A DNA stretch of 64,000 nucleotides from Anaerolineae bacterium (lineage in GTDB: Bacteria; Chloroflexota; Anaerolineae; UBA1429): contig OY776562.1 of assembly GCA_963675785.1 (NCBI GenBank), positions 576,001 through 640,000 of the forward strand. The letters are read 5' to 3'. The stretch's first letter is position 1; each line of letters opens with the position of its first letter. The position numbers were made by a program, and so were the translations under genes. This document shows, in pieces, positions 1-64,000 of the stretch. The notes beneath the pieces are model-generated. The model was not told the origin of the DNA, made no database searches, and worked only from the letters and a program-made list of their open reading frames with translations.

Positions 1-30
1 GCGTCCCCCCATATGGGGGGACGCTTTTTT
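1..30 (+). terminator. Intrinsic terminator hairpin
   Basis: GCGTCCCCCC-ATAT-GGGGGGACGC followed by a T tract. Confidence 0.7.
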
Positions 31-45
31 ATTGGGGCGGGGTTT

Positions 46-618
46 TTACAAAAGGGACTGAATAACTGCTGCGACCTGTTGCGCCAGCAGCGCGTATCCT
101 TGGAGATTATAATGCACCCCGTCGGGGAGTAGGATGTCATCACGCCCGGCTTGTATCACCACGTTGTAGAGATCGTTCATCGGAATATCCAATTTACTGG
201 TAACGGCGCGGGCAAGGTCATTCACCTTTTGCACGTCCTCTTCATAGCGATCAAAATCCTTGTTAGCGTGGTGTCGTGCATAACTCACTGGTGTAGTTAG
301 CGCGAACACGATCTTGGCATTGGTTTCGTTTTGCAAGCGGCTGAGAATGATGCGCAGATTCTCTTCATACACTTCGAACGGCGTTTGCAGGATTTGCGTG
401 TCAAAGGGCCGTTTGATGTCGTGCAGGCCGCAGTTGAGGTGGACGATGTCAGGTTGATGGGCGACCATCCACTCATCCAAGTGAGCTAGCACGTTGCTGC
501 TGGTGCCGCCATTTTCTTTGGGAGAGATGACTGTCGCCTTGTCGCCAAGCAGGGCGCGCACGCCATCTTCATATCCAAGCCGGATTGAATCGCCGATGAG
601 TACCACGATTTTGCTCAT
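46..618 (-). CDS. SGNH/GDSL hydrolase family protein
   Basis: Block I GDSI, block III NCGLHD, block V DGVH. Confidence 0.85.
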   Translation of the reverse strand: MSKIVVLIGDSIRLGYEDGVRALLGDKATVISPKENGGTSSNVLAHLDEWMVAHQPDIVHLNCGLHDIKRPFDTQILQTPFEVYEENLRIILSRLQNETNAKIVFALTTPVSYARHHANKDFDRYEEDVQKVNDLARAVTSKLDIPMNDLYNVVIQAGRDDILLPDGVHYNLQGYALLAQQVAAVIQSLL

Positions 619-699
619 GTTACTGCTTTCTCCTCACTTGAGCACTGAATCAGCTATGTTTATAATCGGACGGAATGTAAACATCAACCGGGGGAAGAG

Positions 700-1518
700 A
701 TGAGCACAGGGTTGGTATTGGCCTGGATATTTGCGGCCTTGATCGAGATTGTGGTTCCAATCATCGCCGCTATTTGGTTCGGCCGCAAGTATCACGTCAA
801 GGTGGCGCCATTCTTGTACGGCGCGGCAATTTTCATCGTGTTTCAGTTGTTGCTGCGTATTCCTATTGTGCAATTGGTGGGAGCGCAGGTTTCGCCCTAT
901 TTGGCCGGACGAATTGGACTGCAGGTGGTCTATTTGGCAGTGCTCGCTTTTACAGCGGCTCTGTTCGAGACGGGTGGTCGCTGGCTAGGTTATCGCTACT
1001 TGTTTGGCAAGTTGCAAAAGGACTGGGCCAACGGCGTAGCCTATGGCCTGGGGCATGGGGGTATCGAATCTGCATTGCTCGTTGGCCTTAGTGCTGTATC
1101 CAATCTGGTGGTAGCATTGGTAGTGGGGGCGATGGGAGCCGAGACTTTGAGCGCTCTGGATCCTACTGTGGCCGCCCAGTTGACCAGCGTGCCACAAATA
1201 TTGACGGATGCAGGTGTGGTTGCGCCGCTTCTGGGCGCGCTGGAGCGTATGTTGACCATTCCCTTCCATGTAGCCATGTCGCTGCTGGTGCTTCTTTCTT
1301 TTACCCGAGGCGAATCCAAGTGGTTCTGGTTGGCGATGGCCGCCCATACGTTTGTCGATTTTACGGCACCCGGACTATCGGCCTTTGGCATTTTGCCCGC
1401 CTGGGGTGTGGAACTCTATATCGCCATCTTTACAGCTCTGTCCATCGTGCTAGTTCTCAAGCTCAAGGGAGAAGGGGATACGGAACCGATTTCTATTGGA
1501 GAGCCCGAGTCGATCTAA
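700..1518 (+). CDS. YhfC-family intramembrane glutamic/metalloprotease
   Basis: Multiple TM segments; motifs ALFETGGR, GLGHGGIES, ERMLTIPFH, AHTFVD. Confidence 0.8.
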   Translation: MSTGLVLAWIFAALIEIVVPIIAAIWFGRKYHVKVAPFLYGAAIFIVFQLLLRIPIVQLVGAQVSPYLAGRIGLQVVYLAVLAFTAALFETGGRWLGYRYLFGKLQKDWANGVAYGLGHGGIESALLVGLSAVSNLVVALVVGAMGAETLSALDPTVAAQLTSVPQILTDAGVVAPLLGALERMLTIPFHVAMSLLVLLSFTRGESKWFWLAMAAHTFVDFTAPGLSAFGILPAWGVELYIAIFTALSIVLVLKLKGEGDTEPISIGEPESI

Positions 1519-1547
1519 AAAAAGGGGAGCCTTAGGCTCCCCTTTTT
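1519..1547. terminator. Bidirectional terminator
   Basis: AAAAAGGGGAGCC-TTA-GGCTCCCCTTTTT between convergent genes. Confidence 0.8.
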
Positions 1548-1559
1548 GGTGTAGTACGT

Positions 1560-2561
1560 TCAGAAGGAACGCTGGGCGCTCTTGTCTTCCCACATATCGA
1601 TATAGGGGCCATAGCCCTGCTTGAGTTCTTCGGAGACGTCGTCCAATGCTTGGAGAACATCGGCAGGTATGTTTGATTGCAGGGATTCGAGATTGCGCAC
1701 CAGCTGAGATCGCTTGCGCCCGCCCATGAGCGTACTAGAGACGGATTTGTGGGAAACGATCCAGCCATAGGCCAATTGGGCCATGGGAATGCCCGATTCT
1801 GCCGAGATAGCGCGCATGCCGTCTAGCATGGTGAACACTTCTTTTTCAAAGCCGGGTTCGGAATGACGGGTGCGGCCACGGCCTCCCCTAAAGTGACGCG
1901 TGCCAGCGCGGAACTCGGGCACGTCATCTGCTGTGGGATAGATGCCAGCCAACAGGCCCTGCATTAGGCCCATATAGGCAATGATCGAGATGCCGTACTT
2001 GCGGCAGCTGGGCATCACCTCGAACTCGATGGCGCGAGTGGCTAGATTGTAAGCCACCTGGTTGCTGGCGATGGGCGCCCCCGTCCAGACGATGCGATCG
2101 AGCTGCTGGACGCCAAAGTTGCTTACGCCCATGGTGCGGATTTTTCCCTCTTTGCGCAGGGCCTGAAGGGTATCGACGGCGGCATCGACAGTCTCGTCTG
2201 GTATGGGCCAGTGAATTTGATATAGGTCGAGGTAATCAGTGTTCAGCCGCTTGAGGCTGGCTTCACAACTGGCACGCAGAGAATCAGGATTGACGGCGTT
2301 CCAGGGACATACCTTGCTAGCGATGATCACTTGATCCCGTTTGCCTGCCAAGGCCTTGCCCAGCACGATTTCGCTTTGGCCTTCATTATACAGTTCGGCG
2401 GTATCGAAAAAGTTGATGCCGGCATCGATGGCTGCGTGAACGGTGGCAATACCCTCGGCTTCGTCGGTGTCTTCCCAACCGCTGCCGCCGCCCAGGGGCC
2501 AGGCGCCAAATCCTACAATGCTGACTCGAAGGTCGGAGCCTCCAAGAGGTCTGTATTCCAC
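1560..2561 (-). CDS. Aldo/keto reductase
   Basis: GINFFDTAELY, ASK, LDLYQIHWP, GVSNF motifs; GTG start. Confidence 0.92.
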   Translation of the reverse strand: MEYRPLGGSDLRVSIVGFGAWPLGGGSGWEDTDEAEGIATVHAAIDAGINFFDTAELYNEGQSEIVLGKALAGKRDQVIIASKVCPWNAVNPDSLRASCEASLKRLNTDYLDLYQIHWPIPDETVDAAVDTLQALRKEGKIRTMGVSNFGVQQLDRIVWTGAPIASNQVAYNLATRAIEFEVMPSCRKYGISIIAYMGLMQGLLAGIYPTADDVPEFRAGTRHFRGGRGRTRHSEPGFEKEVFTMLDGMRAISAESGIPMAQLAYGWIVSHKSVSSTLMGGRKRSQLVRNLESLQSNIPADVLQALDDVSEELKQGYGPYIDMWEDKSAQRSF

Positions 2562-2645
2562 GTGGTTTTCTCCTCAACTACAATGACGATCGCTCAAATC
2601 TTAGGTTCGGTGGGCGGGGCTGTCAAGGTGTTGATTGGGGCATCG

Positions 2646-2674
2646 TTGACGGCCCGCGTAGCCTGTTCTAGAAT
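2646..2674 (+). promoter_or_regulatory. Putative sigma70 promoter of the SbcCD-like operon
   Basis: TTGACG-N17-TAGAAT. Confidence 0.6.
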
Positions 2675-2705
2675 GCTTGACAGTCTATACAGGGAAAGAG
2701 CGTAG

Positions 2706-3800
2706 ATGATTCACATTTTACACACATCAGATGTGCAGCTCGATGCAACTTTGGGGTTCTTGGGGGAGCGTGCGCCCGAGCAACGCCGCCGTCTGCTGAC
2801 TACCTTTGAGCGTATTCTTGCGCTTGCCGTGGATGGGCATTATGACCTGGTGGTGATTGCTGGCGATCTCTTTGATACGCCCAGGCCCACTGAAGCCACG
2901 TTGACTCGCGCTCAGCGGGCTTGTGGAGCTAACTGCCTGCCCATCGCCATTCTGCCCGGCAACCATGATCATTATGGCCAGGGCTCGGTCTATCGCGACA
3001 GCCGCTGGCCAAGCAATGTGCACATTATGGATGGCCAGCCCTGGCAGCCGGCCGGCCTCGATTTGCTGGTGCACGGCCACCCCTTGGCCTCGGCGCACGA
3101 TTCGCGCCCGTTGAACGATGTGACTCGTAGCGGTGACTGTCAGTTCGAGATCGCCCTGGCCCATGGTAATTATGAGCGCGCCGACTTTGGCCAAGTGAGC
3201 CGACCCATCAGTGCTGAGGCACTGCGCGCTACGGGCATGGACTATGTGGCTTTGGGCGATTGGCATGCGCCTGCCGAATACAGCCAGAGCAGTGTAAAAG
3301 CTTGGTATAGCGGCGCACCAGAGCCCACGGCTTTCTCGCAGGCGGATGCTGGCTATGTGTTGGATGTTCGCCTGGATGATACAGGTGTCTCGGTGAACCC
3401 CGTGCAAGTGGGCGAGAGCCGTGCCCAGGTGCTGGAACTTGATGCCACCGGCCTTACGGCTGAACAAGTGGAAACGCGTATTACTCAGTTGGCCGATCCT
3501 TTGTTGATGCTGGATGTGCATATCTATGGCGCGGTTTTGCCCGGCGAGCTGGTGGATGTGAACCAACTTGCGGCCCGAATCGAGGCTTCCTTCTTTTCAC
3601 TACGCATCAGCGATGATGCCCACGTATTGGCGGCCTCGCTGGAGGATATCGAGCGCGAAGGATCGCCACTACGAGCCAGCTATGTGCGATTGATGCGGGC
3701 CCGGATGCAAGAGGCTGTGGATGAGACCGAACGATACCGCTTGGAGCGCGCGTTGGCCCTGGGTTTGGCGCTGCTCGATGGAAAGCGGGTGCTCTCATGA
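2706..3800 (+). CDS. SbcD/Mre11-like (YhaO-type) metallophosphoesterase nuclease
   Basis: HTSDVQL, AGDLFD, PGNHD, AHG, LGDWH, YSGAPEP; ATGA overlap with the downstream ATPase. Confidence 0.85.
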   Translation: MIHILHTSDVQLDATLGFLGERAPEQRRRLLTTFERILALAVDGHYDLVVIAGDLFDTPRPTEATLTRAQRACGANCLPIAILPGNHDHYGQGSVYRDSRWPSNVHIMDGQPWQPAGLDLLVHGHPLASAHDSRPLNDVTRSGDCQFEIALAHGNYERADFGQVSRPISAEALRATGMDYVALGDWHAPAEYSQSSVKAWYSGAPEPTAFSQADAGYVLDVRLDDTGVSVNPVQVGESRAQVLELDATGLTAEQVETRITQLADPLLMLDVHIYGAVLPGELVDVNQLAARIEASFFSLRISDDAHVLAASLEDIEREGSPLRASYVRLMRARMQEAVDETERYRLERALALGLALLDGKRVLS

Positions 3801-6028
3801 GAATTCGAGAGATGCAGGTTCACCGCTTTCGCCAACATTTGGATGCCCACTATGTCTTTGATGAGGGTTTGAATGTCATTGTGGGGCCTAATGAATCGGG
3901 CAAAAGCTCGCTGCAAATGGCCATTCTTTTTGCCCTGTTTGGCAATCCACGCCATACCACGCTGGATCGCAAGATCAAAGTGGACGACTATGCCACTTGG
4001 GGCGCTAATGCGCCTTTTGCCATTGAGCTGGATTTTGATGCTGCTGGCGGTAGTTACCACCTGGCCAAGGATTGGCAAGCCGGCACCGCACGGCTAGAAC
4101 TGCCCGAAGGTGCTCCGCTGACCGATGCTGACGCAGTGCAGCAGACCATGGAGGTTTTGATCGGCTGTGTTTCTTCTGGCCTTTATATGAACACTGCTTG
4201 TGTTCGCCAGGATGATCTGGCCTCAATTACGGATGGTCAGGCGGCTATTGGCGCAGCTTTATTACAACGCCTCTCCAGCGCCGACGAACCCAGTTTGGCC
4301 GATGTAACGGCCCTATTGGATAAATCCGTGAGTGCGCAAAAGAACAAAGGCAACAAAGCCCCCGGATCCATCGTCAGGATTCCGCGCGAACTGGATACTC
4401 TGTCGCAAGAGATGGCCCGCATTCGACCAGATGCTGATCGTGTTCATGAGGCTCGTGAAGAGCTCGCCGAGTTGCAAGCACGCCATTCCGAGATTGCGGT
4501 AGCCCTCAAGGAGCAGGAGGCTATCAAAGAGGCCTTGGCTCGATCGTCGCGCTGGGAAGCCCAGCAAGCCCAAGCCCAACAGGATGAGGTTGCACTGGAA
4601 GATTCGTTGGAGCGCATTGATGTGGCCCTCAAACGCCAGGCAGAGGCGGCAGCCTTGGAGGTTGAACTACAAGCCTTTGGCGTTGAAGGTTTGAACCAGG
4701 AAGTGAACAATGCTTCTACACGTGCCGAGGTGGCCGCCGAGCAAACGCAGGCGCTCTCTTTCGAGTTCGAGGACAAACAGTGCGAGACGAACGAGATACT
4801 GGCCGAACTCGACCGACGCCGTGACGAGCTGGAATCTGTGGATTCTGCTGTCGCAGAAAAAAAGCCCGTTTCTTTTGTGGCCTTGATTGCTGGGGCCGTG
4901 TTGCTGATTGTCGGAGGGCTGCTCTATTCCAGCAATCACACCTTGGGCCCTGTCATCGCCGTAACTGGGGGTATCATCCTGAGCGTGCAGATGATTCTGC
5001 AACGGCAGAAGGCAGCCAAGGTTCGTGCTGTGCAGGAACAACGCAAGACCGAGCTGGTTGATATCGAGATGCAACGCACCCATCTACACGAGGCATTGGA
5101 AGAGGTGCGGCAGGCGCTGGCGAAAGCCAATGAGGCTGAGTCCAAAGCCCAGCAGAATGTAGCGCAATTGCTGGCTCGGACCGGGGCAGCTTCTCTGGCC
5201 GATTTCACTGAAAAGAATGGCCAATATCAACAGGCGCACCAAACGCGCCTTCTCGCCCAAACTGAACTAGAGACCTTACTGCAGGGTAGGCCGCGTGAGG
5301 AACTGGAAACGGCGCGGAGGAATGCCTCCAAAGTGCGACGTGATGCCCTCGAGGCTCTAGAAGATGAAAGTATTGCTGCTGTGGTGGACATGAGTGCTGC
5401 AGAGCGCCAGCGGATTGTGAACCAGATTGAGGCCTTGGAAGAGCAGGCTGACGAACTGGATGATAAGCTCATTCGCTGCCAGACGATCATTGAACATGCC
5501 GGTGACGCCGATACGCGTTTACTGGATCTGGAGGCACGCCAGCAAAGTCTGCAGGAGCAGCTCAAACGGGCTGAAGACTGGTTGAGCGTGTGCCAGATTG
5601 CCCAAGAGGTTATGCAAGAGGCGGGCGTGGTGGCGGCAGAGACCGTGCGCGAGCGCCTAGAGCCCGTTATTTCTGATTCACTACACATGCTGACTGAACA
5701 CTATGTCCAGGCTCGAGTCAATGCCGATCTCTCAGTCGAGGTATATGATGCGGCGGCGGATCGCTGGTTAACACCCGAGACCGGCACCCTGAGCGAAGGG
5801 ACGGTGGATCAGGTCTATCTCATCAGCCGCCTGGCTATGGTGCAGGCCCTTTTTGACGACGATACGCCGCCTGTGATGCTGGATGACCCCTTTGTGACCT
5901 TTGATGCAGTCCGGCGGGCCAAAGCGCTGGCTTTATGCCGGGAACTGGCCTCCAAGTATCAGATTCTGCTGTTCACTTGTCATGCCGATTTGGCTACTGC
6001 TGATGACCACGTCATCGAGCTGATTTGA
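3797..6028 (+). CDS. SbcC/Rad50-like (YhaN-type) coiled-coil ABC ATPase with central TM hairpin
   Basis: Walker A GPNESGKS, signature LSEGT, Walker B MLDDPF, H-loop FTCH; long coiled coils; two hydrophobic helices mid-protein. Confidence 0.85.
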   Translation: MRIREMQVHRFRQHLDAHYVFDEGLNVIVGPNESGKSSLQMAILFALFGNPRHTTLDRKIKVDDYATWGANAPFAIELDFDAAGGSYHLAKDWQAGTARLELPEGAPLTDADAVQQTMEVLIGCVSSGLYMNTACVRQDDLASITDGQAAIGAALLQRLSSADEPSLADVTALLDKSVSAQKNKGNKAPGSIVRIPRELDTLSQEMARIRPDADRVHEAREELAELQARHSEIAVALKEQEAIKEALARSSRWEAQQAQAQQDEVALEDSLERIDVALKRQAEAAALEVELQAFGVEGLNQEVNNASTRAEVAAEQTQALSFEFEDKQCETNEILAELDRRRDELESVDSAVAEKKPVSFVALIAGAVLLIVGGLLYSSNHTLGPVIAVTGGIILSVQMILQRQKAAKVRAVQEQRKTELVDIEMQRTHLHEALEEVRQALAKANEAESKAQQNVAQLLARTGAASLADFTEKNGQYQQAHQTRLLAQTELETLLQGRPREELETARRNASKVRRDALEALEDESIAAVVDMSAAERQRIVNQIEALEEQADELDDKLIRCQTIIEHAGDADTRLLDLEARQQSLQEQLKRAEDWLSVCQIAQEVMQEAGVVAAETVRERLEPVISDSLHMLTEHYVQARVNADLSVEVYDAAADRWLTPETGTLSEGTVDQVYLISRLAMVQALFDDDTPPVMLDDPFVTFDAVRRAKALALCRELASKYQILLFTCHADLATADDHVIELI

Positions 6029-6048
6029 TTGCAAACCAGGAGGGTATC

Positions 6049-7110
6049 ATGAAGTGTGCCGTGTTATATGGCGTGCGCGATGTGCGCATCGAGGATAGAC
6101 CCGTTCCTAATGCCGCTGCCGGGCAAGTGTTGGTACACATTACCCGTGTGGGCGTGTGCGGCAGTGACGTGCATTATTATACCAACGGACGTATTGGTGA
6201 TTTCATCGTCGAGGCCCCCATGATTTTGGGACACGAAAGCGCTGGTGTGATCGAGGCGGTGGGCGAGGGCGTAACTGGCTTTGCTCCTGGCGACCGCGTC
6301 ACTTTGGAGCCAGGTTATACCTGTGGCAAGTGTTTTTTTTGCAAGACTGGCCACTATAACCTCTGCCCCGATGTGACCTTTATGGCCACGCCGCCCATCG
6401 ATGGCGCCTTTTGCGAGTATGTGGCCTGGCCGGCCGATTTTTGTTACCACCTGCCTGATGGTATGAGCGATGAAGAGGGCGCCATGATGGAGCCGCTCTC
6501 GGTGGGCATGTGGGCTACGCGGCGCGGACAGGTCAAACCGGGCGATGCCGTGGCGGTGTTTGGTGCAGGGCCCATTGGTTTGGTGACCTTGCAGGCGGCT
6601 AAGGCCGCCGGGGCCACCACCTTGATCGCCGTGGATATCGAGGATTTTCGCCTCGACTGGGCTAAAAAGTTGGGAGCCACGCATACTGTCAATGCTCGTC
6701 AGGCGGATGCCATCGCCGAGATCATGCGCATCACCGATGGACTGCGCGGCGCTGGCGCAGCCTTTGCTGGCGTGGATGTGGCCTTTGAGACTGCGGGTGC
6801 GGTGCCCACCACGCGCAATGCCTTGGCTGCGACCCGTCGCGGTGGGGTGGCGGTGTTGGTGGGGCTTCCGCCCGATGCCATGGTTGAGTTAGATATCGTC
6901 TCGGCAGCCAGCAAAGAGATAGATATCCGCGGCATGTTCCGCTATGCCAACCAGTATCCGGCATCGCTGGCCTTGGTATCTGCGGGGACTATCGACGTGG
7001 CCTCGTTAGTGACGCATCACTTTTCTTTGGACAAGGCCGAGGATGCCCTGCGTTTTGCCGACGAGCACAAGTCAGAAGCCATCAAGGTTGTTGTTGACAT
7101 AACGGAGTAG
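6049..7110 (+). CDS. Zn-dependent polyol (sorbitol/iditol-like) dehydrogenase
   Basis: GVCGSD, GHE, CGKCFFCKTGHYNLC, GAGPIG; AGGAGG RBS supports ATG 6049. Confidence 0.9.
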   Translation: MKCAVLYGVRDVRIEDRPVPNAAAGQVLVHITRVGVCGSDVHYYTNGRIGDFIVEAPMILGHESAGVIEAVGEGVTGFAPGDRVTLEPGYTCGKCFFCKTGHYNLCPDVTFMATPPIDGAFCEYVAWPADFCYHLPDGMSDEEGAMMEPLSVGMWATRRGQVKPGDAVAVFGAGPIGLVTLQAAKAAGATTLIAVDIEDFRLDWAKKLGATHTVNARQADAIAEIMRITDGLRGAGAAFAGVDVAFETAGAVPTTRNALAATRRGGVAVLVGLPPDAMVELDIVSAASKEIDIRGMFRYANQYPASLALVSAGTIDVASLVTHHFSLDKAEDALRFADEHKSEAIKVVVDITE

Positions 7111-7113
7111 AGT

Positions 7114-8556
7114 GTGAATTTCATCTTTTTCTTTCCCGACGAGATGCGCGCTGACGATATTTCATGCTATGGGCATCCGTTGGTACAGATGCCCAACTAT
7201 GATCGCCTAGCACAAGACGGCGTACGCTTTGAGCAGTGCCATGTACAGCACACGGTTTGTTCGCCCTCACGCTGCAGCCTGTTCACCGGTTGGTATCCGC
7301 ACGTGGCTGGGCATCGCACGCTGTGGCATTTGCTGCGTCCTCACGAGCCTAACCTGCTGCGTTACCTGCACCAGGCCGGTTATCACGTCGAGTGGTTTGG
7401 CAAGAACGACGTGTTTGCCCCGGAATGCTTTGCTAAAGCCGTTGACCATTGGGAGAGCGCCTCGGGCGGACACAGTGGCCCCAACGCCCATGCTTTTAGC
7501 AGTGAGGCCTACTATAGCTTTGACGCCCAGCCCTTTGATGGCGCCTTGAGCGAGACCAGCGATATGAAGCAAGTGCAGGGCGGTATCGATTTCTTGCGCT
7601 CGCGCCAGCCCGATGACGCGCCCTTTTTCTTGTTTTTGCCGCTTTCTATGCCTCATCCGCCCTATGGCGCGCCCGAACCCTTCCATAGTATGTATGCTCC
7701 AGAAGATGTTCCCGATCTTCGCCCCACGGATCTAGAGGGCAAGCCCGATTACTATCAACTTGTTCGTAGCTATCGTCATCTCGACCAATTGGATGAGGTG
7801 ATGCTCAGGCATATCCGTGCCACCTACCTGGGCATGAACAGTTATTGCGATTGGATGCTTGGCCAATTGCTAAATGCTCTGGATGAAACCGGCCTAGCCG
7901 AGGAAACCTGCCTCATCGTCTCTTCCGACCACGGCGATTGGGCCGGCGATTACGGCCTGGTGGAAAAGTGGCCCAGCGCTCTGGACGATTGCCTGACCCG
8001 CGTGCCCTTGCTGGTGCGTTTGCCCGGTGGCACCCAGGGAAGAACCATCGAGGGGCCAGTGGAGCTCATGGATTTGATGCCCACTGTGCTCGAACTGGCG
8101 GGGATCACCCCGCGACATACTCATTTCGCGACCTCGCTACTGCCCGAGCTGATGGGACAGCGCGATAATCTGCATCGCGCCGTCTATGCCGAGGGTGGCT
8201 ATGATCTCCATGAACCCCATTGCTTTGAGGGTCGCTGGAGTGATTACGATATTCCTCGCGATGAGCAGCATATCTATTGGCCCAAGGGCCTGCAGCAACA
8301 AGAACATCCCGAGAGCGTCTGCCGCTCGGCCATGGTGCGCACCCAGATGTTCAAGTTGGTTCAGCGTACCAACGGTGTCTGCGAGTTGTACGATTTGGAA
8401 CGTGACCCGCTGGAATTGGACAATGTTTACCGTGATCCCCGATATACAGATGTCCAGCGTCAGCTTGAAGCTGACTTGCTCAACTGGTATATGCGTACCG
8501 CTGATGTAACCCCCATGGACGAGAATCCGCGCGGTCTGCCCGGTCAAACTGAATGA
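7114..8556 (+). CDS. Sulfatase (Cys-type)
   Basis: CSPSR signature, SSDHGD, ELYDLERDP. Confidence 0.88.
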   Translation: MNFIFFFPDEMRADDISCYGHPLVQMPNYDRLAQDGVRFEQCHVQHTVCSPSRCSLFTGWYPHVAGHRTLWHLLRPHEPNLLRYLHQAGYHVEWFGKNDVFAPECFAKAVDHWESASGGHSGPNAHAFSSEAYYSFDAQPFDGALSETSDMKQVQGGIDFLRSRQPDDAPFFLFLPLSMPHPPYGAPEPFHSMYAPEDVPDLRPTDLEGKPDYYQLVRSYRHLDQLDEVMLRHIRATYLGMNSYCDWMLGQLLNALDETGLAEETCLIVSSDHGDWAGDYGLVEKWPSALDDCLTRVPLLVRLPGGTQGRTIEGPVELMDLMPTVLELAGITPRHTHFATSLLPELMGQRDNLHRAVYAEGGYDLHEPHCFEGRWSDYDIPRDEQHIYWPKGLQQQEHPESVCRSAMVRTQMFKLVQRTNGVCELYDLERDPLELDNVYRDPRYTDVQRQLEADLLNWYMRTADVTPMDENPRGLPGQTE

Positions 8557-8571
8557 TGTGAGGATAGATTG

Positions 8572-9372
8572 ATGGCCTTGGAGATTGTAAAACAGGATGT
8601 TCAGACGGGCCGGATTCGCCACGCTCTGTTTGATTTCGACGGCACCATCTCCCTCATCCGCCAGGGGTGGCAGGACATCATGACGCCGCTCATGGTGGAG
8701 GTATTGGCCGCTACGCCGCTGGCTGAGCCGCAGGATGAGTTGGAACGTCTCGTCCCCGAGTTCATCGCCCGCACCACCGGCAAACAGACCATCTATCAGA
8801 TGATGGGCCTGGCCGATATGGTGCGTGAGCGGGGTGGTGAGCCGCTGGAAGCTCTAGAATACAAGAAAGAGTATCTCAGACGGTTGGATATTCACATTGC
8901 TGACCGCGTGAACGGCCTTAAGGCGGGGACTATTCAATCAGAGACACTCATTGTGCCGGGGGCGGTTGATTTTTTGCGTGCCTTACACGAGCGGGGTGTG
9001 CGCTGTTATTTGGCTAGCGGCACCGACATCGGCTATGTGCGTGCTGAGGCCGTGGCCTTGGGTGTGGCCCACTGGTTCGGCGAGGACATTTACGGCGCTC
9101 TGGACGATTGGAAGAGTTATTCCAAGGCCATGGTCATAGAGCGCATCATTAAAGAGAATGGCCTGCAAGGTAGCGAACTGGCCGCCTTTGGCGATGGCTA
9201 TGTAGAGATCGAGGAAGTGGTCAAAGTAGGGGGCATTGCCGTGGGTCTGGCCACCGACGAGGTGGGTTTGACTGAGGTGGATGCATGGAAACGTCAGCGT
9301 TTGATCAAAGCCGGCGCTCAGGTTATTGTGCCCAATTTTTCTTCTGAACTGGTGGATTGGCTCTTTAGTTAG
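8572..9372 (+). CDS. HAD-superfamily hydrolase
   Basis: FDFDGT motif I, ASG motif II, FGDG motif IV. Confidence 0.8.
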   Translation: MALEIVKQDVQTGRIRHALFDFDGTISLIRQGWQDIMTPLMVEVLAATPLAEPQDELERLVPEFIARTTGKQTIYQMMGLADMVRERGGEPLEALEYKKEYLRRLDIHIADRVNGLKAGTIQSETLIVPGAVDFLRALHERGVRCYLASGTDIGYVRAEAVALGVAHWFGEDIYGALDDWKSYSKAMVIERIIKENGLQGSELAAFGDGYVEIEEVVKVGGIAVGLATDEVGLTEVDAWKRQRLIKAGAQVIVPNFSSELVDWLFS

Positions 9373-9377
9373 TCGTT

Positions 9378-9418
9378 ACAAAAGCAGCGAGCCGGGTGTT
9401 TGCCCGGCTCGTTTTGTT
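9378..9418. terminator. Terminator between convergent HAD and topoisomerase genes
   Basis: GCGAGCCGGG...CCCGGCTCGT stem flanked by A/T tracts. Confidence 0.65.
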
Positions 9419-11670
9419 TACTCGTCTTCTTCATCTGATTCGTTATCAACCAGGCCCAACGCTTCTGCCAGAGCGGGAAAAGCCTCTGCCCAGGAGGGAT
9501 CACGCGGGATCAGCACGAAATCCTTGCGCGGAAAGTGCACCTGATAGGACAGCAGCCGCTCATAGATCGACTCAGAGATGAGCCGGGCCACGCTCTTGAT
9601 CTGGGCCAGGTCAGGCCGGGTGATGGCCAACACGCTCATGGCGTCGGTCTCGGGATCGCCGTCATCCCATTCGGGGCCGATGGAGGCAAAGCCCAACAGC
9701 TTGGTGCCGTCCATCACCACGATGGCCTCGCGCCACTCGGTACTCAGGCTGGGCAGGAACATGGCCTCGATGGCGCCTGCTTCCAGCGGCAGGGGGATAT
9801 CAGGGAATTGATCTCTGACGGCATGGAACAGAGCGCGTACCGCGTCCACATCACCGTGGCGAATGGCGTCATCCTGGGCGTCCGCATCGGGCAGGCAGGT
9901 GCGCACGGTGACGCCGTTCATATCGCTCATATCCACTTCTTGATCCTGCAGGCGAACCCAGTGGAACTTGCGGCGCAGGGTGGAAGGGTAATATTTGTCG
10001 ATGATGTCATAATCGACTGACTTGCCCCAGGCATAGTAGACACGCGGGTCAATGTACGATCTCAAGCTGGTACCCAGGTTCCAGGTGCGTTTGTGGCCGG
10101 CCATCTCATGTTGGCATTGCACCTTGCCAGCGGCATCCTGGGCACGCTTGCGCCGTTCTTTGGCGGCTTCTACGTTGCGCAAGGCAGTCTTGATGCGCTT
10201 TTCATAGCGTTCGCGTATCTTTTTCTTTTGCTCAGGCGTGGTAGCCGCTTCCTCTTTTTGGCGGGCCTCGGCACGCAACCCCTTGAGCTTGTTCTGATAG
10301 TCATTGACCTGGGCACGGTATGCTTCAATACGGGCGGCGGCCTTTTCACCGCGTTCCTGATACCGTTTGCTGGTGCGCTCCCAGTCGCCATTGTATTTCT
10401 TGGTGTGGTTACACAGTTCCGCCGCCGCTAGGTTGGCCTGACTGGCCGCATACCATTTCTTGTACTCGGGATCGCGGGCCTTGGTTTTGGAGCTCTTGAG
10501 CGTCTCTTGTACCACCATGGTGGCGTGGTGGGTACGGAAGACCTTGGCCGAAAGCCCCGGGACGATGCTGGATAGATAGACGTTCACATCATGGCTGCCC
10601 ACATCTGGAAAGAGCTGCGGCAAGTCGCGCGTAGGGTGGTTGCGGTCGTCGTCGCTGGCTTCCTTGGAGGGCCGTGCGTTGGCAATCAGCTCACGTAGGT
10701 TTTCCAGTACCACATCGGGCACGGTGAGCTTTTTGTGCCACACCACCGAGTCTTTGCCCAGGAAATCGAACTCGACCACATTATCTTTGCCCAGCTTGAG
10801 GTGTTCGGGACGCAGGGTGGTGGCACCTACGGTATCCGCCTCGTCGGGATCCTTTTCATCACCGACGCGCAGGCATAGGGCATCGATGAGATAGCAGGCT
10901 GTAGCTACCATGCGGGTCTGTTCGTTGCCGTTGCGCAAGTCGTCTTGGATGCGCTGACGGATGGTGTCGATTTCTTCTTCCAGATGCACAGCCTTGTCGA
11001 ACTTGGCGGCCTCACGCTCTTGCTTGACCGGCGCTGTATCGCTCAGCCAGATGTATTTGAGCTTGTCAGAGAGCTTATCTTTCCAACGGGCTACCCACAT
11101 GGATTCGGGTTGCCAGACAACCTCTTCCCAGTCGCCTTCGGGACGAGGGGCATCAGGGCTGAGGTTCAGCGTCACGTCCCGTTCGGTTGCGCCCTCTTTC
11201 CAGCGCCCTCGCAGGGGGTGTTCGCCGCGTCCCATAAAAATACCCGAGGGCTCGGTCATATAATTGCCCAGCTGCACTAGCTGCCCATTGACGATGGCAT
11301 GACCGTATTTCTTTTTGAGCGCCTCGCGCTCCTCTTTGCGTTCCGCAGAGAGCGCCTTGCGCTCTTCTTTGGATATGGCCTCTTTTTGCTGACGCTCTTT
11401 ATCGACGAGCGCATAGGCTGGCGTGAAATCGATCTCTTCCAGCGAGAGGATGTCTTTCAGGCCGAGTTCCTGGCTGAAATCAGCCATAAAGTTCTCGGCG
11501 AATACCGGATCCTGAACGTATTCGGTATCCTTTTTGTGAGCCCAGGCCATGGCCATTTCTTCTTGTTTGGGCGTTAGCTCACGCTTTTCACCCCGGATGG
11601 TTAGGCACAGCCCGACGAGTTCTGGTTTTGGGGGAATGATGATCCCATTATGAATGAGTTGTTCTAGCAA
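9418..11670 (-). CDS. DNA topoisomerase IB, long eukaryotic/archaeal type, with C-terminal GNAT-like extension
   Basis: HNGIIIPP, FMGRGEHPLRG, LRVGDEK..ADTVG, FDFLGKDS, AKVFRT, LCNH, LGTSLRSYIDPR; TTG start at 11670 after AAAGGTG (ORF track extends to 11766). Confidence 0.93.
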   Translation of the reverse strand: MLEQLIHNGIIIPPKPELVGLCLTIRGEKRELTPKQEEMAMAWAHKKDTEYVQDPVFAENFMADFSQELGLKDILSLEEIDFTPAYALVDKERQQKEAISKEERKALSAERKEEREALKKKYGHAIVNGQLVQLGNYMTEPSGIFMGRGEHPLRGRWKEGATERDVTLNLSPDAPRPEGDWEEVVWQPESMWVARWKDKLSDKLKYIWLSDTAPVKQEREAAKFDKAVHLEEEIDTIRQRIQDDLRNGNEQTRMVATACYLIDALCLRVGDEKDPDEADTVGATTLRPEHLKLGKDNVVEFDFLGKDSVVWHKKLTVPDVVLENLRELIANARPSKEASDDDRNHPTRDLPQLFPDVGSHDVNVYLSSIVPGLSAKVFRTHHATMVVQETLKSSKTKARDPEYKKWYAASQANLAAAELCNHTKKYNGDWERTSKRYQERGEKAAARIEAYRAQVNDYQNKLKGLRAEARQKEEAATTPEQKKKIRERYEKRIKTALRNVEAAKERRKRAQDAAGKVQCQHEMAGHKRTWNLGTSLRSYIDPRVYYAWGKSVDYDIIDKYYPSTLRRKFHWVRLQDQEVDMSDMNGVTVRTCLPDADAQDDAIRHGDVDAVRALFHAVRDQFPDIPLPLEAGAIEAMFLPSLSTEWREAIVVMDGTKLLGFASIGPEWDDGDPETDAMSVLAITRPDLAQIKSVARLISESIYERLLSYQVHFPRKDFVLIPRDPSWAEAFPALAEALGLVDNESDEEDE

Positions 11671-11825
11671 GTTTGCACCTTTACTGCCTTTACTGGTAAC
11701 AACAGGTAAGGATACTATAAACATTTTCGCTAGCCAAGTCATCCCTTTTGGCTCGGGAGCTTGCATCTGGCAAGCCCATGCGTTACCTTCTACCTAGGGA
11801 TTCATGTCTGGGGGAGGAAATTGTG

Positions 11826-13238
11826 GTGAGACCGAATATTCTTTTTCTGATGAGTGATGAACACCGTGCCGACGTCGCTGGATTTGCCGGCAATGAGGTG
11901 GTGCGTACGCCATTTCTGGACAAGCTGGCCGAAACCGGCGTCGTCTTTGAGAATGCCTATGCCCCGTCACCCATTTGCGTGCCCTCGCGGCAGTGCATGA
12001 TGGCCGGGCAATTGCCCAAAACCTGCAACTGCGAGGGCTGGATTGATCTGGAGCCGGGTTACCTGACTTTCTCACGGCTCTTTTCGCAGTATGCCTATGA
12101 GACTATTTGCTGTGGCAAACTGCATCACCAGGGCTTTGACCAAATGCAGGGTTGGACGCAGCGTCCCGCCGGTGATCTTCAGGTGACGCCCAACTATATT
12201 AAAGGGGCCATTCCCGAGGAATATGCCAAGTACCAGCGTCCTTTTGGCGATTACAAATGGACGGATAGCAAAGAGGTCAAACGCGCTGGTGCGGGTACTG
12301 GGCGCCCTGCAGCTGGCGACCGCGAGTGGACGGATGCGGCCAAGCGGGCGGCAGAGACTTATTTTAACGACATCACCTATGACCGCGAGCAGAGCCGCAA
12401 GCCGCTCATGCTCAAGTTGAGCCTGCTGGAACCCCATTACCAGTACATGGTGGATGAGGAAAAGTTTGGTTATTATCTCAATCGCGTGCCGGTTTACCTC
12501 GATGAGCCGGTCTCGGAGCACCCCTTCTTGAGTCAGCGGCAGGTGCGACCGGGCCTGGATGCCTCACCGCGGGAACTGCGTCGTGCGACGGCTGCCTATT
12601 ATGGGATGATTGAGAACATCGATAGCATGTACGCCGAGATGGCCGAGATGCTCGAATATGTGGGTGAGAACCTCGACGACTGGATCATCATCTATACCTC
12701 AGATCACGGCGAGATGCTGGGACAGCATGGTATTTGGGAAAAACAAAAGTTCTATGAAGGCAGTGTACGCGTGCCGCTCATTGTTCGCTGGCCCAAGGGT
12801 TTCGCTGGTGGACAGCGCATCTCCCAGAACGTTAGCACGTGCGATATCTATGCCACGCTATGTGAGCTGACTGGCATTCCTATGCCGAAGGGATTGGATA
12901 GCCGCAGCCTGGTGCCGCTACTCAATGGCAATACCGAGGGCTGGTTTGATGAGGCCGTATCGCAGTTCAGTCTGGTGAACGTGCCGGTTCCCGCCGGATT
13001 AGAGAGCGCAGGCAAGCTGGATAATGTCATGATCAAGCAAGGGGCGCTCAAATACCAATGGTATGCAGGTATGCCTGAAGTGCTCTTTGATCTGGAAAAG
13101 AACCCGGAAGAGACCATCGACTATAGCGATGATCCCGCCTATGCGGACAGCATGGCCCATTTTCGCCAGCGGCTCGCTGAACTGGGGCATGGTCCCCAAG
13201 CCGATATGCACTATATCAATGCGGGCTACAACATTTAG
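11826..13238 (+). CDS. Sulfatase (choline-sulfatase-like)
   Basis: PNILFLMSDEH, CVPSR, GKLH, SDHGEMLG..EKQKFYEGS; GGAGG RBS then GTG. Confidence 0.88.
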   Translation: MRPNILFLMSDEHRADVAGFAGNEVVRTPFLDKLAETGVVFENAYAPSPICVPSRQCMMAGQLPKTCNCEGWIDLEPGYLTFSRLFSQYAYETICCGKLHHQGFDQMQGWTQRPAGDLQVTPNYIKGAIPEEYAKYQRPFGDYKWTDSKEVKRAGAGTGRPAAGDREWTDAAKRAAETYFNDITYDREQSRKPLMLKLSLLEPHYQYMVDEEKFGYYLNRVPVYLDEPVSEHPFLSQRQVRPGLDASPRELRRATAAYYGMIENIDSMYAEMAEMLEYVGENLDDWIIIYTSDHGEMLGQHGIWEKQKFYEGSVRVPLIVRWPKGFAGGQRISQNVSTCDIYATLCELTGIPMPKGLDSRSLVPLLNGNTEGWFDEAVSQFSLVNVPVPAGLESAGKLDNVMIKQGALKYQWYAGMPEVLFDLEKNPEETIDYSDDPAYADSMAHFRQRLAELGHGPQADMHYINAGYNI

Positions 13239-13256
13239 ATGATTTTCCGGCTCCCC

Positions 13257-13285
13257 TGGAACCTGGTGCGCTAATACGCGTCTAA
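13257..13285 (+). promoter_or_regulatory. Putative ECF sigma promoter
   Basis: TGGAAC-N16-CGTCTAA upstream of the SIMPL gene. Confidence 0.55.
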
Positions 13286-13326
13286 TTAATTGTTGTTAGA
13301 AAGCACCATTTACTGGGGAGGTTATC

Positions 13327-14049
13327 ATGAAAAAAGGCATACTTTATGCTGGACTAGTTCTAGTTTTAGCAGTGGCGCTAGTGGGTTGTGCATCACCAAC
13401 AAACACGTCAGATGCGATGCAGCGCACGATCACAGTAACTGGAACAGGTGAGGCTAGTGCTAACCCGGATGTCGCCTATCTCTATCTGGGTGTCGAATCG
13501 GTGGATCCTGACGTATCCGTTGCTTTTGCTGATAACACCACGCGTATGAACGCTGTTTATCAGGTACTGCAGGATGCAGGGATTGCCGAGGATGATTTGC
13601 AGACATCAACTTATAGCGTTTCTCGGGAAGGAAACTCTACCTACAGGGCCACTACGGTTGACGACGAGGCATCTACCGAAGCCAACTTTTATGTGACCAA
13701 CATCGTTCAAGTGACCGTTCGTGATGTCGCGTCTGTAGGCGACCTAATAACCAAGGCTTTCGAAGCCGGTGCCAACAGCGTACAGAGTGTTTCTTTTGCT
13801 GTAGAGGATACGACCGCACTTGAGACGCAAGCTCGCACAAATGCTCTGGCTGATGCTCAGGCTCGTGCTGAGCAGATTGCAAGTGAAATGGGCGTAACCT
13901 TGGGCAACGTTCAATCGGTTAGCGACTCGAGCTACGTTCCTTACGAAACGTCTGCTTCATACGCTCTTGGCGGTGGGGGTGCCTCGGTTAGCTCGGGTCA
14001 GTACGATGTTAGCGTACAAGCCTATGTTGTCTACGAAATAGCGGACTAG
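13327..14049 (+). CDS. SIMPL (DUF541) domain lipoprotein
   Basis: Lipobox LVGC; ITVTGTGEASANPDVA, ALADAQARAEQIA..GVTLG. Confidence 0.88.
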   Translation: MKKGILYAGLVLVLAVALVGCASPTNTSDAMQRTITVTGTGEASANPDVAYLYLGVESVDPDVSVAFADNTTRMNAVYQVLQDAGIAEDDLQTSTYSVSREGNSTYRATTVDDEASTEANFYVTNIVQVTVRDVASVGDLITKAFEAGANSVQSVSFAVEDTTALETQARTNALADAQARAEQIASEMGVTLGNVQSVSDSSYVPYETSASYALGGGGASVSSGQYDVSVQAYVVYEIAD

Positions 14050-14072
14050 ATGCTACGATAGGTTTAACCTCA

Positions 14073-14102
14073 GGGGGCGCACGTTTACGTGCGCCCCTTT
14101 TT
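14073..14102 (+). terminator. Intrinsic terminator
   Basis: GGGGCGCACGT-TT-ACGTGCGCCCC plus T tract. Confidence 0.75.
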
Positions 14103-14153
14103 GCTGTTGTTGGGATGTAGACGTATGGTATAATCCAGCTTAGGAGGTTATCT

Positions 14154-16928
14154 ATGCCCCAAAAGCAACGGCTCTTGCTCATTGATGGATACGCTGTGGC
14201 GTATCGCGCTTACCATGCCATGCCGCCACTTACCACCCCTGATGGCGAACCCAGCAATGCTGTCTTTGGCTTTGCCAACATGCTGTTAAAGGCCATTGCC
14301 GATCTGGAGCCCACCCATGTGGTGGCCGCCTTTGATGTCGGCAAGACATTCCGCCACGAGGAATACGAGGCCTACAAAGCCACCCGGGCGGAAACCCCCG
14401 ATGATCTCCGTGTGCAGTTTGATCGCATCAAAGATCTAGTGCGCATCTTTGGTGTGCCCATCTATGAAAAACAAGGCTTTGAGGCCGACGATGTGTTGGG
14501 CACCCTGACCAAGCAGGCCGAAGAAGAAGGCATTGACAGCATTATCCTGACGGGCGATTCGGATACGTTCCAACTCATCAGCGACCGTGTACATGTGTTC
14601 TATCCCCAGGGGCGTAACGCGGTGCCGATCGTTATGGATATCAAAGCAGTAGAAGATCGCTATGGCCTCTCTCCGGCTCAGCTCATCGACCTTAAGGCGC
14701 TTGTTGGCGATAGTTCAGACAATATTCCGGGTGTCTCTGGCATTGGCCCCAAAACGGCCACGCCGCTTTTGCAAAAGTATGGCGACATTGATGGTATCTA
14801 TGCCCATTTGGACGAGATAACCCAAAAGAGAGCCCATACAGCGTTGGAGAACGGACGCGAAACTGCTGATTTCTCTCGCCACTTGATTACAATCGTGCGC
14901 GATATAGATGACATCAAACTCGATATGAAAACCGCCTTTTGGGGCGATTACGATCGTACGGCTGTGGTCGATTTTATGCGCAAGATGGGCTTTAGTAGCT
15001 TGGTGGAACGTGTACCCGGACGTAAAGAAGAGGGGGAGACCCAGCTAGCCCTCTTTGGCCAGGATGCGATCGCTGCTGCATCTTCTAGTGTCGACGTGGC
15101 CCCCGCTTCGGTCTCTGCCGATTGCGTTTATGCAGTGATCGATACGAAAGAGGCCCTCGTTGCTTTGGTAGAGCGCTTGCGGGCTGCCGGCTTTTTCGCC
15201 TTTGACACCGAAACGGATGGCACTGACGCTATGCGTGCTCACCTCGTGGGCATTTCGGTGAGCGATAAAGAACACGAAGGGTTTTATATTCCGATTGGGC
15301 ACCGAACAGGCGAAAGTGCGCGTCAACTCTCACTAGATCAAATTTGCACGATGCTCGGCCCCGTTTTGGCCGATGCCGCTGTGCTTAAGACAGCGCACAA
15401 TGCCAAGTATGATATGACCATCCTCCAACGTCACGGTATGCCTGTGGCTGGTATTGAGTTTGATACCATGATCGCTGCCTGGCTAGCAGATCCCTCGGAG
15501 CGTTTGGGACTCAAGGCGCTGGCACTCAGCCGTCTGGGTGTTGAGATGACACCCATCACTGACCTCATCGGCAAGGGCAAAGGTCAAGTTACCATTGATG
15601 TATTGCCTATAGACCGAGTGGCCATGTATGCTTCGGCCGATGCCGACATGACCTTGCGCCTGATGGGGCTCTTGCACAAAGAGTTGGAAGGCAAGGGTCA
15701 AATACCTCTGCTGCGCGATATGGAGATGCCGCTGCTCCCTGTGTTAATGAGCATGGAAATGCACGGCATGGTGGTGGATATCAAGTATCTGGCCGATATG
15801 TCCACCGAGTTGGAAAAGCGCCTCGGTGAGATTACGAGCAGCATCTATGAGTACACCGGCCATCCCTTTAATCTCAATTCCCCCAAACAGCTTGGCGAGG
15901 TGCTCTTTGACGAACTGGGCTTGCCCGTGGTTCGCCGCACTCGCACCGGCTACTCGACCGATGCGGCTGTACTGGACGAGCTTATTGGCAAACACCCCAT
16001 TGTTGAACTCATTCTCGAGTTTCGCCAACTCGACAAGCTCAAGAGCACCTATGTTGATGCCCTACCGGGGCTGGTCAATCCCCAAACCGGCCGAGTGCAT
16101 ACCTGGTTGAGTCAGACAGGTACCACCACGGGGCGTCTCTCTTCGCGGGATCCGAATTTGCAGAATATTCCCGTGCGTTCTGACCTGGGCCGGCTGGTTC
16201 GCGGCGCTTTTGTGGCGCCTGAGGGTTGTATGCTGTTGGGGTGCGACTATTCACAGGTTGAACTGCGCATCCTGGCACATATCTCGCAAGACCCAGAGCT
16301 GTTAGGGGCTTTCCATCGTGATGAGGACGTACATGCCTCGACGGCCGCGGCAGTGCTTGGCATTCCCCTGAACGAGGTAACCAAGGAACAGCGCTCGCTT
16401 GCCAAGGCCATCAACTTTGGCCTGATGTATGGCATGCAAGAGTACGGCCTTTCGGCACGCACGAATCTTTCTGTGGAGGAGGCCCGCCAATTCATTGCGG
16501 CCTATTTTGCACGATTCGGCAAGGTGCGCGATTATCTGGATGGAACCATCGTGTTTGCTCGCGAGCACGGCTATGTAGAGACTCTGATGGGGCGCCGCCG
16601 CTATTTCCCCGAGTTGCGCGAGGACAGCCATGCCAATGGTCGCATCAAACGCGAATCCGAGCGTGCCGCCATTAATATGCCCATTCAGGGCAGTGCTGCG
16701 GATATCATCAAGATAGCCATGATTCGTCTGCAAAAACGACTGCAGGATGCGGGCGTCAAGGCGGCCATGGTTTTACAGGTGCATGACGAGTTAATCCTTG
16801 AAGTGCCCGATGAGGAACTGGATACAGTGCGCGACATGGTGGTTGAGACCATGATGGGCGCTTACAAGTTGGATATTCCCTTAAAGGTAGAAGTAGCTAT
16901 TGCCAGGAATTGGATGGAGATGAAATAG
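14154..16928 (+). CDS. polA: DNA polymerase I
   Basis: 5'-3' exo (LIDG, EADD, GDSSDNIPG), 3'-5' exo (FDTET), polymerase motifs DYSQVELR, KAINFGLMYG, QVHDEL. Confidence 0.98.
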   Translation: MPQKQRLLLIDGYAVAYRAYHAMPPLTTPDGEPSNAVFGFANMLLKAIADLEPTHVVAAFDVGKTFRHEEYEAYKATRAETPDDLRVQFDRIKDLVRIFGVPIYEKQGFEADDVLGTLTKQAEEEGIDSIILTGDSDTFQLISDRVHVFYPQGRNAVPIVMDIKAVEDRYGLSPAQLIDLKALVGDSSDNIPGVSGIGPKTATPLLQKYGDIDGIYAHLDEITQKRAHTALENGRETADFSRHLITIVRDIDDIKLDMKTAFWGDYDRTAVVDFMRKMGFSSLVERVPGRKEEGETQLALFGQDAIAAASSSVDVAPASVSADCVYAVIDTKEALVALVERLRAAGFFAFDTETDGTDAMRAHLVGISVSDKEHEGFYIPIGHRTGESARQLSLDQICTMLGPVLADAAVLKTAHNAKYDMTILQRHGMPVAGIEFDTMIAAWLADPSERLGLKALALSRLGVEMTPITDLIGKGKGQVTIDVLPIDRVAMYASADADMTLRLMGLLHKELEGKGQIPLLRDMEMPLLPVLMSMEMHGMVVDIKYLADMSTELEKRLGEITSSIYEYTGHPFNLNSPKQLGEVLFDELGLPVVRRTRTGYSTDAAVLDELIGKHPIVELILEFRQLDKLKSTYVDALPGLVNPQTGRVHTWLSQTGTTTGRLSSRDPNLQNIPVRSDLGRLVRGAFVAPEGCMLLGCDYSQVELRILAHISQDPELLGAFHRDEDVHASTAAAVLGIPLNEVTKEQRSLAKAINFGLMYGMQEYGLSARTNLSVEEARQFIAAYFARFGKVRDYLDGTIVFAREHGYVETLMGRRRYFPELREDSHANGRIKRESERAAINMPIQGSAADIIKIAMIRLQKRLQDAGVKAAMVLQVHDELILEVPDEELDTVRDMVVETMMGAYKLDIPLKVEVAIARNWMEMK

Positions 16929-16929
16929 C

Positions 16930-18600
16930 GTGGAATTGCTTGATGTACAGATCGAAAAAGCTATTGGAAAATCCTTGCGGCGGGCGCAACGTCACGGCGA
17001 TCTGCCAGCATTTGATATTCCCGATCAGATCGTCGTAGAGCGCCCCAAGCAAGAGTCGATGGGTGAATATGCTACTCCGGTTTGCATGCAGCTGGCGCGC
17101 CTGGCGCGAATGGCTCCTATCAAAATTGCTGAACAGGTCGTCAAAAATATACGCGATTTGGATTTTTGTGATTCGATCGAAGTAGCGCCCCCTGGCTTTA
17201 TCAACTTTAGGCTGGCTCCGTCTTGGCTGACGCAGCAGGTGGCTTTGATTCAGCAAGCCGCTGATACGTACGGCTGTGTTGATACAGGCAAGGGCGTCAA
17301 GGTACAGGTGGAATTTGTTAGCGCCAATCCCACGGGGCCGCTGCATGTGGGCTCTGCCCGCAATGCCGTGTTGGGCGATGCCATTGCCAGTGTGCTTAGT
17401 GCTGCCGGTTACGATGTGCAACGTGAGTACTATGTGAACGACGCCGGCAGTCGTATGCTCGCTTTTTACGCCACGCTGATGGCTCGCTATGCTCAGGCTC
17501 TCGGTGTGGATGAAAAGGTGCCTGAGGATGGCTATCATGGCATTGCCATGGTTGAGCTGGGCAAGACAATTGCAGACGAGTACGGCCACAAGTTCCTGGA
17601 TATGCCCCGTGAAGAGGCGCTCCCTGCCATTGGCAAAATCGGCCTGAGAAGCGTGCTAGAGGGCGCGGCTGATGACCTGAGCCTGATGGGCATAAAGTAC
17701 GACAACTGGTTCTCTGAGCAATCCCTCTATACCAATGGCCAGTACGAGCGGATCATGACTATCCTTCGTGAGGGCGGCTATGTTGACCTGCACGATGGTG
17801 CCGTGTGGTTCATGGCAACCAAGTTGGGTGGCAGCAAGGATGAGGTGATCGTGCGTTCTGACGGCACGCCTGGCTATTTTGCCTCTGATATCGCTTATCA
17901 CTATGACAAGTTCGTGACCCGCGGCTTTGACCGTGTTATTGATATATGGGGCGCAGATCACCAGGGCCATGTTCCGCGAATGCATATCATGATGAAAGCG
18001 CTTGGGCTAGATCCTGAGAGGTTGGTGATTACCCTCTATCAACTAGTAACCCTCAAGCGGGGTGGAGAGATTGTGCGCCTCTCCAAGAGAACCGGCGACA
18101 TTATCACCCTGCGCGAAGTGCTGGAAGAAGTCGGCCCAGATGCAGTTCGCTTTTTCTTGTTGGCCCGTTCTGCCGATAGCCAGATGGATTTTGACCTGGA
18201 CTTGGCCAAGGAACAATCTGACGAGAACCCGGTCTATTACATCCAGTACGCACACGCTCGCATCTGCTCCATTCTGCGCAATGCCGAGGGCATTGATTAT
18301 GCGGATGGCGATCTCTCCTTGTTGACTTCTGAGGCCGAGTTAGCCTTGATTCGGAGTATGGCTAGGTTGCCGCAAGTTGTTCGAGATGCGGCCGTCAATC
18401 TGGCACCTCACGGCCTGACCTACTATGCGCAGGAGCTCGCCTCGCAATTCCATTCCTTTTACCGGGATTGCCGGGTGATCAGCTCGCTTCCTGAGGATGA
18501 GGCTATTACCCGTGCGCGATTACGGCTGGTGGAGGCTTGTCGAATTACCCTGGCACGCACGCTGATTTTGATGGGAATGACCACGCCAGAAATCATGTAA
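16930..18600 (+). CDS. argS: Arginine--tRNA ligase
   Basis: EFVSANPTGPLHVG (HIGH), WGADHQGH, LSKRTG, YIQYAHAR. Confidence 0.97.
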   Translation: MELLDVQIEKAIGKSLRRAQRHGDLPAFDIPDQIVVERPKQESMGEYATPVCMQLARLARMAPIKIAEQVVKNIRDLDFCDSIEVAPPGFINFRLAPSWLTQQVALIQQAADTYGCVDTGKGVKVQVEFVSANPTGPLHVGSARNAVLGDAIASVLSAAGYDVQREYYVNDAGSRMLAFYATLMARYAQALGVDEKVPEDGYHGIAMVELGKTIADEYGHKFLDMPREEALPAIGKIGLRSVLEGAADDLSLMGIKYDNWFSEQSLYTNGQYERIMTILREGGYVDLHDGAVWFMATKLGGSKDEVIVRSDGTPGYFASDIAYHYDKFVTRGFDRVIDIWGADHQGHVPRMHIMMKALGLDPERLVITLYQLVTLKRGGEIVRLSKRTGDIITLREVLEEVGPDAVRFFLLARSADSQMDFDLDLAKEQSDENPVYYIQYAHARICSILRNAEGIDYADGDLSLLTSEAELALIRSMARLPQVVRDAAVNLAPHGLTYYAQELASQFHSFYRDCRVISSLPEDEAITRARLRLVEACRITLARTLILMGMTTPEIM

Positions 18601-18605
18601 TCTGA

Positions 18606-18643
18606 ATGCAGCACTTTTCTTACTCACTAAAAAAGTGCTGCAT
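18606..18643 (+). terminator. Hairpin after argS
   Basis: ATGCAGCACTTTT...AAAAGTGCTGCAT inverted repeat, without a strong T tail. Confidence 0.45.
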
Positions 18644-18763
18644 AACATAAAAATAAGTCCGAGACCTGCTTAAAACGGAAAACTAGAGAAAGTAGGGCAG
18701 GCTTTGTCATGTTTGACCATTATGCTTCACTGTGGTAGACTCGATGTCTGCTAGGTGGTTTGC

Positions 18764-18836
18764 GGGCGAATAGCTCAGCTGGGAGAGCACTTCCCTTACA
18801 AGGAAGGGGTCACAGGTTCGAGTCCTGTTTCGCCCA
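18764..18836 (+). tRNA. tRNA-Val(TAC), CCA not encoded
   Basis: Acceptor stem GGGCGAA/TTCGCCC, D arm AGCTCAGCTGGGAGAGC, anticodon arm CTTCC-CTTACAA-GGAAG, T arm GGTTCGAGTCC. Confidence 0.97.
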
Positions 18837-18845
18837 CTCGGAGCA

Positions 18846-18873
18846 AGGCTTCGGATCTATACCGGGGCCTTTT
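18846..18873 (+). terminator. Terminator after tRNA
   Basis: AAGGCTTCGG...CCGGGGCCTTTT. Confidence 0.55.
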
Positions 18874-18909
18874 CGGTGTTTGTCGCTGTTGTGACGCAAG
18901 GAGGGGAAA

Positions 18910-20604
18910 ATGGGGACCGTCAGACGTCTCGAAACGCAGACAGAAGCGTTTTGGCGTGATGAGTACCAGGTCTCAGCTGCTGATGAGGACTTGCTCGCCT
19001 CCATGATTCTAGAGGCAGTTCATCCCCAACCCATTCTTGTTCTTGCGGCGGGGATCATCAAGCGGCGGCTCGAGTCTGAGCGTGATCAAGTGGCCCAGCG
19101 CGCCCGTATGGGCAACGTGTACCAACCCTCTGGCCGCTTTAATGTAGGGGATCAGCTCGTCTTTACAGGGCGCGATTTTGTGACCGGGACCGTGGTATCC
19201 AAGCGCCCGGGTGAGAATCCACTCTATGGTGCTTTTGAGGTCATCCGCGTTGTCTTTGATGAGGGAGCAGAAGTTGAATTTGCTTCCGGTTTGGATATCA
19301 CCCATCCGCTTAATCGCCCCGTCGAAGAGCTTTTGGGTGGGGGAGACCCCAATGTTTCTGATGCCAGCGTCGTAGTTATGGCGGCGAAAGAGGTTTCAGA
19401 AAAACTGCAGGATTATTTGGTTTCGAATTCGGATTTCGTCGAATTCGATGGGAGTTGGTTCTTGCGTGAATTGTTGCCTGAGATCAGCGAAGGCCACCTG
19501 AACTTGGCTGAGGCTGTTTTGGATATAGCCGGGGTGCCTATGTCTGCTGCTGAGGTTCTTTCGCAGATTGGCCTTTCTGCTGGTGGTACGCCGGAAGCAC
19601 AGGCCTTTGCCTTGAATGCGGCGCTTGAAGAGGATGGACGTTTTGACAATGTCAGCCTCTCGCAGGATCCGTTGTGGTATCTACGGGCTCACGAACCCGC
19701 CAGCCTCTTTGAGGATTCTATTATCACAGCTAATGCGATCCGAGCTGCTGGTTCCGAGTATTTGGGCGTAACCATGCTGGATGTAGTGGAAGCGATATGT
19801 GACGAGATGGATAATGTGCCATCAGTCATCATTCAGGAAGTCTCTTCATATTCCTGCATTCTTCCTTTCTACCATGTGGTCTCCGGTACATTGCCGGTTC
19901 CCAACCCCATACTGCGGCAGATGCCAGAGACAACAAATGATCACTATGCGGTTACCATTGTGGATGGTAAGACGTCCAAAGAGATAACAGCCTGGATGGT
20001 GCCAGGTCGCGGGGTCATCGCCGGATTGGATGACTGGTTTGAAGCGAATGGTGTGGTTATCGGAACAATCGTTCAGATTGAATTGGGAGATAATCCCCGC
20101 AAGATGACCTTGTCTGTAACCAAGGCAAAATCTTCTCGCGCCAAGTGGACTCGTACTGCGACTATTGTAGACGGCGGCGTGGATGTTCAAATGAGCCCAG
20201 CCACGTCACAAATCAAAGTTGAAGTCGATCCTGAGGTTTATATTGATACGAGCGATCGAGGTTCGATGGTGGCTCTATTGCTGGAAAACAGCGTCAAAGC
20301 TGCTTCCTTCTCTAAACTGCTGCGCAAGGCTTTTTCCGAGCTCGCCGGGCTATCTGGACGCGGCTTGGTACATTCCCGTGCGCTGTATTCCGTGCTGAAC
20401 CTGCAGCGCCGCTGTGGGGCGGTTCCTGTGTTTGCTGAATTGACGCGGTGTGCTTGCTTTGACCCGGTGGGAGATGGTTTCTGGGCCTACGACGCCTCAC
20501 TTGAGGGCCAGATCTACAAGACGGTCGATGATATGCGCGAGCGTCCCTTGTCAACACGCGATGATCGTGTTAAGGATCAGGCAGTACCCTACCTCGGACG
20601 CTAG
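18910..20604 (+). CDS. Hypothetical multidomain protein (putative winged-helix repeats and beta-barrel, possibly nucleic-acid binding)
   Basis: 564-aa ORF with GAGGGG RBS; domain calls are by-eye inference. Confidence 0.75.
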   Translation: MGTVRRLETQTEAFWRDEYQVSAADEDLLASMILEAVHPQPILVLAAGIIKRRLESERDQVAQRARMGNVYQPSGRFNVGDQLVFTGRDFVTGTVVSKRPGENPLYGAFEVIRVVFDEGAEVEFASGLDITHPLNRPVEELLGGGDPNVSDASVVVMAAKEVSEKLQDYLVSNSDFVEFDGSWFLRELLPEISEGHLNLAEAVLDIAGVPMSAAEVLSQIGLSAGGTPEAQAFALNAALEEDGRFDNVSLSQDPLWYLRAHEPASLFEDSIITANAIRAAGSEYLGVTMLDVVEAICDEMDNVPSVIIQEVSSYSCILPFYHVVSGTLPVPNPILRQMPETTNDHYAVTIVDGKTSKEITAWMVPGRGVIAGLDDWFEANGVVIGTIVQIELGDNPRKMTLSVTKAKSSRAKWTRTATIVDGGVDVQMSPATSQIKVEVDPEVYIDTSDRGSMVALLLENSVKAASFSKLLRKAFSELAGLSGRGLVHSRALYSVLNLQRRCGAVPVFAELTRCACFDPVGDGFWAYDASLEGQIYKTVDDMRERPLSTRDDRVKDQAVPYLGR

Positions 20605-20615
20605 AGAGGAGCGCT

Positions 20616-21038
20616 ATGGCTGGTTGGTTTCGCCCCACAATGGATACAAAATTCCATATTGACATGAACTGGTGGGATGAGCAAGGCTTGGATTTCCGGT
20701 TCTACCTTCGCGAGACATTGTGTGAAGAGCACCGCCAGGAATATGCTCGTTTCGATTCCGTCGGCGAGATCGACTGGGTAGATGACGAGACGGGTCAGGT
20801 ACAGCGTGTTGATGCGCTCTGGCATACTTTGCGGACTTGCTGTAGTCTAAAGCAGGACTATATCACGCCCAATACCACGTTGGTTGACGGTGTTTTTCGC
20901 ACTCTGCTGGCCAATGGCAACAAGCCCATGAGCATGAGAGAACTTTATGAGCTGCTTGACAGACGGCCGCCCGAGACGTTTTTGCGCGTTTTTACAAGCG
21001 GCAAAGTCTATATGGGCATCCGCCCCGTTATGGACTAG
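20616..21038 (+). CDS. Hypothetical protein with Cys/His cluster and HARE-HTH-like C-terminus
   Basis: 140 aa, AGGAG RBS, 11 bp after the previous gene; LCEEH, TCCS, VFRTLLANGNKPMSMRELY. Confidence 0.75.
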   Translation: MAGWFRPTMDTKFHIDMNWWDEQGLDFRFYLRETLCEEHRQEYARFDSVGEIDWVDDETGQVQRVDALWHTLRTCCSLKQDYITPNTTLVDGVFRTLLANGNKPMSMRELYELLDRRPPETFLRVFTSGKVYMGIRPVMD

Positions 21039-21113
21039 GTTCGACGCTCTGGCGCACCATGTGCAGCTCTTTGAGTCTGGCATATGGTGCGCTTTTTTCT
21101 TTGGAGAGGCTGC

Positions 21114-23702
21114 ATGGCAACTGAGCATTGCGTTCAACCCCGCACCAGGCAATGGCGATCCATTCTTCTTGGCGTATGCGGGGGGCTGGCGATCATTGCC
21201 CTGCTCGTTTACTTTTGGCCGATTCTCTTTGGTGGCGAGCTGTATTACCCCGGCGATACTGCCAGGCAATACCTGCCTTCACGCGTCGAACTCGTACAGG
21301 CTCTGAGCGATAGAGCATTCCCCTGGTGGACGTCCAATATCGGCGCGGGTTATCCGTTGCTGGCTGAGGGCGAAACCGGTGCTATGTATCCTTTTCATTG
21401 GCTTGTGATTCTGCTTTTTTCCGCTGGCGCGAGTGTAACAGCCTCTATCCTTCTGCATACGATCATCGCCCTGTTGGGCATGTGGTTTTTTTTGCGGTCT
21501 GAAGGGATATCTCCGCTCAGTTCACTTGTTGGCGCCATGGTTGTTGGATTTGGCGGTTTCTACATCGCCCACATCAGCCATTTGAGCCTGTATTGCACGG
21601 CGGTTTGGCTCCCCTGGTTGCTTTGGCTCATCACAAAATGTTTTGGCGAACATCGTGGTGGGGCACGCATAGCCCTTGGCGTTGTCGTTGCCCTACAGTT
21701 CTACGCTGGGCATGCACAGGCTTCATTGTTGTCGGCGGGTCTGTGTGCGGCTTGGGTGCTCTATTGCTGGGCGCGCAATGGCTGGAAAACAGGTTTACGT
21801 GGGGTAGTGGGGATTTCTCTGGCGGTGGTTGGCGGAACTGCTGTTGCTTTGCCCCAGTTGCTGCCCACCTTACAACTCAGCCAGCTTTCAGAACGGGCTG
21901 GCGGTGTCAGCGCGGACTTTTTCACCAGTTATTCATTCCACCCCGGCATGATTCTGACATTGCTCCATCCCTTTGTCTTGGGCAACCCCTATCCTACAGG
22001 TTCTGTCGAAGTCATGGGCTATGTAGGATTGTTCACTCTATTTGCTGCAGGCAGCGCCCTCTTCTGTGGACGATCTGCCAGCCGCTGGTTCTGGTTGGCC
22101 GTGGCCCTGGTTGGTCTGTTTCTGGCATTGGGTGAATACAACCCTCTTTATACTATTTTGCTCCGTATCCCCGTTCTCAACATGTTTCGTGTGCCAGCGC
22201 GCTACCTCATGTGGACTACCGTCTCTCTGGCAGTACTTGCCGCACAGGGATGTGACAGCTTGCTTCAGCCCTCTCGTCGTTGGAAAGAACATCTCCAACT
22301 CCCTGTCATCATCACTGCTCTTGTGGTTTTGGCCAGCTCTGGAGTGATTGCGATACCCTTGACGGCATCGTCAACCGATGCACTGGTTAGCGAGTGGCCC
22401 TGGATTGCCATCCTGATGTTCTTTGCGTCTGCATCTGTTGTTTGGCTCATTCGGGTGTGGGGGCAAAGAGGTATTCTTGTGGCTTGTCTGGTGCTTTTTG
22501 CCGATTTATATGCCTATGGAACTGTTTTGGGTGGAGGCTTTAATGCCACGGTGCCTGCCGCTGAAATTGATGAGACCCTGCAGACAGAGGCCTTTCTGGA
22601 CGAGCAGCCCGGTTTGTTTCGAGTGATGACCAAAGAAGAGATATTGCCGGCCCTGTCGGTGCAGCGCGAATCGCTCTACCCTAATATGGCCTTGGGCACC
22701 GACATTGATAGTGCCAATATCTATATGCCGCTTGTACCGAGCGCTTATAGCGAATATCTCGTAGAACTAGATGCAACCGCCCTGAACCAGCTAAATGTCG
22801 GCTATTTCATCATTCCGCAGCTCTTGCCCGTTGATGCACAAAGTGAACTCTATGATGTGCAAGACCCTTTTTCCGATATTCCTTACAACGAATGGCTCTC
22901 GGTTTCCGGGACGACGGCCAATAGTCTAATCATCGAATCCTACCTTTCGCATTCGGTGGACATCCCTACGGGTACACCTGTCGCTGTTATCGAATTGGAA
23001 TTGGTGGATGGCACTGTGCGCGAGTTTGAACTCCTCGCGGGCGTTCATACTTCTGAATGGGCCTATGCCCGCTCGGATGTGCAGGAGAATATTCTCCATG
23101 ACATGGCGCAGATTTACTCTGCCTTTGAGGCACGTTCCGGGTACCCAGCGGAAGATCACTCGGGGTATACCTATAGAGCAGAGTTTGCCCTGGAGGGACT
23201 TGAGGAGATAGCAAGCATTCGCATCACGCCGCTGCTCGCAGAGGCCTATGTACGTATCGAATCGCTCTCATTCGTGCAGGATGATGGAACCTCAGCGTCA
23301 TTAGAGCATCTTATTGGCATGGCAGAACACAGCATCGTGTACCGAAGCGAAGATGCGCTGGTTTACAAAAACTTGGACGCCTGGCCGCGGGCATACACCA
23401 TATCTGCCGACCTCATCCATGGTGATATTGAGAGTGTCTCTTTAACTGGTAATACAGTGGATGATTTGGCCGAGGCTGTAGTGGTGGACTATAGCGACAT
23501 GCGTGCTGAGTTTGCGGTAAATTGCGAAAGTGATTGCCTGTTTGTATTGGCTGATATGGAGTATCCCGGTTGGCAGGCCAGTGTTGATGGTGAGCTACAA
23601 GAAACAATTGTTGTAGAAGGCCTTTACCGTGGTTTGTGGCTTAAAGCCGGCTATCACAACATCATTTACAGCTACGAGTTTGCATATCCGGGTGTAAACT
23701 GA
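21114..23702 (+). CDS. YfhO-family GT-C membrane glycosyltransferase
   Basis: FPWWTSNIGAGYPLLAE..MYP, FRVPARY, C-terminal YPGWQASVDG; many TM helices. Confidence 0.85.
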   Translation: MATEHCVQPRTRQWRSILLGVCGGLAIIALLVYFWPILFGGELYYPGDTARQYLPSRVELVQALSDRAFPWWTSNIGAGYPLLAEGETGAMYPFHWLVILLFSAGASVTASILLHTIIALLGMWFFLRSEGISPLSSLVGAMVVGFGGFYIAHISHLSLYCTAVWLPWLLWLITKCFGEHRGGARIALGVVVALQFYAGHAQASLLSAGLCAAWVLYCWARNGWKTGLRGVVGISLAVVGGTAVALPQLLPTLQLSQLSERAGGVSADFFTSYSFHPGMILTLLHPFVLGNPYPTGSVEVMGYVGLFTLFAAGSALFCGRSASRWFWLAVALVGLFLALGEYNPLYTILLRIPVLNMFRVPARYLMWTTVSLAVLAAQGCDSLLQPSRRWKEHLQLPVIITALVVLASSGVIAIPLTASSTDALVSEWPWIAILMFFASASVVWLIRVWGQRGILVACLVLFADLYAYGTVLGGGFNATVPAAEIDETLQTEAFLDEQPGLFRVMTKEEILPALSVQRESLYPNMALGTDIDSANIYMPLVPSAYSEYLVELDATALNQLNVGYFIIPQLLPVDAQSELYDVQDPFSDIPYNEWLSVSGTTANSLIIESYLSHSVDIPTGTPVAVIELELVDGTVREFELLAGVHTSEWAYARSDVQENILHDMAQIYSAFEARSGYPAEDHSGYTYRAEFALEGLEEIASIRITPLLAEAYVRIESLSFVQDDGTSASLEHLIGMAEHSIVYRSEDALVYKNLDAWPRAYTISADLIHGDIESVSLTGNTVDDLAEAVVVDYSDMRAEFAVNCESDCLFVLADMEYPGWQASVDGELQETIVVEGLYRGLWLKAGYHNIIYSYEFAYPGVN

Positions 23703-23790
23703 GGTCTGTAGCCGTAGACGCCGCCATAACCTCGTTGTATAATGAACCTAGTAGTGACTAATCGGGCAAAGCGTGCCATAGGAGGGCCCA

Positions 23791-24576
23791 ATGAAAGTTT
23801 TTAACAAAATTGTCGTTGTCATCGATGTCATCGCCATGATTGCCCTATTGGTGATTATGCTGTTATCACCGTTGCAAGTTATTGACTTTGCCCAGTACAA
23901 CCTTGGGTTGCTGGCTGAGTCTCTGACGAGCAATCCGTTCTGGACATGGTATGTTGTAGGCAGCATCGTCGCCGCTGTTATTCTCTTGGTCATCTTCTTT
24001 ATGGAGATATGGCCTCGCAAGCGCAAGTCAGTTCGAATTCGCGCCCAAGGTCGCGGCAATGCCCGCATCAGCCTCAAATCGGTACAGCAGACGCTAGAGT
24101 ATCGCATCAGTGAACTTGAAGGCGTGAACAGTGTCATGCCAACGTTTAGAACGCGTGGTAAGGATGTTGGGGTAACGCTTGCCGTCGATGCCGCTCCGGG
24201 TGTCAACGTTCCCGCCCTTAGTGATCAAATCATCGATCTCTCTGTAAGAATCCTCGAAGGCGAATTGGGCCTCAAGCTCAGAGGTCGCATGAATCTGGAT
24301 ATCAACAGTGCTCCGGTCAGAGCTGGCGGCGTGTCTATGCGTCAGCCAGTTGCTCCTGCTGTTGCCAGCCCCCCAGAATCCAGGCCAGTTGTCATGCCCT
24401 CAGCCAAGCCAGAGGCTATTGTCACGCCAACTTATGCTGCTTCTGCCCCCCAACCCACCAAGGCCGAGACGAATGCCTATCTCGATTCGCTGTCGGCACC
24501 CAAAGCGACATCTGCAGAGCCTTCCAAAGTGACGTTGGGTGAAGAAAAACCAGAAACCGACGACAAAAAAGAGTAA
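23791..24576 (+). CDS. AmaP-like alkaline shock response membrane anchor (Asp23-like domain)
   Basis: Two N-terminal TM helices, GNARISLKSV Asp23-like region, Pro/Ala-rich tail. Confidence 0.65.
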   Translation: MKVFNKIVVVIDVIAMIALLVIMLLSPLQVIDFAQYNLGLLAESLTSNPFWTWYVVGSIVAAVILLVIFFMEIWPRKRKSVRIRAQGRGNARISLKSVQQTLEYRISELEGVNSVMPTFRTRGKDVGVTLAVDAAPGVNVPALSDQIIDLSVRILEGELGLKLRGRMNLDINSAPVRAGGVSMRQPVAPAVASPPESRPVVMPSAKPEAIVTPTYAASAPQPTKAETNAYLDSLSAPKATSAEPSKVTLGEEKPETDDKKE

Positions 24577-24745
24577 CGCCTTTCGCCTGGTTTGGTCCTT
24601 CTGAATTGAATCTCGCCGCATTTCTGGCTGTGTTTGCGCAGCATATGAATGCGGCGAGGTAAGTTTCGCCCCAGACTGACTCTTTTGTATAATGCCCTTT
24701 CGTGTTTTCAAAGGCCCGTTCTGATTGACGAACAACAAAGAGGAG

Positions 24746-25309
24746 ATGAGCAGCGTGGGTGAAGTGTGTCTGGAGCACGCCGTTGAGGCAGTGCTTTTTG
24801 TTGCGGATGGCCCGGTTAGCATCGATGCATTGTCTGGCGCTTTGCAGTGTGAGCGCGAGCAGGCGGAAGAGGCCGTCAAAGCACTGGTTCAATCTACGGC
24901 AGAGCGTGGCGTCCGAGTTGTCCGTTCTGGCGACAATGTTCAGATGGTAACTTCACCTCAAGTGACTGAGGTGATCGAACGTTTTCTCGGCACTGATCTC
25001 TCAAGCAAGCTATCTCCTGCTGCTCTCGAAACTCTGGCGATCATTGCTTACAGGCAACCTGTTACGCGCACTGATGTTGAGGCTGTTCGTGGTGTAAATA
25101 GTTCTGGCGTTATCCGTACGCTCATCGCCAAAGAGTTGATCGAAGTGCAAGGACGCCTGGAGCAGGTGGGGCGCCCAGAGGTTTTGGGTACGACGTTCCA
25201 GTTTATGCAGTACTTTGGCATTTCTACACTCGATGAATTGCCAGATATTGAGGCATTAAGCAAACCTGGCACCGATATTGACAGTGCCAGGTTATCAGAT
25301 CAAGCCTAG
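24746..25309 (+). CDS. scpB: SMC-Scp complex subunit ScpB
   Basis: EAVLFV, LSPAALETLAIIAYRQPVTR..IRGVNS-like, GRP..GTT..F; start could be GTG 24755. Confidence 0.95.
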   Translation: MSSVGEVCLEHAVEAVLFVADGPVSIDALSGALQCEREQAEEAVKALVQSTAERGVRVVRSGDNVQMVTSPQVTEVIERFLGTDLSSKLSPAALETLAIIAYRQPVTRTDVEAVRGVNSSGVIRTLIAKELIEVQGRLEQVGRPEVLGTTFQFMQYFGISTLDELPDIEALSKPGTDIDSARLSDQA

Positions 25310-25329
25310 TATTGGGATGAGGGGATGAC

Positions 25330-28300
25330 CTAATTCTTGAGGGCCATCTGCTCCAGCTGTTCGGGCGGCAAATCCAGCGAAAGGCATTGTGAGACGCCTC
25401 GCTCTGCCATCGAGATGCCATGAATGGTAGTGGCGGCCTCAATTGTGCGGCGGTTATGGCTGATAACTAAGAACTGGGTATTATCGGCATGTTCTAGTAG
25501 CAGCTTGCGAAAACGCTGCACATTGGCCTCATCGAGCGCAGCATCTACCTCATCCAGGCAGCAGAACGGCACCGGATTCGCACTGAGCAAAGCGAAAACA
25601 AGAGCAACAGCGGTCAGTGCCCGCTCACCACCAGACAGCAGCGACAGCTGCTGTGTTTTTTTGCCAGGCGGATGGGCGATGATGTCAACGCCTGTTTCTG
25701 CAATATCGTCGGGATTGGTCAATATAAGCTTGGCATTTCCCCCGCCAAAGAGGGCGGTAAAGTATTTGCCAAAGTTCTTGTCCACAAGCCGAACCGTCTC
25801 TCCAAAATCTTGCTGGATGACATCGTCCAACTCATCGATGACTTCATACAGGGTGGCAATGGCTCCGCGCAAATCCTGGGCCTGGGATTCCAAGAAGGTT
25901 TGCCGCTGAAGTGTTTCTTCGTATTCTTCGGGTGCATCGGGGTTGATATTGCCCAGCCGTTTGATGCGCACACGTAACGCCCGGATCTGATCTGAAAGAC
26001 CTTGTGGTGCCGTTTCGACGACGGGTAGTTCAATAACTTTGTCACTCAAGCTGAGGTGCAACTGCTGCACGGTGCTGCCCGGAAGGTGCACTGGACCGAG
26101 ATCTGCTTCGATGTCCTCCGCTAAGGCATCGACCGCATCCTGGGCACGATCTCGCTCCAAATGAGTTTGATTGTAGCGCAGCTCGGCATCGTGCAGGCGA
26201 TCCATCCGTTGGGAGCGCAGAGTTTCCATTTCGCGGCGCTTGGTTTCTAACTCGGCCAGTTCAGTGCGCGCTGGTTCGAGTGCTGATAGCACATGCGCGG
26301 CGTTTTCCTGGTGTGTGGCCAAGCGCTCGTGCGCTGCAGTTGTCGCTTCTCCAAGTGCTGTCTGCTCTGCGTGGAGTGAGTTTAGCCGTTCCGTTTTGGC
26401 AGAATGTTCTTCAAGTATCTGTCTCATATTCTGTTCATGGCTTGAGAGCAGGGCATTCTGGCTTTCGATAGTTCTCTTGGCTACGGCTGCGTGTGTTTCC
26501 ATTTCAGCAACGCGGGCACGCAGGCCCTCGTCATCCTGGGTTGAAAGCATATTCTGCACTTGTTCAAGTTCTTGGATATGCTTGACTCTTGATGCTTCCA
26601 GGCTTTCAAGCTCGCTCGAAAAATGCGCTCGTTTGTCCGCAAGGTTACCCAGCTCTTTTTCAGCTTGAACAAGGCGATTTTGGTGCCAGTTGTGGTCGCG
26701 CACAGCCTCACGGATATCGGCTTCACATTCGCCTACCGTTTGTCTCTGCCTGTTGGCTTGATCGCGCAGGGAGCGTATTTGCTCTTCAAGTGACAGAAGC
26801 TGATTGTTAGCTTCATCTAAGGCACTTTGCCGAGCCCGTACCTGCTCGGATGCTTCGTTGATGTCGGCATCGATCTGCTCAATGGCTGCAGGCAGATTCC
26901 GCCATTCGCGTTCTTGAGCCAAGAAATTGGTGCGCTTTTTACGAGCGCCGCCGCTTACTGCGCCTGTGGGCTGAACTGTCTCGCCGCCCAGCGTCACAAT
27001 GAGCGAAGCACCAGTGCGCTGCCGAAGCAGATTTCTTGCAGTGGTCAGGTCATCGACTATAACAACACGCCCCAATAAAAGACTGGCGATGGGTTCCAAT
27101 TCTGCATCATAAGATACGAGGTCTTTGGCGACGCCGACGATGCCGCGTTCTGCCTGAATGCGCAGGTCTGAGCGTGCTTTGACAGTATCGAGCGGCAAAA
27201 AGGTAGCCCAACCTGCACCAGATCGCTTGAGTTCGGCAATTGCTGCCTCGGCATCGGCCCAGGTGTCAGCCACGATGTTCTCCAGGCGAGAGCCCATGGC
27301 AGCTTCGATAGCCTGCTCATATCGTGAAGGGACAGCGATGAGATTGGCAACAGTGCCCCTAAGCCCCTTGAGCCCCGATTCTGCACCGAGAATGTGACGA
27401 ACGCCGGGGTTGTAGCCGGTCATCTCATCACGCAGTCTGCCAAGCAGATCGTAGCGCGAAACGAGCTGGTCTTTATGTTTTTCCTGCGCGGTGAGGCTTC
27501 CCTGAGCTTCGCGCAGTTCCTGACGCAGTTCATCGAGTCGGGTTTCGACCTTGGATCTGCTTGCCAGGGCGTTGTTGTACTGCTCTGTTGTCTCGGCCAG
27601 CTCTGCACGCAGTTGGTCGAGTTTTTCTTCTAGCTCGGTCTCACGTCGTGCAATCTGGGCAATAGATGAATGAGCCGTGGTGCAATCACGGCTTGATGCT
27701 TCTTGTTGTTCGTCGAGCTGTTCAAGCCGCGCATGGTTCTGCGAAATATCGTGATTGGTTCTTGTTAGCTGGCGTTCGAGCTCGTTAGCCTGCTTTTCCA
27801 GGCGGGAACGCTGCCTGTCCAACTCGACGAGTTCGCTGCGGGCGGCCCCCAGCACACGCTGGCTTTCCTCGAAGGATGCAGTATAACGTGCTAGCTCTGC
27901 ACGAGAGGCATCAATTTCCGTCTGAAGCGCATTGCGTCGTGTTTCTAGGCCGTCTATATCCGCTTGCAGGCCGGTTTTCTGTTGCTCGTAAAGGCGCGCT
28001 CTTTCTTGATTGATGGCAATCTCACGCGAGAACATCTCGGCGCGTTCTTGTAGGGCCGTTGCGCGCGAGGCCAGTTCGTCGATATGGCGCCGCTGCTCGT
28101 CTTGTTTTTCTTGTAGTCTGGCCAGTTCATCACGAGCTTCTGTGGAATGCGTCTGCTGAAGTTCGAGCTGGTTTTGCGCCCGCTCCAGTCTCTCCTGGGT
28201 TTGCGAAAGATTTTGTTGCCTCACCCGCCATTGATAGCCGTACCATATACGTTGAAGCTCTTCCAGATCTTGCTGCAATAGGCGATAGGCTTCTGCACGT

Positions 28301-28929
28301 TCGGCCTGTCGGGCAAGGCGTCTGGCACGTGGTTCCAATTCTTGAAGAATATCCTGTGCGCGTTCGAGGTTTTGCTCTGTCTCGGCGATTCGTGAAAGGG
28401 ATTGCTCTCGTTTGCGCAGATGCGGTGTAATACCGGCGGCTTCTTCAAAAAGGGCTCGACGAGCTTCGGGGCGCAAAGACAAGGCGGCATCTACCATGCC
28501 CTGCCCAATGACGGTATAGGAACTTCTTGCAAGGCCGGCCTTTTCCAGCACATCAAGGATGTCGCGATAGCGCACCTTGTTGCCGTTGAGCAAATATTCG
28601 TTCTCGCCAGAACGATGCGCCCGCCTTCCGATGACCACCTCGGTGAATTCCAACGGAATGAGGCCATCGCTGTTATCCAGCACGATGAGCACCTCGGCCA
28701 GGCCCATGCGTGCGCGCGAGCCCGTTCCAGAAAAGATCATGTCGCCTGTTGTTTTGGCGCGTAATGAACGGTAACTCTGTTCGCCAAACACCCAGCGTAT
28801 AGCATCGGCGATATTACTCTTACCGCTTCCGTTGGGGCCAATGATAGCGGTAATACCCTCTCCGAATTCGAATACGGTGCGGGTTGCAAAGCTCTTAAAG
28901 CCGTACAGTTCCAGTCGTTTCAGCCGCAT
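25330..28929 (-). CDS. smc: Chromosome segregation protein SMC
   Basis: GFKSF, GPNGSGKSN, hinge GWATFLPL/GGA, LSGGE, LDEVDAALD. Confidence 0.98.
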   Translation of the reverse strand: MRLKRLELYGFKSFATRTVFEFGEGITAIIGPNGSGKSNIADAIRWVFGEQSYRSLRAKTTGDMIFSGTGSRARMGLAEVLIVLDNSDGLIPLEFTEVVIGRRAHRSGENEYLLNGNKVRYRDILDVLEKAGLARSSYTVIGQGMVDAALSLRPEARRALFEEAAGITPHLRKREQSLSRIAETEQNLERAQDILQELEPRARRLARQAERAEAYRLLQQDLEELQRIWYGYQWRVRQQNLSQTQERLERAQNQLELQQTHSTEARDELARLQEKQDEQRRHIDELASRATALQERAEMFSREIAINQERARLYEQQKTGLQADIDGLETRRNALQTEIDASRAELARYTASFEESQRVLGAARSELVELDRQRSRLEKQANELERQLTRTNHDISQNHARLEQLDEQQEASSRDCTTAHSSIAQIARRETELEEKLDQLRAELAETTEQYNNALASRSKVETRLDELRQELREAQGSLTAQEKHKDQLVSRYDLLGRLRDEMTGYNPGVRHILGAESGLKGLRGTVANLIAVPSRYEQAIEAAMGSRLENIVADTWADAEAAIAELKRSGAGWATFLPLDTVKARSDLRIQAERGIVGVAKDLVSYDAELEPIASLLLGRVVIVDDLTTARNLLRQRTGASLIVTLGGETVQPTGAVSGGARKKRTNFLAQEREWRNLPAAIEQIDADINEASEQVRARQSALDEANNQLLSLEEQIRSLRDQANRQRQTVGECEADIREAVRDHNWHQNRLVQAEKELGNLADKRAHFSSELESLEASRVKHIQELEQVQNMLSTQDDEGLRARVAEMETHAAVAKRTIESQNALLSSHEQNMRQILEEHSAKTERLNSLHAEQTALGEATTAAHERLATHQENAAHVLSALEPARTELAELETKRREMETLRSQRMDRLHDAELRYNQTHLERDRAQDAVDALAEDIEADLGPVHLPGSTVQQLHLSLSDKVIELPVVETAPQGLSDQIRALRVRIKRLGNINPDAPEEYEETLQRQTFLESQAQDLRGAIATLYEVIDELDDVIQQDFGETVRLVDKNFGKYFTALFGGGNAKLILTNPDDIAETGVDIIAHPPGKKTQQLSLLSGGERALTAVALVFALLSANPVPFCCLDEVDAALDEANVQRFRKLLLEHADNTQFLVISHNRRTIEAATTIHGISMAERGVSQCLSLDLPPEQLEQMALKN

Positions 28930-29678
28930 ACGCTTCCCGATCCAGATGAATGATTGTTGGTCTGTGCCTCCAGATGATCGATGGCGTCTCTGGCTGCATC
29001 TTGTTCAGCATCCTGTTTTGTGCTGCCTTGCCCTTGACCAAGAACCTGATCATTGACAATAACTTGGGCGGTAAAAACGCGATCATGGTCTGGGCCAATC
29101 GAGCCAACGATATCATAAGCTGGTGTCACGTGTCGTGTGGCTTGAATAACTTCCTGAAGCTGGCTCTTATGGTCCTTGGTATTCATGTGTTTGTCAACAT
29201 CCGGGGCATGTGCGGCCAAAAAGCCCCCCACCCATTTTCGGCAGTATTCAAGGCCTCGATCGAGATAGACTGCACCAACCACAGCCTCAAAAGCAGCACA
29301 AAGGTTGGCGCGGCGAGAGCGGCCGCCCCCAGCTTCTTCCCCACGGCCCAACAAAAGAAATGTCCCCAGGTCGATTTCTCTTGCAAAAGAGGCCAGTGTT
29401 TGGTTGCGTACGAGCATGGCGCGCAACCGCGTAAGCTGCCCCTCACGAGCATTTGGATAGCGATGATATAGCCACTCGCCAACCAACAGGTCTAGCACAG
29501 CATCCCCCAGGAATTCGAGGCGCTGGTTATCGGGCAAATCACTATTACGGTGTTCGTTAACGTATGAGCGATGTGTGAGGGCTTCTTCGAGGAGGGCGGT
29601 CTCTTGAAACGAGAGCCCGGCTTTCTCCAAAAAACCCTCAATGTCGCACTCTTGGCAATCATTGAGTGACATATTCAT
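28920..29678 (-). CDS. rnc: Ribonuclease III
   Basis: ALTHRSY, NQRLEFLGDAVL, C-terminal dsRBD. Confidence 0.97.
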   Translation of the reverse strand: MNMSLNDCQECDIEGFLEKAGLSFQETALLEEALTHRSYVNEHRNSDLPDNQRLEFLGDAVLDLLVGEWLYHRYPNAREGQLTRLRAMLVRNQTLASFAREIDLGTFLLLGRGEEAGGGRSRRANLCAAFEAVVGAVYLDRGLEYCRKWVGGFLAAHAPDVDKHMNTKDHKSQLQEVIQATRHVTPAYDIVGSIGPDHDRVFTAQVIVNDQVLGQGQGSTKQDAEQDAARDAIDHLEAQTNNHSSGSGSVCG

Positions 29679-29690
29679 CTCCTTGTGATT

Positions 29691-30641
29691 CTAGCTCTTT
29701 CTAGCAAGTGCAATTGCACCCCAAAGCCCCACATCGACTCCCAGTTTTGCGGGAACGATATGTGCATGCTGCATGGCGGGAAGTGCGGTCTCTTCAAAAC
29801 CAACCTGAATTGCATCAAATAGAGGTTGCCCCATGTATGATACACCACCACCAATAACAAAAAGTTCCGTATCCAGGATATTTGCCAGGTTCCCCAAACC
29901 GATGCCAATGTAGCGCCCTGTCGTATACACGATTTCGAGAGCGAGAGGATCATTTTGATGAGCAGCTTGAGATACTGTGACGCTGGTAATGCCCTCTGGG
30001 TCGTTGCCTGCCATACTGAGAATCAGAGAATCCGGATGGTTGCGCACGGCTTGTCGCGCACGACGTGCAATAGCCGGACCTGCGGCGAGTGACTCAAGGC
30101 AGCCGTGGTTACCGCACCCGCAAAGGGGTCCATCAACCAGAATAGTATGGTGGCCAATTTCGCCAGCAAACCCCCGTGAGCCAAGGAGCAGCTCCCCATT
30201 GATGATGATACCGCCGCCAATACCTGTGCTCACAGTCATGTAAACCAAGTTTTGGCACCCCTTGCCAGCACCGTACATTTGCTCTCCCAGTGCAGCCAGG
30301 TTGGCATCGTTCCCCAAAAAGGCCTCGACGCCTGTTGCCTCATTGATGATATCTCGTAGAGGGACGTCATCCCACCCAGGCAGGTTGGGCGCCTGTGTAA
30401 CTATTCCCTTGAAGGGATCAAGCGGCCCCGGCGCGCCAATGCCTATGCTCTTGATACGCTGCCAACCCACGGTTCTTACGGTTTCATTCATTGTGGTTTG
30501 GACGCGCTCTATGACCTGCTTTGGACCTTGTTCAGCAAGTGTGAGTGTGGCTGAACGTTCGATGATGTTATTGTCCGCATCGCAGATCATGGCGCGAATT
30601 TGCGTACCACCCAGATCAACGCCAAGGGTTATATCTTTCAT
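29691..30641 (-). CDS. ROK-family glucokinase
   Basis: GVDLGGT, NDANLAALGE, GEIGH, CGCGNHGCLE. Confidence 0.9.
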   Translation of the reverse strand: MKDITLGVDLGGTQIRAMICDADNNIIERSATLTLAEQGPKQVIERVQTTMNETVRTVGWQRIKSIGIGAPGPLDPFKGIVTQAPNLPGWDDVPLRDIINEATGVEAFLGNDANLAALGEQMYGAGKGCQNLVYMTVSTGIGGGIIINGELLLGSRGFAGEIGHHTILVDGPLCGCGNHGCLESLAAGPAIARRARQAVRNHPDSLILSMAGNDPEGITSVTVSQAAHQNDPLALEIVYTTGRYIGIGLGNLANILDTELFVIGGGVSYMGQPLFDAIQVGFEETALPAMQHAHIVPAKLGVDVGLWGAIALARKS

Positions 30642-30755
30642 GCAGCATGCTCCGGCAGGGGTATCGTATTGCTGGCTGATTGGAGAACAAATAGAACTTG
30701 AGTATAGCACAGGCATTCCTAACCGGCCAATGCATTTGAAGCGATCGGCATGATT

Positions 30756-32426
30756 CTAAAGATCCAGCTCTTTATCCATGCTGCTAGAGGAGAACAAAGG
30801 CTGCACAAGGGGCAACGTGATGGTGAACGTTGCTCCTTGCCCGGGGCCGCTGTGCGCAGTGATGCTGCCGTGATGGGTCTCGACGATCTTGCGGCATATG
30901 GCTAATCCCATGCCATGGCCCTCATATTCAGACTGCCCGTGAAGCCGCTGGAATAATCCAAACATTTGCAGTGCATACGTGTTATCAAATCCAATGCCAT
31001 TATCTTGAATGGTGATGATAGTTTCTGTATCAGTAGTTATCGCACGTATGCTGATTTCTGGGGAAATATCTTGTTTTGCAAATTTGATAGAGTTATTGAG
31101 GAGGTTAGCGAAAAGCTGGCTTAACAATCCTCTATCGCCCTCTATTGCGGGCAAAGGAGCACTGATGATGGTCGCCCCCGATTCTTCGATCAATAACTCA
31201 AGATCGTTTAGTGCATCTGCCAGAGCGAGATCAAGTTCCGTTATGGCATAAAGATTCTCGTCAGGGGTGATGCTGGCATAGGAAAGTAAGGTTTGCAGCA
31301 TAACCTGCATCCGCTTGGCGGAGTCTAGTGCACGCTCCAGGTAATCACGGCTCTGCTCATCAAGAACGTCTGATTGGGTTTGCTGGATGCGGCTACAAAA
31401 AGCTATGATTTTGCGCAAAGGTGCCTGTAGATCATGCGATGCAGCATACGAAAAGATACTCAATTCTCGATTACTTCTTTCCAAATCCTGTGCATAGATT
31501 TGAAGAGAAGCCTGGATCTGTCTTTTTTCTTCCAGTTCCAGTTCCAGTTCATCTGTTCTTTGTTGAACACGTCTTCTCAGGCTGTAATTGGTCATGATTA
31601 CAAAGATCAACAAGAGACTGCTAGCTGCAAGACCATAGCCAACATATTTGACCCATTCAGCGCTGTACCATGGTTCGAACTCGGCAAACCATTTGTTATA
31701 GATGAGGTCATACTCGCCAGACTCTCGTACTATAGCCAGCCCCTCATTTAAATGGGCTAGCAGCTCTTGGCTGCCTTCTTTTGCCGCAAAACAGTACTGG
31801 CTTATTACAATCGGTTCATCAAGGCTTTTAAGGTTATGAATGCTCAGTTGATTGATAAGGTACAATCCCTGATATTTGGACAAGACGGCGCAATCGTACT
31901 GACCGGATGCCAGTAGGGTAAGTGCTTCAGTAGTGTTGGCCACAGGAATAATCGTTCGAGATATCCCTTGTTCCAAGAGCCACTCGTGCAGCAGATCTCC
32001 CCTCTCTACGAGGATCTCTTTGTCTTGAATCTGGTCAATCTCTGTGATGTCAGAATCCTCACGAACAAACACTGCGTTGGTTACTGCCAAATAGGGAGTG
32101 CTAAAGTCTATGAATATGTCCCGTTGTTCGCTTTGGAACATGCCCGCGAGTATATCGATTTCTCCATTTGCGAGCATTTCCCGTACATCGGTCCACGGGG
32201 CCGCGACGAATTCTACTTTATAGCCGATCTCTGTTGCTACAGCATTGACGAGATCGACATTAAAGCCAGTCGGGGTTCCATTTTCAGTAAATTCATAAGG
32301 AGGATAATTCTCATCGATGCCTACAACGAGAACTGGTGTGGGGGGTTGGGCAAGTAGAAAAGGCGTGGCAATGAGGGATAAGGATATGATCAGTGCGCAA
32401 GCAATGAGGTGCTTAACCTTGTTCAT
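30756..32426 (-). CDS. Sensor histidine kinase with extracellular SBP family 3 domain
   Basis: N-terminal TM, YPPYEF..GFNVDL binding domain, TM, H-box SHDLQAPLR, N/G boxes. Confidence 0.9.
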   Translation of the reverse strand: MNKVKHLIACALIISLSLIATPFLLAQPPTPVLVVGIDENYPPYEFTENGTPTGFNVDLVNAVATEIGYKVEFVAAPWTDVREMLANGEIDILAGMFQSEQRDIFIDFSTPYLAVTNAVFVREDSDITEIDQIQDKEILVERGDLLHEWLLEQGISRTIIPVANTTEALTLLASGQYDCAVLSKYQGLYLINQLSIHNLKSLDEPIVISQYCFAAKEGSQELLAHLNEGLAIVRESGEYDLIYNKWFAEFEPWYSAEWVKYVGYGLAASSLLLIFVIMTNYSLRRRVQQRTDELELELEEKRQIQASLQIYAQDLERSNRELSIFSYAASHDLQAPLRKIIAFCSRIQQTQSDVLDEQSRDYLERALDSAKRMQVMLQTLLSYASITPDENLYAITELDLALADALNDLELLIEESGATIISAPLPAIEGDRGLLSQLFANLLNNSIKFAKQDISPEISIRAITTDTETIITIQDNGIGFDNTYALQMFGLFQRLHGQSEYEGHGMGLAICRKIVETHHGSITAHSGPGQGATFTITLPLVQPLFSSSSMDKELDL

Positions 32427-33951
32427 CCCACTCTCCAACGGCTGGGAGATAAAGCGTTATGGTTGTTCCCTGCCCGGCCTGCGAATGTACCGCGATATTG
32501 CCGTGACACTGTCTGATCGCGCCATAGGCAACAGCAAGCGTGAGCCCTGTTCCACGTGTTCGGGTTTTTTGTGTAAAAAAGGGTTCGAACACGCGTGATA
32601 GCGTTTCATGGTCCATGCCGATGCCGTTATCTGTAATGGCGAGCGCGACATAACGTCCAGGATTTAGATGCAACTCATCAGGCTCTTGTGACTGCGTATG
32701 CAGCCAGGTATGGATATCGATAAAGCCGTCCCCGATGCATTTGGCTTGAATCGCTTCTATACTATTGGTAATAATGCCCGCCAGGATGCGGCGCATCATC
32801 GATTCTCCCGCACAGGAACAAGGAGGCGTATCAGACAGGCTTGTTCTTATGGCAATGTTATCTTCCATGCCGATCTGGATAGAGCCGATCGCCTCGGCGA
32901 CGACCTTGCCGATGTCGATGGCTGTTGTGTCTGTCATGGCATGTTGAGAAAAAGAAAGCAATTTAGATATGAGTGCTGCGCCTTCTTGCCCTGCCTGTAG
33001 TATTTCTTGTACATCCCCGTAGAGTGGGTTTTGGGGGGCAAGAGAATCCATGACAATGGCCGCATAGCCGTTAATGACAGTGAGAAGGTTATTGAAATCA
33101 TGCGCCAACCCTCCCGCCATACGCCCCAGGGCTTCGAACCGCCTCGCCTGCTCCAACTCTCTTTCCAGACGTCTTTTTTCTGCCTCATTTTGACGTTCCA
33201 GGGTGACATCATGGCCTGTACATAGCAAACTAACAGTGTGCCCGGCAGTATCTCGCTCTGGAACAATGCGCCAATGGATGATTCTGGAATCATCGGCACC
33301 CCTAACGACTAGCACACCATCTGTAGGCAAGTCTGTAGTAAGCGCCTCTTTGACAAGTTCAACCCATTCCCGATTGATCAATGAGTTAGGAGGGAAATCC
33401 TCTAGTGATGTGCCTCTATACTGGATGTTATCCAGATGGGTGTACGTTTCCATAGCGGCGTTCATGTAAGAAAGACATAGCTGCTTGTCCACCCGTGCGA
33501 TCAGATTCATCGAGTTTTCTGCCAACGTTCTAAAGTTTTCAATAACGATGGCAAGTTCACGTTCAGCGGCTTTGTGCTTGATGGCATACCGGATGCTGCG
33601 TTCCAAGAGGGGGCCGGTTGCTTGAGCTTTTTCGAGGTAATCATCGGCGCCGGCTTGCATTGCTTCTTGATCAGTATCAGCATTGCCGACACCCGTCATC
33701 AAAATAAAAGGAATGTCGATTTGTTGAGACCTAGCTGCTCGGATTAGCTCGGTGCCGTTTCGGACGCCCAAACGATAATCCACAACACAGGCATCATAAT
33801 CGTTTTGGGACAACGACGCCAAGGCTGAGTCGAGCGTTGACATCCAGTCGAGTTTGATAGCGCCATGGACAGTGCTTGCGAGGCTGTCTCGAGCTAGCAC
33901 ATAATCATCCTCGTCATCATCGACCAGCAGAACCCGTGTCGGTTGGGGCAT
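32413..33951 (-). CDS. Hybrid REC-PAS-histidine kinase
   Basis: LLVDDD..VVDY REC domain, PAS/PAC, AHDFNN H-box, DNGIGM, FEPFFT. Confidence 0.9.
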   Translation of the reverse strand: MPQPTRVLLVDDDEDDYVLARDSLASTVHGAIKLDWMSTLDSALASLSQNDYDACVVDYRLGVRNGTELIRAARSQQIDIPFILMTGVGNADTDQEAMQAGADDYLEKAQATGPLLERSIRYAIKHKAAERELAIVIENFRTLAENSMNLIARVDKQLCLSYMNAAMETYTHLDNIQYRGTSLEDFPPNSLINREWVELVKEALTTDLPTDGVLVVRGADDSRIIHWRIVPERDTAGHTVSLLCTGHDVTLERQNEAEKRRLERELEQARRFEALGRMAGGLAHDFNNLLTVINGYAAIVMDSLAPQNPLYGDVQEILQAGQEGAALISKLLSFSQHAMTDTTAIDIGKVVAEAIGSIQIGMEDNIAIRTSLSDTPPCSCAGESMMRRILAGIITNSIEAIQAKCIGDGFIDIHTWLHTQSQEPDELHLNPGRYVALAITDNGIGMDHETLSRVFEPFFTQKTRTRGTGLTLAVAYGAIRQCHGNIAVHSQAGQGTTITLYLPAVGEWDEQG

Positions 33952-34071
33952 GCTCTAGTCCTTTTCGGCAAAAGATACCTTATTCTACATGATGCTGTGA
34001 TTCGATTTCAACTGTTTACTGATTATCGCCATCAATTCTTTTGCGTTTTGATTGATTGCCCTTTATGGCGA

Positions 34072-34632
34072 CTATTGTAACTGCCAGATGTCAGGCAGCC
34101 AGGGATGCTCTCGTAAAAATGCCTCGATTGAAAGGGCCTGTGTTTCCAGTGGATTGTCTGAGTAAGGATCTTGATGTTTCAATCGGGCTTTGAACCTTTC
34201 CAACACGTATCGAGGCAAAAAGACCCAGCCCATCGCTCTATATTGCAACACGTGGATGTATTCATGATTCAGCAGAAAGCGCTGTTTTTGCGGGGCGTAT
34301 TCGTCCAGCAGATGGACGCACTCTCCTAGGGTTGTAGCTATATTGCCCGGGATGGGAAGCCCATGACTAACGATGATCATTTTGTCAGGGCCGAGATGGT
34401 GTTCGCTTCCGCGCCCTCCAAGTCGTGACAGGGTCTCTAGCCCTTTGCCCAGGGTTGTGTATGCGCGGGCACCCAAGCAGGGTGGGGCTTTGATCTGCTG
34501 AATGAGCTTGGCAGTTATCATGGTGGTAAGCTCATCCAACGGACTGGGCTTACCACCATTTGCTGATACACGGCTTGGTTCCTCTTGATCTACCCTATTG
34601 AGAGTGGGTTCGCTAGGGTGTTGCTCTATCAT
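34072..34632 (-). CDS. Zincin-like metallopeptidase (DUF4157-like)
   Basis: ATTLG, HEYIHVLQY, NPLETQA. Confidence 0.6.
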   Translation of the reverse strand: MIEQHPSEPTLNRVDQEEPSRVSANGGKPSPLDELTTMITAKLIQQIKAPPCLGARAYTTLGKGLETLSRLGGRGSEHHLGPDKMIIVSHGLPIPGNIATTLGECVHLLDEYAPQKQRFLLNHEYIHVLQYRAMGWVFLPRYVLERFKARLKHQDPYSDNPLETQALSIEAFLREHPWLPDIWQLQ

Positions 34633-35456
34633 GAGGCGAGGATTTTTAGCAAATAATCTCTGGCCAGTTCAATGTCGCGAATCTGCTGCTCACCGCTGAT
34701 TTCTCGCTCAATGATCCAAGGGCCGTCATACCCGTTGGCTCGCAGAACATCTATCAGCATTGGCATGTCGACACTGCCCTGTCCTACAGGGGTTTCTTGC
34801 CCCAAATTTTTCCAATCTGTAGGGTAGTGTCCATCTTTGATATGGACACCGCGCACCAGGCTGCCGTAAAGGCGCGCTGCATCAATCGGGTTGGCCTTGC
34901 CATAGAGAAGCAGATTGGCAGGATCAAGGTTGATCCCCAGGTTATCCGTGCCGATGTCGGCGATGGTACGCATCAATGTAACCGGTGTTTCCTGACCTGT
35001 TTCAAAATTAAACCAAAGGCCGAGTTTAGCACAATACTGGGCAAGATCTCGCAAGGCAGCGATTAGATCGATATATTCCCGTGTACCGGGGTTCTCGGGG
35101 ATAAAGCCCACATGTGTGGTAATATCCGTAATGCCTAGGCCTGCGGCAAAACGCGCTGCGTTCTTGAGCGCCTCAATGCGTACGGCGCGGTAGGCCTCGG
35201 GTACTAGACCAAGCGTGCCTGGCCCAGAGATAAAATCCCATACCTTTGGGCCGGGCCATCCTGCCCAAAGGCAGTTGACGATGAGGCCTTGGGCAAGAAT
35301 CTCTTTGAGGGCGGCAGCGTTTTCTGGCGTGTAGAGTGTCTCATCCCAGCAGTTGATCTGACAGGCATCGAGCCCCAGGGCATTGAGAGGGGCGATCCCG
35401 TCTTTAATGAGGGCTGTGAGTGGGATGATGACACCAATATGCTGCCTTTTGGCCAC
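34629..35456 (-). CDS. Sugar phosphate isomerase/epimerase (xylose-isomerase-like TIM barrel)
   Basis: FETGQE, NLDPAN, HIKDG, IEREI. Confidence 0.85.
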   Translation of the reverse strand: MAKRQHIGVIIPLTALIKDGIAPLNALGLDACQINCWDETLYTPENAAALKEILAQGLIVNCLWAGWPGPKVWDFISGPGTLGLVPEAYRAVRIEALKNAARFAAGLGITDITTHVGFIPENPGTREYIDLIAALRDLAQYCAKLGLWFNFETGQETPVTLMRTIADIGTDNLGINLDPANLLLYGKANPIDAARLYGSLVRGVHIKDGHYPTDWKNLGQETPVGQGSVDMPMLIDVLRANGYDGPWIIEREISGEQQIRDIELARDYLLKILAS

Positions 35457-35478
35457 GAGATTGCCTCCTATTTAAAGG

Positions 35479-36690
35479 TCAGATTTCTACAAGACAAACT
35501 TCCGATCTCTGATCGACAGCGCGTGTGAAGCTGATCAAGCGCCCGGTGGGATCTGTCAACGGATGAGGATGCGAGTACTGCCCGGGCAGTGTTCCCCATT
35601 CTGTACCGTGTCTGCAAATAGGCTCAAGATGCGGTTCATTACTACCCGTATCATAGTACAGAAACTGCAACATGTCTTGCGAGAAATCTCCATCCAAAAC
35701 CAAAGCGGGGCGTTTGACATCTGGCGTGAGATGCCCATAGTTTTTGGCCAGCGGATAACTTTGCTCCCAGAGTGTTTTCCCAGTTATGTCGGTAATGCCG
35801 ATATAGGTGCCACCACTGGGCAGTGGGCCATGGTAGGCCATAGCTGGTTTATCCCACAACCACGCCTGATGGGTTTGGAAAGGGCCTGGGTATTTCTCTT
35901 TCAAGGGATGAGGACGACGGCTGTTGGTGTTGATCAGCCAAATACGGGGAGTCTGGTTGTCACTGCCGCCCCAATAACCCGGGGGCAAGTCTAGATCAAA
36001 GTAGAGAACATCACCATCCAAGGGGCAGAAGGAACAGTGTGCCGATTGAGCAGGCATCTGGTCGAACAATACTTGCATGGGGCCGCCCTCGATGGGAATG
36101 CGCACTATTTTGAGACGGTGTGAGCTGAAATCGCGATAGTCATGGGTTATTTCTCTGTGTGAAGCAAACTGAGGGTGAGCGGAACTCAGGGCGATGGCAA
36201 CCCAACGTTCATCCGGTGAGACACAGGGGGCGCCAAAGATCCATTCGTTTCCAACATCGTGGATGAGCGTGCGTTCTTGCCCAGTATAGATATTAGTTGC
36301 TATCAAGCTGCGTTCGCAGGTAAAGATGGCTAATCCTGAATGCGGCGCAACAGTCAAGCGATTTCCAGCCACACCCCGTCCATCAACAGATTTGCCCTCA
36401 ATGGTTCCTTTGAGCCCCATGCAACGGTGAATGTAGCTGCGATCGCCGATGCCGGGGGCACGCCAAATCGGTGTCAGTGCGCCGTCGTCTGTATCTGCAC
36501 GTATAACCCAGGTGGCCCCTTCGCGGATGGAGATGAGAACAAGATGCTCCCCATCAAAAGTAAAACCCGAGTTGGTGTGGTAGGTGGGGGTCTGGTTAAT
36601 GGCGCCCTTTGTGGTAAGGATGGTCACCTTTCGCCCAGTGAGAGCGTCTTTGTACTGGCTGGCTTCTCTAAAGGTCTCCCAGAGTTTCAT
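35479..36690 (-). CDS. Oligogalacturonate lyase-like beta-propeller
   Basis: YKDALTGRKVTILT, YHTNSGFTFDG, HQAW, HPHP..DPTG. Confidence 0.65.
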   Translation of the reverse strand: MKLWETFREASQYKDALTGRKVTILTTKGAINQTPTYHTNSGFTFDGEHLVLISIREGATWVIRADTDDGALTPIWRAPGIGDRSYIHRCMGLKGTIEGKSVDGRGVAGNRLTVAPHSGLAIFTCERSLIATNIYTGQERTLIHDVGNEWIFGAPCVSPDERWVAIALSSAHPQFASHREITHDYRDFSSHRLKIVRIPIEGGPMQVLFDQMPAQSAHCSFCPLDGDVLYFDLDLPPGYWGGSDNQTPRIWLINTNSRRPHPLKEKYPGPFQTHQAWLWDKPAMAYHGPLPSGGTYIGITDITGKTLWEQSYPLAKNYGHLTPDVKRPALVLDGDFSQDMLQFLYYDTGSNEPHLEPICRHGTEWGTLPGQYSHPHPLTDPTGRLISFTRAVDQRSEVCLVEI

Positions 36691-36844
36691 GTAGCATCCT
36701 ATCTGGCTGTGATAAATCACGTTGAAAGCTGAATCTGCTTCCAGAAGCAAACTCGGATTATCATACTTTATAAAGTATTTACGATATCATGCTAGTATAG
36801 GATGAAACAGACGTCAAGGAGTTACAAAAAACTTTATTTTGGCA

Positions 36845-36886
36845 AGTGGCCTACAGCAAGCCGTATAAGGTCTACTGTAGGCCACT
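36845..36886. terminator. Hairpin downstream of flavoprotein genes
   Basis: AGTGGCCTACAG...CTGTAGGCCACT. Confidence 0.5.
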
Positions 36887-36903
36887 CTATTCCAAAGCAG
36901 CAA

Positions 36904-37464
36904 CTAGTTACTATGGGGCAGAGTTGCCAGCCATTCTCCGGCTATCTTGAGCTGTTCACATTTGGCTGAGAGGTTTTGTCTTCTGATCGGCACAACGTCC
37001 ACTAGATCAAAACCAATGGTTCGGAGCACTTTTTCAAGATGCAGGCAGCATTCCACTGAGCCGCCGCCTCTCCCGCCTGCTACGGCGAGGGCCATGGCGG
37101 GTTTATTGACGATTCCACTGGGGTCGGTCATGTGCGTCACTACACGGCGCATGCGGTCTGTCAGCGCTCGCATGGATTCTGCCAAACTAGCATAGTAGAC
37201 GGGTGTGGAAAAAAGAACGGCGTCAGCGCCGCGGATGGCGTCCAGCACCGTGTTCAGATCGTCGGTATATCCTCCGCAAAAACCGCGCTGACAGCCTCCC
37301 CAACCTTCCATGTTGCACTGATTGCAGTGATTGATCTTCATGGTTGGTAGAAACATGCGTTCGGATTCGCCGTCGGCTATCTCAAAACCAGCAATGACGG
37401 CTTCAGCCGCTGTGGCGGTTTGTCCCTGAGGGTTCCTGCTTCCGGATATCGATAGAATACGCAT
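36904..37464 (-). CDS. Flavodoxin-like NAD(P)H-dependent FMN reductase / iron-sulfur flavoprotein
   Basis: SGSRNPQGQT, CNQC..C..C, STPVYY. Confidence 0.85.
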   Translation of the reverse strand: MRILSISGSRNPQGQTATAAEAVIAGFEIADGESERMFLPTMKINHCNQCNMEGWGGCQRGFCGGYTDDLNTVLDAIRGADAVLFSTPVYYASLAESMRALTDRMRRVVTHMTDPSGIVNKPAMALAVAGGRGGGSVECCLHLEKVLRTIGFDLVDVVPIRRQNLSAKCEQLKIAGEWLATLPHSN

Positions 37465-37467
37465 AGT

Positions 37468-38031
37468 CTATTCTTCTCCTAATAGGGTGCTGGCGAACCA
37501 TGCCCCCGCCTGAGTCAACGTGCTGATTTTGGCATCGAGATTCTGTTTGCGAATGGGCTGTAGATCAATGACATCAAAACCAGTACGTACGAGCATTTCT
37601 TCCAAAAGGCCACAGCAGGCAGCTGCGCCCTTGCCTCTACTCCCGGCAACGGCGATGACAGCGGCCCGCTTGCCAGCGATATCGACTTTGCCATTCTCAT
37701 TGGACGTGGTACGGCGCAGTCTCCGCGTAAAAGCCTGAATGCTCTCAGACACATCGCTATAGAATACGGGCGTGACAAAAACCACGGCATCCGCCTCGCG
37801 AATTTTTGTGATTACACTGTTTAGGTCGTCTTTGATGCAGCAAATACCCCGGCTCTTGCAGGTGCCCCAGTTATCGGCACCGCACTGGTTGCATACCCGA
37901 ATGTCCAGCTCTGGGAGGAATATAGTTTCTACCTCAGCTCCGGTGCTCATACATCCCGCAGCATAGGCATCAAGGGCGCGAGCAGTTTGGCCTTCTTTGC
38001 TTCGGGTTCCTGCAATCATCAGAGCTTTCAT
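37468..38031 (-). CDS. Flavodoxin-like iron-sulfur flavoprotein (tandem paralog)
   Basis: AGTRSKEGQT, CNQC..C..CC, VTPVFY; GAGGAG RBS. Confidence 0.85.
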   Translation of the reverse strand: MKALMIAGTRSKEGQTARALDAYAAGCMSTGAEVETIFLPELDIRVCNQCGADNWGTCKSRGICCIKDDLNSVITKIREADAVVFVTPVFYSDVSESIQAFTRRLRRTTSNENGKVDIAGKRAAVIAVAGSRGKGAAACCGLLEEMLVRTGFDVIDLQPIRKQNLDAKISTLTQAGAWFASTLLGEE

Positions 38032-38279
38032 GACACTCTCCTCTCGTACATAAAAATTCAGTGGGAACAATCCTTCTCCGCATTCGCGCTGCCAGGGCAA
38101 TATGCCAACAGTGTAAGGCAACGCCGATTTCGATACAAGCAATCTATCTCAAAGCATTACATTGCGTTAACCGGGAGAATGGTTTTTCTTAATATAGGGC
38201 ACGTATGCTAAAGGAGGTATCTGGTAAGTTATTTGTTTCTTGGGTGCCAGCATTTTACTCTTGTAGGAGGTAAGGTATC

Positions 38280-39467
38280 TTGAAGATAGCCCTTTTTGCT
38301 GAATCCTTTTTGCCAAAATGGGATGGTGTGGCCAACACAACCTGTCATCTTCTAGAATACCTCGCCACGCGCGGACATGAAACGCTCATGTTTGCTCCCA
38401 AGGGCGCTCCTGAATGCTATGCCGAAACCCCAATCATTGGCTACCCTGCTTATAGCTTCCCTTGGTATAAACCTTTGCGTTTGGCACGCCCCGATGTCAG
38501 CATTCGTCACCATCTAAAACGTTTCTCTCCAGACGTTGTGCACCTTATTAACCCCGCTTTTCTGGGCAAAGGTGGCCTCAAATATGCGCACCAGCTCGGT
38601 GTTCCCGTGTTGGCCTCTTATCACACAGATTTTCCCGGATATTGTCAGCTATATGGTATGCAGGCTGCCGAAGGCATCATGTGGAGCTTTTTCCGAAATA
38701 TTCACAATCAGGCTGAGTGGAATGTGGCACCTTCCGATTTTACACGCAACGAACTGTTGGAGCACGGCTTTCAGCGTTTCGGCGTATGGCCCCACGGTGT
38801 TGATGTTGACCTATATACCCCGGCCAATTGGACCTATGAGATGCGTCACCGCCTGACGGATGGACACCCTGAGGGTACGCTTTTGTTGTACGTCGGCCGC
38901 CTTGCCAAAGAAAAACGTCTCGAATGGCTTGGCGAGGTGATGAAAGCTCTACCCGAGGTGCGCTGTGCTCTGGTAGGGGAAGGGCCCGAGAGGCAACATC
39001 TTGAGCAGATGCTGGATCGAGACCGTTGTGTATTTACTGGCTATCTCTCCGGCGCTGAACTGGGTGCGGCTTATGCCTGCGGCGATATCTTTTGTTTCCC
39101 TTCGGCCAATGAAACCTTTGGCAATGTAGTGCTCGAGGCTATGGCTTCAGGATTGCCGGTTGTAGCCCCGCGCTCGGGCGGTCCGGCGAACTTGGTGGAT
39201 CATGGACAAACTGGGCTGTTATGTGAAAAGGATGATCTCCAGGGCTTTGTTAGTCTCGTCCGGCAGCTAGTTCAGAATGACGATTTGTGCCAGCAGATGG
39301 GACATGAGGCGCGCATGCAGACAGAGCTCCAAAGTTGGGACAATGCTAATGATCTCTTGATGCAAGCCTACATCAAGGTTGCAGGGATACGGTTGGTTCC
39401 CTCCAGATCAAGTCAGCCTCTCAATAAACCCGCCTCAGTGTTGAATCTATTCTCTCCGCGTTCTTGA
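38280..39467 (+). CDS. GT4-family glycosyltransferase
   Basis: ESFLP..DGV, SYHT, YVGRLAKEK, ETFGNVVLEAMASG. Confidence 0.9.
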   Translation: MKIALFAESFLPKWDGVANTTCHLLEYLATRGHETLMFAPKGAPECYAETPIIGYPAYSFPWYKPLRLARPDVSIRHHLKRFSPDVVHLINPAFLGKGGLKYAHQLGVPVLASYHTDFPGYCQLYGMQAAEGIMWSFFRNIHNQAEWNVAPSDFTRNELLEHGFQRFGVWPHGVDVDLYTPANWTYEMRHRLTDGHPEGTLLLYVGRLAKEKRLEWLGEVMKALPEVRCALVGEGPERQHLEQMLDRDRCVFTGYLSGAELGAAYACGDIFCFPSANETFGNVVLEAMASGLPVVAPRSGGPANLVDHGQTGLLCEKDDLQGFVSLVRQLVQNDDLCQQMGHEARMQTELQSWDNANDLLMQAYIKVAGIRLVPSRSSQPLNKPASVLNLFSPRS

Positions 39468-39483
39468 CCTGCTCCTTTTGCAG

Positions 39484-39520
39484 ACAGAGGCTTCGCACAG
39501 ATCGCGGGGCCTCTGTTTTT
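39484..39520 (+). terminator. Intrinsic terminator
   Basis: ACAGAGGCTTCGC...GCGGGGCCTCTGT plus T tract. Confidence 0.7.
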
Positions 39521-39606
39521 AGTGACGCTCCCCTACCTGGTTGATAATGCGGGATCGTCTAAATCAACTATGCTGGGTGGCGTCTATCAGCTCTTTTGCC
39601 TATAAT

Positions 39607-39726
39607 TCGTGAAATATTGCACAAATAGGTTGACGTGAGAACAAAAAGATATATACTTCTTTGTGAAAAGAGGCACAAAGTAAAGCTGATTTGAGCTCCG
39701 AGCCAGACTTGTGCCGATATACACAA
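39607..39726 (+). promoter_or_regulatory. adh promoter with three Rex-like operators
   Basis: TTGACG(39630)-N16-TATACT(39652); 18-bp boxes TCGTGAAATATTGCACAA (39607), TTGTGAAAAGAGGCACAA (39661), TTGTGCCGATATACACAA (39709). Confidence 0.75.
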
Positions 39727-39778
39727 AATGGCGACTTGTGAGATGCCTGTTAGTCGCAGATATTAGGGAGGCTCCAAC

Positions 39779-40993
39779 ATGTGGGAATCCAAAGTTGATA
39801 TTTTCCAGGTGCAGGAACTGCGTTGCCGTACGACACTCTATCTGGGTGTCGGTGCAATCGACAAGATGCGCGATATTGTTGTGGATATCAAGAACCGCGG
39901 CATCGACAAAGTTGTGGTTGTTTCCAGCCGCAGCGCCTATATCAAGTGTGGTGCATGGAAAACAATCGAACCCGCTTTGGTCGATAATGGGGTCGAGTAC
40001 GTGCTTTTTAACAAAGTCACACCCAATCCTGATGATACGACGGTGGATGAGGCCGTTGCCCTTGCTCGTGAATTTGGCGCCCAGGCTGTTATAGGCGTAG
40101 GTGGGGGCAGCCCCATTGATGCAGCCAAGAGTGTGGCTATTTTGCTCGAGTATCCTGAAAAGACCTGCAAGGACTTGTATACGTATGCTTTTGCGCCGGA
40201 AAAGGCCGCGCCCGTTGTGGCTGTGAACACGACCCACGGCACAGGCACCGAGGTCGATCGCTTTGCCGTGGTTTCTATTCCCGATCTCGGTTTCAAGCCG
40301 GCCATTGCCTACGATTGCATCTACCCGCTCTATGCCATCGATGATCCCGCGCTCATGTGCGGCCTACCCAAAAACCAGACCCTGTATGTTTCCATTGATG
40401 CCATCAACCATGTGACCGAAGCAGCTACCTCCAAAGTAGCTACGCCCTACACCATTATGCTGGCTAAAGAAACTATTCGCTTGGTTGCTCGTTATTTGCC
40501 GCAGGCCGTGGCGCATCCGGGTGACCTGGTAGCGCGCTATTACTTGTTGTATGCCTCGGCTATTGCTGGCATCGCCTTTGATAATGGCATGCTCCACTTT
40601 ACCCATGCTCTGGAGCATCCTCTCAGCGGCGTCAAGCCGGAGCTGGCCCATGGATTGGGATTGTCGATGCTTTTGCCTTCAGTGGTCGAGACAATCTATG
40701 CCTCCCAGTCTGAAGTATTGGCCGATATTTTTGAGCCGATAGTCGGTTCCTTCAAAGGGGAACCCGGCGAGGCTCGTGAGGTTGCAAGGGCGGTCGAGCG
40801 TTGGTTGTTCGAGATCGGTGTGACTTCCAAGCTAGAGGATGAAGGATACACTGAGGGAGATGTCCCTCGCTTGACGGAATTGGCCCTTGAGACACCCTCT
40901 CTAGGCTTGCTGCTCAGCCTGGCACCCATTGAGGCTGACGCCAAGGTGATCAGCAACATTTATCGTCAGAGCTTGCGCCCGCTCAACGTTTGA
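39779..40993 (+). CDS. adhA: Iron-containing alcohol dehydrogenase (Thermoanaerobacter/Thermococcus AdhA type)
   Basis: MWESK..ELRC N-terminus, GGGSPID, THGTGTE, HALEHPLS..AHG. Confidence 0.9.
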   Translation: MWESKVDIFQVQELRCRTTLYLGVGAIDKMRDIVVDIKNRGIDKVVVVSSRSAYIKCGAWKTIEPALVDNGVEYVLFNKVTPNPDDTTVDEAVALAREFGAQAVIGVGGGSPIDAAKSVAILLEYPEKTCKDLYTYAFAPEKAAPVVAVNTTHGTGTEVDRFAVVSIPDLGFKPAIAYDCIYPLYAIDDPALMCGLPKNQTLYVSIDAINHVTEAATSKVATPYTIMLAKETIRLVARYLPQAVAHPGDLVARYYLLYASAIAGIAFDNGMLHFTHALEHPLSGVKPELAHGLGLSMLLPSVVETIYASQSEVLADIFEPIVGSFKGEPGEAREVARAVERWLFEIGVTSKLEDEGYTEGDVPRLTELALETPSLGLLLSLAPIEADAKVISNIYRQSLRPLNV

Positions 40994-41145
40994 GGACAAG
41001 CCCCTGCCTTAACGCTCTGCGATATCCTGCAAAATGGTTCATGGCGCCATCTTTGCAGGCAATGCGACCGACGTGGGTATTGTGGGATCTCGTGCCGGTC
41101 AAAGCCAATGATATAGTACCTGGTGATAGTTGATAGCTCATTGTG

Positions 41146-41192
41146 AAAGAGAGACACCCGCGTGTGCGCTGCACATGTGGGTGTCTCTCTTT
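41146..41192. terminator. Bidirectional terminator
   Basis: AAAGAGAGACACCC...GGGTGTCTCTCTTT. Confidence 0.7.
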
Positions 41193-41200
41193 GTTTCTCA

Positions 41201-41638
41201 TCAACCGATGAAAAGGTTGATCAGCCAATAGATCAGGACGCCAGAAGTAGCACCAATGATCGGCCCCCAGATGACTTCGAGGATAGTGATGCGTTTATTC
41301 CAATTTTCAATCAGGCCTCTGTTTACCAAACCATAGACACTGATAGCGAGGATGCCCGCAAGAGCGCCACTCAACGCGGCTGCGTCCATCCCGCCGCCTA
41401 GGCTTACTACAATGGCGACCAGGGCCACATAGGCACTAATGACGAACAGTTGGGCAATGATGGCCGGGATCCCCCTCATGCCCTGTTTACCCTCCGATTG
41501 TTGGGGTAGCAAGGGGGCCAGTCCCTGGTCGTAATCTTTCTTAAAGAGAAGCAAGTGCCAGAGCGCGTCTAGCGCGCCAATAGCGACAAAAGCAATGACC
41601 CAGATCAAGAGATATCCAGCCACTATATTCCCCTCCAT
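41201..41638 (-). CDS. DUF2177-like membrane protein
   Basis: LDALW, VYGLVN..IENW..EVIWG; four TM helices. Confidence 0.6.
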   Translation of the reverse strand: MEGNIVAGYLLIWVIAFVAIGALDALWHLLLFKKDYDQGLAPLLPQQSEGKQGMRGIPAIIAQLFVISAYVALVAIVVSLGGGMDAAALSGALAGILAISVYGLVNRGLIENWNKRITILEVIWGPIIGATSGVLIYWLINLFIG

Positions 41639-41743
41639 GATGATGTGGTAGATATGTTATCTATTCTAAACTCAATTTCCTCGTCTGTCACGGATTTTAC
41701 CACAGTGTTGACATTAACCCTGGGGGCCATCTAGAATGAGCTA

Positions 41744-42841
41744 GTGTACATAAAGGAGCAACTCTTGCATAGCTCTGCATGTATTCGCCAAGAATGGGTC
41801 TACTATGCCTGGGGTCTGGTGGTACTTCTTGTTGGCCTGGGCTATACGGCAATGCCGCCTCTCCTCCTCGATGTCATTTTCGTGTTTCATTATCCCCTCT
41901 TGTTCTTTATGGCCGGTTATTTTTGCAGCCCAAACGCTGAGGGAACGCCTCGGGGTATCCGTTCGGCAACAAGGATCGCTGTGATTTTGATTGCCGCTTA
42001 TCTGGCACTTTCTCTGATCAACGCTCTGTTGCTTCAAGCTCTACAGGCCTTGAATTGGTTGGACTGGGATGTGAAGTTGGCCGATTCTCTATGGGGCACA
42101 CTGTATGGAGCTGTCTTCGCCAATGGGTTGGCGCATGCCGAGTCTCTGTGGGTACTTCCAGTGTTGGCTACTACCACGCTTATAGCCAGTTTGATCGAAC
42201 GTCTCGCCTCGGGTGATATGTTGCTGTTGGGCTCTATACTGAGCGGCTTTGCGGCCTGGGGTGTGGCTGCGGCAGGAGTTGGTGTATTGCCCTGGGGGCT
42301 GCACGCTGTGCCTTTGGCCCTTTGCTTCTATCTGCTGGGTCGTTGGTTGATTGCCCGATGCTATTTGCGTTTTAGTTTACGCCCCATGGTGGCCAACCTG
42401 GTGATGTATGCTTTTGCGGGTATCGTCTATCTTATGGCCGATCTGGGCGGACGCATGTCGCCGCAAACGGGGGAATATGGCCTTTCGGTTTTATACCTTT
42501 TGTTTGGCTCTCTGTCTGGCGTGTTGGCGGCCTATTTTCGAGCCATTGCCGTGCTCAAGCTGCGCCCTCTTGCCTGGGTCGGCCAGAGATGGATTCCGCT
42601 CATCGGCCTTAGTTATCTGCCCGTGCGTGCTTTGTCTGACCCCTTTACTCGCCTTTATGAGGCTCTGTCCGTTTCCATCTGGTTGCAGCCCTTTGGTGCC
42701 ATGTTGCAAGCGCTTGTCGCCCTCAGCTTGACCAGTGCTGTACTGCTGCTTTTGGAACGCGTCTCGCCCCGGTTTTCCGATTGGCTTCTGTCTATCAGAC
42801 CGACTTGTCCTATCTTTGTAAAAAGTGAGGAGGCGCCATGA
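41744..42841 (+). CDS. Acyltransferase family 3 (AT3)-like membrane protein, degenerate
   Basis: FHYPLLFFMAGYF, LWVLP, about 10 TM helices. Confidence 0.65.
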   Translation: MYIKEQLLHSSACIRQEWVYYAWGLVVLLVGLGYTAMPPLLLDVIFVFHYPLLFFMAGYFCSPNAEGTPRGIRSATRIAVILIAAYLALSLINALLLQALQALNWLDWDVKLADSLWGTLYGAVFANGLAHAESLWVLPVLATTTLIASLIERLASGDMLLLGSILSGFAAWGVAAAGVGVLPWGLHAVPLALCFYLLGRWLIARCYLRFSLRPMVANLVMYAFAGIVYLMADLGGRMSPQTGEYGLSVLYLLFGSLSGVLAAYFRAIAVLKLRPLAWVGQRWIPLIGLSYLPVRALSDPFTRLYEALSVSIWLQPFGAMLQALVALSLTSAVLLLLERVSPRFSDWLLSIRPTCPIFVKSEEAP

Positions 42842-43800
42842 GTGAATTCCCAAGGCCCCGGCTCTTTATCAGCCGCTGTATCGAGCTCGAACACTGCCGC
42901 TGGAATGGCTTGCGCGTCTCTTCGGATGTGGTCAAGCTCATCAAGCCCTATGTGGATGTGGTCACTACTTGCCCAGAGGTAGAAATTGGCCTCGGGGTAC
43001 CACGTGACCCCATCCACCTGGAGATGATCGATCGGAGGGTGCGGCTGATACAACCTGCTACAGGTAAAGATCTCACCGAGGTTATGGATGATTTTGCCGC
43101 GAGCTATGCAGTCGAATTGGGCGATGTTGATGGCGCCATTCTCAAGAATCGCTCGCCGTCGTGTGGTCTGTCTGGCATCAAGATTCATGCGCCGGGTAGC
43201 AAGGAGAGCATTTCTACAAAAGGAATAGGACGGTTTGCCGCCATCCTGTCCGAGCACTATCCGAGGATTCCTTTTGAAGATGAGGGGCGGCTAACCAACT
43301 ATACCATCCGCGAACATTTTCTAACGCAAGTGTTCGCTCGGGCCAGATGGCGAGAGGTTCATCAGATTGGCACTATGGGTGCCCTGGTCGACTTTCAGGC
43401 CAGGAATAAAATGCTGCTGCTGGCCCACAGCGAGATAGAGATGCGCCAGTTGGGCAGTATTGTGGCCAATCATGACCATCTGAATGTAGCGGAGGCCTAT
43501 GCTGCTTATGAGGAGCACTTTTATAATGCTTTGGCGCAGGTGCCGCGTCCTACTGCAACTGTCAATGTGTTGATGCATGCTCTGGGCTATTTTGATTTGA
43601 ATGCAACTGAAAAGGGCTACTTTTTGGAGTGTCTCGATGACTATCGCAGCGGTCAACTCCCTTTGAGCGTCCCGCAGGCCATTATTCACATCTGGAGCAT
43701 TCGATTTCAGGTTGACTATCTTCTGCAGCAAACTTTTTTCGCACCCTATCCCGAAGATCTCGTGCAGATCACCGACTCGGGCAAGGGACGGTCATTTTAG
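42838..43800 (+). CDS. DUF523-DUF1722 (YbbK/YbgA, thiouracil-desulfurase-like) protein
   Basis: SRC..RWNG, CPEVEIGLGVPR, KNRSPSCG, EDEGRL, NVLMHALGYF, YLLQQTFFAPYP. Confidence 0.88.
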   Translation: MSEFPRPRLFISRCIELEHCRWNGLRVSSDVVKLIKPYVDVVTTCPEVEIGLGVPRDPIHLEMIDRRVRLIQPATGKDLTEVMDDFAASYAVELGDVDGAILKNRSPSCGLSGIKIHAPGSKESISTKGIGRFAAILSEHYPRIPFEDEGRLTNYTIREHFLTQVFARARWREVHQIGTMGALVDFQARNKMLLLAHSEIEMRQLGSIVANHDHLNVAEAYAAYEEHFYNALAQVPRPTATVNVLMHALGYFDLNATEKGYFLECLDDYRSGQLPLSVPQAIIHIWSIRFQVDYLLQQTFFAPYPEDLVQITDSGKGRSF

Positions 43801-43819
43801 CCTGGAGGAGAAAGAGTCT

Positions 43820-44710
43820 ATGCGCATCGTCAGTGATTGCAGCGTCGATTTGGATGCATCTATTATCAAAGAGCTGGAGATAGAATTGGTTCCTTTGACG
43901 ACAATGTTGGAAGGGGTTTCTTATCGAAGCGACGAGAATATCGATTTGGATTGGTTCTACACGCGTATCATCGAGAGTGGACAGGTTCCCAAGACGAGCC
44001 AGCCCTCTCCTGCTTTGTTTGCTTCTGCCTATGAGCGCATTGCTCAAGAAGACCCTGAGATTCTCTCGCTGCACGTTTCTTCGGGATTGTCGGGCACAAT
44101 CAATTCTGCCCGCATCGGCGCTGAGAATGTGCCCGATGCAAATATTACCGTGTACGACACCAGAACACTTTCTCTGGGAGTGGGTTGGCAGGTAGAGGCT
44201 GCTGCACAAGCCGTTCGTGCGGGGTGGTCTTATGCAGAGATCATGCGTCTGGTGAGCCGTGTTGGCGAGGCAACGCGGGTGCTCTGTCTTTTGGGGGATC
44301 TCAAGTATTTGAGCATGGGAGGGCGATTGGGGAATCTGCCTGGCCTCATTGCTTCCGTCCTGCACATAAGGCCGACAATTGGTGTAGATCTGTCCACTGG
44401 CAAGTTCGCTCTAAAGCGCATATCCCGGACCATTGCCCATGCCATTGAGGCCGTGCCTGATATTATTCGGGAGGATTACGCTCCTGATATCTGCCTGCGT
44501 GTGCAGACCCTGCATACCATGTATCCGCAAGGGGCCAGGCAGCTCCTCGAGAAGGTCAAAGCCGAATTCAACTGTAATTGCCTGTCCATTGGTCGCATGG
44601 GGCTGGTGCTGGGTTCGCATGCCGGGCCGGTTGCCTTTGGCATCGCCTATGCTCCACAGAGCATCTGGGATGACCTGCCGTGGGAAAAACCTTTCTGTAA
44701 GGAGGAGTGA
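43820..44710 (+). CDS. DegV-family fatty-acid-binding protein
   Basis: IVSDCSVDL, KTSQPS, SSGLSGT, LSMGGR, HAGP. Confidence 0.9.
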   Translation: MRIVSDCSVDLDASIIKELEIELVPLTTMLEGVSYRSDENIDLDWFYTRIIESGQVPKTSQPSPALFASAYERIAQEDPEILSLHVSSGLSGTINSARIGAENVPDANITVYDTRTLSLGVGWQVEAAAQAVRAGWSYAEIMRLVSRVGEATRVLCLLGDLKYLSMGGRLGNLPGLIASVLHIRPTIGVDLSTGKFALKRISRTIAHAIEAVPDIIREDYAPDICLRVQTLHTMYPQGARQLLEKVKAEFNCNCLSIGRMGLVLGSHAGPVAFGIAYAPQSIWDDLPWEKPFCKEE

Positions 44711-44712
44711 CG

Positions 44713-45501
44713 ATGAGTTTCTTGAGTATGTGGCTAATCGGTCTGGCTGTGGCTCTGGGGGGCATGATTCTGCTGTGGCTTGTGAGCCTGCCCCTCAAGA
44801 ATTCATCTATTGTCGACATCTATTGGGGCCCCGGCTTTTTAGTTTTGGCACTGGTATACAACACCCTTTCCCAAGGGTTTACGGCGCGGCGTATCATTCT
44901 GCTTGTGCTCGTTGCGATCTGGTCCTTGCGGTTAGGTGTCCATATCCTGCTTCGCAACAAAGGCAAGGGTGAGGACCCTCGTTATGCGGCCTGGCGCCAA
45001 GAGGCGGGCGAAAGTTGGTGGTGGAAAAGCCTGTTCCGCGTGTTTATTCTTCAGGGGTTCTTGCAGTGGATTATCAGCTTGCCTTTGTTGGCTGCTCAAT
45101 TCGGCCCGGTGCGTGATTCCCTGTCGGTGTTGGATGTGTTGGGTGTCGTCGTCTGGTTGATTGGTTTTGCCTTTGAGGCTGGGGGAGACATACAGTTGAC
45201 CCGTTTCAAGGCAGATGTTAGCAACAAGGGCAAGGTACTTCGAACAGGCTTTTGGAAGTACACGCGCCATCCCAACTATTTCGGCGATTCTGCACAGTGG
45301 TGGGGTTATTATCTCTTTGCCCTAGCCACACCGGGCGGTTGGTGGACGATCATTAGCCCCATTGTAATGACCTTCTTTTTGCTGCGTGTCTCTGGTGTGG
45401 TCATGTTGGAAAAGAGTCTCAAAGAGACCAAGCCTCAATATGCAGATTATATCAAATCGACGCCAGCGTTTTTTCCATGGTTTCCGAAAAAACGCCAATA
45501 G
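44713..45501 (+). CDS. DUF1295 (steroid 5-alpha-reductase-like) membrane protein
   Basis: NSSIVDIYWG, EDPRY, DIQLTRFK, YTRHPNYFG. Confidence 0.88.
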   Translation: MSFLSMWLIGLAVALGGMILLWLVSLPLKNSSIVDIYWGPGFLVLALVYNTLSQGFTARRIILLVLVAIWSLRLGVHILLRNKGKGEDPRYAAWRQEAGESWWWKSLFRVFILQGFLQWIISLPLLAAQFGPVRDSLSVLDVLGVVVWLIGFAFEAGGDIQLTRFKADVSNKGKVLRTGFWKYTRHPNYFGDSAQWWGYYLFALATPGGWWTIISPIVMTFFLLRVSGVVMLEKSLKETKPQYADYIKSTPAFFPWFPKKRQ

Positions 45502-45533
45502 CCAAGTCAGACGATCAGTGGGCTACATAAAGC

Positions 45534-45563
45534 GAGCCGTACAGGAATATTCCTGTACGGCTC
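45534..45563. terminator. Perfect 30-bp palindrome between convergent genes
   Basis: GAGCCGTACAGGAATATTCCTGTACGGCTC. Confidence 0.6.
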
Positions 45564-45587
45564 TGCTATAGGGAGGAATTTGTCTAT

Positions 45588-47597
45588 TTAGCGTCGGCCC
45601 TGGCCACCCATACCGGGTTGAGTCATGCCTGTTCCGCTGGTGCTTACGCCACCTCCAGACAAATAGGTGACGATACTGCTGATTGTAAAGCTGCTGATTT
45701 CGGTGCCATCCTCATAGCTGCCATCGGTATAATAGCCATCTGCTGATGTACCCGAGATCGAGCCGCCTGTGTAAAAGGTGTATTCTTCGCCCAGTGAAAT
45801 ATCCGGCGTCGAGATCAGGATCGACTGGAATGTTTTGCTCGGTGTAAAGGTAAGAATGTCTGTGCCATCATTGCTTTCCAGTCGAATGACCGTACCCGCC
45901 TGCTGCGATCCAGAGAATGTTGCCATCACCGAATATTGAGTGGAAGAGCTAGAAGGTGCCTGAGCCATGCCCGAGCTGCCTGCGGCCACAAAAATGCCAC
46001 CCGTGATTTCGAATACGCCGGTATAGTCCAGAGGACCATTACCGTTATCAGTCGGGCCGTTAACCAGTACAGTGCCGCCTGTTACGTAAAGCGAACCGTT
46101 CGAATCAATGCCATCGCCTGCGGCGTCCACGTACAAATAGCCACCGTTGATCTCGATAGAATAATTGCCACCGGCGGAAAAACTTCCCTGGCCTGGCCGG
46201 CCACCCAGTGCTGAACTGTCACTGCCTCCGGCCGCGTTCAAGCCGTCGTCACTTGCAACGACCCAGAGTGTGCCATCATTGATAATGATGGAGGCGCTTT
46301 CCAGCCCCTCGTAGCTTTGCGTAATGTTGATAGTACCATTGTTGATGGTCAATAGCGTGTCGGCGTGCATACCATCATCACCAGAGGAAATATCCAAGCT
46401 ACCGCCGTTAATGGTGATGCTATTGTTCGAGTGAATGGCGTCGTCTGAAGAATCGATAGTAAAGGTGCCGCCATCAATGACGACTTCATTCGTCGCTTTG
46501 AGAGCTTTGGCTGTCTGTTCAGTGCCATCATCGCTCGTCGAACTTGACCACATGCCCCAGATGCCGCCCTGGCTGCTTCCATAGCTAGCATTGGCGCTTC
46601 CGCCGCCTGTTATAATGGAGAACTCGCCACCGCTGATGTAAAGCGTGGTTTCTGCTTGGATGCCATCTGCACTCGCGGTGATATTGAATACGCCACCGCT
46701 GATGCTGATATAGCCTTTGGTTGTATCGGTATCGTTGGTAGACTTGATACCATCACCTTCTGCTATGATGGTGATATTCCCGTCGAGGATAACTACAGAA
46801 TCTTTGCCCATCAGGCCATCGTCTGCGGCCGTAATGATGAGTGTGCCTCCGGCAATGTACAAGTCGTCCTTGCTGGTGATGCCGTTGTTATAGTTGGCCG
46901 TTACTTGCAATGTGCCATTGCCGTTAATGGTGAGGTCATCTTTACTAAAAATGGTTGCGTTTGGCTCGTCCGTTGTTGCATCTGCAAACACGTATTCGCT
47001 ACCGTCTTCTACGGTGTTCTCAGTGCCCTCTGCCAGTGTCAGAACTACCTTATCGGCATTTTCAACATAGATAGGCGCGCTGGTGGAGCAATAGATATCC
47101 ACGCCATTGAGCACGAGACGTACGGTATCATCATCTTGTGTATCGACGATGATCTGACCATCATCCAGGGTGCCGTTAATGGCGTAGGTGCCAGATGAGG
47201 TGATAGTGACCGTGCTGCCGTTGACAGAAACACCGTTGCCGTTAACAGAGATGCTATCGCCATCCAAAGTGATGATCGCGTCGGCCTGGCCATCCCAGCT
47301 ACTATCCAAATCTTCACTGTCGAGCAGATCTGAATTCAAAGAACTAACGTTGACGGTCTCACCAGTTTGTGTGTTATCTGCTTCCGGTGTATCAGAAGTT
47401 GTGGTCGGCTGAGAAGTAACTGTTTCCGCAGATGAACTTGACGTTGCTGTAGCGCCTGAGGTGCTGGCCGTTGTACTCGTCGCTGTTGCAACGGGCGTAC
47501 TCGTCAAACCTGTAATAGTTTGTGTTCCACCACAAGCACTGAACAAAAATAGCGATAGAATCGCCAGGATGATGACATATAATTTGGAATGTTTCAT
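45588..47597 (-). CDS. Carbohydrate-binding beta-helix lipoprotein (DUF4353/Cthe_2159-like)
   Basis: Lipobox FSAC, Ser/Thr linker, repeated DG(I/L) coils, SKDDL, DGIDSNG. Confidence 0.88.
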   Translation of the reverse strand: MKHSKLYVIILAILSLFLFSACGGTQTITGLTSTPVATATSTTASTSGATATSSSSAETVTSQPTTTSDTPEADNTQTGETVNVSSLNSDLLDSEDLDSSWDGQADAIITLDGDSISVNGNGVSVNGSTVTITSSGTYAINGTLDDGQIIVDTQDDDTVRLVLNGVDIYCSTSAPIYVENADKVVLTLAEGTENTVEDGSEYVFADATTDEPNATIFSKDDLTINGNGTLQVTANYNNGITSKDDLYIAGGTLIITAADDGLMGKDSVVILDGNITIIAEGDGIKSTNDTDTTKGYISISGGVFNITASADGIQAETTLYISGGEFSIITGGGSANASYGSSQGGIWGMWSSSTSDDGTEQTAKALKATNEVVIDGGTFTIDSSDDAIHSNNSITINGGSLDISSGDDGMHADTLLTINNGTINITQSYEGLESASIIINDGTLWVVASDDGLNAAGGSDSSALGGRPGQGSFSAGGNYSIEINGGYLYVDAAGDGIDSNGSLYVTGGTVLVNGPTDNGNGPLDYTGVFEITGGIFVAAGSSGMAQAPSSSSTQYSVMATFSGSQQAGTVIRLESNDGTDILTFTPSKTFQSILISTPDISLGEEYTFYTGGSISGTSADGYYTDGSYEDGTEISSFTISSIVTYLSGGGVSTSGTGMTQPGMGGQGRR

Positions 47598-47709
47598 GAT
47601 CTCTCCCCTGCTTGATAGTTCTTTTTTGCAGCTTTTGCTTCAAAGAACATCCTACTTGACCTGCTTGGAATCTGCTCCCTAGACGTTTGATAGCATCCTT
47701 CAAGTCAAT

Positions 47710-47764
47710 ATCATAGCGGGTTTGTAAAGAGTTTCGGTTAACATGTTTTTAAGATTCCATCAAG
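47710..47764 (-). promoter_or_regulatory. -10 box plus 11-bp phased direct repeats
   Basis: TATGAT on the minus strand at 47710-15; TTAAC/TTAAG/TCAAG at 47738, 47749, 47760. Confidence 0.5.
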
Positions 47765-47824
47765 TTTTTGAGGAGCATGGATACAATGGAATTACTTTAC
47801 TACAATAAAGATATTTAAATAGAT

Positions 47825-47866
47825 AAAACTGCAAGGTCTGCCACACCGGCAGACCTTGCAGTTTTT
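47825..47866. terminator. Terminator
   Basis: AAAACTGCAAGGTCTGCC-ACACC-GGCAGACCTTGCAGTTTT. Confidence 0.8.
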
Positions 47867-47894
47867 ACAGAGATAGAAGTAGGGAGAGCTAGTG

Positions 47895-49670
47895 CTAGAC
47901 GGCCGTTCTCCCCACAGATTGCTGCCGCAGCAGAGCAGGGCCGATGCGATCCATAATCCAGCCAAACCAGAACTCTGTCCAGGTCCCCAGTCGAGCCTCC
48001 CAGGGCGCATGAACAACTCGGCGAGGACGTTTGAGCAGAGCAGTTACGGTGCGTGCAATTTGCTCGGGTGCTATAGCCCAACGGTTTACCAAAAAGGTAT
48101 TGCCGATGGCGTTCATTCCTGCCTTGTCGTAAAAGTCTGTGGATACTGCGCCTGCGAGAATCAGTGATACGTTTACACCGCTTCCTCTGCTTTCGCGGTG
48201 AAGGGCAGTCGTCAAGGCATCGATATAGGCCTTGCTTGCGCTATACAGCGCCACGCCCTGCGAAGGAATGCGTCCGACAATCGAGCCGATGTTAACAATA
48301 TGACCGCTTCCTCGGTTGGTCATCTCACTGAGTGCAGAGAGCGACAAATCGGTGACAGCCTGAATGTTGAGTGCGATCATATCATCCACTTGGCTGACGG
48401 GCATCTTGCTGGCATAGCCATACCAGCCCATACCGGCATTGTTGATGAGTATATCGATGGGTCCCAGATCTCGCCGGATAGTGGCAAGAAGACGGCGGCG
48501 TTCCTCGGGCACGGTCAAGTCGGCAGGTATGATCTGGGCTGTGCCACCAAAAGCCGTGATGGACTCGGCTACGTGCTCTAGCTTTTGCTGGTTTCTTGCA
48601 GTAAGAACGACCTTGAATCCATCAAGAGCCAGCTCTTTGGCAATCGCTTCACCGATGCCCTGGGATGCGCCTGTAATGAGCGCTATTCGCCCTTCCCAGG
48701 CCTTGGGGGCATGGGCGCGACGATAAGGCAGTGATTTTGCCAGAATGTAGCGCTTGACGAACGGACGCAAGAGACGCACCGCGCGTGCACGCCAACCCAA
48801 TCGCACCTTGATGTCATTGACATAATCATCCAGTGTGCGCGTCTGGTAGTGCAACAATTCTTGGCTTTCGCGAGTATCCAACCAATCGGTATGAAAAGGT
48901 ATACTGGTGAAGGCTTCTTCTGGCAGTGTGCCTATACCAACGGCATCGAGAACCTGGTTTGCGATTTCCTGATAATATAGCTGGCAGCGCGGTCCACCGC
49001 CTAGATGAAGCGTCTTGAACCAGACTTCCTCAGTGTTTACAGTGTTTGCCAAAGCGTCTCCCAAATCCCGCGTGTGAACAAACTCCATTCGATCAGAGAG
49101 GGGCACGCCAAACATACCCTTGTCCATGATCATGGTAATGGGCAGGGCGGCTGCAAATCGAGTGATAGCCCAGGTTAGTTTGGAGCTGCGCACCATTTGT
49201 TCGCACAAAACCTTGTGTCGAGAATAGTGCTCGATAGGACTGGGTGTCTCATCTACTGTGCGGGGTGGCTTGCGATCCTGGGTTCGTCCATAGATAGCAC
49301 AAGAAGAGGCAAAGATGAGTTTCGGCGGGAGAGCCTGTGCCTCCATTGCGGCAATGACATTGCGCGTCCCTCCGACGTTGATTTCTTGAGCCCATATAGG
49401 CTCTGATTCAGAGCTGACGCCAGTTGCCGAAAGGCTGGGGATGATAAAAGCCAGATGAATGACGACATCCTGGTTTTCAACAGCTTGTTCAACATCCTCC
49501 AACTTGCGGATATCGCCCCATACTGTGCGGACAGACAATCGTTTTGCCGCTTTGCGGTTTTGTTTTGTATCCAGGTCAAAAGCGGTAACGTCGTGGCCGC
49601 GTTCTATGAGTGAATGAATCGTATTCTGTCCGACATTGCCAAAAGCACCGGTTACCAATACATGTTTCAT
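47895..49670 (-). CDS. Fusion of an extended SDR (epimerase/3beta-HSD-like) and a classical SDR
   Basis: TGAFGNVG..YSRHK; second domain TGASQGIG, NNAG, YSASK. Confidence 0.85.
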   Translation of the reverse strand: MKHVLVTGAFGNVGQNTIHSLIERGHDVTAFDLDTKQNRKAAKRLSVRTVWGDIRKLEDVEQAVENQDVVIHLAFIIPSLSATGVSSESEPIWAQEINVGGTRNVIAAMEAQALPPKLIFASSCAIYGRTQDRKPPRTVDETPSPIEHYSRHKVLCEQMVRSSKLTWAITRFAAALPITMIMDKGMFGVPLSDRMEFVHTRDLGDALANTVNTEEVWFKTLHLGGGPRCQLYYQEIANQVLDAVGIGTLPEEAFTSIPFHTDWLDTRESQELLHYQTRTLDDYVNDIKVRLGWRARAVRLLRPFVKRYILAKSLPYRRAHAPKAWEGRIALITGASQGIGEAIAKELALDGFKVVLTARNQQKLEHVAESITAFGGTAQIIPADLTVPEERRRLLATIRRDLGPIDILINNAGMGWYGYASKMPVSQVDDMIALNIQAVTDLSLSALSEMTNRGSGHIVNIGSIVGRIPSQGVALYSASKAYIDALTTALHRESRGSGVNVSLILAGAVSTDFYDKAGMNAIGNTFLVNRWAIAPEQIARTVTALLKRPRRVVHAPWEARLGTWTEFWFGWIMDRIGPALLRQQSVGRTAV

Positions 49671-50278
49671 GCTGTTCCGTTATTCCTCTGCCAGGAGCCT
49701 ACTACCTGGCGTATGCAACTGGTAGCGATATCGCTCCAGCCTTCAGATTCAGTATCCAAAAGGGATTGCAACAGCAATCCCACAACCAGCGAGATCAGGG
49801 TTTGAGCCCCTAGTTCTGGATTTATCCCCTCAAGGGAACCTTCATCGATGCCCCGCTGGATCATGTCTGCAAAATAGGTACGGTAGCGATCAAAGGGCGC
49901 AAAAGCTTCTTCCCAGACGACATCTTCTTTGCGAGCCTGCTGCCAAAAGGTAAGGATGAGAGGCAGCTGATCTTGTCCTTGTTCCATGATCTGCCCCAGG
50001 AGATTTGCCATGAGGCCGATGGTTTCGGGGACGCCAAGACCTTGCGATACCATGCGTTCAAGCTCGGCATCGAGCTGCGCGAGCCAGCCACCTAGCACTT
50101 CTAGAAACAGTACCTGCTTGCTCTCAAAGTGGTGGTAAAAGGCACCCTTGCTTATTTTCGCATGTCTGCATATTTGCGAAATACTGGCGGCATCATAGCC
50201 ATTTGCAGCAAAGTTCTGCTGTGCAGAAAGGACGATCGCGTCTCGTGTAGCCTGGCTTCTTGCTTGATGGGGGGGCAA
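49667..50278 (-). CDS. TetR/AcrR-family transcriptional regulator
   Basis: GYDAASISQIC..ISKGAFYHHFESK; TTG start after AAGGAG. Confidence 0.9.
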   Translation of the reverse strand: MPPHQARSQATRDAIVLSAQQNFAANGYDAASISQICRHAKISKGAFYHHFESKQVLFLEVLGGWLAQLDAELERMVSQGLGVPETIGLMANLLGQIMEQGQDQLPLILTFWQQARKEDVVWEEAFAPFDRYRTYFADMIQRGIDEGSLEGINPELGAQTLISLVVGLLLQSLLDTESEGWSDIATSCIRQVVGSWQRNNGTA

Positions 50279-50290
50279 GCTATTACTCCT

Positions 50291-50318
50291 TAATAATACC
50301 GACCGGTCGGTATTATTA
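50291..50318. promoter_or_regulatory. Putative TetR operator (perfect 28-bp palindrome)
   Basis: TAATAATACCGACCGGTCGGTATTATTA overlapping the -10/+1 of TTGACA-N17-GATAAT (minus strand). Confidence 0.75.
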
Positions 50319-50352
50319 TCACTGTTTTTGTGGGCATTGTCAACAAGTTCGC

Positions 50353-50399
50353 TTGCACCCTTGAAACGGGGCGTGTATACTTTGTACTCATGGGCACAA
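50353..50399 (+). promoter_or_regulatory. rex promoter with Rex-like box
   Basis: TTGCAC-N17-TATACT followed by TTGTACTCATGGGCACAA (50382-99). Confidence 0.55.
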
Positions 50400-50425
50400 T
50401 GGCAATACGTGGAGGTAGGGCAATC

Positions 50426-51082
50426 ATGGTCAACCAATCTGCGATCCCTGCGCCAAGTCTGCGCCGTCTGCCTCTTTACTATCGGAGGCTGCAGCAGGCT
50501 ATCCAAGACGGAGAGGATATTATTTCGTCGCAGGCCCTGGGTGAAGCTGCGGGGGTTCCTGCTGCCCAGGTGCGCAAGGATATCGGGCACTTGGGCGAAT
50601 ACGGACGTCCTGGTGTGGGCTATGATGTCCCTTCATTGACGACGCGTCTGGAAGAGTTTCTGGGCCTTGTCTCAGAAAAGCGAGCGCTTATCGTTGGCGT
50701 CGGTAACCTCGGTCGGGCGTTGGCATCCTATCCTGGGTTTACGCGCTATGGTTTGCATCTACGGGCGGTGTTTGACGCTGACCCTGCCAAGGTAGGTACA
50801 ACGGTGGCCGGATTGCAGATTCAGTCTCTTTCCGAGATCGGCACGACCATTCAGCAAGAACGCATCCAGATGGGCATCGTTACTGTGCCGGCTCCATATG
50901 CCCAGGAAGTAGCGGATATTTTGGTGGAGAACGGTATTTCGGTCATTTGGAACTTTGCGCCTACTTCGCTGGTTGTCCCTGATTCGGTGTTGCTGCAAAG
51001 TGTGGATCTGGCTACAGAGCTGGCGACGCTCTCACATCGCATCGTCCGACACCGTATGCGCCAGATTGACCCCAGAGCATAG
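50426..51082 (+). CDS. rex: Redox-sensing transcriptional repressor Rex
   Basis: RRLPLYYR, QVRKD..G..G.GY, GVGNLGRAL, IWNFAP. Confidence 0.95.
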   Translation: MVNQSAIPAPSLRRLPLYYRRLQQAIQDGEDIISSQALGEAAGVPAAQVRKDIGHLGEYGRPGVGYDVPSLTTRLEEFLGLVSEKRALIVGVGNLGRALASYPGFTRYGLHLRAVFDADPAKVGTTVAGLQIQSLSEIGTTIQQERIQMGIVTVPAPYAQEVADILVENGISVIWNFAPTSLVVPDSVLLQSVDLATELATLSHRIVRHRMRQIDPRA

Positions 51083-51319
51083 TATGCTAGAATGACCACG
51101 CTTTAAGATTGTGTCTTGGCTGATGTTGAGGACATGATAACCGCACCCATTGCTAATGCCTGGGGCGGTTGTCTTTTATGTGTAGTGCGAGGTTTCTTCA
51201 AGCACGGGCACAGGTAGTGTCACTCGGATCATTGCTCATGCAGGCACAACTTGCTAAAATCATTTGTTTTTTAGACGAATTATTGTAATATCGGCTTGTG
51301 TAACTGTGGGGAGGCATAG

Positions 51320-52120
51320 ATGCGATTTGCGGTCAATTCAGGGTTAGCCCTCTTTTACCTAACAGCTATGCTGGTCTTGATGCCAGCCATGGTGTCTGCC
51401 GATGAACCCGTTGTGTGCTCGAACTGCTCGCTATCTGCTGAATCTATCGTCGAAACGGATACAGGTGCACTGTTAGCTGAAAATCAGACAAGTATCAAGG
51501 ATGCTCTTGCTTCTGACAATACTACACGCTCTGATGTTTCTGTCGTCATATGGGGTGGTTGGGAAGGCATGGCGGTCCGTTTCTGGGTGGAGGATCAGGA
51601 GCTCGAGACTCTCTACACGGCTGCCAATGTCGACGGCGAGCAGCAGGTTATGTGGACTGTGTATCCTCCCTCGGGAGATTATTACTCGGTATGTGTTGAA
51701 CCACTTTTTGCCGAGGGACTGGATTCATCTCAATGGAACTATCGACTGGTTTGCCTTGAGGGAGGAAGCGCTGCTTACAGCGCCAACGGACACGATTCTG
51801 CAGGTTGTATGATCCCTTCATCCAGCCAAACGATTTTCTACTTTCAATTGGAACCGGCATCTGCTGACGAAGAGATAGTCTCTGTCTCGACAATTTCCAT
51901 GGCATCTGGGTCTGCAGAAAGCCCTGTTGCTGCAAATGTGAGCACAGGCGCTGTGGCAGAAGTTACTGCTGAGGTGAATACAGTTGCAGATACACAGGCG
52001 GATCTAGAAGAATTGCCGCATACAGGGATTCTGGATGACTTCAATGCCGTATCTCTATTAAACCGGCTGATCATCCTTGCTGGCTGCTCTTGTTTGGCTT
52101 TGTTGGGGAAAGAGCACTAG
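51320..52120 (+). CDS. Secreted protein with LPxTG-like (LPHTG) C-terminal sorting signal
   Basis: Signal peptide (VSA-DE), acidic Ala/Ser/Thr stalk, LPHTG at 52013-27, hydrophobic tail ending GKEH. Confidence 0.65.
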   Translation: MRFAVNSGLALFYLTAMLVLMPAMVSADEPVVCSNCSLSAESIVETDTGALLAENQTSIKDALASDNTTRSDVSVVIWGGWEGMAVRFWVEDQELETLYTAANVDGEQQVMWTVYPPSGDYYSVCVEPLFAEGLDSSQWNYRLVCLEGGSAAYSANGHDSAGCMIPSSSQTIFYFQLEPASADEEIVSVSTISMASGSAESPVAANVSTGAVAEVTAEVNTVADTQADLEELPHTGILDDFNAVSLLNRLIILAGCSCLALLGKEH

Positions 52121-52145
52121 ATATTACATCAACCTGTGATGTAAT

Positions 52146-52174
52146 AAAAACGGCGCCGTAAGGCGCCGTTTTTT
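52146..52174. terminator. Terminator
   Basis: AAAAACGGCGCC-GTAA-GGCGCCGTTTTTT. Confidence 0.8.
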
Positions 52175-52255
52175 GTTTGTGCATTGACCTTCGGAATGTG
52201 GTATGATGACATAATATGTGTGTAGATAATACCCCCGCGTATTGAGAGGACTACC

Positions 52256-53185
52256 ATGAATAGCCCTTTGACTATATTGAAGCGTTTGCTTCTCGTTTTG
52301 ATTATTGGTGCACTGATAATGGCGGTGATTGCTTATGCAGGTCATGCTGATCCAACGGATGGCACAAATACACCTGTGGCAGCAACAACGCCCAGTTCTG
52401 ATGCAGTGACTACTGAGCCAATGGCGACTTTGACACCACAGCCCTCGCCTTCACCGACAGAGGTTATGCCTAGCTCAACGCCTACATCTACGGCAACGGA
52501 GCTTCCCGTCGCGACAGAGGCGCCTACTCAGGCGTCTGCAAATCCTGATTTCGTGCCGACGCCTGGGATATCTTCGCCGATCTCTTCTCGTTATGTGATC
52601 GGTGGCATCAATTTTGTTGATCCAACCCATCCTGTGGATATAATCTATCCACTTACCCTTGATGGGAGCCAGACCTATACTCTGAGTGATGTCGATTTAC
52701 TGGTTTCTGATGCCGATGGGGCGAATTACGCCACGTTTCTGAATATCGGTTCTTGGGTCGGCAAGCACAAGATCTTTGTCTATGCGGATGTGCTCATTGG
52801 TTCCCCAATCCTTAGTGTACATGACGGTTATTGGGCCGGCACGCCCTTGGCCGCTGAAGCTTTGCGCCATGCGATTGAGGGAACAGTTGCGAATCCTTAT
52901 ACAATTGACGTGATACAGGTTAATCTCGCCGATCTTGTTGGGGAGACTTTTACTTTTGAGCAGTCGGGCAGAATCGCAAACTTTATCGTGTCACAAGCTG
53001 TTCGCATGGACCCTGAGACGACCGATGATTATCTCTATCGCGCTGGCGAGCTTTCTGCGCTACTAGCCCCCATCGAGGATCCCGGGCAGACTATACTTTG
53101 GTTGATGTGCAGCACGGGCCAGCCTGGTGAGCCCGACGAGACGTTTCCGGCGCGTTTTGTGTTGGCGCTAACCTATATGGAATAA
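52256..53185 (+). CDS. Membrane-anchored protein, putative highly diverged sortase
   Basis: N-terminal TM, Pro/Thr linker, SVHDG (H189), LVGETFTF, ILWLMC (sole Cys, C285), ARFVLAL (R300). Confidence 0.55.
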   Translation: MNSPLTILKRLLLVLIIGALIMAVIAYAGHADPTDGTNTPVAATTPSSDAVTTEPMATLTPQPSPSPTEVMPSSTPTSTATELPVATEAPTQASANPDFVPTPGISSPISSRYVIGGINFVDPTHPVDIIYPLTLDGSQTYTLSDVDLLVSDADGANYATFLNIGSWVGKHKIFVYADVLIGSPILSVHDGYWAGTPLAAEALRHAIEGTVANPYTIDVIQVNLADLVGETFTFEQSGRIANFIVSQAVRMDPETTDDYLYRAGELSALLAPIEDPGQTILWLMCSTGQPGEPDETFPARFVLALTYME

Positions 53186-53197
53186 ATCGGATGCGTG

Positions 53198-53234
53198 AAA
53201 AAAGCCCCTGACAACTCTGTCAGGGGCTTTTTTT
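53198..53234. terminator. Bidirectional terminator
   Basis: AAAAAAGCCCCTGACA-ACTC-TGTCAGGGGCTTTTTTT. Confidence 0.85.
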
Positions 53235-53238
53235 CGTG

Positions 53239-54615
53239 TTAGTTGGTAAAGCTAATGTAGGGGAGACTTACCCAGTAATCGCCTGGCCCAGGAGCAACAG
53301 GTTCGGGTGTCGGAACATAATTTACATCCAACAGAACGGGTATTGATGCCCGCGCGACAGAGTTGGTAGTCGAGGAATCTGCAATAACTTCCAGCGATCC
53401 CGTGTAACTTCCCGGTTCGAGCGAAGTGATATCTACATAAACCTGGCCGTTCGTGCCGTCGATTGCACCAGGGACTATCCAAGAAGTAGCGCTTTCCAGA
53501 CGGTAACCACTGACATTTTTCACCAGGGAGCTCATCTCAACGGCGAACGATGTGCCAGTCATTCTCGATGAGAGATCCAAATCGACATAACCCGGGTTCA
53601 CACTCATCGCTACGCGTCCCCATGTAGGCACGTGTGCCGAGGCAAGGTGCCGAATGTAATCTGAGGTAATCGATGAGTCAACAGTGTAAAGATAACCGGC
53701 GTCTGAGCTGCTCATGGTACCTTGCTGGTCCAATATGGTGATGACTGTGCCCTCTCGACCAGATTGATCGGTCCAGTTAGCAATGTGCGCCGAATCTACA
53801 AAGTTAGAGCTGGCTTGCGGATCTGAGGCTACCCAGCCGAGATCGGGATAGTAAACTTCGATCCACTGATGTCGACCGCCGTCTTCACCGACTGACCAAC
53901 CATTGATATTGGCAACGCCGCCGTACACGGAGCGGGCCGGGATGCCGACTGCGCGCAGCATTGCGATGGAGAGATTGGCGTAACCGACGCAATAGGCGCG
54001 TCCTTGATCATATACAGAAGACGCATCCATGGGGCCTGCATAGTCATAACTAACATTTGCTCGAACCCACTGCAGGATGGTATCGACCACTTCGGCCTGT
54101 ATGGTGGAATCACCCGCCAGTAGGTTGGCCTGTGCGGCAATATCCGGATCACTCACCTGAATCCATCCGGGTCGGTCGGTCAGCCATTCGGTCTCTTCTT
54201 CACCGAGTGCTGCCGAATCGACTGGGTAGGGCGCTGAAGTGTTGACTTCGCGCTCTGTAACCACTTCTATCTCTACGGTGGTATCGGTTCGGTTCAAAAC
54301 TGAAAGATGATAGTTCGCCAGATCATAATCCTGAATATCATCGAGGTTGACGGAATTGGAGATCAGCATATGGGATGTCATCGTACCGGCAAAGACATCG
54401 ATACTCAACAGGTATTGACCACCGCTATTGATGGTAACTGTGTCTGGGCTAACGTTGCCATCGAACTCAGGCTCATAAATTTCTGCTGCTACACCCAGTT
54501 CTGTCACTGTGGTCGGGTCGTCAGCAAGTATGATAGCAGGAGTGGCAAGAAGGATGGCAGCGATGATAGCAGTGATGACTAACTGTGCTCTCAGATGTAA
54601 CGGATGCTGTCTCAT
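53239..54615 (-). CDS. Secreted transglutaminase-like protein with C-terminal Ig/BACON-like domain
   Basis: Signal peptide; triad motifs YCVGYANL..LRAVGIPAR, HQWIEVY, WVASDP; ends PTPEP..YWVSLPYI. Confidence 0.85.
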   Translation of the reverse strand: MRQHPLHLRAQLVITAIIAAILLATPAIILADDPTTVTELGVAAEIYEPEFDGNVSPDTVTINSGGQYLLSIDVFAGTMTSHMLISNSVNLDDIQDYDLANYHLSVLNRTDTTVEIEVVTEREVNTSAPYPVDSAALGEEETEWLTDRPGWIQVSDPDIAAQANLLAGDSTIQAEVVDTILQWVRANVSYDYAGPMDASSVYDQGRAYCVGYANLSIAMLRAVGIPARSVYGGVANINGWSVGEDGGRHQWIEVYYPDLGWVASDPQASSNFVDSAHIANWTDQSGREGTVITILDQQGTMSSSDAGYLYTVDSSITSDYIRHLASAHVPTWGRVAMSVNPGYVDLDLSSRMTGTSFAVEMSSLVKNVSGYRLESATSWIVPGAIDGTNGQVYVDITSLEPGSYTGSLEVIADSSTTNSVARASIPVLLDVNYVPTPEPVAPGPGDYWVSLPYISFTN

Positions 54616-54657
54616 TTACTTGTCTCCGCATAGTTTTATAAACTTACTACTAACCTA

Positions 54658-54745
54658 AGTGTATGCGTAATGAGACTTTCATCCGTTAAGAACATCTAAA
54701 CCCATCGTAAAGAAAGCGTTAGGAAAGCGTCATGAAACTTTAAGG
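54658..54745 (-). promoter_or_regulatory. -10 box plus five to six 11-bp phased direct repeats
   Basis: TACACT on the minus strand at 54658-63; CGTTAAGAACA/TCTAAACCCAT/CGTAAAGAAAG/CGTTAGGAAAG/CGTCATGAAAC from 54684. Confidence 0.6.
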
Positions 54746-54772
54746 CCCGGAGCTTGAGCTCCGGGCCTTAAA
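54739..54772 (-). terminator. Terminator of fba
   Basis: TTTAAGGCCCGGAGC-TTGA-GCTCCGGGCCTTAAA. Confidence 0.75.
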
Positions 54773-54796
54773 ATGCAGAACTATAGTGTCAGTTCA

Positions 54797-55807
54797 TTAT
54801 TCCATGGAGGATTTGTATTGGCCGTATCGGGCGAGGCCGTTGAGCTTGGCTCGTTTGATGTATTCGGCTTGAGCCAGGGCGCGGTTGGCATCATCGCCCT
54901 TCCAGGCTTCCAATACAGGGGACTGAAGTGCCCGTCCGTAGGAGAAAGACAACTCCCAGGGTGTGCCGCCGATGCGGTTCATGGCATCGAGATGGGCTGT
55001 GGCCAGCTCGGCGCTCTGCCCTCCCGAAAGGAAGACAATGCCCGGAACGGCAGATGGTACTGTGCGCTTGAGGGTCTGGATTGTAGCCTGAGCTACCTCT
55101 GCCACATCGGCTTGCACGGGGCAATCTATTCCCGATATGGTCATGTTTGGTTTGAGCAGCATGCCTTCCAGGATGATGCGAGAATCATACAACGCCGCAA
55201 AAACGGTGTTCAGTGTCTCTGTGGTAACACGGTCGCAGATTTCGAGGCTGTGACCGCCGTCCATCAACACCTCGGGCTCTATAATGGGAACGATATCATT
55301 CTCTTGGCAAAGAGCTGCGTATCGTGCCAGCGCTTCGGCGTTAGCCGAGAGTGCGTTGGCTGTAGGTATCCCTTCGCCGATGTGGATAACGGCACGCCAC
55401 TTGGCAAAGCGCGCTCCCAGGTTTCTATATTCCACTAGCCTGTCTCTAAGGCCGTCAAGCCCTTCAGTGATGGTCTCCCCTGGGAAGAGAGCCATTGTTT
55501 TTGCACCCTTGTCTACTTTGATGCCCGGGATGACGCCCTTGCTAGCTAGCAGCTCGGGAAAGGGTGTGCCATCGGCGCTTGATTGCCGGATCGTCTCATC
55601 ATAGAGAATGACGCCGCTGATGTGGTCCTCGACGCTTGGTGCTGTAAAGAGAAGGTCGCGGTATCGCTGCCGTGCATCAACTGTGGATTCGACGTGAATG
55701 CTGGCCAGCCGTTTTGTGATCGTGCTGGTGCTCTCATCGGCTGCCAAAATGCCCTTGCCGGGTGCGACGAGTTCTCGAGCGGTGCTAACAAGTTTCTTAA
55801 CGTCCAT
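54797..55807 (-). CDS. Fructose-bisphosphate aldolase class I
   Basis: GKGILAADES, KWRAV, PIIEPEV, Schiff-base LLKPNM, FLSGGQS, FSYGRALQ. Confidence 0.95.
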   Translation of the reverse strand: MDVKKLVSTARELVAPGKGILAADESTSTITKRLASIHVESTVDARQRYRDLLFTAPSVEDHISGVILYDETIRQSSADGTPFPELLASKGVIPGIKVDKGAKTMALFPGETITEGLDGLRDRLVEYRNLGARFAKWRAVIHIGEGIPTANALSANAEALARYAALCQENDIVPIIEPEVLMDGGHSLEICDRVTTETLNTVFAALYDSRIILEGMLLKPNMTISGIDCPVQADVAEVAQATIQTLKRTVPSAVPGIVFLSGGQSAELATAHLDAMNRIGGTPWELSFSYGRALQSPVLEAWKGDDANRALAQAEYIKRAKLNGLARYGQYKSSME

Positions 55808-55953
55808 GAGATACCCCTTTCAGGTATGTTGGCTGCTGCATAATAGTCTACTGATCGATGGTCAAGAGTATGGCCTCTGGCATGCCCCTTTGTAAAAAAA
55901 TGGTTACTGTTTATTCAAGAATAGGCCTGTTCGTTTGTGATTGTCAATGGCAT

Positions 55954-56781
55954 TTATGCGGTAGTCGAGGTCATTGTTCGTTGACGGGCACCCTTGATGA
56001 GTAAGGCGACAAAATAGCTAACGGCCGACACCAGGATGATTGTAGCGCCTGAGGTGAGGTTAAAGCTGTACGACACCCATAAACCGACCGTTGAGAAAAT
56101 GGCACCGAGGATCATGGCAATCAACATGACCACCTTCATATCTCGAGAGAACAGACTGCCGATAGCGGCGGGGATGGTCAACAAGGCGATGACCATGATG
56201 AGACCTACCACGCGCATCATCATGACAACGGTAACAGCGATGAGGCAGACGAGAATGGTATGCACTACATCAACGGGAACACCTGCGACGCGAGCATAGG
56301 TTTCATCAAACGACATGGCCAGGAATTGTTTGAACAGCAAAGCCGTTACCAGTACGACGAGCACATCCACGCCAAGCATCAGCCAAAGATAGCTGGTAGG
56401 TACGGCCAGGATGCTGCCAAAGAGGTAGCTCATGAGATCTGCCTTGTATCCCTTGGTCAGATCGATGAGCACAATGCCGATGGCCATACCGACGGCCCAC
56501 ATGACGCCGATGATCGTATCGGCACGTTCGCGTGTTTTGCGCTGCACAGCGCCCATGCCAACGGCGGCCAACAGGCTAAACCCTATGGCGCCCAGGGTGG
56601 GATCAAACCCTAAAAAGTAACCCAGCCCAATGCCGCCATAGGCCGCATGGGCAATGCCCCCGCTGATAAAGACGATGCGATTGATGACCACTAGAGTGCC
56701 AATAATGCCGCAAGCAATGCTGACCAACAGCCCGGCGAGCAGGGCGTTGCGCATAAATTCATATTGTAGTGCTTCAATCAT
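55954..56781 (-). CDS. znuB: Zn/Mn ABC transporter permease
   Basis: GIAHAAYGG, YLFGSIL, SFDE..A..G. Confidence 0.88.
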   Translation of the reverse strand: MIEALQYEFMRNALLAGLLVSIACGIIGTLVVINRIVFISGGIAHAAYGGIGLGYFLGFDPTLGAIGFSLLAAVGMGAVQRKTRERADTIIGVMWAVGMAIGIVLIDLTKGYKADLMSYLFGSILAVPTSYLWLMLGVDVLVVLVTALLFKQFLAMSFDETYARVAGVPVDVVHTILVCLIAVTVVMMMRVVGLIMVIALLTIPAAIGSLFSRDMKVVMLIAMILGAIFSTVGLWVSYSFNLTSGATIILVSAVSYFVALLIKGARQRTMTSTTA

Positions 56782-57557
56782 GCGTGTGGGTCCTCCGAGT
56801 GAGGGAGTGCAAAGACGCGGTGAGGCACCCCATGGGCGATCAGGTCGACTGGGCAGTGATAGGCCTCATCGATCATTTCGGGCGTGAGCTGCTTGTCGTG
56901 GTGGTAAAACAGTTTGCGGCTCATACAGCCTACCGTTTTGACAAAGGAAGAGATCGTGCCGATGTCATGCGAGATAAGCAGAATGGCAATTTTCTCGTTC
57001 AATTCAGAAAGGAGCTGGTAGACGCTGGCGCGACCTTCAATATCGATACTGGCCGTAGGCTCGTCCAGCAACAACACATGGGGATCGGCAGCAAGTGCTC
57101 TGGCGATATACACACGCTGCCGCTGACCGCCCGAAAGCTCTCCAATTGGCCTGGAGGCCAGGCCCAGCATGCCCACGCGATCCAGTGCCCTTTCGATGCT
57201 CTCGCGTTCCTCACGTGTTTGCCGATGAAACACACTGTTTCGCCCGGTCTGCGACATTTCTACGACTTGCCGAACGTTGATGGGAAACTGGTGATCGAAA
57301 TGGGCATATTGCGGTACGTACCCCAGACGATTCCGGCCTTCTTCGGGGGTTTTGCCTTCGATGGTTACAATACCCTGACGCACAGGCAAAAGCCCCAGGA
57401 TGACTTTGAGAAGCGTCGATTTACCGCCGCCATTAGGCCCCACAATGCCAATGAAATCCAGGGGCATGATATCCAGGTTGATATCTTCCAGAACGATGCT
57501 TTGATCGTAACCAGCATAGACGTGATTCAAACGAATGAGGGGCGTGTTAGCATCCAT
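56778..57557 (-). CDS. znuC: Zn/Mn ABC transporter ATPase
   Basis: GPNGGGKST, GYVPQ, LSGGQ, LLDEP, His-rich tail. Confidence 0.88.
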   Translation of the reverse strand: MDANTPLIRLNHVYAGYDQSIVLEDINLDIMPLDFIGIVGPNGGGKSTLLKVILGLLPVRQGIVTIEGKTPEEGRNRLGYVPQYAHFDHQFPINVRQVVEMSQTGRNSVFHRQTREERESIERALDRVGMLGLASRPIGELSGGQRQRVYIARALAADPHVLLLDEPTASIDIEGRASVYQLLSELNEKIAILLISHDIGTISSFVKTVGCMSRKLFYHHDKQLTPEMIDEAYHCPVDLIAHGVPHRVFALPHSEDPHA

Positions 57558-57993
57558 GGCTTTTCCCGTTTTCGGCCTGCTTGCTTTGGCATTCGGGGCA
57601 GATTCCACCCAACTGCAGCAGGTGTTCACTGACGATAAAGCCCGTATCCTTTTCGACTTGATTGATCACGTCGACGATATCGTCATCGCCGTGGAATTCG
57701 ACCGTCTTACCACACTCGATGCAGATGAGCGGATGTAGGTGCCCCAACGTGGCGGGCGCATAGCGGATCGTGCCATCGTACTGAATGAGGCGCACCACAC
57801 CAATCTCGGCAAACAAATTGAGCGTGCGGTACACTGTGGCCAAACCCAGATTGGGATATGACTGACGTGCTGTTTCCAACACTTGCTCAGGGCTTTGGGG
57901 TTTATCGCAACATCTCAGGGCATCTATGATCGCCTGGCGGGGTCGTGTGATGCGCTTGCCCGAATCGGCCAATATCTTTTTCCAAGTGTTCAT
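57547..57993 (-). CDS. Fur-family regulator (probably Zur)
   Basis: RITRPR, LATVYRTL, HPLICIECG, GICPEC; first gene of the znuCB operon. Confidence 0.88.
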   Translation of the reverse strand: MNTWKKILADSGKRITRPRQAIIDALRCCDKPQSPEQVLETARQSYPNLGLATVYRTLNLFAEIGVVRLIQYDGTIRYAPATLGHLHPLICIECGKTVEFHGDDDIVDVINQVEKDTGFIVSEHLLQLGGICPECQSKQAENGKSHGC

Positions 57994-58005
57994 AATTTGT
58001 TCCTT

Positions 58006-58053
58006 TTGAAAAAGTCTATCAACTAGTGTAGTGCGCCGAGCGTTTTACGTCAA
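58006..58053 (-). promoter_or_regulatory. zur-znuCB promoter with Fur/Zur-like box
   Basis: TTGACG-N17-TACACT on the minus strand; imperfect inverted repeat TTGAAAAAGTCTATCAA at 58006-22. Confidence 0.55.
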
Positions 58054-58130
58054 GAGGGCTCAGGAGTGAGCTTGTCACTTATCAGGCGAAAGCATAGAAT
58101 GGGCAGAGATAGCTAGTATGAAGGAGAGCC

Positions 58131-59306
58131 ATGTGCGCCACTGAATTGCCACTTCGTTATGGCATGAACCCACATCAGAAACCGGCCCGTGTTTTCAACG
58201 AGAATGGCGAGCTTCCCTTTGCTGTACTGGGAGGCGCGCCCGGTTATATCAATCTACTAGATGCATTGAATGCCTGGCAGCTTGTGCGCGAGCTCAAAGA
58301 GGCGTTGAGCTTACCCGCAGCGGCATCTTTCAAACATGTCAGCCCGGCAGGCGCTGCAGTGGCTATTCCCCTCAGCATAGCCGAAGCGCAGGCTTGTTTT
58401 GTGGATGATCTGGGGCTCTCGCCTTTGGCTACGGCTTATGCGCGGGCCAGGGGAGCAGACCGCATGTCCTCTTTTGGCGATTTCATCGCCCTCTCGGATG
58501 TGTGCGACGTGGCTACGGCCAATATCATCCGCCGCGAGGTTTCGGATGGCGTTATTGCTCCGGGGTATGACCCCGAGGCCTTGGAGATGCTGCGCGGCAA
58601 ACGTGGTGGCAATTATTGCGTGCTGCAGATGGACCCCGATTATGTGCCCGCTCAGATGGAGCAGCGCCAGGTGTTCGGGTTGACGCTGGAGCAAAAGCGC
58701 GATGATGCTCGTATCGAAGAGGGGCTTTTTGGCAACATTGTCACGCAGTCCCACGATTTGCCCGACACGGCCGTGCGCGATCTGTTGGTGGCTACCATCG
58801 CTCTCAAATACATCCAGTCCAATTCGGTGTGCTTTGCTTACAACGGTCAGATCACCGGTGCTGGCGCCGGCCAGCAATCGCGGGTGCACTGTACCCGACT
58901 GGCGGGTGATAAATCGGATCGCTGGTTCTTGCGGCAACACCCGCGCGTACTTGAATTCCAGTTCGCCAAAAAGCTCAAGCGAGCCGACCGCAATAACGCC
59001 ATCGATTTGTTCTTTGTGGATGATCTGACGCCCTCTGAGCAGGCCGTCTGGGAAACCTGTTTTGAGGTGGTGCCCGAGCGACTGTCTTGGGAAGAAAAAC
59101 AAGCCTGGCTGAACCGTTCTGCCGAGGTGGCTCTCAGTTCTGACGCCTATTTCCCCTTTCGCGATTCTATCGATCGTGCCTCGCGAAGCGGTGTGCGCTA
59201 TGTGGCCCAGCCCGGCGGCTCGGTGCAGGATGAGGGCGTCATTGCTGCCGCTGATGAATACGGTATGACCATGTGCTTAACCGGGACGCGGCTGTTTCAC
59301 CACTAG
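58131..59306 (+). CDS. AICAR transformylase (PurH C-terminal domain only)
   Basis: LRYGMNPHQ at the N-terminus, [27 protein letters not shown]; no IMP cyclohydrolase domain. Confidence 0.92.
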
Positions 59307-59314
59307 GAGAGTCA

Positions 59315-59851
59315 ATGGTTTCTTTATTCCAGTCTGAGCGGATTCGCCTGGCTGCGCCGACAAACGCCGATGCGCCGGTCGTCGCTTCTTGGTTCGAAAA
59401 CGACGAATTCTGTCGTTCTTTTGATGCTCGTGCCGCAATGCCCCGTACCACAGAGCAGATCTTGACCGAGTTTCAAGAGGCCAGTGAAAGCAAGAACGCT
59501 TACAAGTTTGCCTTTCGTTTGTGCGGCGATGACGTGTTGATCGGCATTGGCGATATTGAGAGCATTCTTTGGACTCACCGCGTAGGCTGGGTGAGCTTGG
59601 CACTGGGGCCAGCGTATTGGGGGCAAGGGTATGGCACTGAGGCCCTGCAATTGCTGTTGCGTTATGCCTTTTGCGAATTGAACCTGTATCGTTTACAGCT
59701 TACCGTGTTCGATGATAATGCGCGGGCACTGGCTCTTTATCGCAAGGCGGGCTTTCAAGATGAGGGTGTTTTTCGCAAGTTCTTGCTGCGTGACGGCAAA
59801 CGCCACAGCATGTTACTGATGGGCCTGCTGGCCGACGAATGGCGTGGCTAG
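59315..59851 (+). CDS. GNAT N-acetyltransferase (RimJ/RimL-like)
   Basis: YWGQGYGTEA, NARALALYRKAGF.DEG. Confidence 0.88.
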   Translation: MVSLFQSERIRLAAPTNADAPVVASWFENDEFCRSFDARAAMPRTTEQILTEFQEASESKNAYKFAFRLCGDDVLIGIGDIESILWTHRVGWVSLALGPAYWGQGYGTEALQLLLRYAFCELNLYRLQLTVFDDNARALALYRKAGFQDEGVFRKFLLRDGKRHSMLLMGLLADEWRG

Positions 59852-59900
59852 ACTTGATGACCGAGTGGATTCGCAATGACGAATGAGGGGGGCGTGTAGC

Positions 59901-60413
59901 ATGCCAGAATTGACTGTGTGTGATATTTGCGCTCAATCGGCAGGACCGTTTGAAGAACGCCGACTATACTCAGCCAGGCGAGAGGAAAAGCGTAAAGATG
60001 CCACTTGGTCTACATCAAGGGTGGTGCTGCACCTGGGCGATTTCAAGGCGGAGACGATTCGCGTCTGTCCTGAATGTCGGCGGCGCGCCACATGGTTCTA
60101 TCTTGGCCCTGTGCTGGTTGCAGTAGCACTACTGGTTCTGGCGGTGTTGTGGTTCTTTATCGCACCGCTTATCGCTTCCAATCTAGATGATGCCCATCGC
60201 GTGTGGCCTTTTCTCATTCCTGTCATCGCCATCTTTAGTGTGCGCCCTTACATTCGCCACAAGGCAGGTTCACCGGATGCCAACCTGGCCGAGAATCCTG
60301 TCGAGATGTTCTCGCTAGATTTCTACCTGGTCACGCGGTTGATGGAGAAACATCATGATCGTATTTACTGGACGGCCAAGTCGTACAAGCGCTATAAGAA
60401 AAAGTTTCAATAG
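59901..60413 (+). CDS. Hypothetical membrane protein with CxxC...CxxC
   Basis: CDIC, CPEC, two TM helices, basic tail. Confidence 0.6.
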   Translation: MPELTVCDICAQSAGPFEERRLYSARREEKRKDATWSTSRVVLHLGDFKAETIRVCPECRRRATWFYLGPVLVAVALLVLAVLWFFIAPLIASNLDDAHRVWPFLIPVIAIFSVRPYIRHKAGSPDANLAENPVEMFSLDFYLVTRLMEKHHDRIYWTAKSYKRYKKKFQ

Positions 60414-60425
60414 GAGACGGATATT

Positions 60426-60869
60426 ATGCTAAAATCGCCCCTCACGCATCCCGAAATCCTGGAAGCTTTGGGCAAAGCGGGCCACGGCTCGCAGGTGCTT
60501 ATTGCTGATGGCAACTATCCTTTTTCTACAGGTGCCAACCCGGCGGCGAGGACGGTATTCCTCAATCTGACACGCGGTTTTGCTCCCGTCGACGAGGTGC
60601 TGGCTGTGCTGCATCAGGCTATTGTTGTCGAGGCTGCTCACGTGATGCGCCCGGCCGATGGCAACGACGCCCCCATCTTTGATGCCTTTCGTGAGATTCT
60701 GGGGTCGGAGCTGCCACTTGAATATTACGAGCGTTTTGATTTCTACGATGCGGCTCGCAAGCCGGATGTGGCTCTAGTCATTGCCACCGGCGAGCAGCGT
60801 ATCTATGCCAACATTCTGTTGACCCTTGGTGTGGTCATGGAAGAAGGCTGGGATCGCCCCATCAAATAA
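60426..60869 (+). CDS. RbsD/FucU-family sugar mutarotase
   Basis: GHGSQVLIADGNYP, ERFDFY, TGEQRIYANILL. Confidence 0.9.
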   Translation: MLKSPLTHPEILEALGKAGHGSQVLIADGNYPFSTGANPAARTVFLNLTRGFAPVDEVLAVLHQAIVVEAAHVMRPADGNDAPIFDAFREILGSELPLEYYERFDFYDAARKPDVALVIATGEQRIYANILLTLGVVMEEGWDRPIK

Positions 60870-60881
60870 GAGGATAAAACC

Positions 60882-60912
60882 AAAGGGGCCGGACATGTGT
60901 CCGGCCCCTTTT
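60882..60912. terminator. Bidirectional terminator
   Basis: AAAGGGGCCGGACA-TG-TGTCCGGCCCCTTTT. Confidence 0.8.
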
Positions 60913-62070
60913 TCATGCTTGTGCGTTTCCGCTTGCATCCATCAACGCGTTGGGCTGCCGCCAGACAATGCGGGCTAGCCACACGGTGTTATCGCTGCCG
61001 TAACGTTCACAACCCAGAGGCTGCATCCACTCGGCATCGAAAATCCAGGTTTCCTGCGGGCTAATGTTACAGACGCCAAAGTTGCCCAGGCGCGCGCCGC
61101 GCTCAGGGATGGCGATGCGCTCTGTATCGCGGATGACGCAGAGCCGTTCGGGGTCGACTTGGCCAATGAACAAGGGGGCACGATGGCGAAAGACGTGATC
61201 GTTGTTGGCGCCGCGCCGCGTATACAGCAAGAATAGGCCCCCGCTGTGGGTTACCCAGTGGGTTTGGGTGTTATAGTTGCCCAACTCTTGACCATCGTCG
61301 AACTGCCAGGGAATCATGGCCTCGTAATGCAGGCCGTCGTTGCTGGCGGATACCCAACTGCCGTCGTCGTCGCGTATGGTCATGTAATAGCGATTGCCAA
61401 ATCGCGTCATCGAGGGTTCACAGGAGCCGCGCGCAGCTGGGGCGACGAGTTCGTTGCCCAATTCTTCATAGATGAGTTCTTCGCCGTCGAAACTGCAGCG
61501 CATCACCGCGGCGGCGTTTTGCAGATTACCCCTACTGTGTAGATAGATCGGCAGCAAAATACGGCCGTCGGGTAGATCGTACCGCTGGGTCGAACCCGCA
61601 CCGACGCTGAAAAAACGCTCTTCTGTTGGAGTCTCGATGGTGCGCCAGGGAGCCCAGGTGTTACTGGCAGCATCTAACACCGAATAGGCGATTCCTCGGG
61701 GGCGTGGTTCAGGCATGACGCGATTATTGACATAATATACAACTTGCCCCGTGCCCAACAGTTTACTGCTGGCAGCGTGCCATTGTGGCGTGAAATCGCA
61801 GATACACGAGACGATACCACCACCCTCTTCTCGACGACCTAGTCCGTTTTGCTCGATTGGGGAACTCCATGTGGCCCCCAAGTCGTCCGTCTCTACCTGA
61901 TTGAGGGCATAGAACACGTCACTTGCTTCAAGCAGCAGTTTTTGCAGGGTCACCACCACGCGCGGTTTGTCCCCGGGGATGATCCCACCACGGGCGTGTA
62001 CCCAGCAAGTCTCGCCGTCGAATCCACTGCAAACAGGCTCGGTGTGCAGGGTGTAATCCAGCTTGCTCAT
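60913..62070 (-). CDS. Sialidase-like (BNR/Asp-box) beta-propeller hydrolase
   Basis: TDDLGATW and SNDGLHY Asp-boxes, CEPS, RHRAPL. Confidence 0.7.
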   Translation of the reverse strand: MSKLDYTLHTEPVCSGFDGETCWVHARGGIIPGDKPRVVVTLQKLLLEASDVFYALNQVETDDLGATWSSPIEQNGLGRREEGGGIVSCICDFTPQWHAASSKLLGTGQVVYYVNNRVMPEPRPRGIAYSVLDAASNTWAPWRTIETPTEERFFSVGAGSTQRYDLPDGRILLPIYLHSRGNLQNAAAVMRCSFDGEELIYEELGNELVAPAARGSCEPSMTRFGNRYYMTIRDDDGSWVSASNDGLHYEAMIPWQFDDGQELGNYNTQTHWVTHSGGLFLLYTRRGANNDHVFRHRAPLFIGQVDPERLCVIRDTERIAIPERGARLGNFGVCNISPQETWIFDAEWMQPLGCERYGSDNTVWLARIVWRQPNALMDASGNAQA

Positions 62071-63908
62071 TGGGCTTTCTCCTCGTGTGGCGAACGGATG
62101 CGCAATAGGGCGTGGCAGGGAGAGCCGATGTTGTCGCCTTGCCAGGTGATACAAAAGGGCACCACGGTCGTGCCGGGGACAGCATCATCAGGAATGGAGA
62201 TCGTGGTGCGCAGGGCAATCTCTCTGTGAGGCGGCACAGTTGCTTCCAGAGTTTGCACTGGTGTCGGCCAGCCCTTGGGCAATTCAGGTCGGGCGATGAT
62301 GTGTCCTGGCTCAGCGCTGTGGTTCATGATGACCAGCGCTAGATCGACGCTGCTACCTGCAAACGCACGCTGTTCGTAAGGATAGATGTGGGCCCAGGCA
62401 GGATCCAACGCGAAATTCGGGTCATCCCAAGGCGTCAAGGCTGCGGCCAGGGTATAGCGTTGGGTCAGATTGCGTTCCAGCCAGTTCAATTGGGTCTCGT
62501 CAAAGCGAAAGGCCATCTCCTGGTGCTGATTGACGATGTGCGTGATCTGGTAGTGGCGTACCAACTCCAGGCAACGCGTCATACCTGTGTTTGGGCCCAA
62601 CCAGTTACGATTGCCGCAACAGTAATCATCCAACCCGGTGGGGGAAAAGGTGTCGCCGCAGAGCAGCAGGCGGGCGCCGTGTCCCTCGACCAACAATCCA
62701 GCATCGTAAAGAGTTTGGCCAGGCAGGTCGAGACAAGTGAGCCGATATTCGTGCCAAAGCCAGCTTTCATCATGAGCATAACTGGTAATAGGCGGTGCTG
62801 GAGCGTGGCTCTGATAGGGTAAAAACCAAGCCGTTGGATCATTGCTGATCTCGGCGGTGGTACGATTGCTCAATAGCCTGCAATTTTGCTCTATTACCAA
62901 CTGTCCCAGAGCATCTGTGTGATCATCGTGATAGTGGGTTATCCAGCAGCATTCGACGGCTCCAATCTGCCCTTCCTGTTGCCAGCAGGTCAGTATTTCG
63001 CTTACCGTCGGGCTACCGCAATCGATCAGCAGCACCGCACCATCATCGGCACATAGGGCAAAGCTGGTGGTGCGAGGCAGACGGCGCAAATAATCGGGTG
63101 GTGGCAGTGTTGGAGCTTCAGGCAAGTATTTGGCTTGCGCTTTGGCAGGCACCAGCAAATCCGGGAAATAGTGATTCAAGGCTGAAGCCCCCACATAGTT
63201 ATCCCAGAGAGCATCAAGGCGCTCGCTCAACTTGTGAATGGCTGCTGCAGGAGCGTGCACTAGTGGCCCCCGTGAAGGTACGATAATATCCGGTTTTAGG
63301 GCGGCAATACGGGCCAGGCTTGCTTGCCAGAGGGGCCTCGCACCCATAAAGCCGTGATAATCTGACACACAGCCAAAGCCCTTTTGCAGCATGTGCAGCG
63401 CCCACACTTGGCCGTCGCCGCAGATGAGATCGCCGCAAAAGACAATGCGCTGGCCGTCCACCTCGACTATATAACTGACAGCACCATCGCTGGGGCCGGG
63501 CGTATCCGCCACGGTGATGGTTGCTGGCCCGGCACCAAAGCTCTCGCCACCGCGTACTATGTGGCTGATAGCGACGGGATTGGGCAGCGCCTCAGCCCCT
63601 GGCCGCTGGTGGTAGGTATGGTAGCGATTGCGCCAGTTGCCCCAGTAGGTAGCTGTTTCCTCAAAAAGGTGGCGTTCGTTTTCGGGGCAGACGATGTCGA
63701 CGCCAGTGGGAGCGCTTAGTGCACCGCCTACAGCCGAGCGGTTATGGTGTGTGCAATAGATGGTTTGTGGTGCAGGCACACCTGATAATAATTCCTCGTG
63801 GCCGCTGCACCAGTTAAAGAGAATGCTGTTTTCACCATTGAGCAAAATGCCCGTGCGCAGGCCATCCTCGTATAGCATAATGTGTTCGGTTAGACGATTG
63901 AGCACCAC
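62067..63908 (-). CDS. Tandem metallo-beta-lactamase-fold hydrolase
   Basis: Degenerate first MBL domain (THHNRSA, TPGPS, FCGD); second domain with THYHDDH, PGQT, CGD. Confidence 0.75.
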   Translation of the reverse strand: MVLNRLTEHIMLYEDGLRTGILLNGENSILFNWCSGHEELLSGVPAPQTIYCTHHNRSAVGGALSAPTGVDIVCPENERHLFEETATYWGNWRNRYHTYHQRPGAEALPNPVAISHIVRGGESFGAGPATITVADTPGPSDGAVSYIVEVDGQRIVFCGDLICGDGQVWALHMLQKGFGCVSDYHGFMGARPLWQASLARIAALKPDIIVPSRGPLVHAPAAAIHKLSERLDALWDNYVGASALNHYFPDLLVPAKAQAKYLPEAPTLPPPDYLRRLPRTTSFALCADDGAVLLIDCGSPTVSEILTCWQQEGQIGAVECCWITHYHDDHTDALGQLVIEQNCRLLSNRTTAEISNDPTAWFLPYQSHAPAPPITSYAHDESWLWHEYRLTCLDLPGQTLYDAGLLVEGHGARLLLCGDTFSPTGLDDYCCGNRNWLGPNTGMTRCLELVRHYQITHIVNQHQEMAFRFDETQLNWLERNLTQRYTLAAALTPWDDPNFALDPAWAHIYPYEQRAFAGSSVDLALVIMNHSAEPGHIIARPELPKGWPTPVQTLEATVPPHREIALRTTISIPDDAVPGTTVVPFCITWQGDNIGSPCHALLRIRSPHEEKAQ

Positions 63909-64000
63909 GAACCTCCAAAGTTAGGATTGGTGCAAGGTTATCACGCCTCATATTGCTTTTCAACGGCAAAACCGAGCGAGTATCTGTTGCGTATAGAGAG

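Follow-up and report, generated by a model that had tools for sequence, protein, structure and literature searches.

A long-form type IB topoisomerase (TopIB) with a predicted GNAT-fold domain at its C-terminus is encoded on the minus strand of the stretch of Anaerolineae DNA analysed here (64,000 nucleotides, hereafter the window). We consider that, as a whole, the observations are best explained by a predicted working long-form enzyme that is native to this chromosome and has the origin, domain fusion and role proposed below; we put the probability of this reading at about 0.85. The initial annotation had claimed a long TopIB in a bacterial chromosome, and the presence of all three Pfam domains, Topoisom_I_N, Topoisom_I and Topo_C_assoc, confirms this.

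Gene structure and topoisomerase domains

A single minus-strand open frame (9418..11766) contains the gene; the ORF list translates this frame into 782 aa from the first ATG at 11766. We took the coding sequence to be 9418-11670, encoding 750 aa from a TTG start, because a Shine-Dalgarno-like AAAGGTG precedes this TTG and the resulting N-terminus reproduces that of the homologues, with the consensus MLxQLIHNG. The AAAGGTG (11676..11682, minus strand) was found by direct reading of the sequence; it is separated from the TTG by a 5-nt spacer and is a putative ribosome-binding site. The initial annotation had placed the start at 11670, and its residue numbering therefore stands. R300, K338, R411, H454 and Y571 of the 782-aa frame are thus R268, K306, R379, H422 and Y539 of the 750-aa protein. 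A weak sigma-70-like promoter match, ATGACT-17-TATAGT (11714..11742, minus strand; 9/12 positions match), lies upstream of the TTG and was rejected as no better than chance, with 1 such site found and 1.2 expected. Downstream, the gap between the TopIB stop (9418) and a convergent HAD-hydrolase gene that ends at 9372 contains a hairpin (9386..9413) that is rich in GC and has runs of T on either strand, likely a bidirectional terminator.

The cap domain Topoisom_I_N (PF02919) is encoded at 11044..11661 (residues 36-241 of the 782-aa frame) and matches profile positions 5-213 of 213, with E 1.3e-52 and 178.9 bits against a cut-off of 25. The catalytic core Topoisom_I (PF01028) follows at 10312..11031 (residues 246-485 of the same frame; E 1.2e-61, 208.5 bits against 23.7), and Topo_C_assoc (PF14370), which bears the active-site Tyr539, at 9949..10125 (residues 548-606; E 1.7e-14, 53.9 bits against 25.1), all on the minus strand. 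A search with PF02919, Topoisom_I and Topo_C_assoc had been proposed with the initial annotation as a check on the long form; the match to PF02919 is strong, which speaks against the short poxvirus-like form without PF02919 that was named there as a refuting case. The cap-region motifs HNGIIIPP, QEEMA and FMGRGEHPLRG are all found in the translation. Among Pfam matches at E up to 1, the viral/bacterial-type small N-terminal domain is absent, and NCBIfam has no family for the protein. With 750 aa against approximately 310-350 aa for short TopIB, the protein does not fall among the short forms.

The R-K-R-H-Y pentad is found where the initial annotation had placed it, with codons (minus strand) at 10867-10869 (R268), 10753-10755 (K306), 10534-10536 (R379), 10405-10407 (H422) and 10054-10056 (Y539). 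We take these residues to be the equivalents of R488, K532, R590, H632 and Y723 of human Top1. All five are invariant in an alignment of 16 bacterial and archaeal-type sequences (A1). The coiled-coil linker of about 100 aa noticed between the His and the Tyr corresponds, in the AlphaFold2 model, to approximately 97 residues in two long predicted helices (10093..10383, minus strand; residues 430-475 and 479-526 in the 750-aa numbering). The model of the whole protein has a mean pLDDT of 86.5 and a pTM of 0.80, and fits human Top1-DNA complexes with a target-normalised TM of 0.77-0.79. Judged by this model, the clamp fold and the linker of the long TopIB type are present.

The best solved relative is CsTOP1 of the archaeon Caldiarchaeum subterraneum (6z01; HMMER E 9.4e-136), which is 43% identical to the window protein (Foldseek). 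CsTOP1 (PDB 6Z01/6Z03) and the TopIB of Nitrososphaera viennensis have the same order of cap, core, linker and C-terminal domain and an identical pentad. The window protein differs from these archaeal long forms in its bacterial host, its longer linker of two helices and the extra domain of approximately 160 residues. Human Top1 chains match at approximately 1e-69 over residues 39-608 (HMMER). Eukaryotic Top1, human Top1 included, shares the fold (30% identity at the TM values given above), the pentad and the principle of a coiled-coil linker, whereas its long basic N-terminal extension is absent from the window protein. The short TopIB of Deinococcus radiodurans and of vaccinia/variola share the catalytic fold and chemistry, with approximately 245 columns aligned in a structure comparison (E 2e-08). 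By sequence, the Deinococcus enzyme reaches only 6.7e-06, and the short forms align to the catalytic part alone. They lack the Topoisom_I_N cap, the linker and Topo_C_assoc, all three of which the window protein has.

If it works like human Top1 and its archaeal counterparts, the enzyme would clamp duplex DNA with its cap and catalytic domains, and Tyr539 would attack one strand to form a 3'-phosphotyrosine, aided by Arg268, Lys306, Arg379 and His422. The cut strand may then swivel, its rotation braked by the coiled-coil linker, so that positive and negative supercoils relax independently of ATP and Mg, and the nick would be resealed afterwards. ATP-independent relaxation is reported for these archaeal long TopIB (PMC4824112; PMC8748870). 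One might see in the extra C-terminal domain the sign of an altered role, with the gene being a decaying or non-catalytic relic that encodes a DNA-binding protein without topoisomerase action. This we regard as very improbable. The pentad and long stretches of cap and core are invariant over 29 relatives that are merely 52-61% identical (alignment A3), intact gene copies in the same family are free of stop codons, and the model is a closed clamp, as in human Top1.

The C-terminal GNAT-fold domain

The initial annotation overlooked approximately 175 residues past the topoisomerase C-terminus, an extra domain. In an AF2 model (pLDDT 89.1, pTM 0.84), a family-specific domain of approximately 160 aa is placed at 9454..9912 (minus strand), followed by an acidic tail to 9421. 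The top Foldseek matches of the model are all GNAT acetyltransferases (best E 2.4e-04, TM approximately 0.5), and the top 50 in VIA-align are likewise all GNAT, with Z of 10.4-12.4 over 115-145 aligned residues. As modelled, the domain has the GNAT alpha/beta fold. The protein atlas gave nothing beyond unnamed clusters (0.92) and two clusters containing GNAT proteins (0.91), which is a lead only.

A profile search over 41 genomes found the domain once per genome and always in the TopIB frame, in 23/24 genomes of the same family and in 0/16 others. From these sequences, the domain appears to be found solely in the TopIB fusion of the window's family. Word-based searches gave no domain-only homologues of 96-308 aa and, among longer proteins, returned the window protein only; such searches are weak for a domain that is about 30% identical among relatives, and the profile search is the better test of its restriction. 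We suggest that, in the window's family, the domain was added onto the C-terminus of TopIB.

The fold is clearly that of GNAT, and among 16 family members three match Acetyltransf_1 (best 4.7e-05) and one Acetyltransf_7 (Pfam). The domain could accordingly be thought an active acetyltransferase, acting on the topoisomerase itself or on nucleoid proteins and coupling relaxation to acetyl-CoA levels, but we find this unlikely. The window's copy gave no Pfam match at E up to 10. The motif Q/R-x-x-G-x-G/A after strand 4, the acetyl-CoA pyrophosphate-binding loop of GNAT, is not conserved in alignment A2, where the window protein has PDLAQIKSVA in its place; a regular expression for the motif matches the tails of only 8/84 long-class proteins. 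The residues that are invariant in A2 are located away from the loop. In addition, the last GNAT strands are missing from the AF2 model, because the domain stops just past the helix after strand 5. Since the conserved acetyl-CoA loop signature is absent, we read the domain as a candidate regulatory or partner-binding module and not as a proven acetyltransferase. Its fusion to TopIB would be an architecture new to this class of enzymes.

Genomic setting, distribution and probable origin

The genome consists of one contig of 3,217,757 bases with a contamination of 1.29%. The bacterial flanks named in the initial annotation were located at 14154-16928 (polA), 16930-18600 (argS) and 25330-28929 (smc), that is, bacterial housekeeping genes within 20 kb of the locus, and the locus, with a GC content of 0.54-0.58, does not stand out from its surroundings. 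A second sample yielded an 18,897-nt contig that covers the locus and shows 0 differences; in another study, both ends of the gene are bridged by contigs that show 30 and 58 differences. The long TopIB gene is found in 24/24 genomes of the same family, each a different assembly. One might suspect a misassembly or binning artefact, in which archaeal or eukaryotic DNA had become joined to a bacterial chromosome, as the best solved relative is archaeal and the published view (PMC4824112) confines long forms to eukaryotes and archaea. It is refuted by the one-contig genome, the family-wide presence and the bridging contigs, and we give it next to no weight. Archaeal DNA misassembled into the locus, which the initial annotation had named as a refuting case, is thus excluded. 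The 24/24 presence also led us to reject the idea that the gene arrived recently and in this genome alone.

At least 587 relatives, bacterial and archaeal, were confirmed among GTDB species genomes. The long TopIB gene is found in 80/401 genomes of the class and is consistent within families; outside the class, it was found in one further family only (401-genome phylum sample), and in 0/14 control genomes. Among the matches listed, bacterial long TopIB occurs in part of one class, in one more Chloroflexota family and in candidate division KSB1, where it should be noted that the labels KSB1 and 'Cytophagia' were given to metagenome bins, in which mis-binning can occur. Four papers state or imply that bacteria have short TopIB only (PMC4824112, PMC2621148, PMC8748870, PMC8371274). 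Full-text searches of the literature gave no paper on long-form TopIB in bacteria, and none pairing topoisomerase IB with Chloroflexi; supplementary trees (PMC4824112, PMC2621148 and the Asgard papers) might include some bacterial long forms.

A phylogeny had been proposed with the initial annotation, and in our trees the window protein groups with archaeal long forms. The main Chloroflexota sequences form a clade (SH-aLRT 97; FastTree 99), which joins KSB1 in one clade (SH-aLRT 99; FastTree 99), and this in turn groups with Asgard sequences (SH-aLRT 99; FastTree 100). The tree is unrooted, and three Asgard groups meet the bacterial clade in a polytomy. Eukaryotic sequences form a separate clade with a support of 100.

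The nearest non-bacterial relatives among the matches listed are 'eukaryotic-type' TopIB of Asgard archaea (Promethearchaeota, Hod-, Hermod-, Heimdall- and Thorarchaeota), which are 47-56% identical to the window protein. These proteins are approximately 580-710 aa long and lack its GNAT-fold tail. In the tree, the window protein is nearer to the Asgard sequences than to the group with a Nitrososphaeraceae representative; CsTOP1 scores 538 and 537 bits against the latter group and 457 against the window protein. The kinship with Thaumarchaeota suggested in the initial annotation does not hold for the window gene, since trees and identity point to Asgard archaea instead. Two other families of the class have a separate, Thaumarchaeota-like TopIB copy, and the AU test rejects a single origin for the bacterial copies as a whole (p 0.00016).

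Of the two explanations offered in the initial annotation, a transfer between domains and a bacterial lineage of long TopIB that had been overlooked, each proved true in part: the lineage is bacterial, large and inherited, and it is placed in an otherwise Asgard clade. The simplest reading of the sequences is an old transfer from archaea to bacteria, with a direction drawn from an unrooted tree. We suggest that the ancestor of a large Anaerolineae-class group and KSB1 received the gene from an Asgard-related archaeon and that the gene was inherited vertically thereafter. The polytomy and the missing root, together with the richness in species of the bacterial clade, would also suit a long TopIB that is ancestral in these bacteria, with the Asgard copies derived from them, or a very old shared inheritance. 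We hold this to be quite improbable, as long forms from several archaeal phyla (Bathyarchaeia, and sequences near a Nitrososphaeraceae representative) branch outside the group of Asgard and bacterial sequences, and the bacterial occurrence is limited in the way described above.

A preprint treats TopIB as an archaeal/eukaryotic marker and a eukaryotic signature protein (bioRxiv 10.1101/858530). Long TopIB serves as a marker tying Thaumarchaeota, Bathyarchaeota, Aigarchaeota and Asgard archaea to eukaryotes. A species-rich and vertically inherited bacterial lineage nesting with Asgard sequences alters the known distribution of the enzyme and, on the preferred reading of a transfer from archaea, would be evidence that genes moved long ago between Asgard-related archaea and bacteria. 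Trees on the origin of eukaryotic Top1 must include the bacterial long forms.

Topoisomerase complement and proposed role

The other topoisomerases of this genome are represented by one PF01131, one PF00521 and one PF00204 gene; TP6A_N was not found in it. A single GyrA/ParC gene is present in 44/48 TopIB-positive genomes against 7/29 TopIB-negative ones, and two GyrA/ParC genes are the usual state without TopIB (22/29); these counts come from related, non-independent genomes, and PF00521 does not separate gyrase from Topo IV. Four TopIB-positive genomes (G018, G026, G154 and G094) are exceptions with two GyrA/ParC genes. Contrasts within three families (f10, f16 and f20) all point in the same direction. 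The two families with the Thaumarchaeota-like TopIB likewise have a single GyrA/ParC gene.

We suggest that TopIB shares the work in the cell with a single type IA topoisomerase and a single type IIA enzyme. Because the long-TopIB lineages of the class are nearly always without a second GyrA/ParC gene, TopIB may take over the share of supercoil relaxation done elsewhere by a second, Topo IV-like type IIA enzyme. Type IB enzymes cannot decatenate intact duplex circles, and the main task of Topo IV would therefore be left to the single type IIA enzyme.

More tentatively, and with less than even confidence, we speculate that a large bacterial radiation, to which KSB1 and many families of the Anaerolineae class belong, took a 'eukaryotic signature' swivelase from Asgard-related archaea and then adopted a eukaryote-like division of labour, in which the long TopIB relaxes supercoils, one type IIA enzyme is left with all other tasks and the second type IIA enzyme became dispensable, and that one family wired the swivelase to a GNAT-fold regulatory domain. 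If the second acquisition, that of the Thaumarchaeota-like TopIB, was independent, the same solution would have arisen twice. The near-exclusive pattern of long TopIB and a second GyrA/ParC gene leads to a testable idea of what a swivelase may do in a bacterial cell.

Gene limits, fold and genomic setting

The gene for the long topoisomerase IB (TopIB) lies on the minus strand in a single long open frame, 9418..11766, which encodes 782 aa counting from the first ATG. A start at this ATG (11766) was rejected, as it overlaps the divergent sulfatase gene and the extra residues do not align to any homologue. Because AAAGGTG is found 5 bases upstream of a TTG at 11670, and the N-terminus read from this TTG agrees with the MLxQLIHNG consensus of 29 relatives, we take the gene on sequence grounds as 9418-11670, 750 aa, and keep these limits from the initial annotation. 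A GC-rich hairpin (9386-9413, both strands) is located between the TopIB gene and a convergent HAD-hydrolase gene.

A long TopIB is defined by the domains Topoisom_I_N, Topoisom_I and Topo_C_assoc. In the 782-aa frame, Pfam places these at residues 36-241 (E 1.3e-52), 246-485 (E 1.2e-61) and 548-606 (E 1.7e-14), respectively, the first being the N-terminal cap that had been noticed by eye. NCBIfam has no model for the protein. The proposed catalytic pentad, R268, K306, R379, H422 and Y539 (750-aa numbering), is invariant in an alignment of 16 bacterial and archaeal-type sequences (A1) and in the family alignment. The three Pfam domains, the pentad and the single-contig genome show that the original claim, a long eukaryote/archaea-type TopIB in a bacterial chromosome, was correct.

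The top solved-structure match is 6z01, a DNA topoisomerase I of 539 residues (E 9.4e-136), identified in excerpts of PMC8748870 as CsTOP1 of Caldiarchaeum subterraneum. Human Top1 chains match at E about 1e-69, spanning residues 39-608, whereas the match to the short Deinococcus enzyme 2f4q is far weaker (E 6.7e-06). AlphaFold2 modelling of the full-length protein (29-row alignment, mean pLDDT 86.5, pTM 0.80) predicts that His and Tyr are separated by two long helices, 430-475 and 479-526, in line with the coiled-coil linker proposed earlier. Superposed on human Top1-DNA complexes, the model reaches a target-normalised TM of 0.77-0.79; it matches CsTOP1 with 43% identity, whereas no more than about 245 columns are matched in short bacterial and poxvirus enzymes.

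An assembly artefact that placed a foreign gene here is ruled out by the single-contig genome, the local GC, the bacterial neighbours and contigs bridging both gene ends. In brief, the genome is one contig of 3,217,757 bases (completeness 94.84%, contamination 1.29%), and the GC of the locus, 0.54-0.58, is similar to the rest of the window. The flanks are bacterial, as first described, with two sulfatases, a HAD hydrolase, a SIMPL protein, polA, argS and smc around the gene. Nine public runs, drawn from three studies, each contain 0.46 or more of the words sampled from window 8000-13500. An 18,897-nt contig spans 8000-13500 with 0 differences, and may be the assembly's own source. A second sample gave contigs covering 8177-9626 and 9597-13159, also with 0 differences, and a run from another study gave contigs covering 8000-9735 (30 differences) and 10073-12919 (58 differences); the latter pair links the gene at its 3' and at its 5' end to the same neighbours.

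Both flanking sulfatases, 7114-8556 (+) and 11748-13238 (+), carry PF00884 and an SGSH_C C-terminal domain. The second gene is listed with a TTG start that overlaps the TopIB frame's upstream extension; at least one listed start is therefore too early. Window 3797-6028 (+) encodes a 743-aa protein with SMC/RecF-like AAA N-terminal motifs (AAA_23, AAA_15, SMC_N); the true smc gene is a separate one, at 25330-28929.

Distribution and origin

Six-frame searches with PF02919 found a long TopIB in all 24 other genomes of the window's family (f1) and in one of 16 genomes representing 16 other families of the class. The gene is absent from all 14 control genomes. Sampled evenly across the class, it occurs in 80 of 401 genomes, along family lines: f1 15/15, f3 5/5, f18 3/3, f19 4/4, f26 3/3 and f29 5/5, with many others at 0. 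In the phylum sample of 401 genomes, the gene occurs outside the class in a single family (2/2).

The nearest named proteins come from metagenome bins of Anaerolineae or Chloroflexota. Scanning one genome per GTDB species gave at least 587 confirmed relatives. Among the best 80 of these, Anaerolineae, Chloroflexota and Thermoflexia come first, then five bins of candidate division KSB1, a few 'bacterium' bins left unclassified and one with the label Cytophagia, then Asgard archaea with 47-56% identity (Promethearchaeota, Hod-, Hermod-, Heimdall- and Thorarchaeota), and then Bathyarchaeia with 41-48%. Searched exhaustively with HMMER, a set of 1.84 billion representatives yielded 3049 proteins at E <=0.001 and 595 at E <=1e-30. 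In three long-TopIB representatives from this search, P0134, P0135 and P0142 (918-942 aa), the match to the query begins only at about residue 550, and they therefore have a large N-terminal extension of ~540 residues. Another relative, P0123 (669 aa, 52% identical), has a ~70-residue insertion in the cap domain (A1 columns about 216-288), directly ahead of the conserved EPSGIFMGRG stretch. P0070 (972 aa) combines a short-class TopIB with an aminotransferase class V domain (PF00266), a join that could be genuine or could result from run-through in gene calling.

A FastTree tree was built from 132 rows, and these rows were reduced by hand to 79, with every group still represented, for an IQ-TREE 'quick' tree (568 columns, LG+C20+F+G4 (PMSF), SH-aLRT as the only support measure). 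In the latter, 20 Chloroflexota 'main' rows, including the window's, form a group (SH-aLRT 97) that joins nine rows of KSB1 and allied bacteria (95) in a set of 29 (99). Together with three Asgard groups and two unnamed representatives these form a set of 45 rows (99), within which IQ-TREE does not resolve the branching, and the next neighbour is Bathyarchaeia (93). The eukaryote-type clade (support 100) has 12 rows; names were looked up for 11 of them, seven of which are eukaryotic by name and four unnamed. In these trees the window's gene belongs to the larger, Asgard-affiliated one of the two bacterial lineages described here. The archaeal kinship suspected initially stands, with Asgard archaea (SH-aLRT 99) and not Thaumarchaeota as nearest.

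Sequences from two families of the same class, f38 and f60, form a separate clade (support 99) adjoining the representative of a cluster named Nitrososphaeraceae (support 85). CsTOP1 is closer by score to this side, with 538 and 537 bits vs 457 for the window. When all 34 bacterial rows were constrained to a single clade, the log-likelihood fell by 160.9 units, and the constraint was rejected (p-AU 0.000164); this test was chosen after the first tree was seen, though 'all bacteria' is nonetheless a natural prior grouping. The trees suggest that the long form entered this bacterial class at least twice. The tree is unrooted, and from the wider and deeper archaeal distribution we infer transfer from archaea to bacteria. 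Trees and distribution support the interpretation first offered, inter-domain transfer or an overlooked bacterial lineage of long TopIB.

The f38 sequences (L138-L142; genomes G061, G298, G143, G276 and G319) have open frames of about 790-830 aa, and those of f60 (L021, L023-L025) of 630-655 aa. Their Topoisom_I_N scores are higher, with E down to 1e-70.

The C-terminal tail

The last ~175 residues of the protein have no Pfam match. Among the best 120 homologues, 84 have a length of 700-830 aa and possess this tail, 35 (577-622 aa) end a few acidic residues past the topoisomerase C-terminus, and one has 972 aa. Across 16 aligned tails, R16, C18, D33, F41, P66, W72, G91 and P92 do not vary. For the tail, AlphaFold2 predicts (pLDDT 89.1, pTM 0.84) the order strand-helix-helix-three strands-long helix-strand-helices. 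The top Foldseek matches of this model are GNAT acetyltransferases alone (best E 2.4e-04, TM about 0.5), and all 50 best VIA-align chains are GNAT (Z 10.4-12.4). Among the 16 tails, Pfam found Acetyltransf_1 in three (best 4.7e-05) and Acetyltransf_7 in one, with no match in the window's own tail. The acetyl-CoA loop signature of GNAT proteins is Q/R-x-x-G-x-G/A. It is not conserved here: the pattern matches eight of the 84 tails, and the aligned sequences vary at the loop.

The window's genome and 23 of 24 family members each have exactly one match to a tail profile, and it always lies within the TopIB frame; in the exception the TopIB gene is truncated by the contig end. There were no matches in 16 genomes of other families. 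Since the profile is found once per genome, in the TopIB frame and, among the genomes searched, in the family only, the tail is, on its predicted fold, a divergent GNAT-fold module whose fusion to TopIB is specific to this family.

Topoisomerase set and significance

The window's genome encodes one type IA topoisomerase (PF01131), one GyrA/ParC (PF00521) and one GyrB/ParE (PF00204). We did not find a Topo VI A subunit or a second PF01028 match in it. PF00521 matches were judged site by site, and where a single open frame contained two pieces, as in an intein-like split, they counted as one gene. A single GyrA/ParC gene is found in 44 of 48 genomes with a long TopIB, namely 24/25 in family f1 including the window, 20/22 in 13 other families and 0/1 for G026 of family f3, which has two. 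Without a long TopIB the count is 7/29 (4/15, and 3/14 in a further sample). In the mixed families f10, f16 and f20, the TopIB-positive genome has one GyrA/ParC gene and the TopIB-negative genome two, and the single-gene state is shared by the two TopIB lineages, Asgard-like and Thaumarchaeota-like. Long TopIB presence is thus associated with a single GyrA/ParC gene. Because the genomes are related and the counts non-independent, PF00521 does not distinguish gyrase from Topo IV, and a type IB enzyme is not known to decatenate intact circles, we report the association as an observation and infer from it a possible division of labour between TopIB and the type IIA enzyme.

In four loci (G143:C44:10425-13178, G216:C177:76318-79071, G427:C135:16229-19171 and G044:C34:3669-5447) a single open frame of 1046-1394 aa contains PF00521 in two pieces, with the break at profile position about 40-85, a pattern that looks like an intein or other large insertion in gyrA. 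The GyrA/ParC gene is located about 5-7 kb from TopIB on the same strand in five of 25 genomes of the window's family (contigs G006:C71, G010:C503, G011:C872, G019:C1 and G020:C1), and about 158 kb away in the window's genome.

In PMC2621148, PMC8748870, PMC8185306, PMC8371274 and bioRxiv 10.1101/858530, the long TopIB is described as eukaryotic and archaeal and the bacterial/viral form as short. Of these, PMC8371274 places TopoIB in Thaum-, Bathy- and Aigarchaea, and bioRxiv 10.1101/858530 lists eukaryotic-type TopIB as an Asgard signature protein. Our full-text literature searches did not find a bacterial long form; supplementary material, outside their scope, could hold such sequences. The sequences are already public, since databases carry some relatives as 'DNA topoisomerase I', and the enzyme itself is of an already known type. 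New are the place of the long TopIB in a large bacterial lineage, the apparent second, independent bacterial lineage, the predicted GNAT-fold fusion, and the occurrence of the long TopIB complementary to that of a second type IIA topoisomerase.
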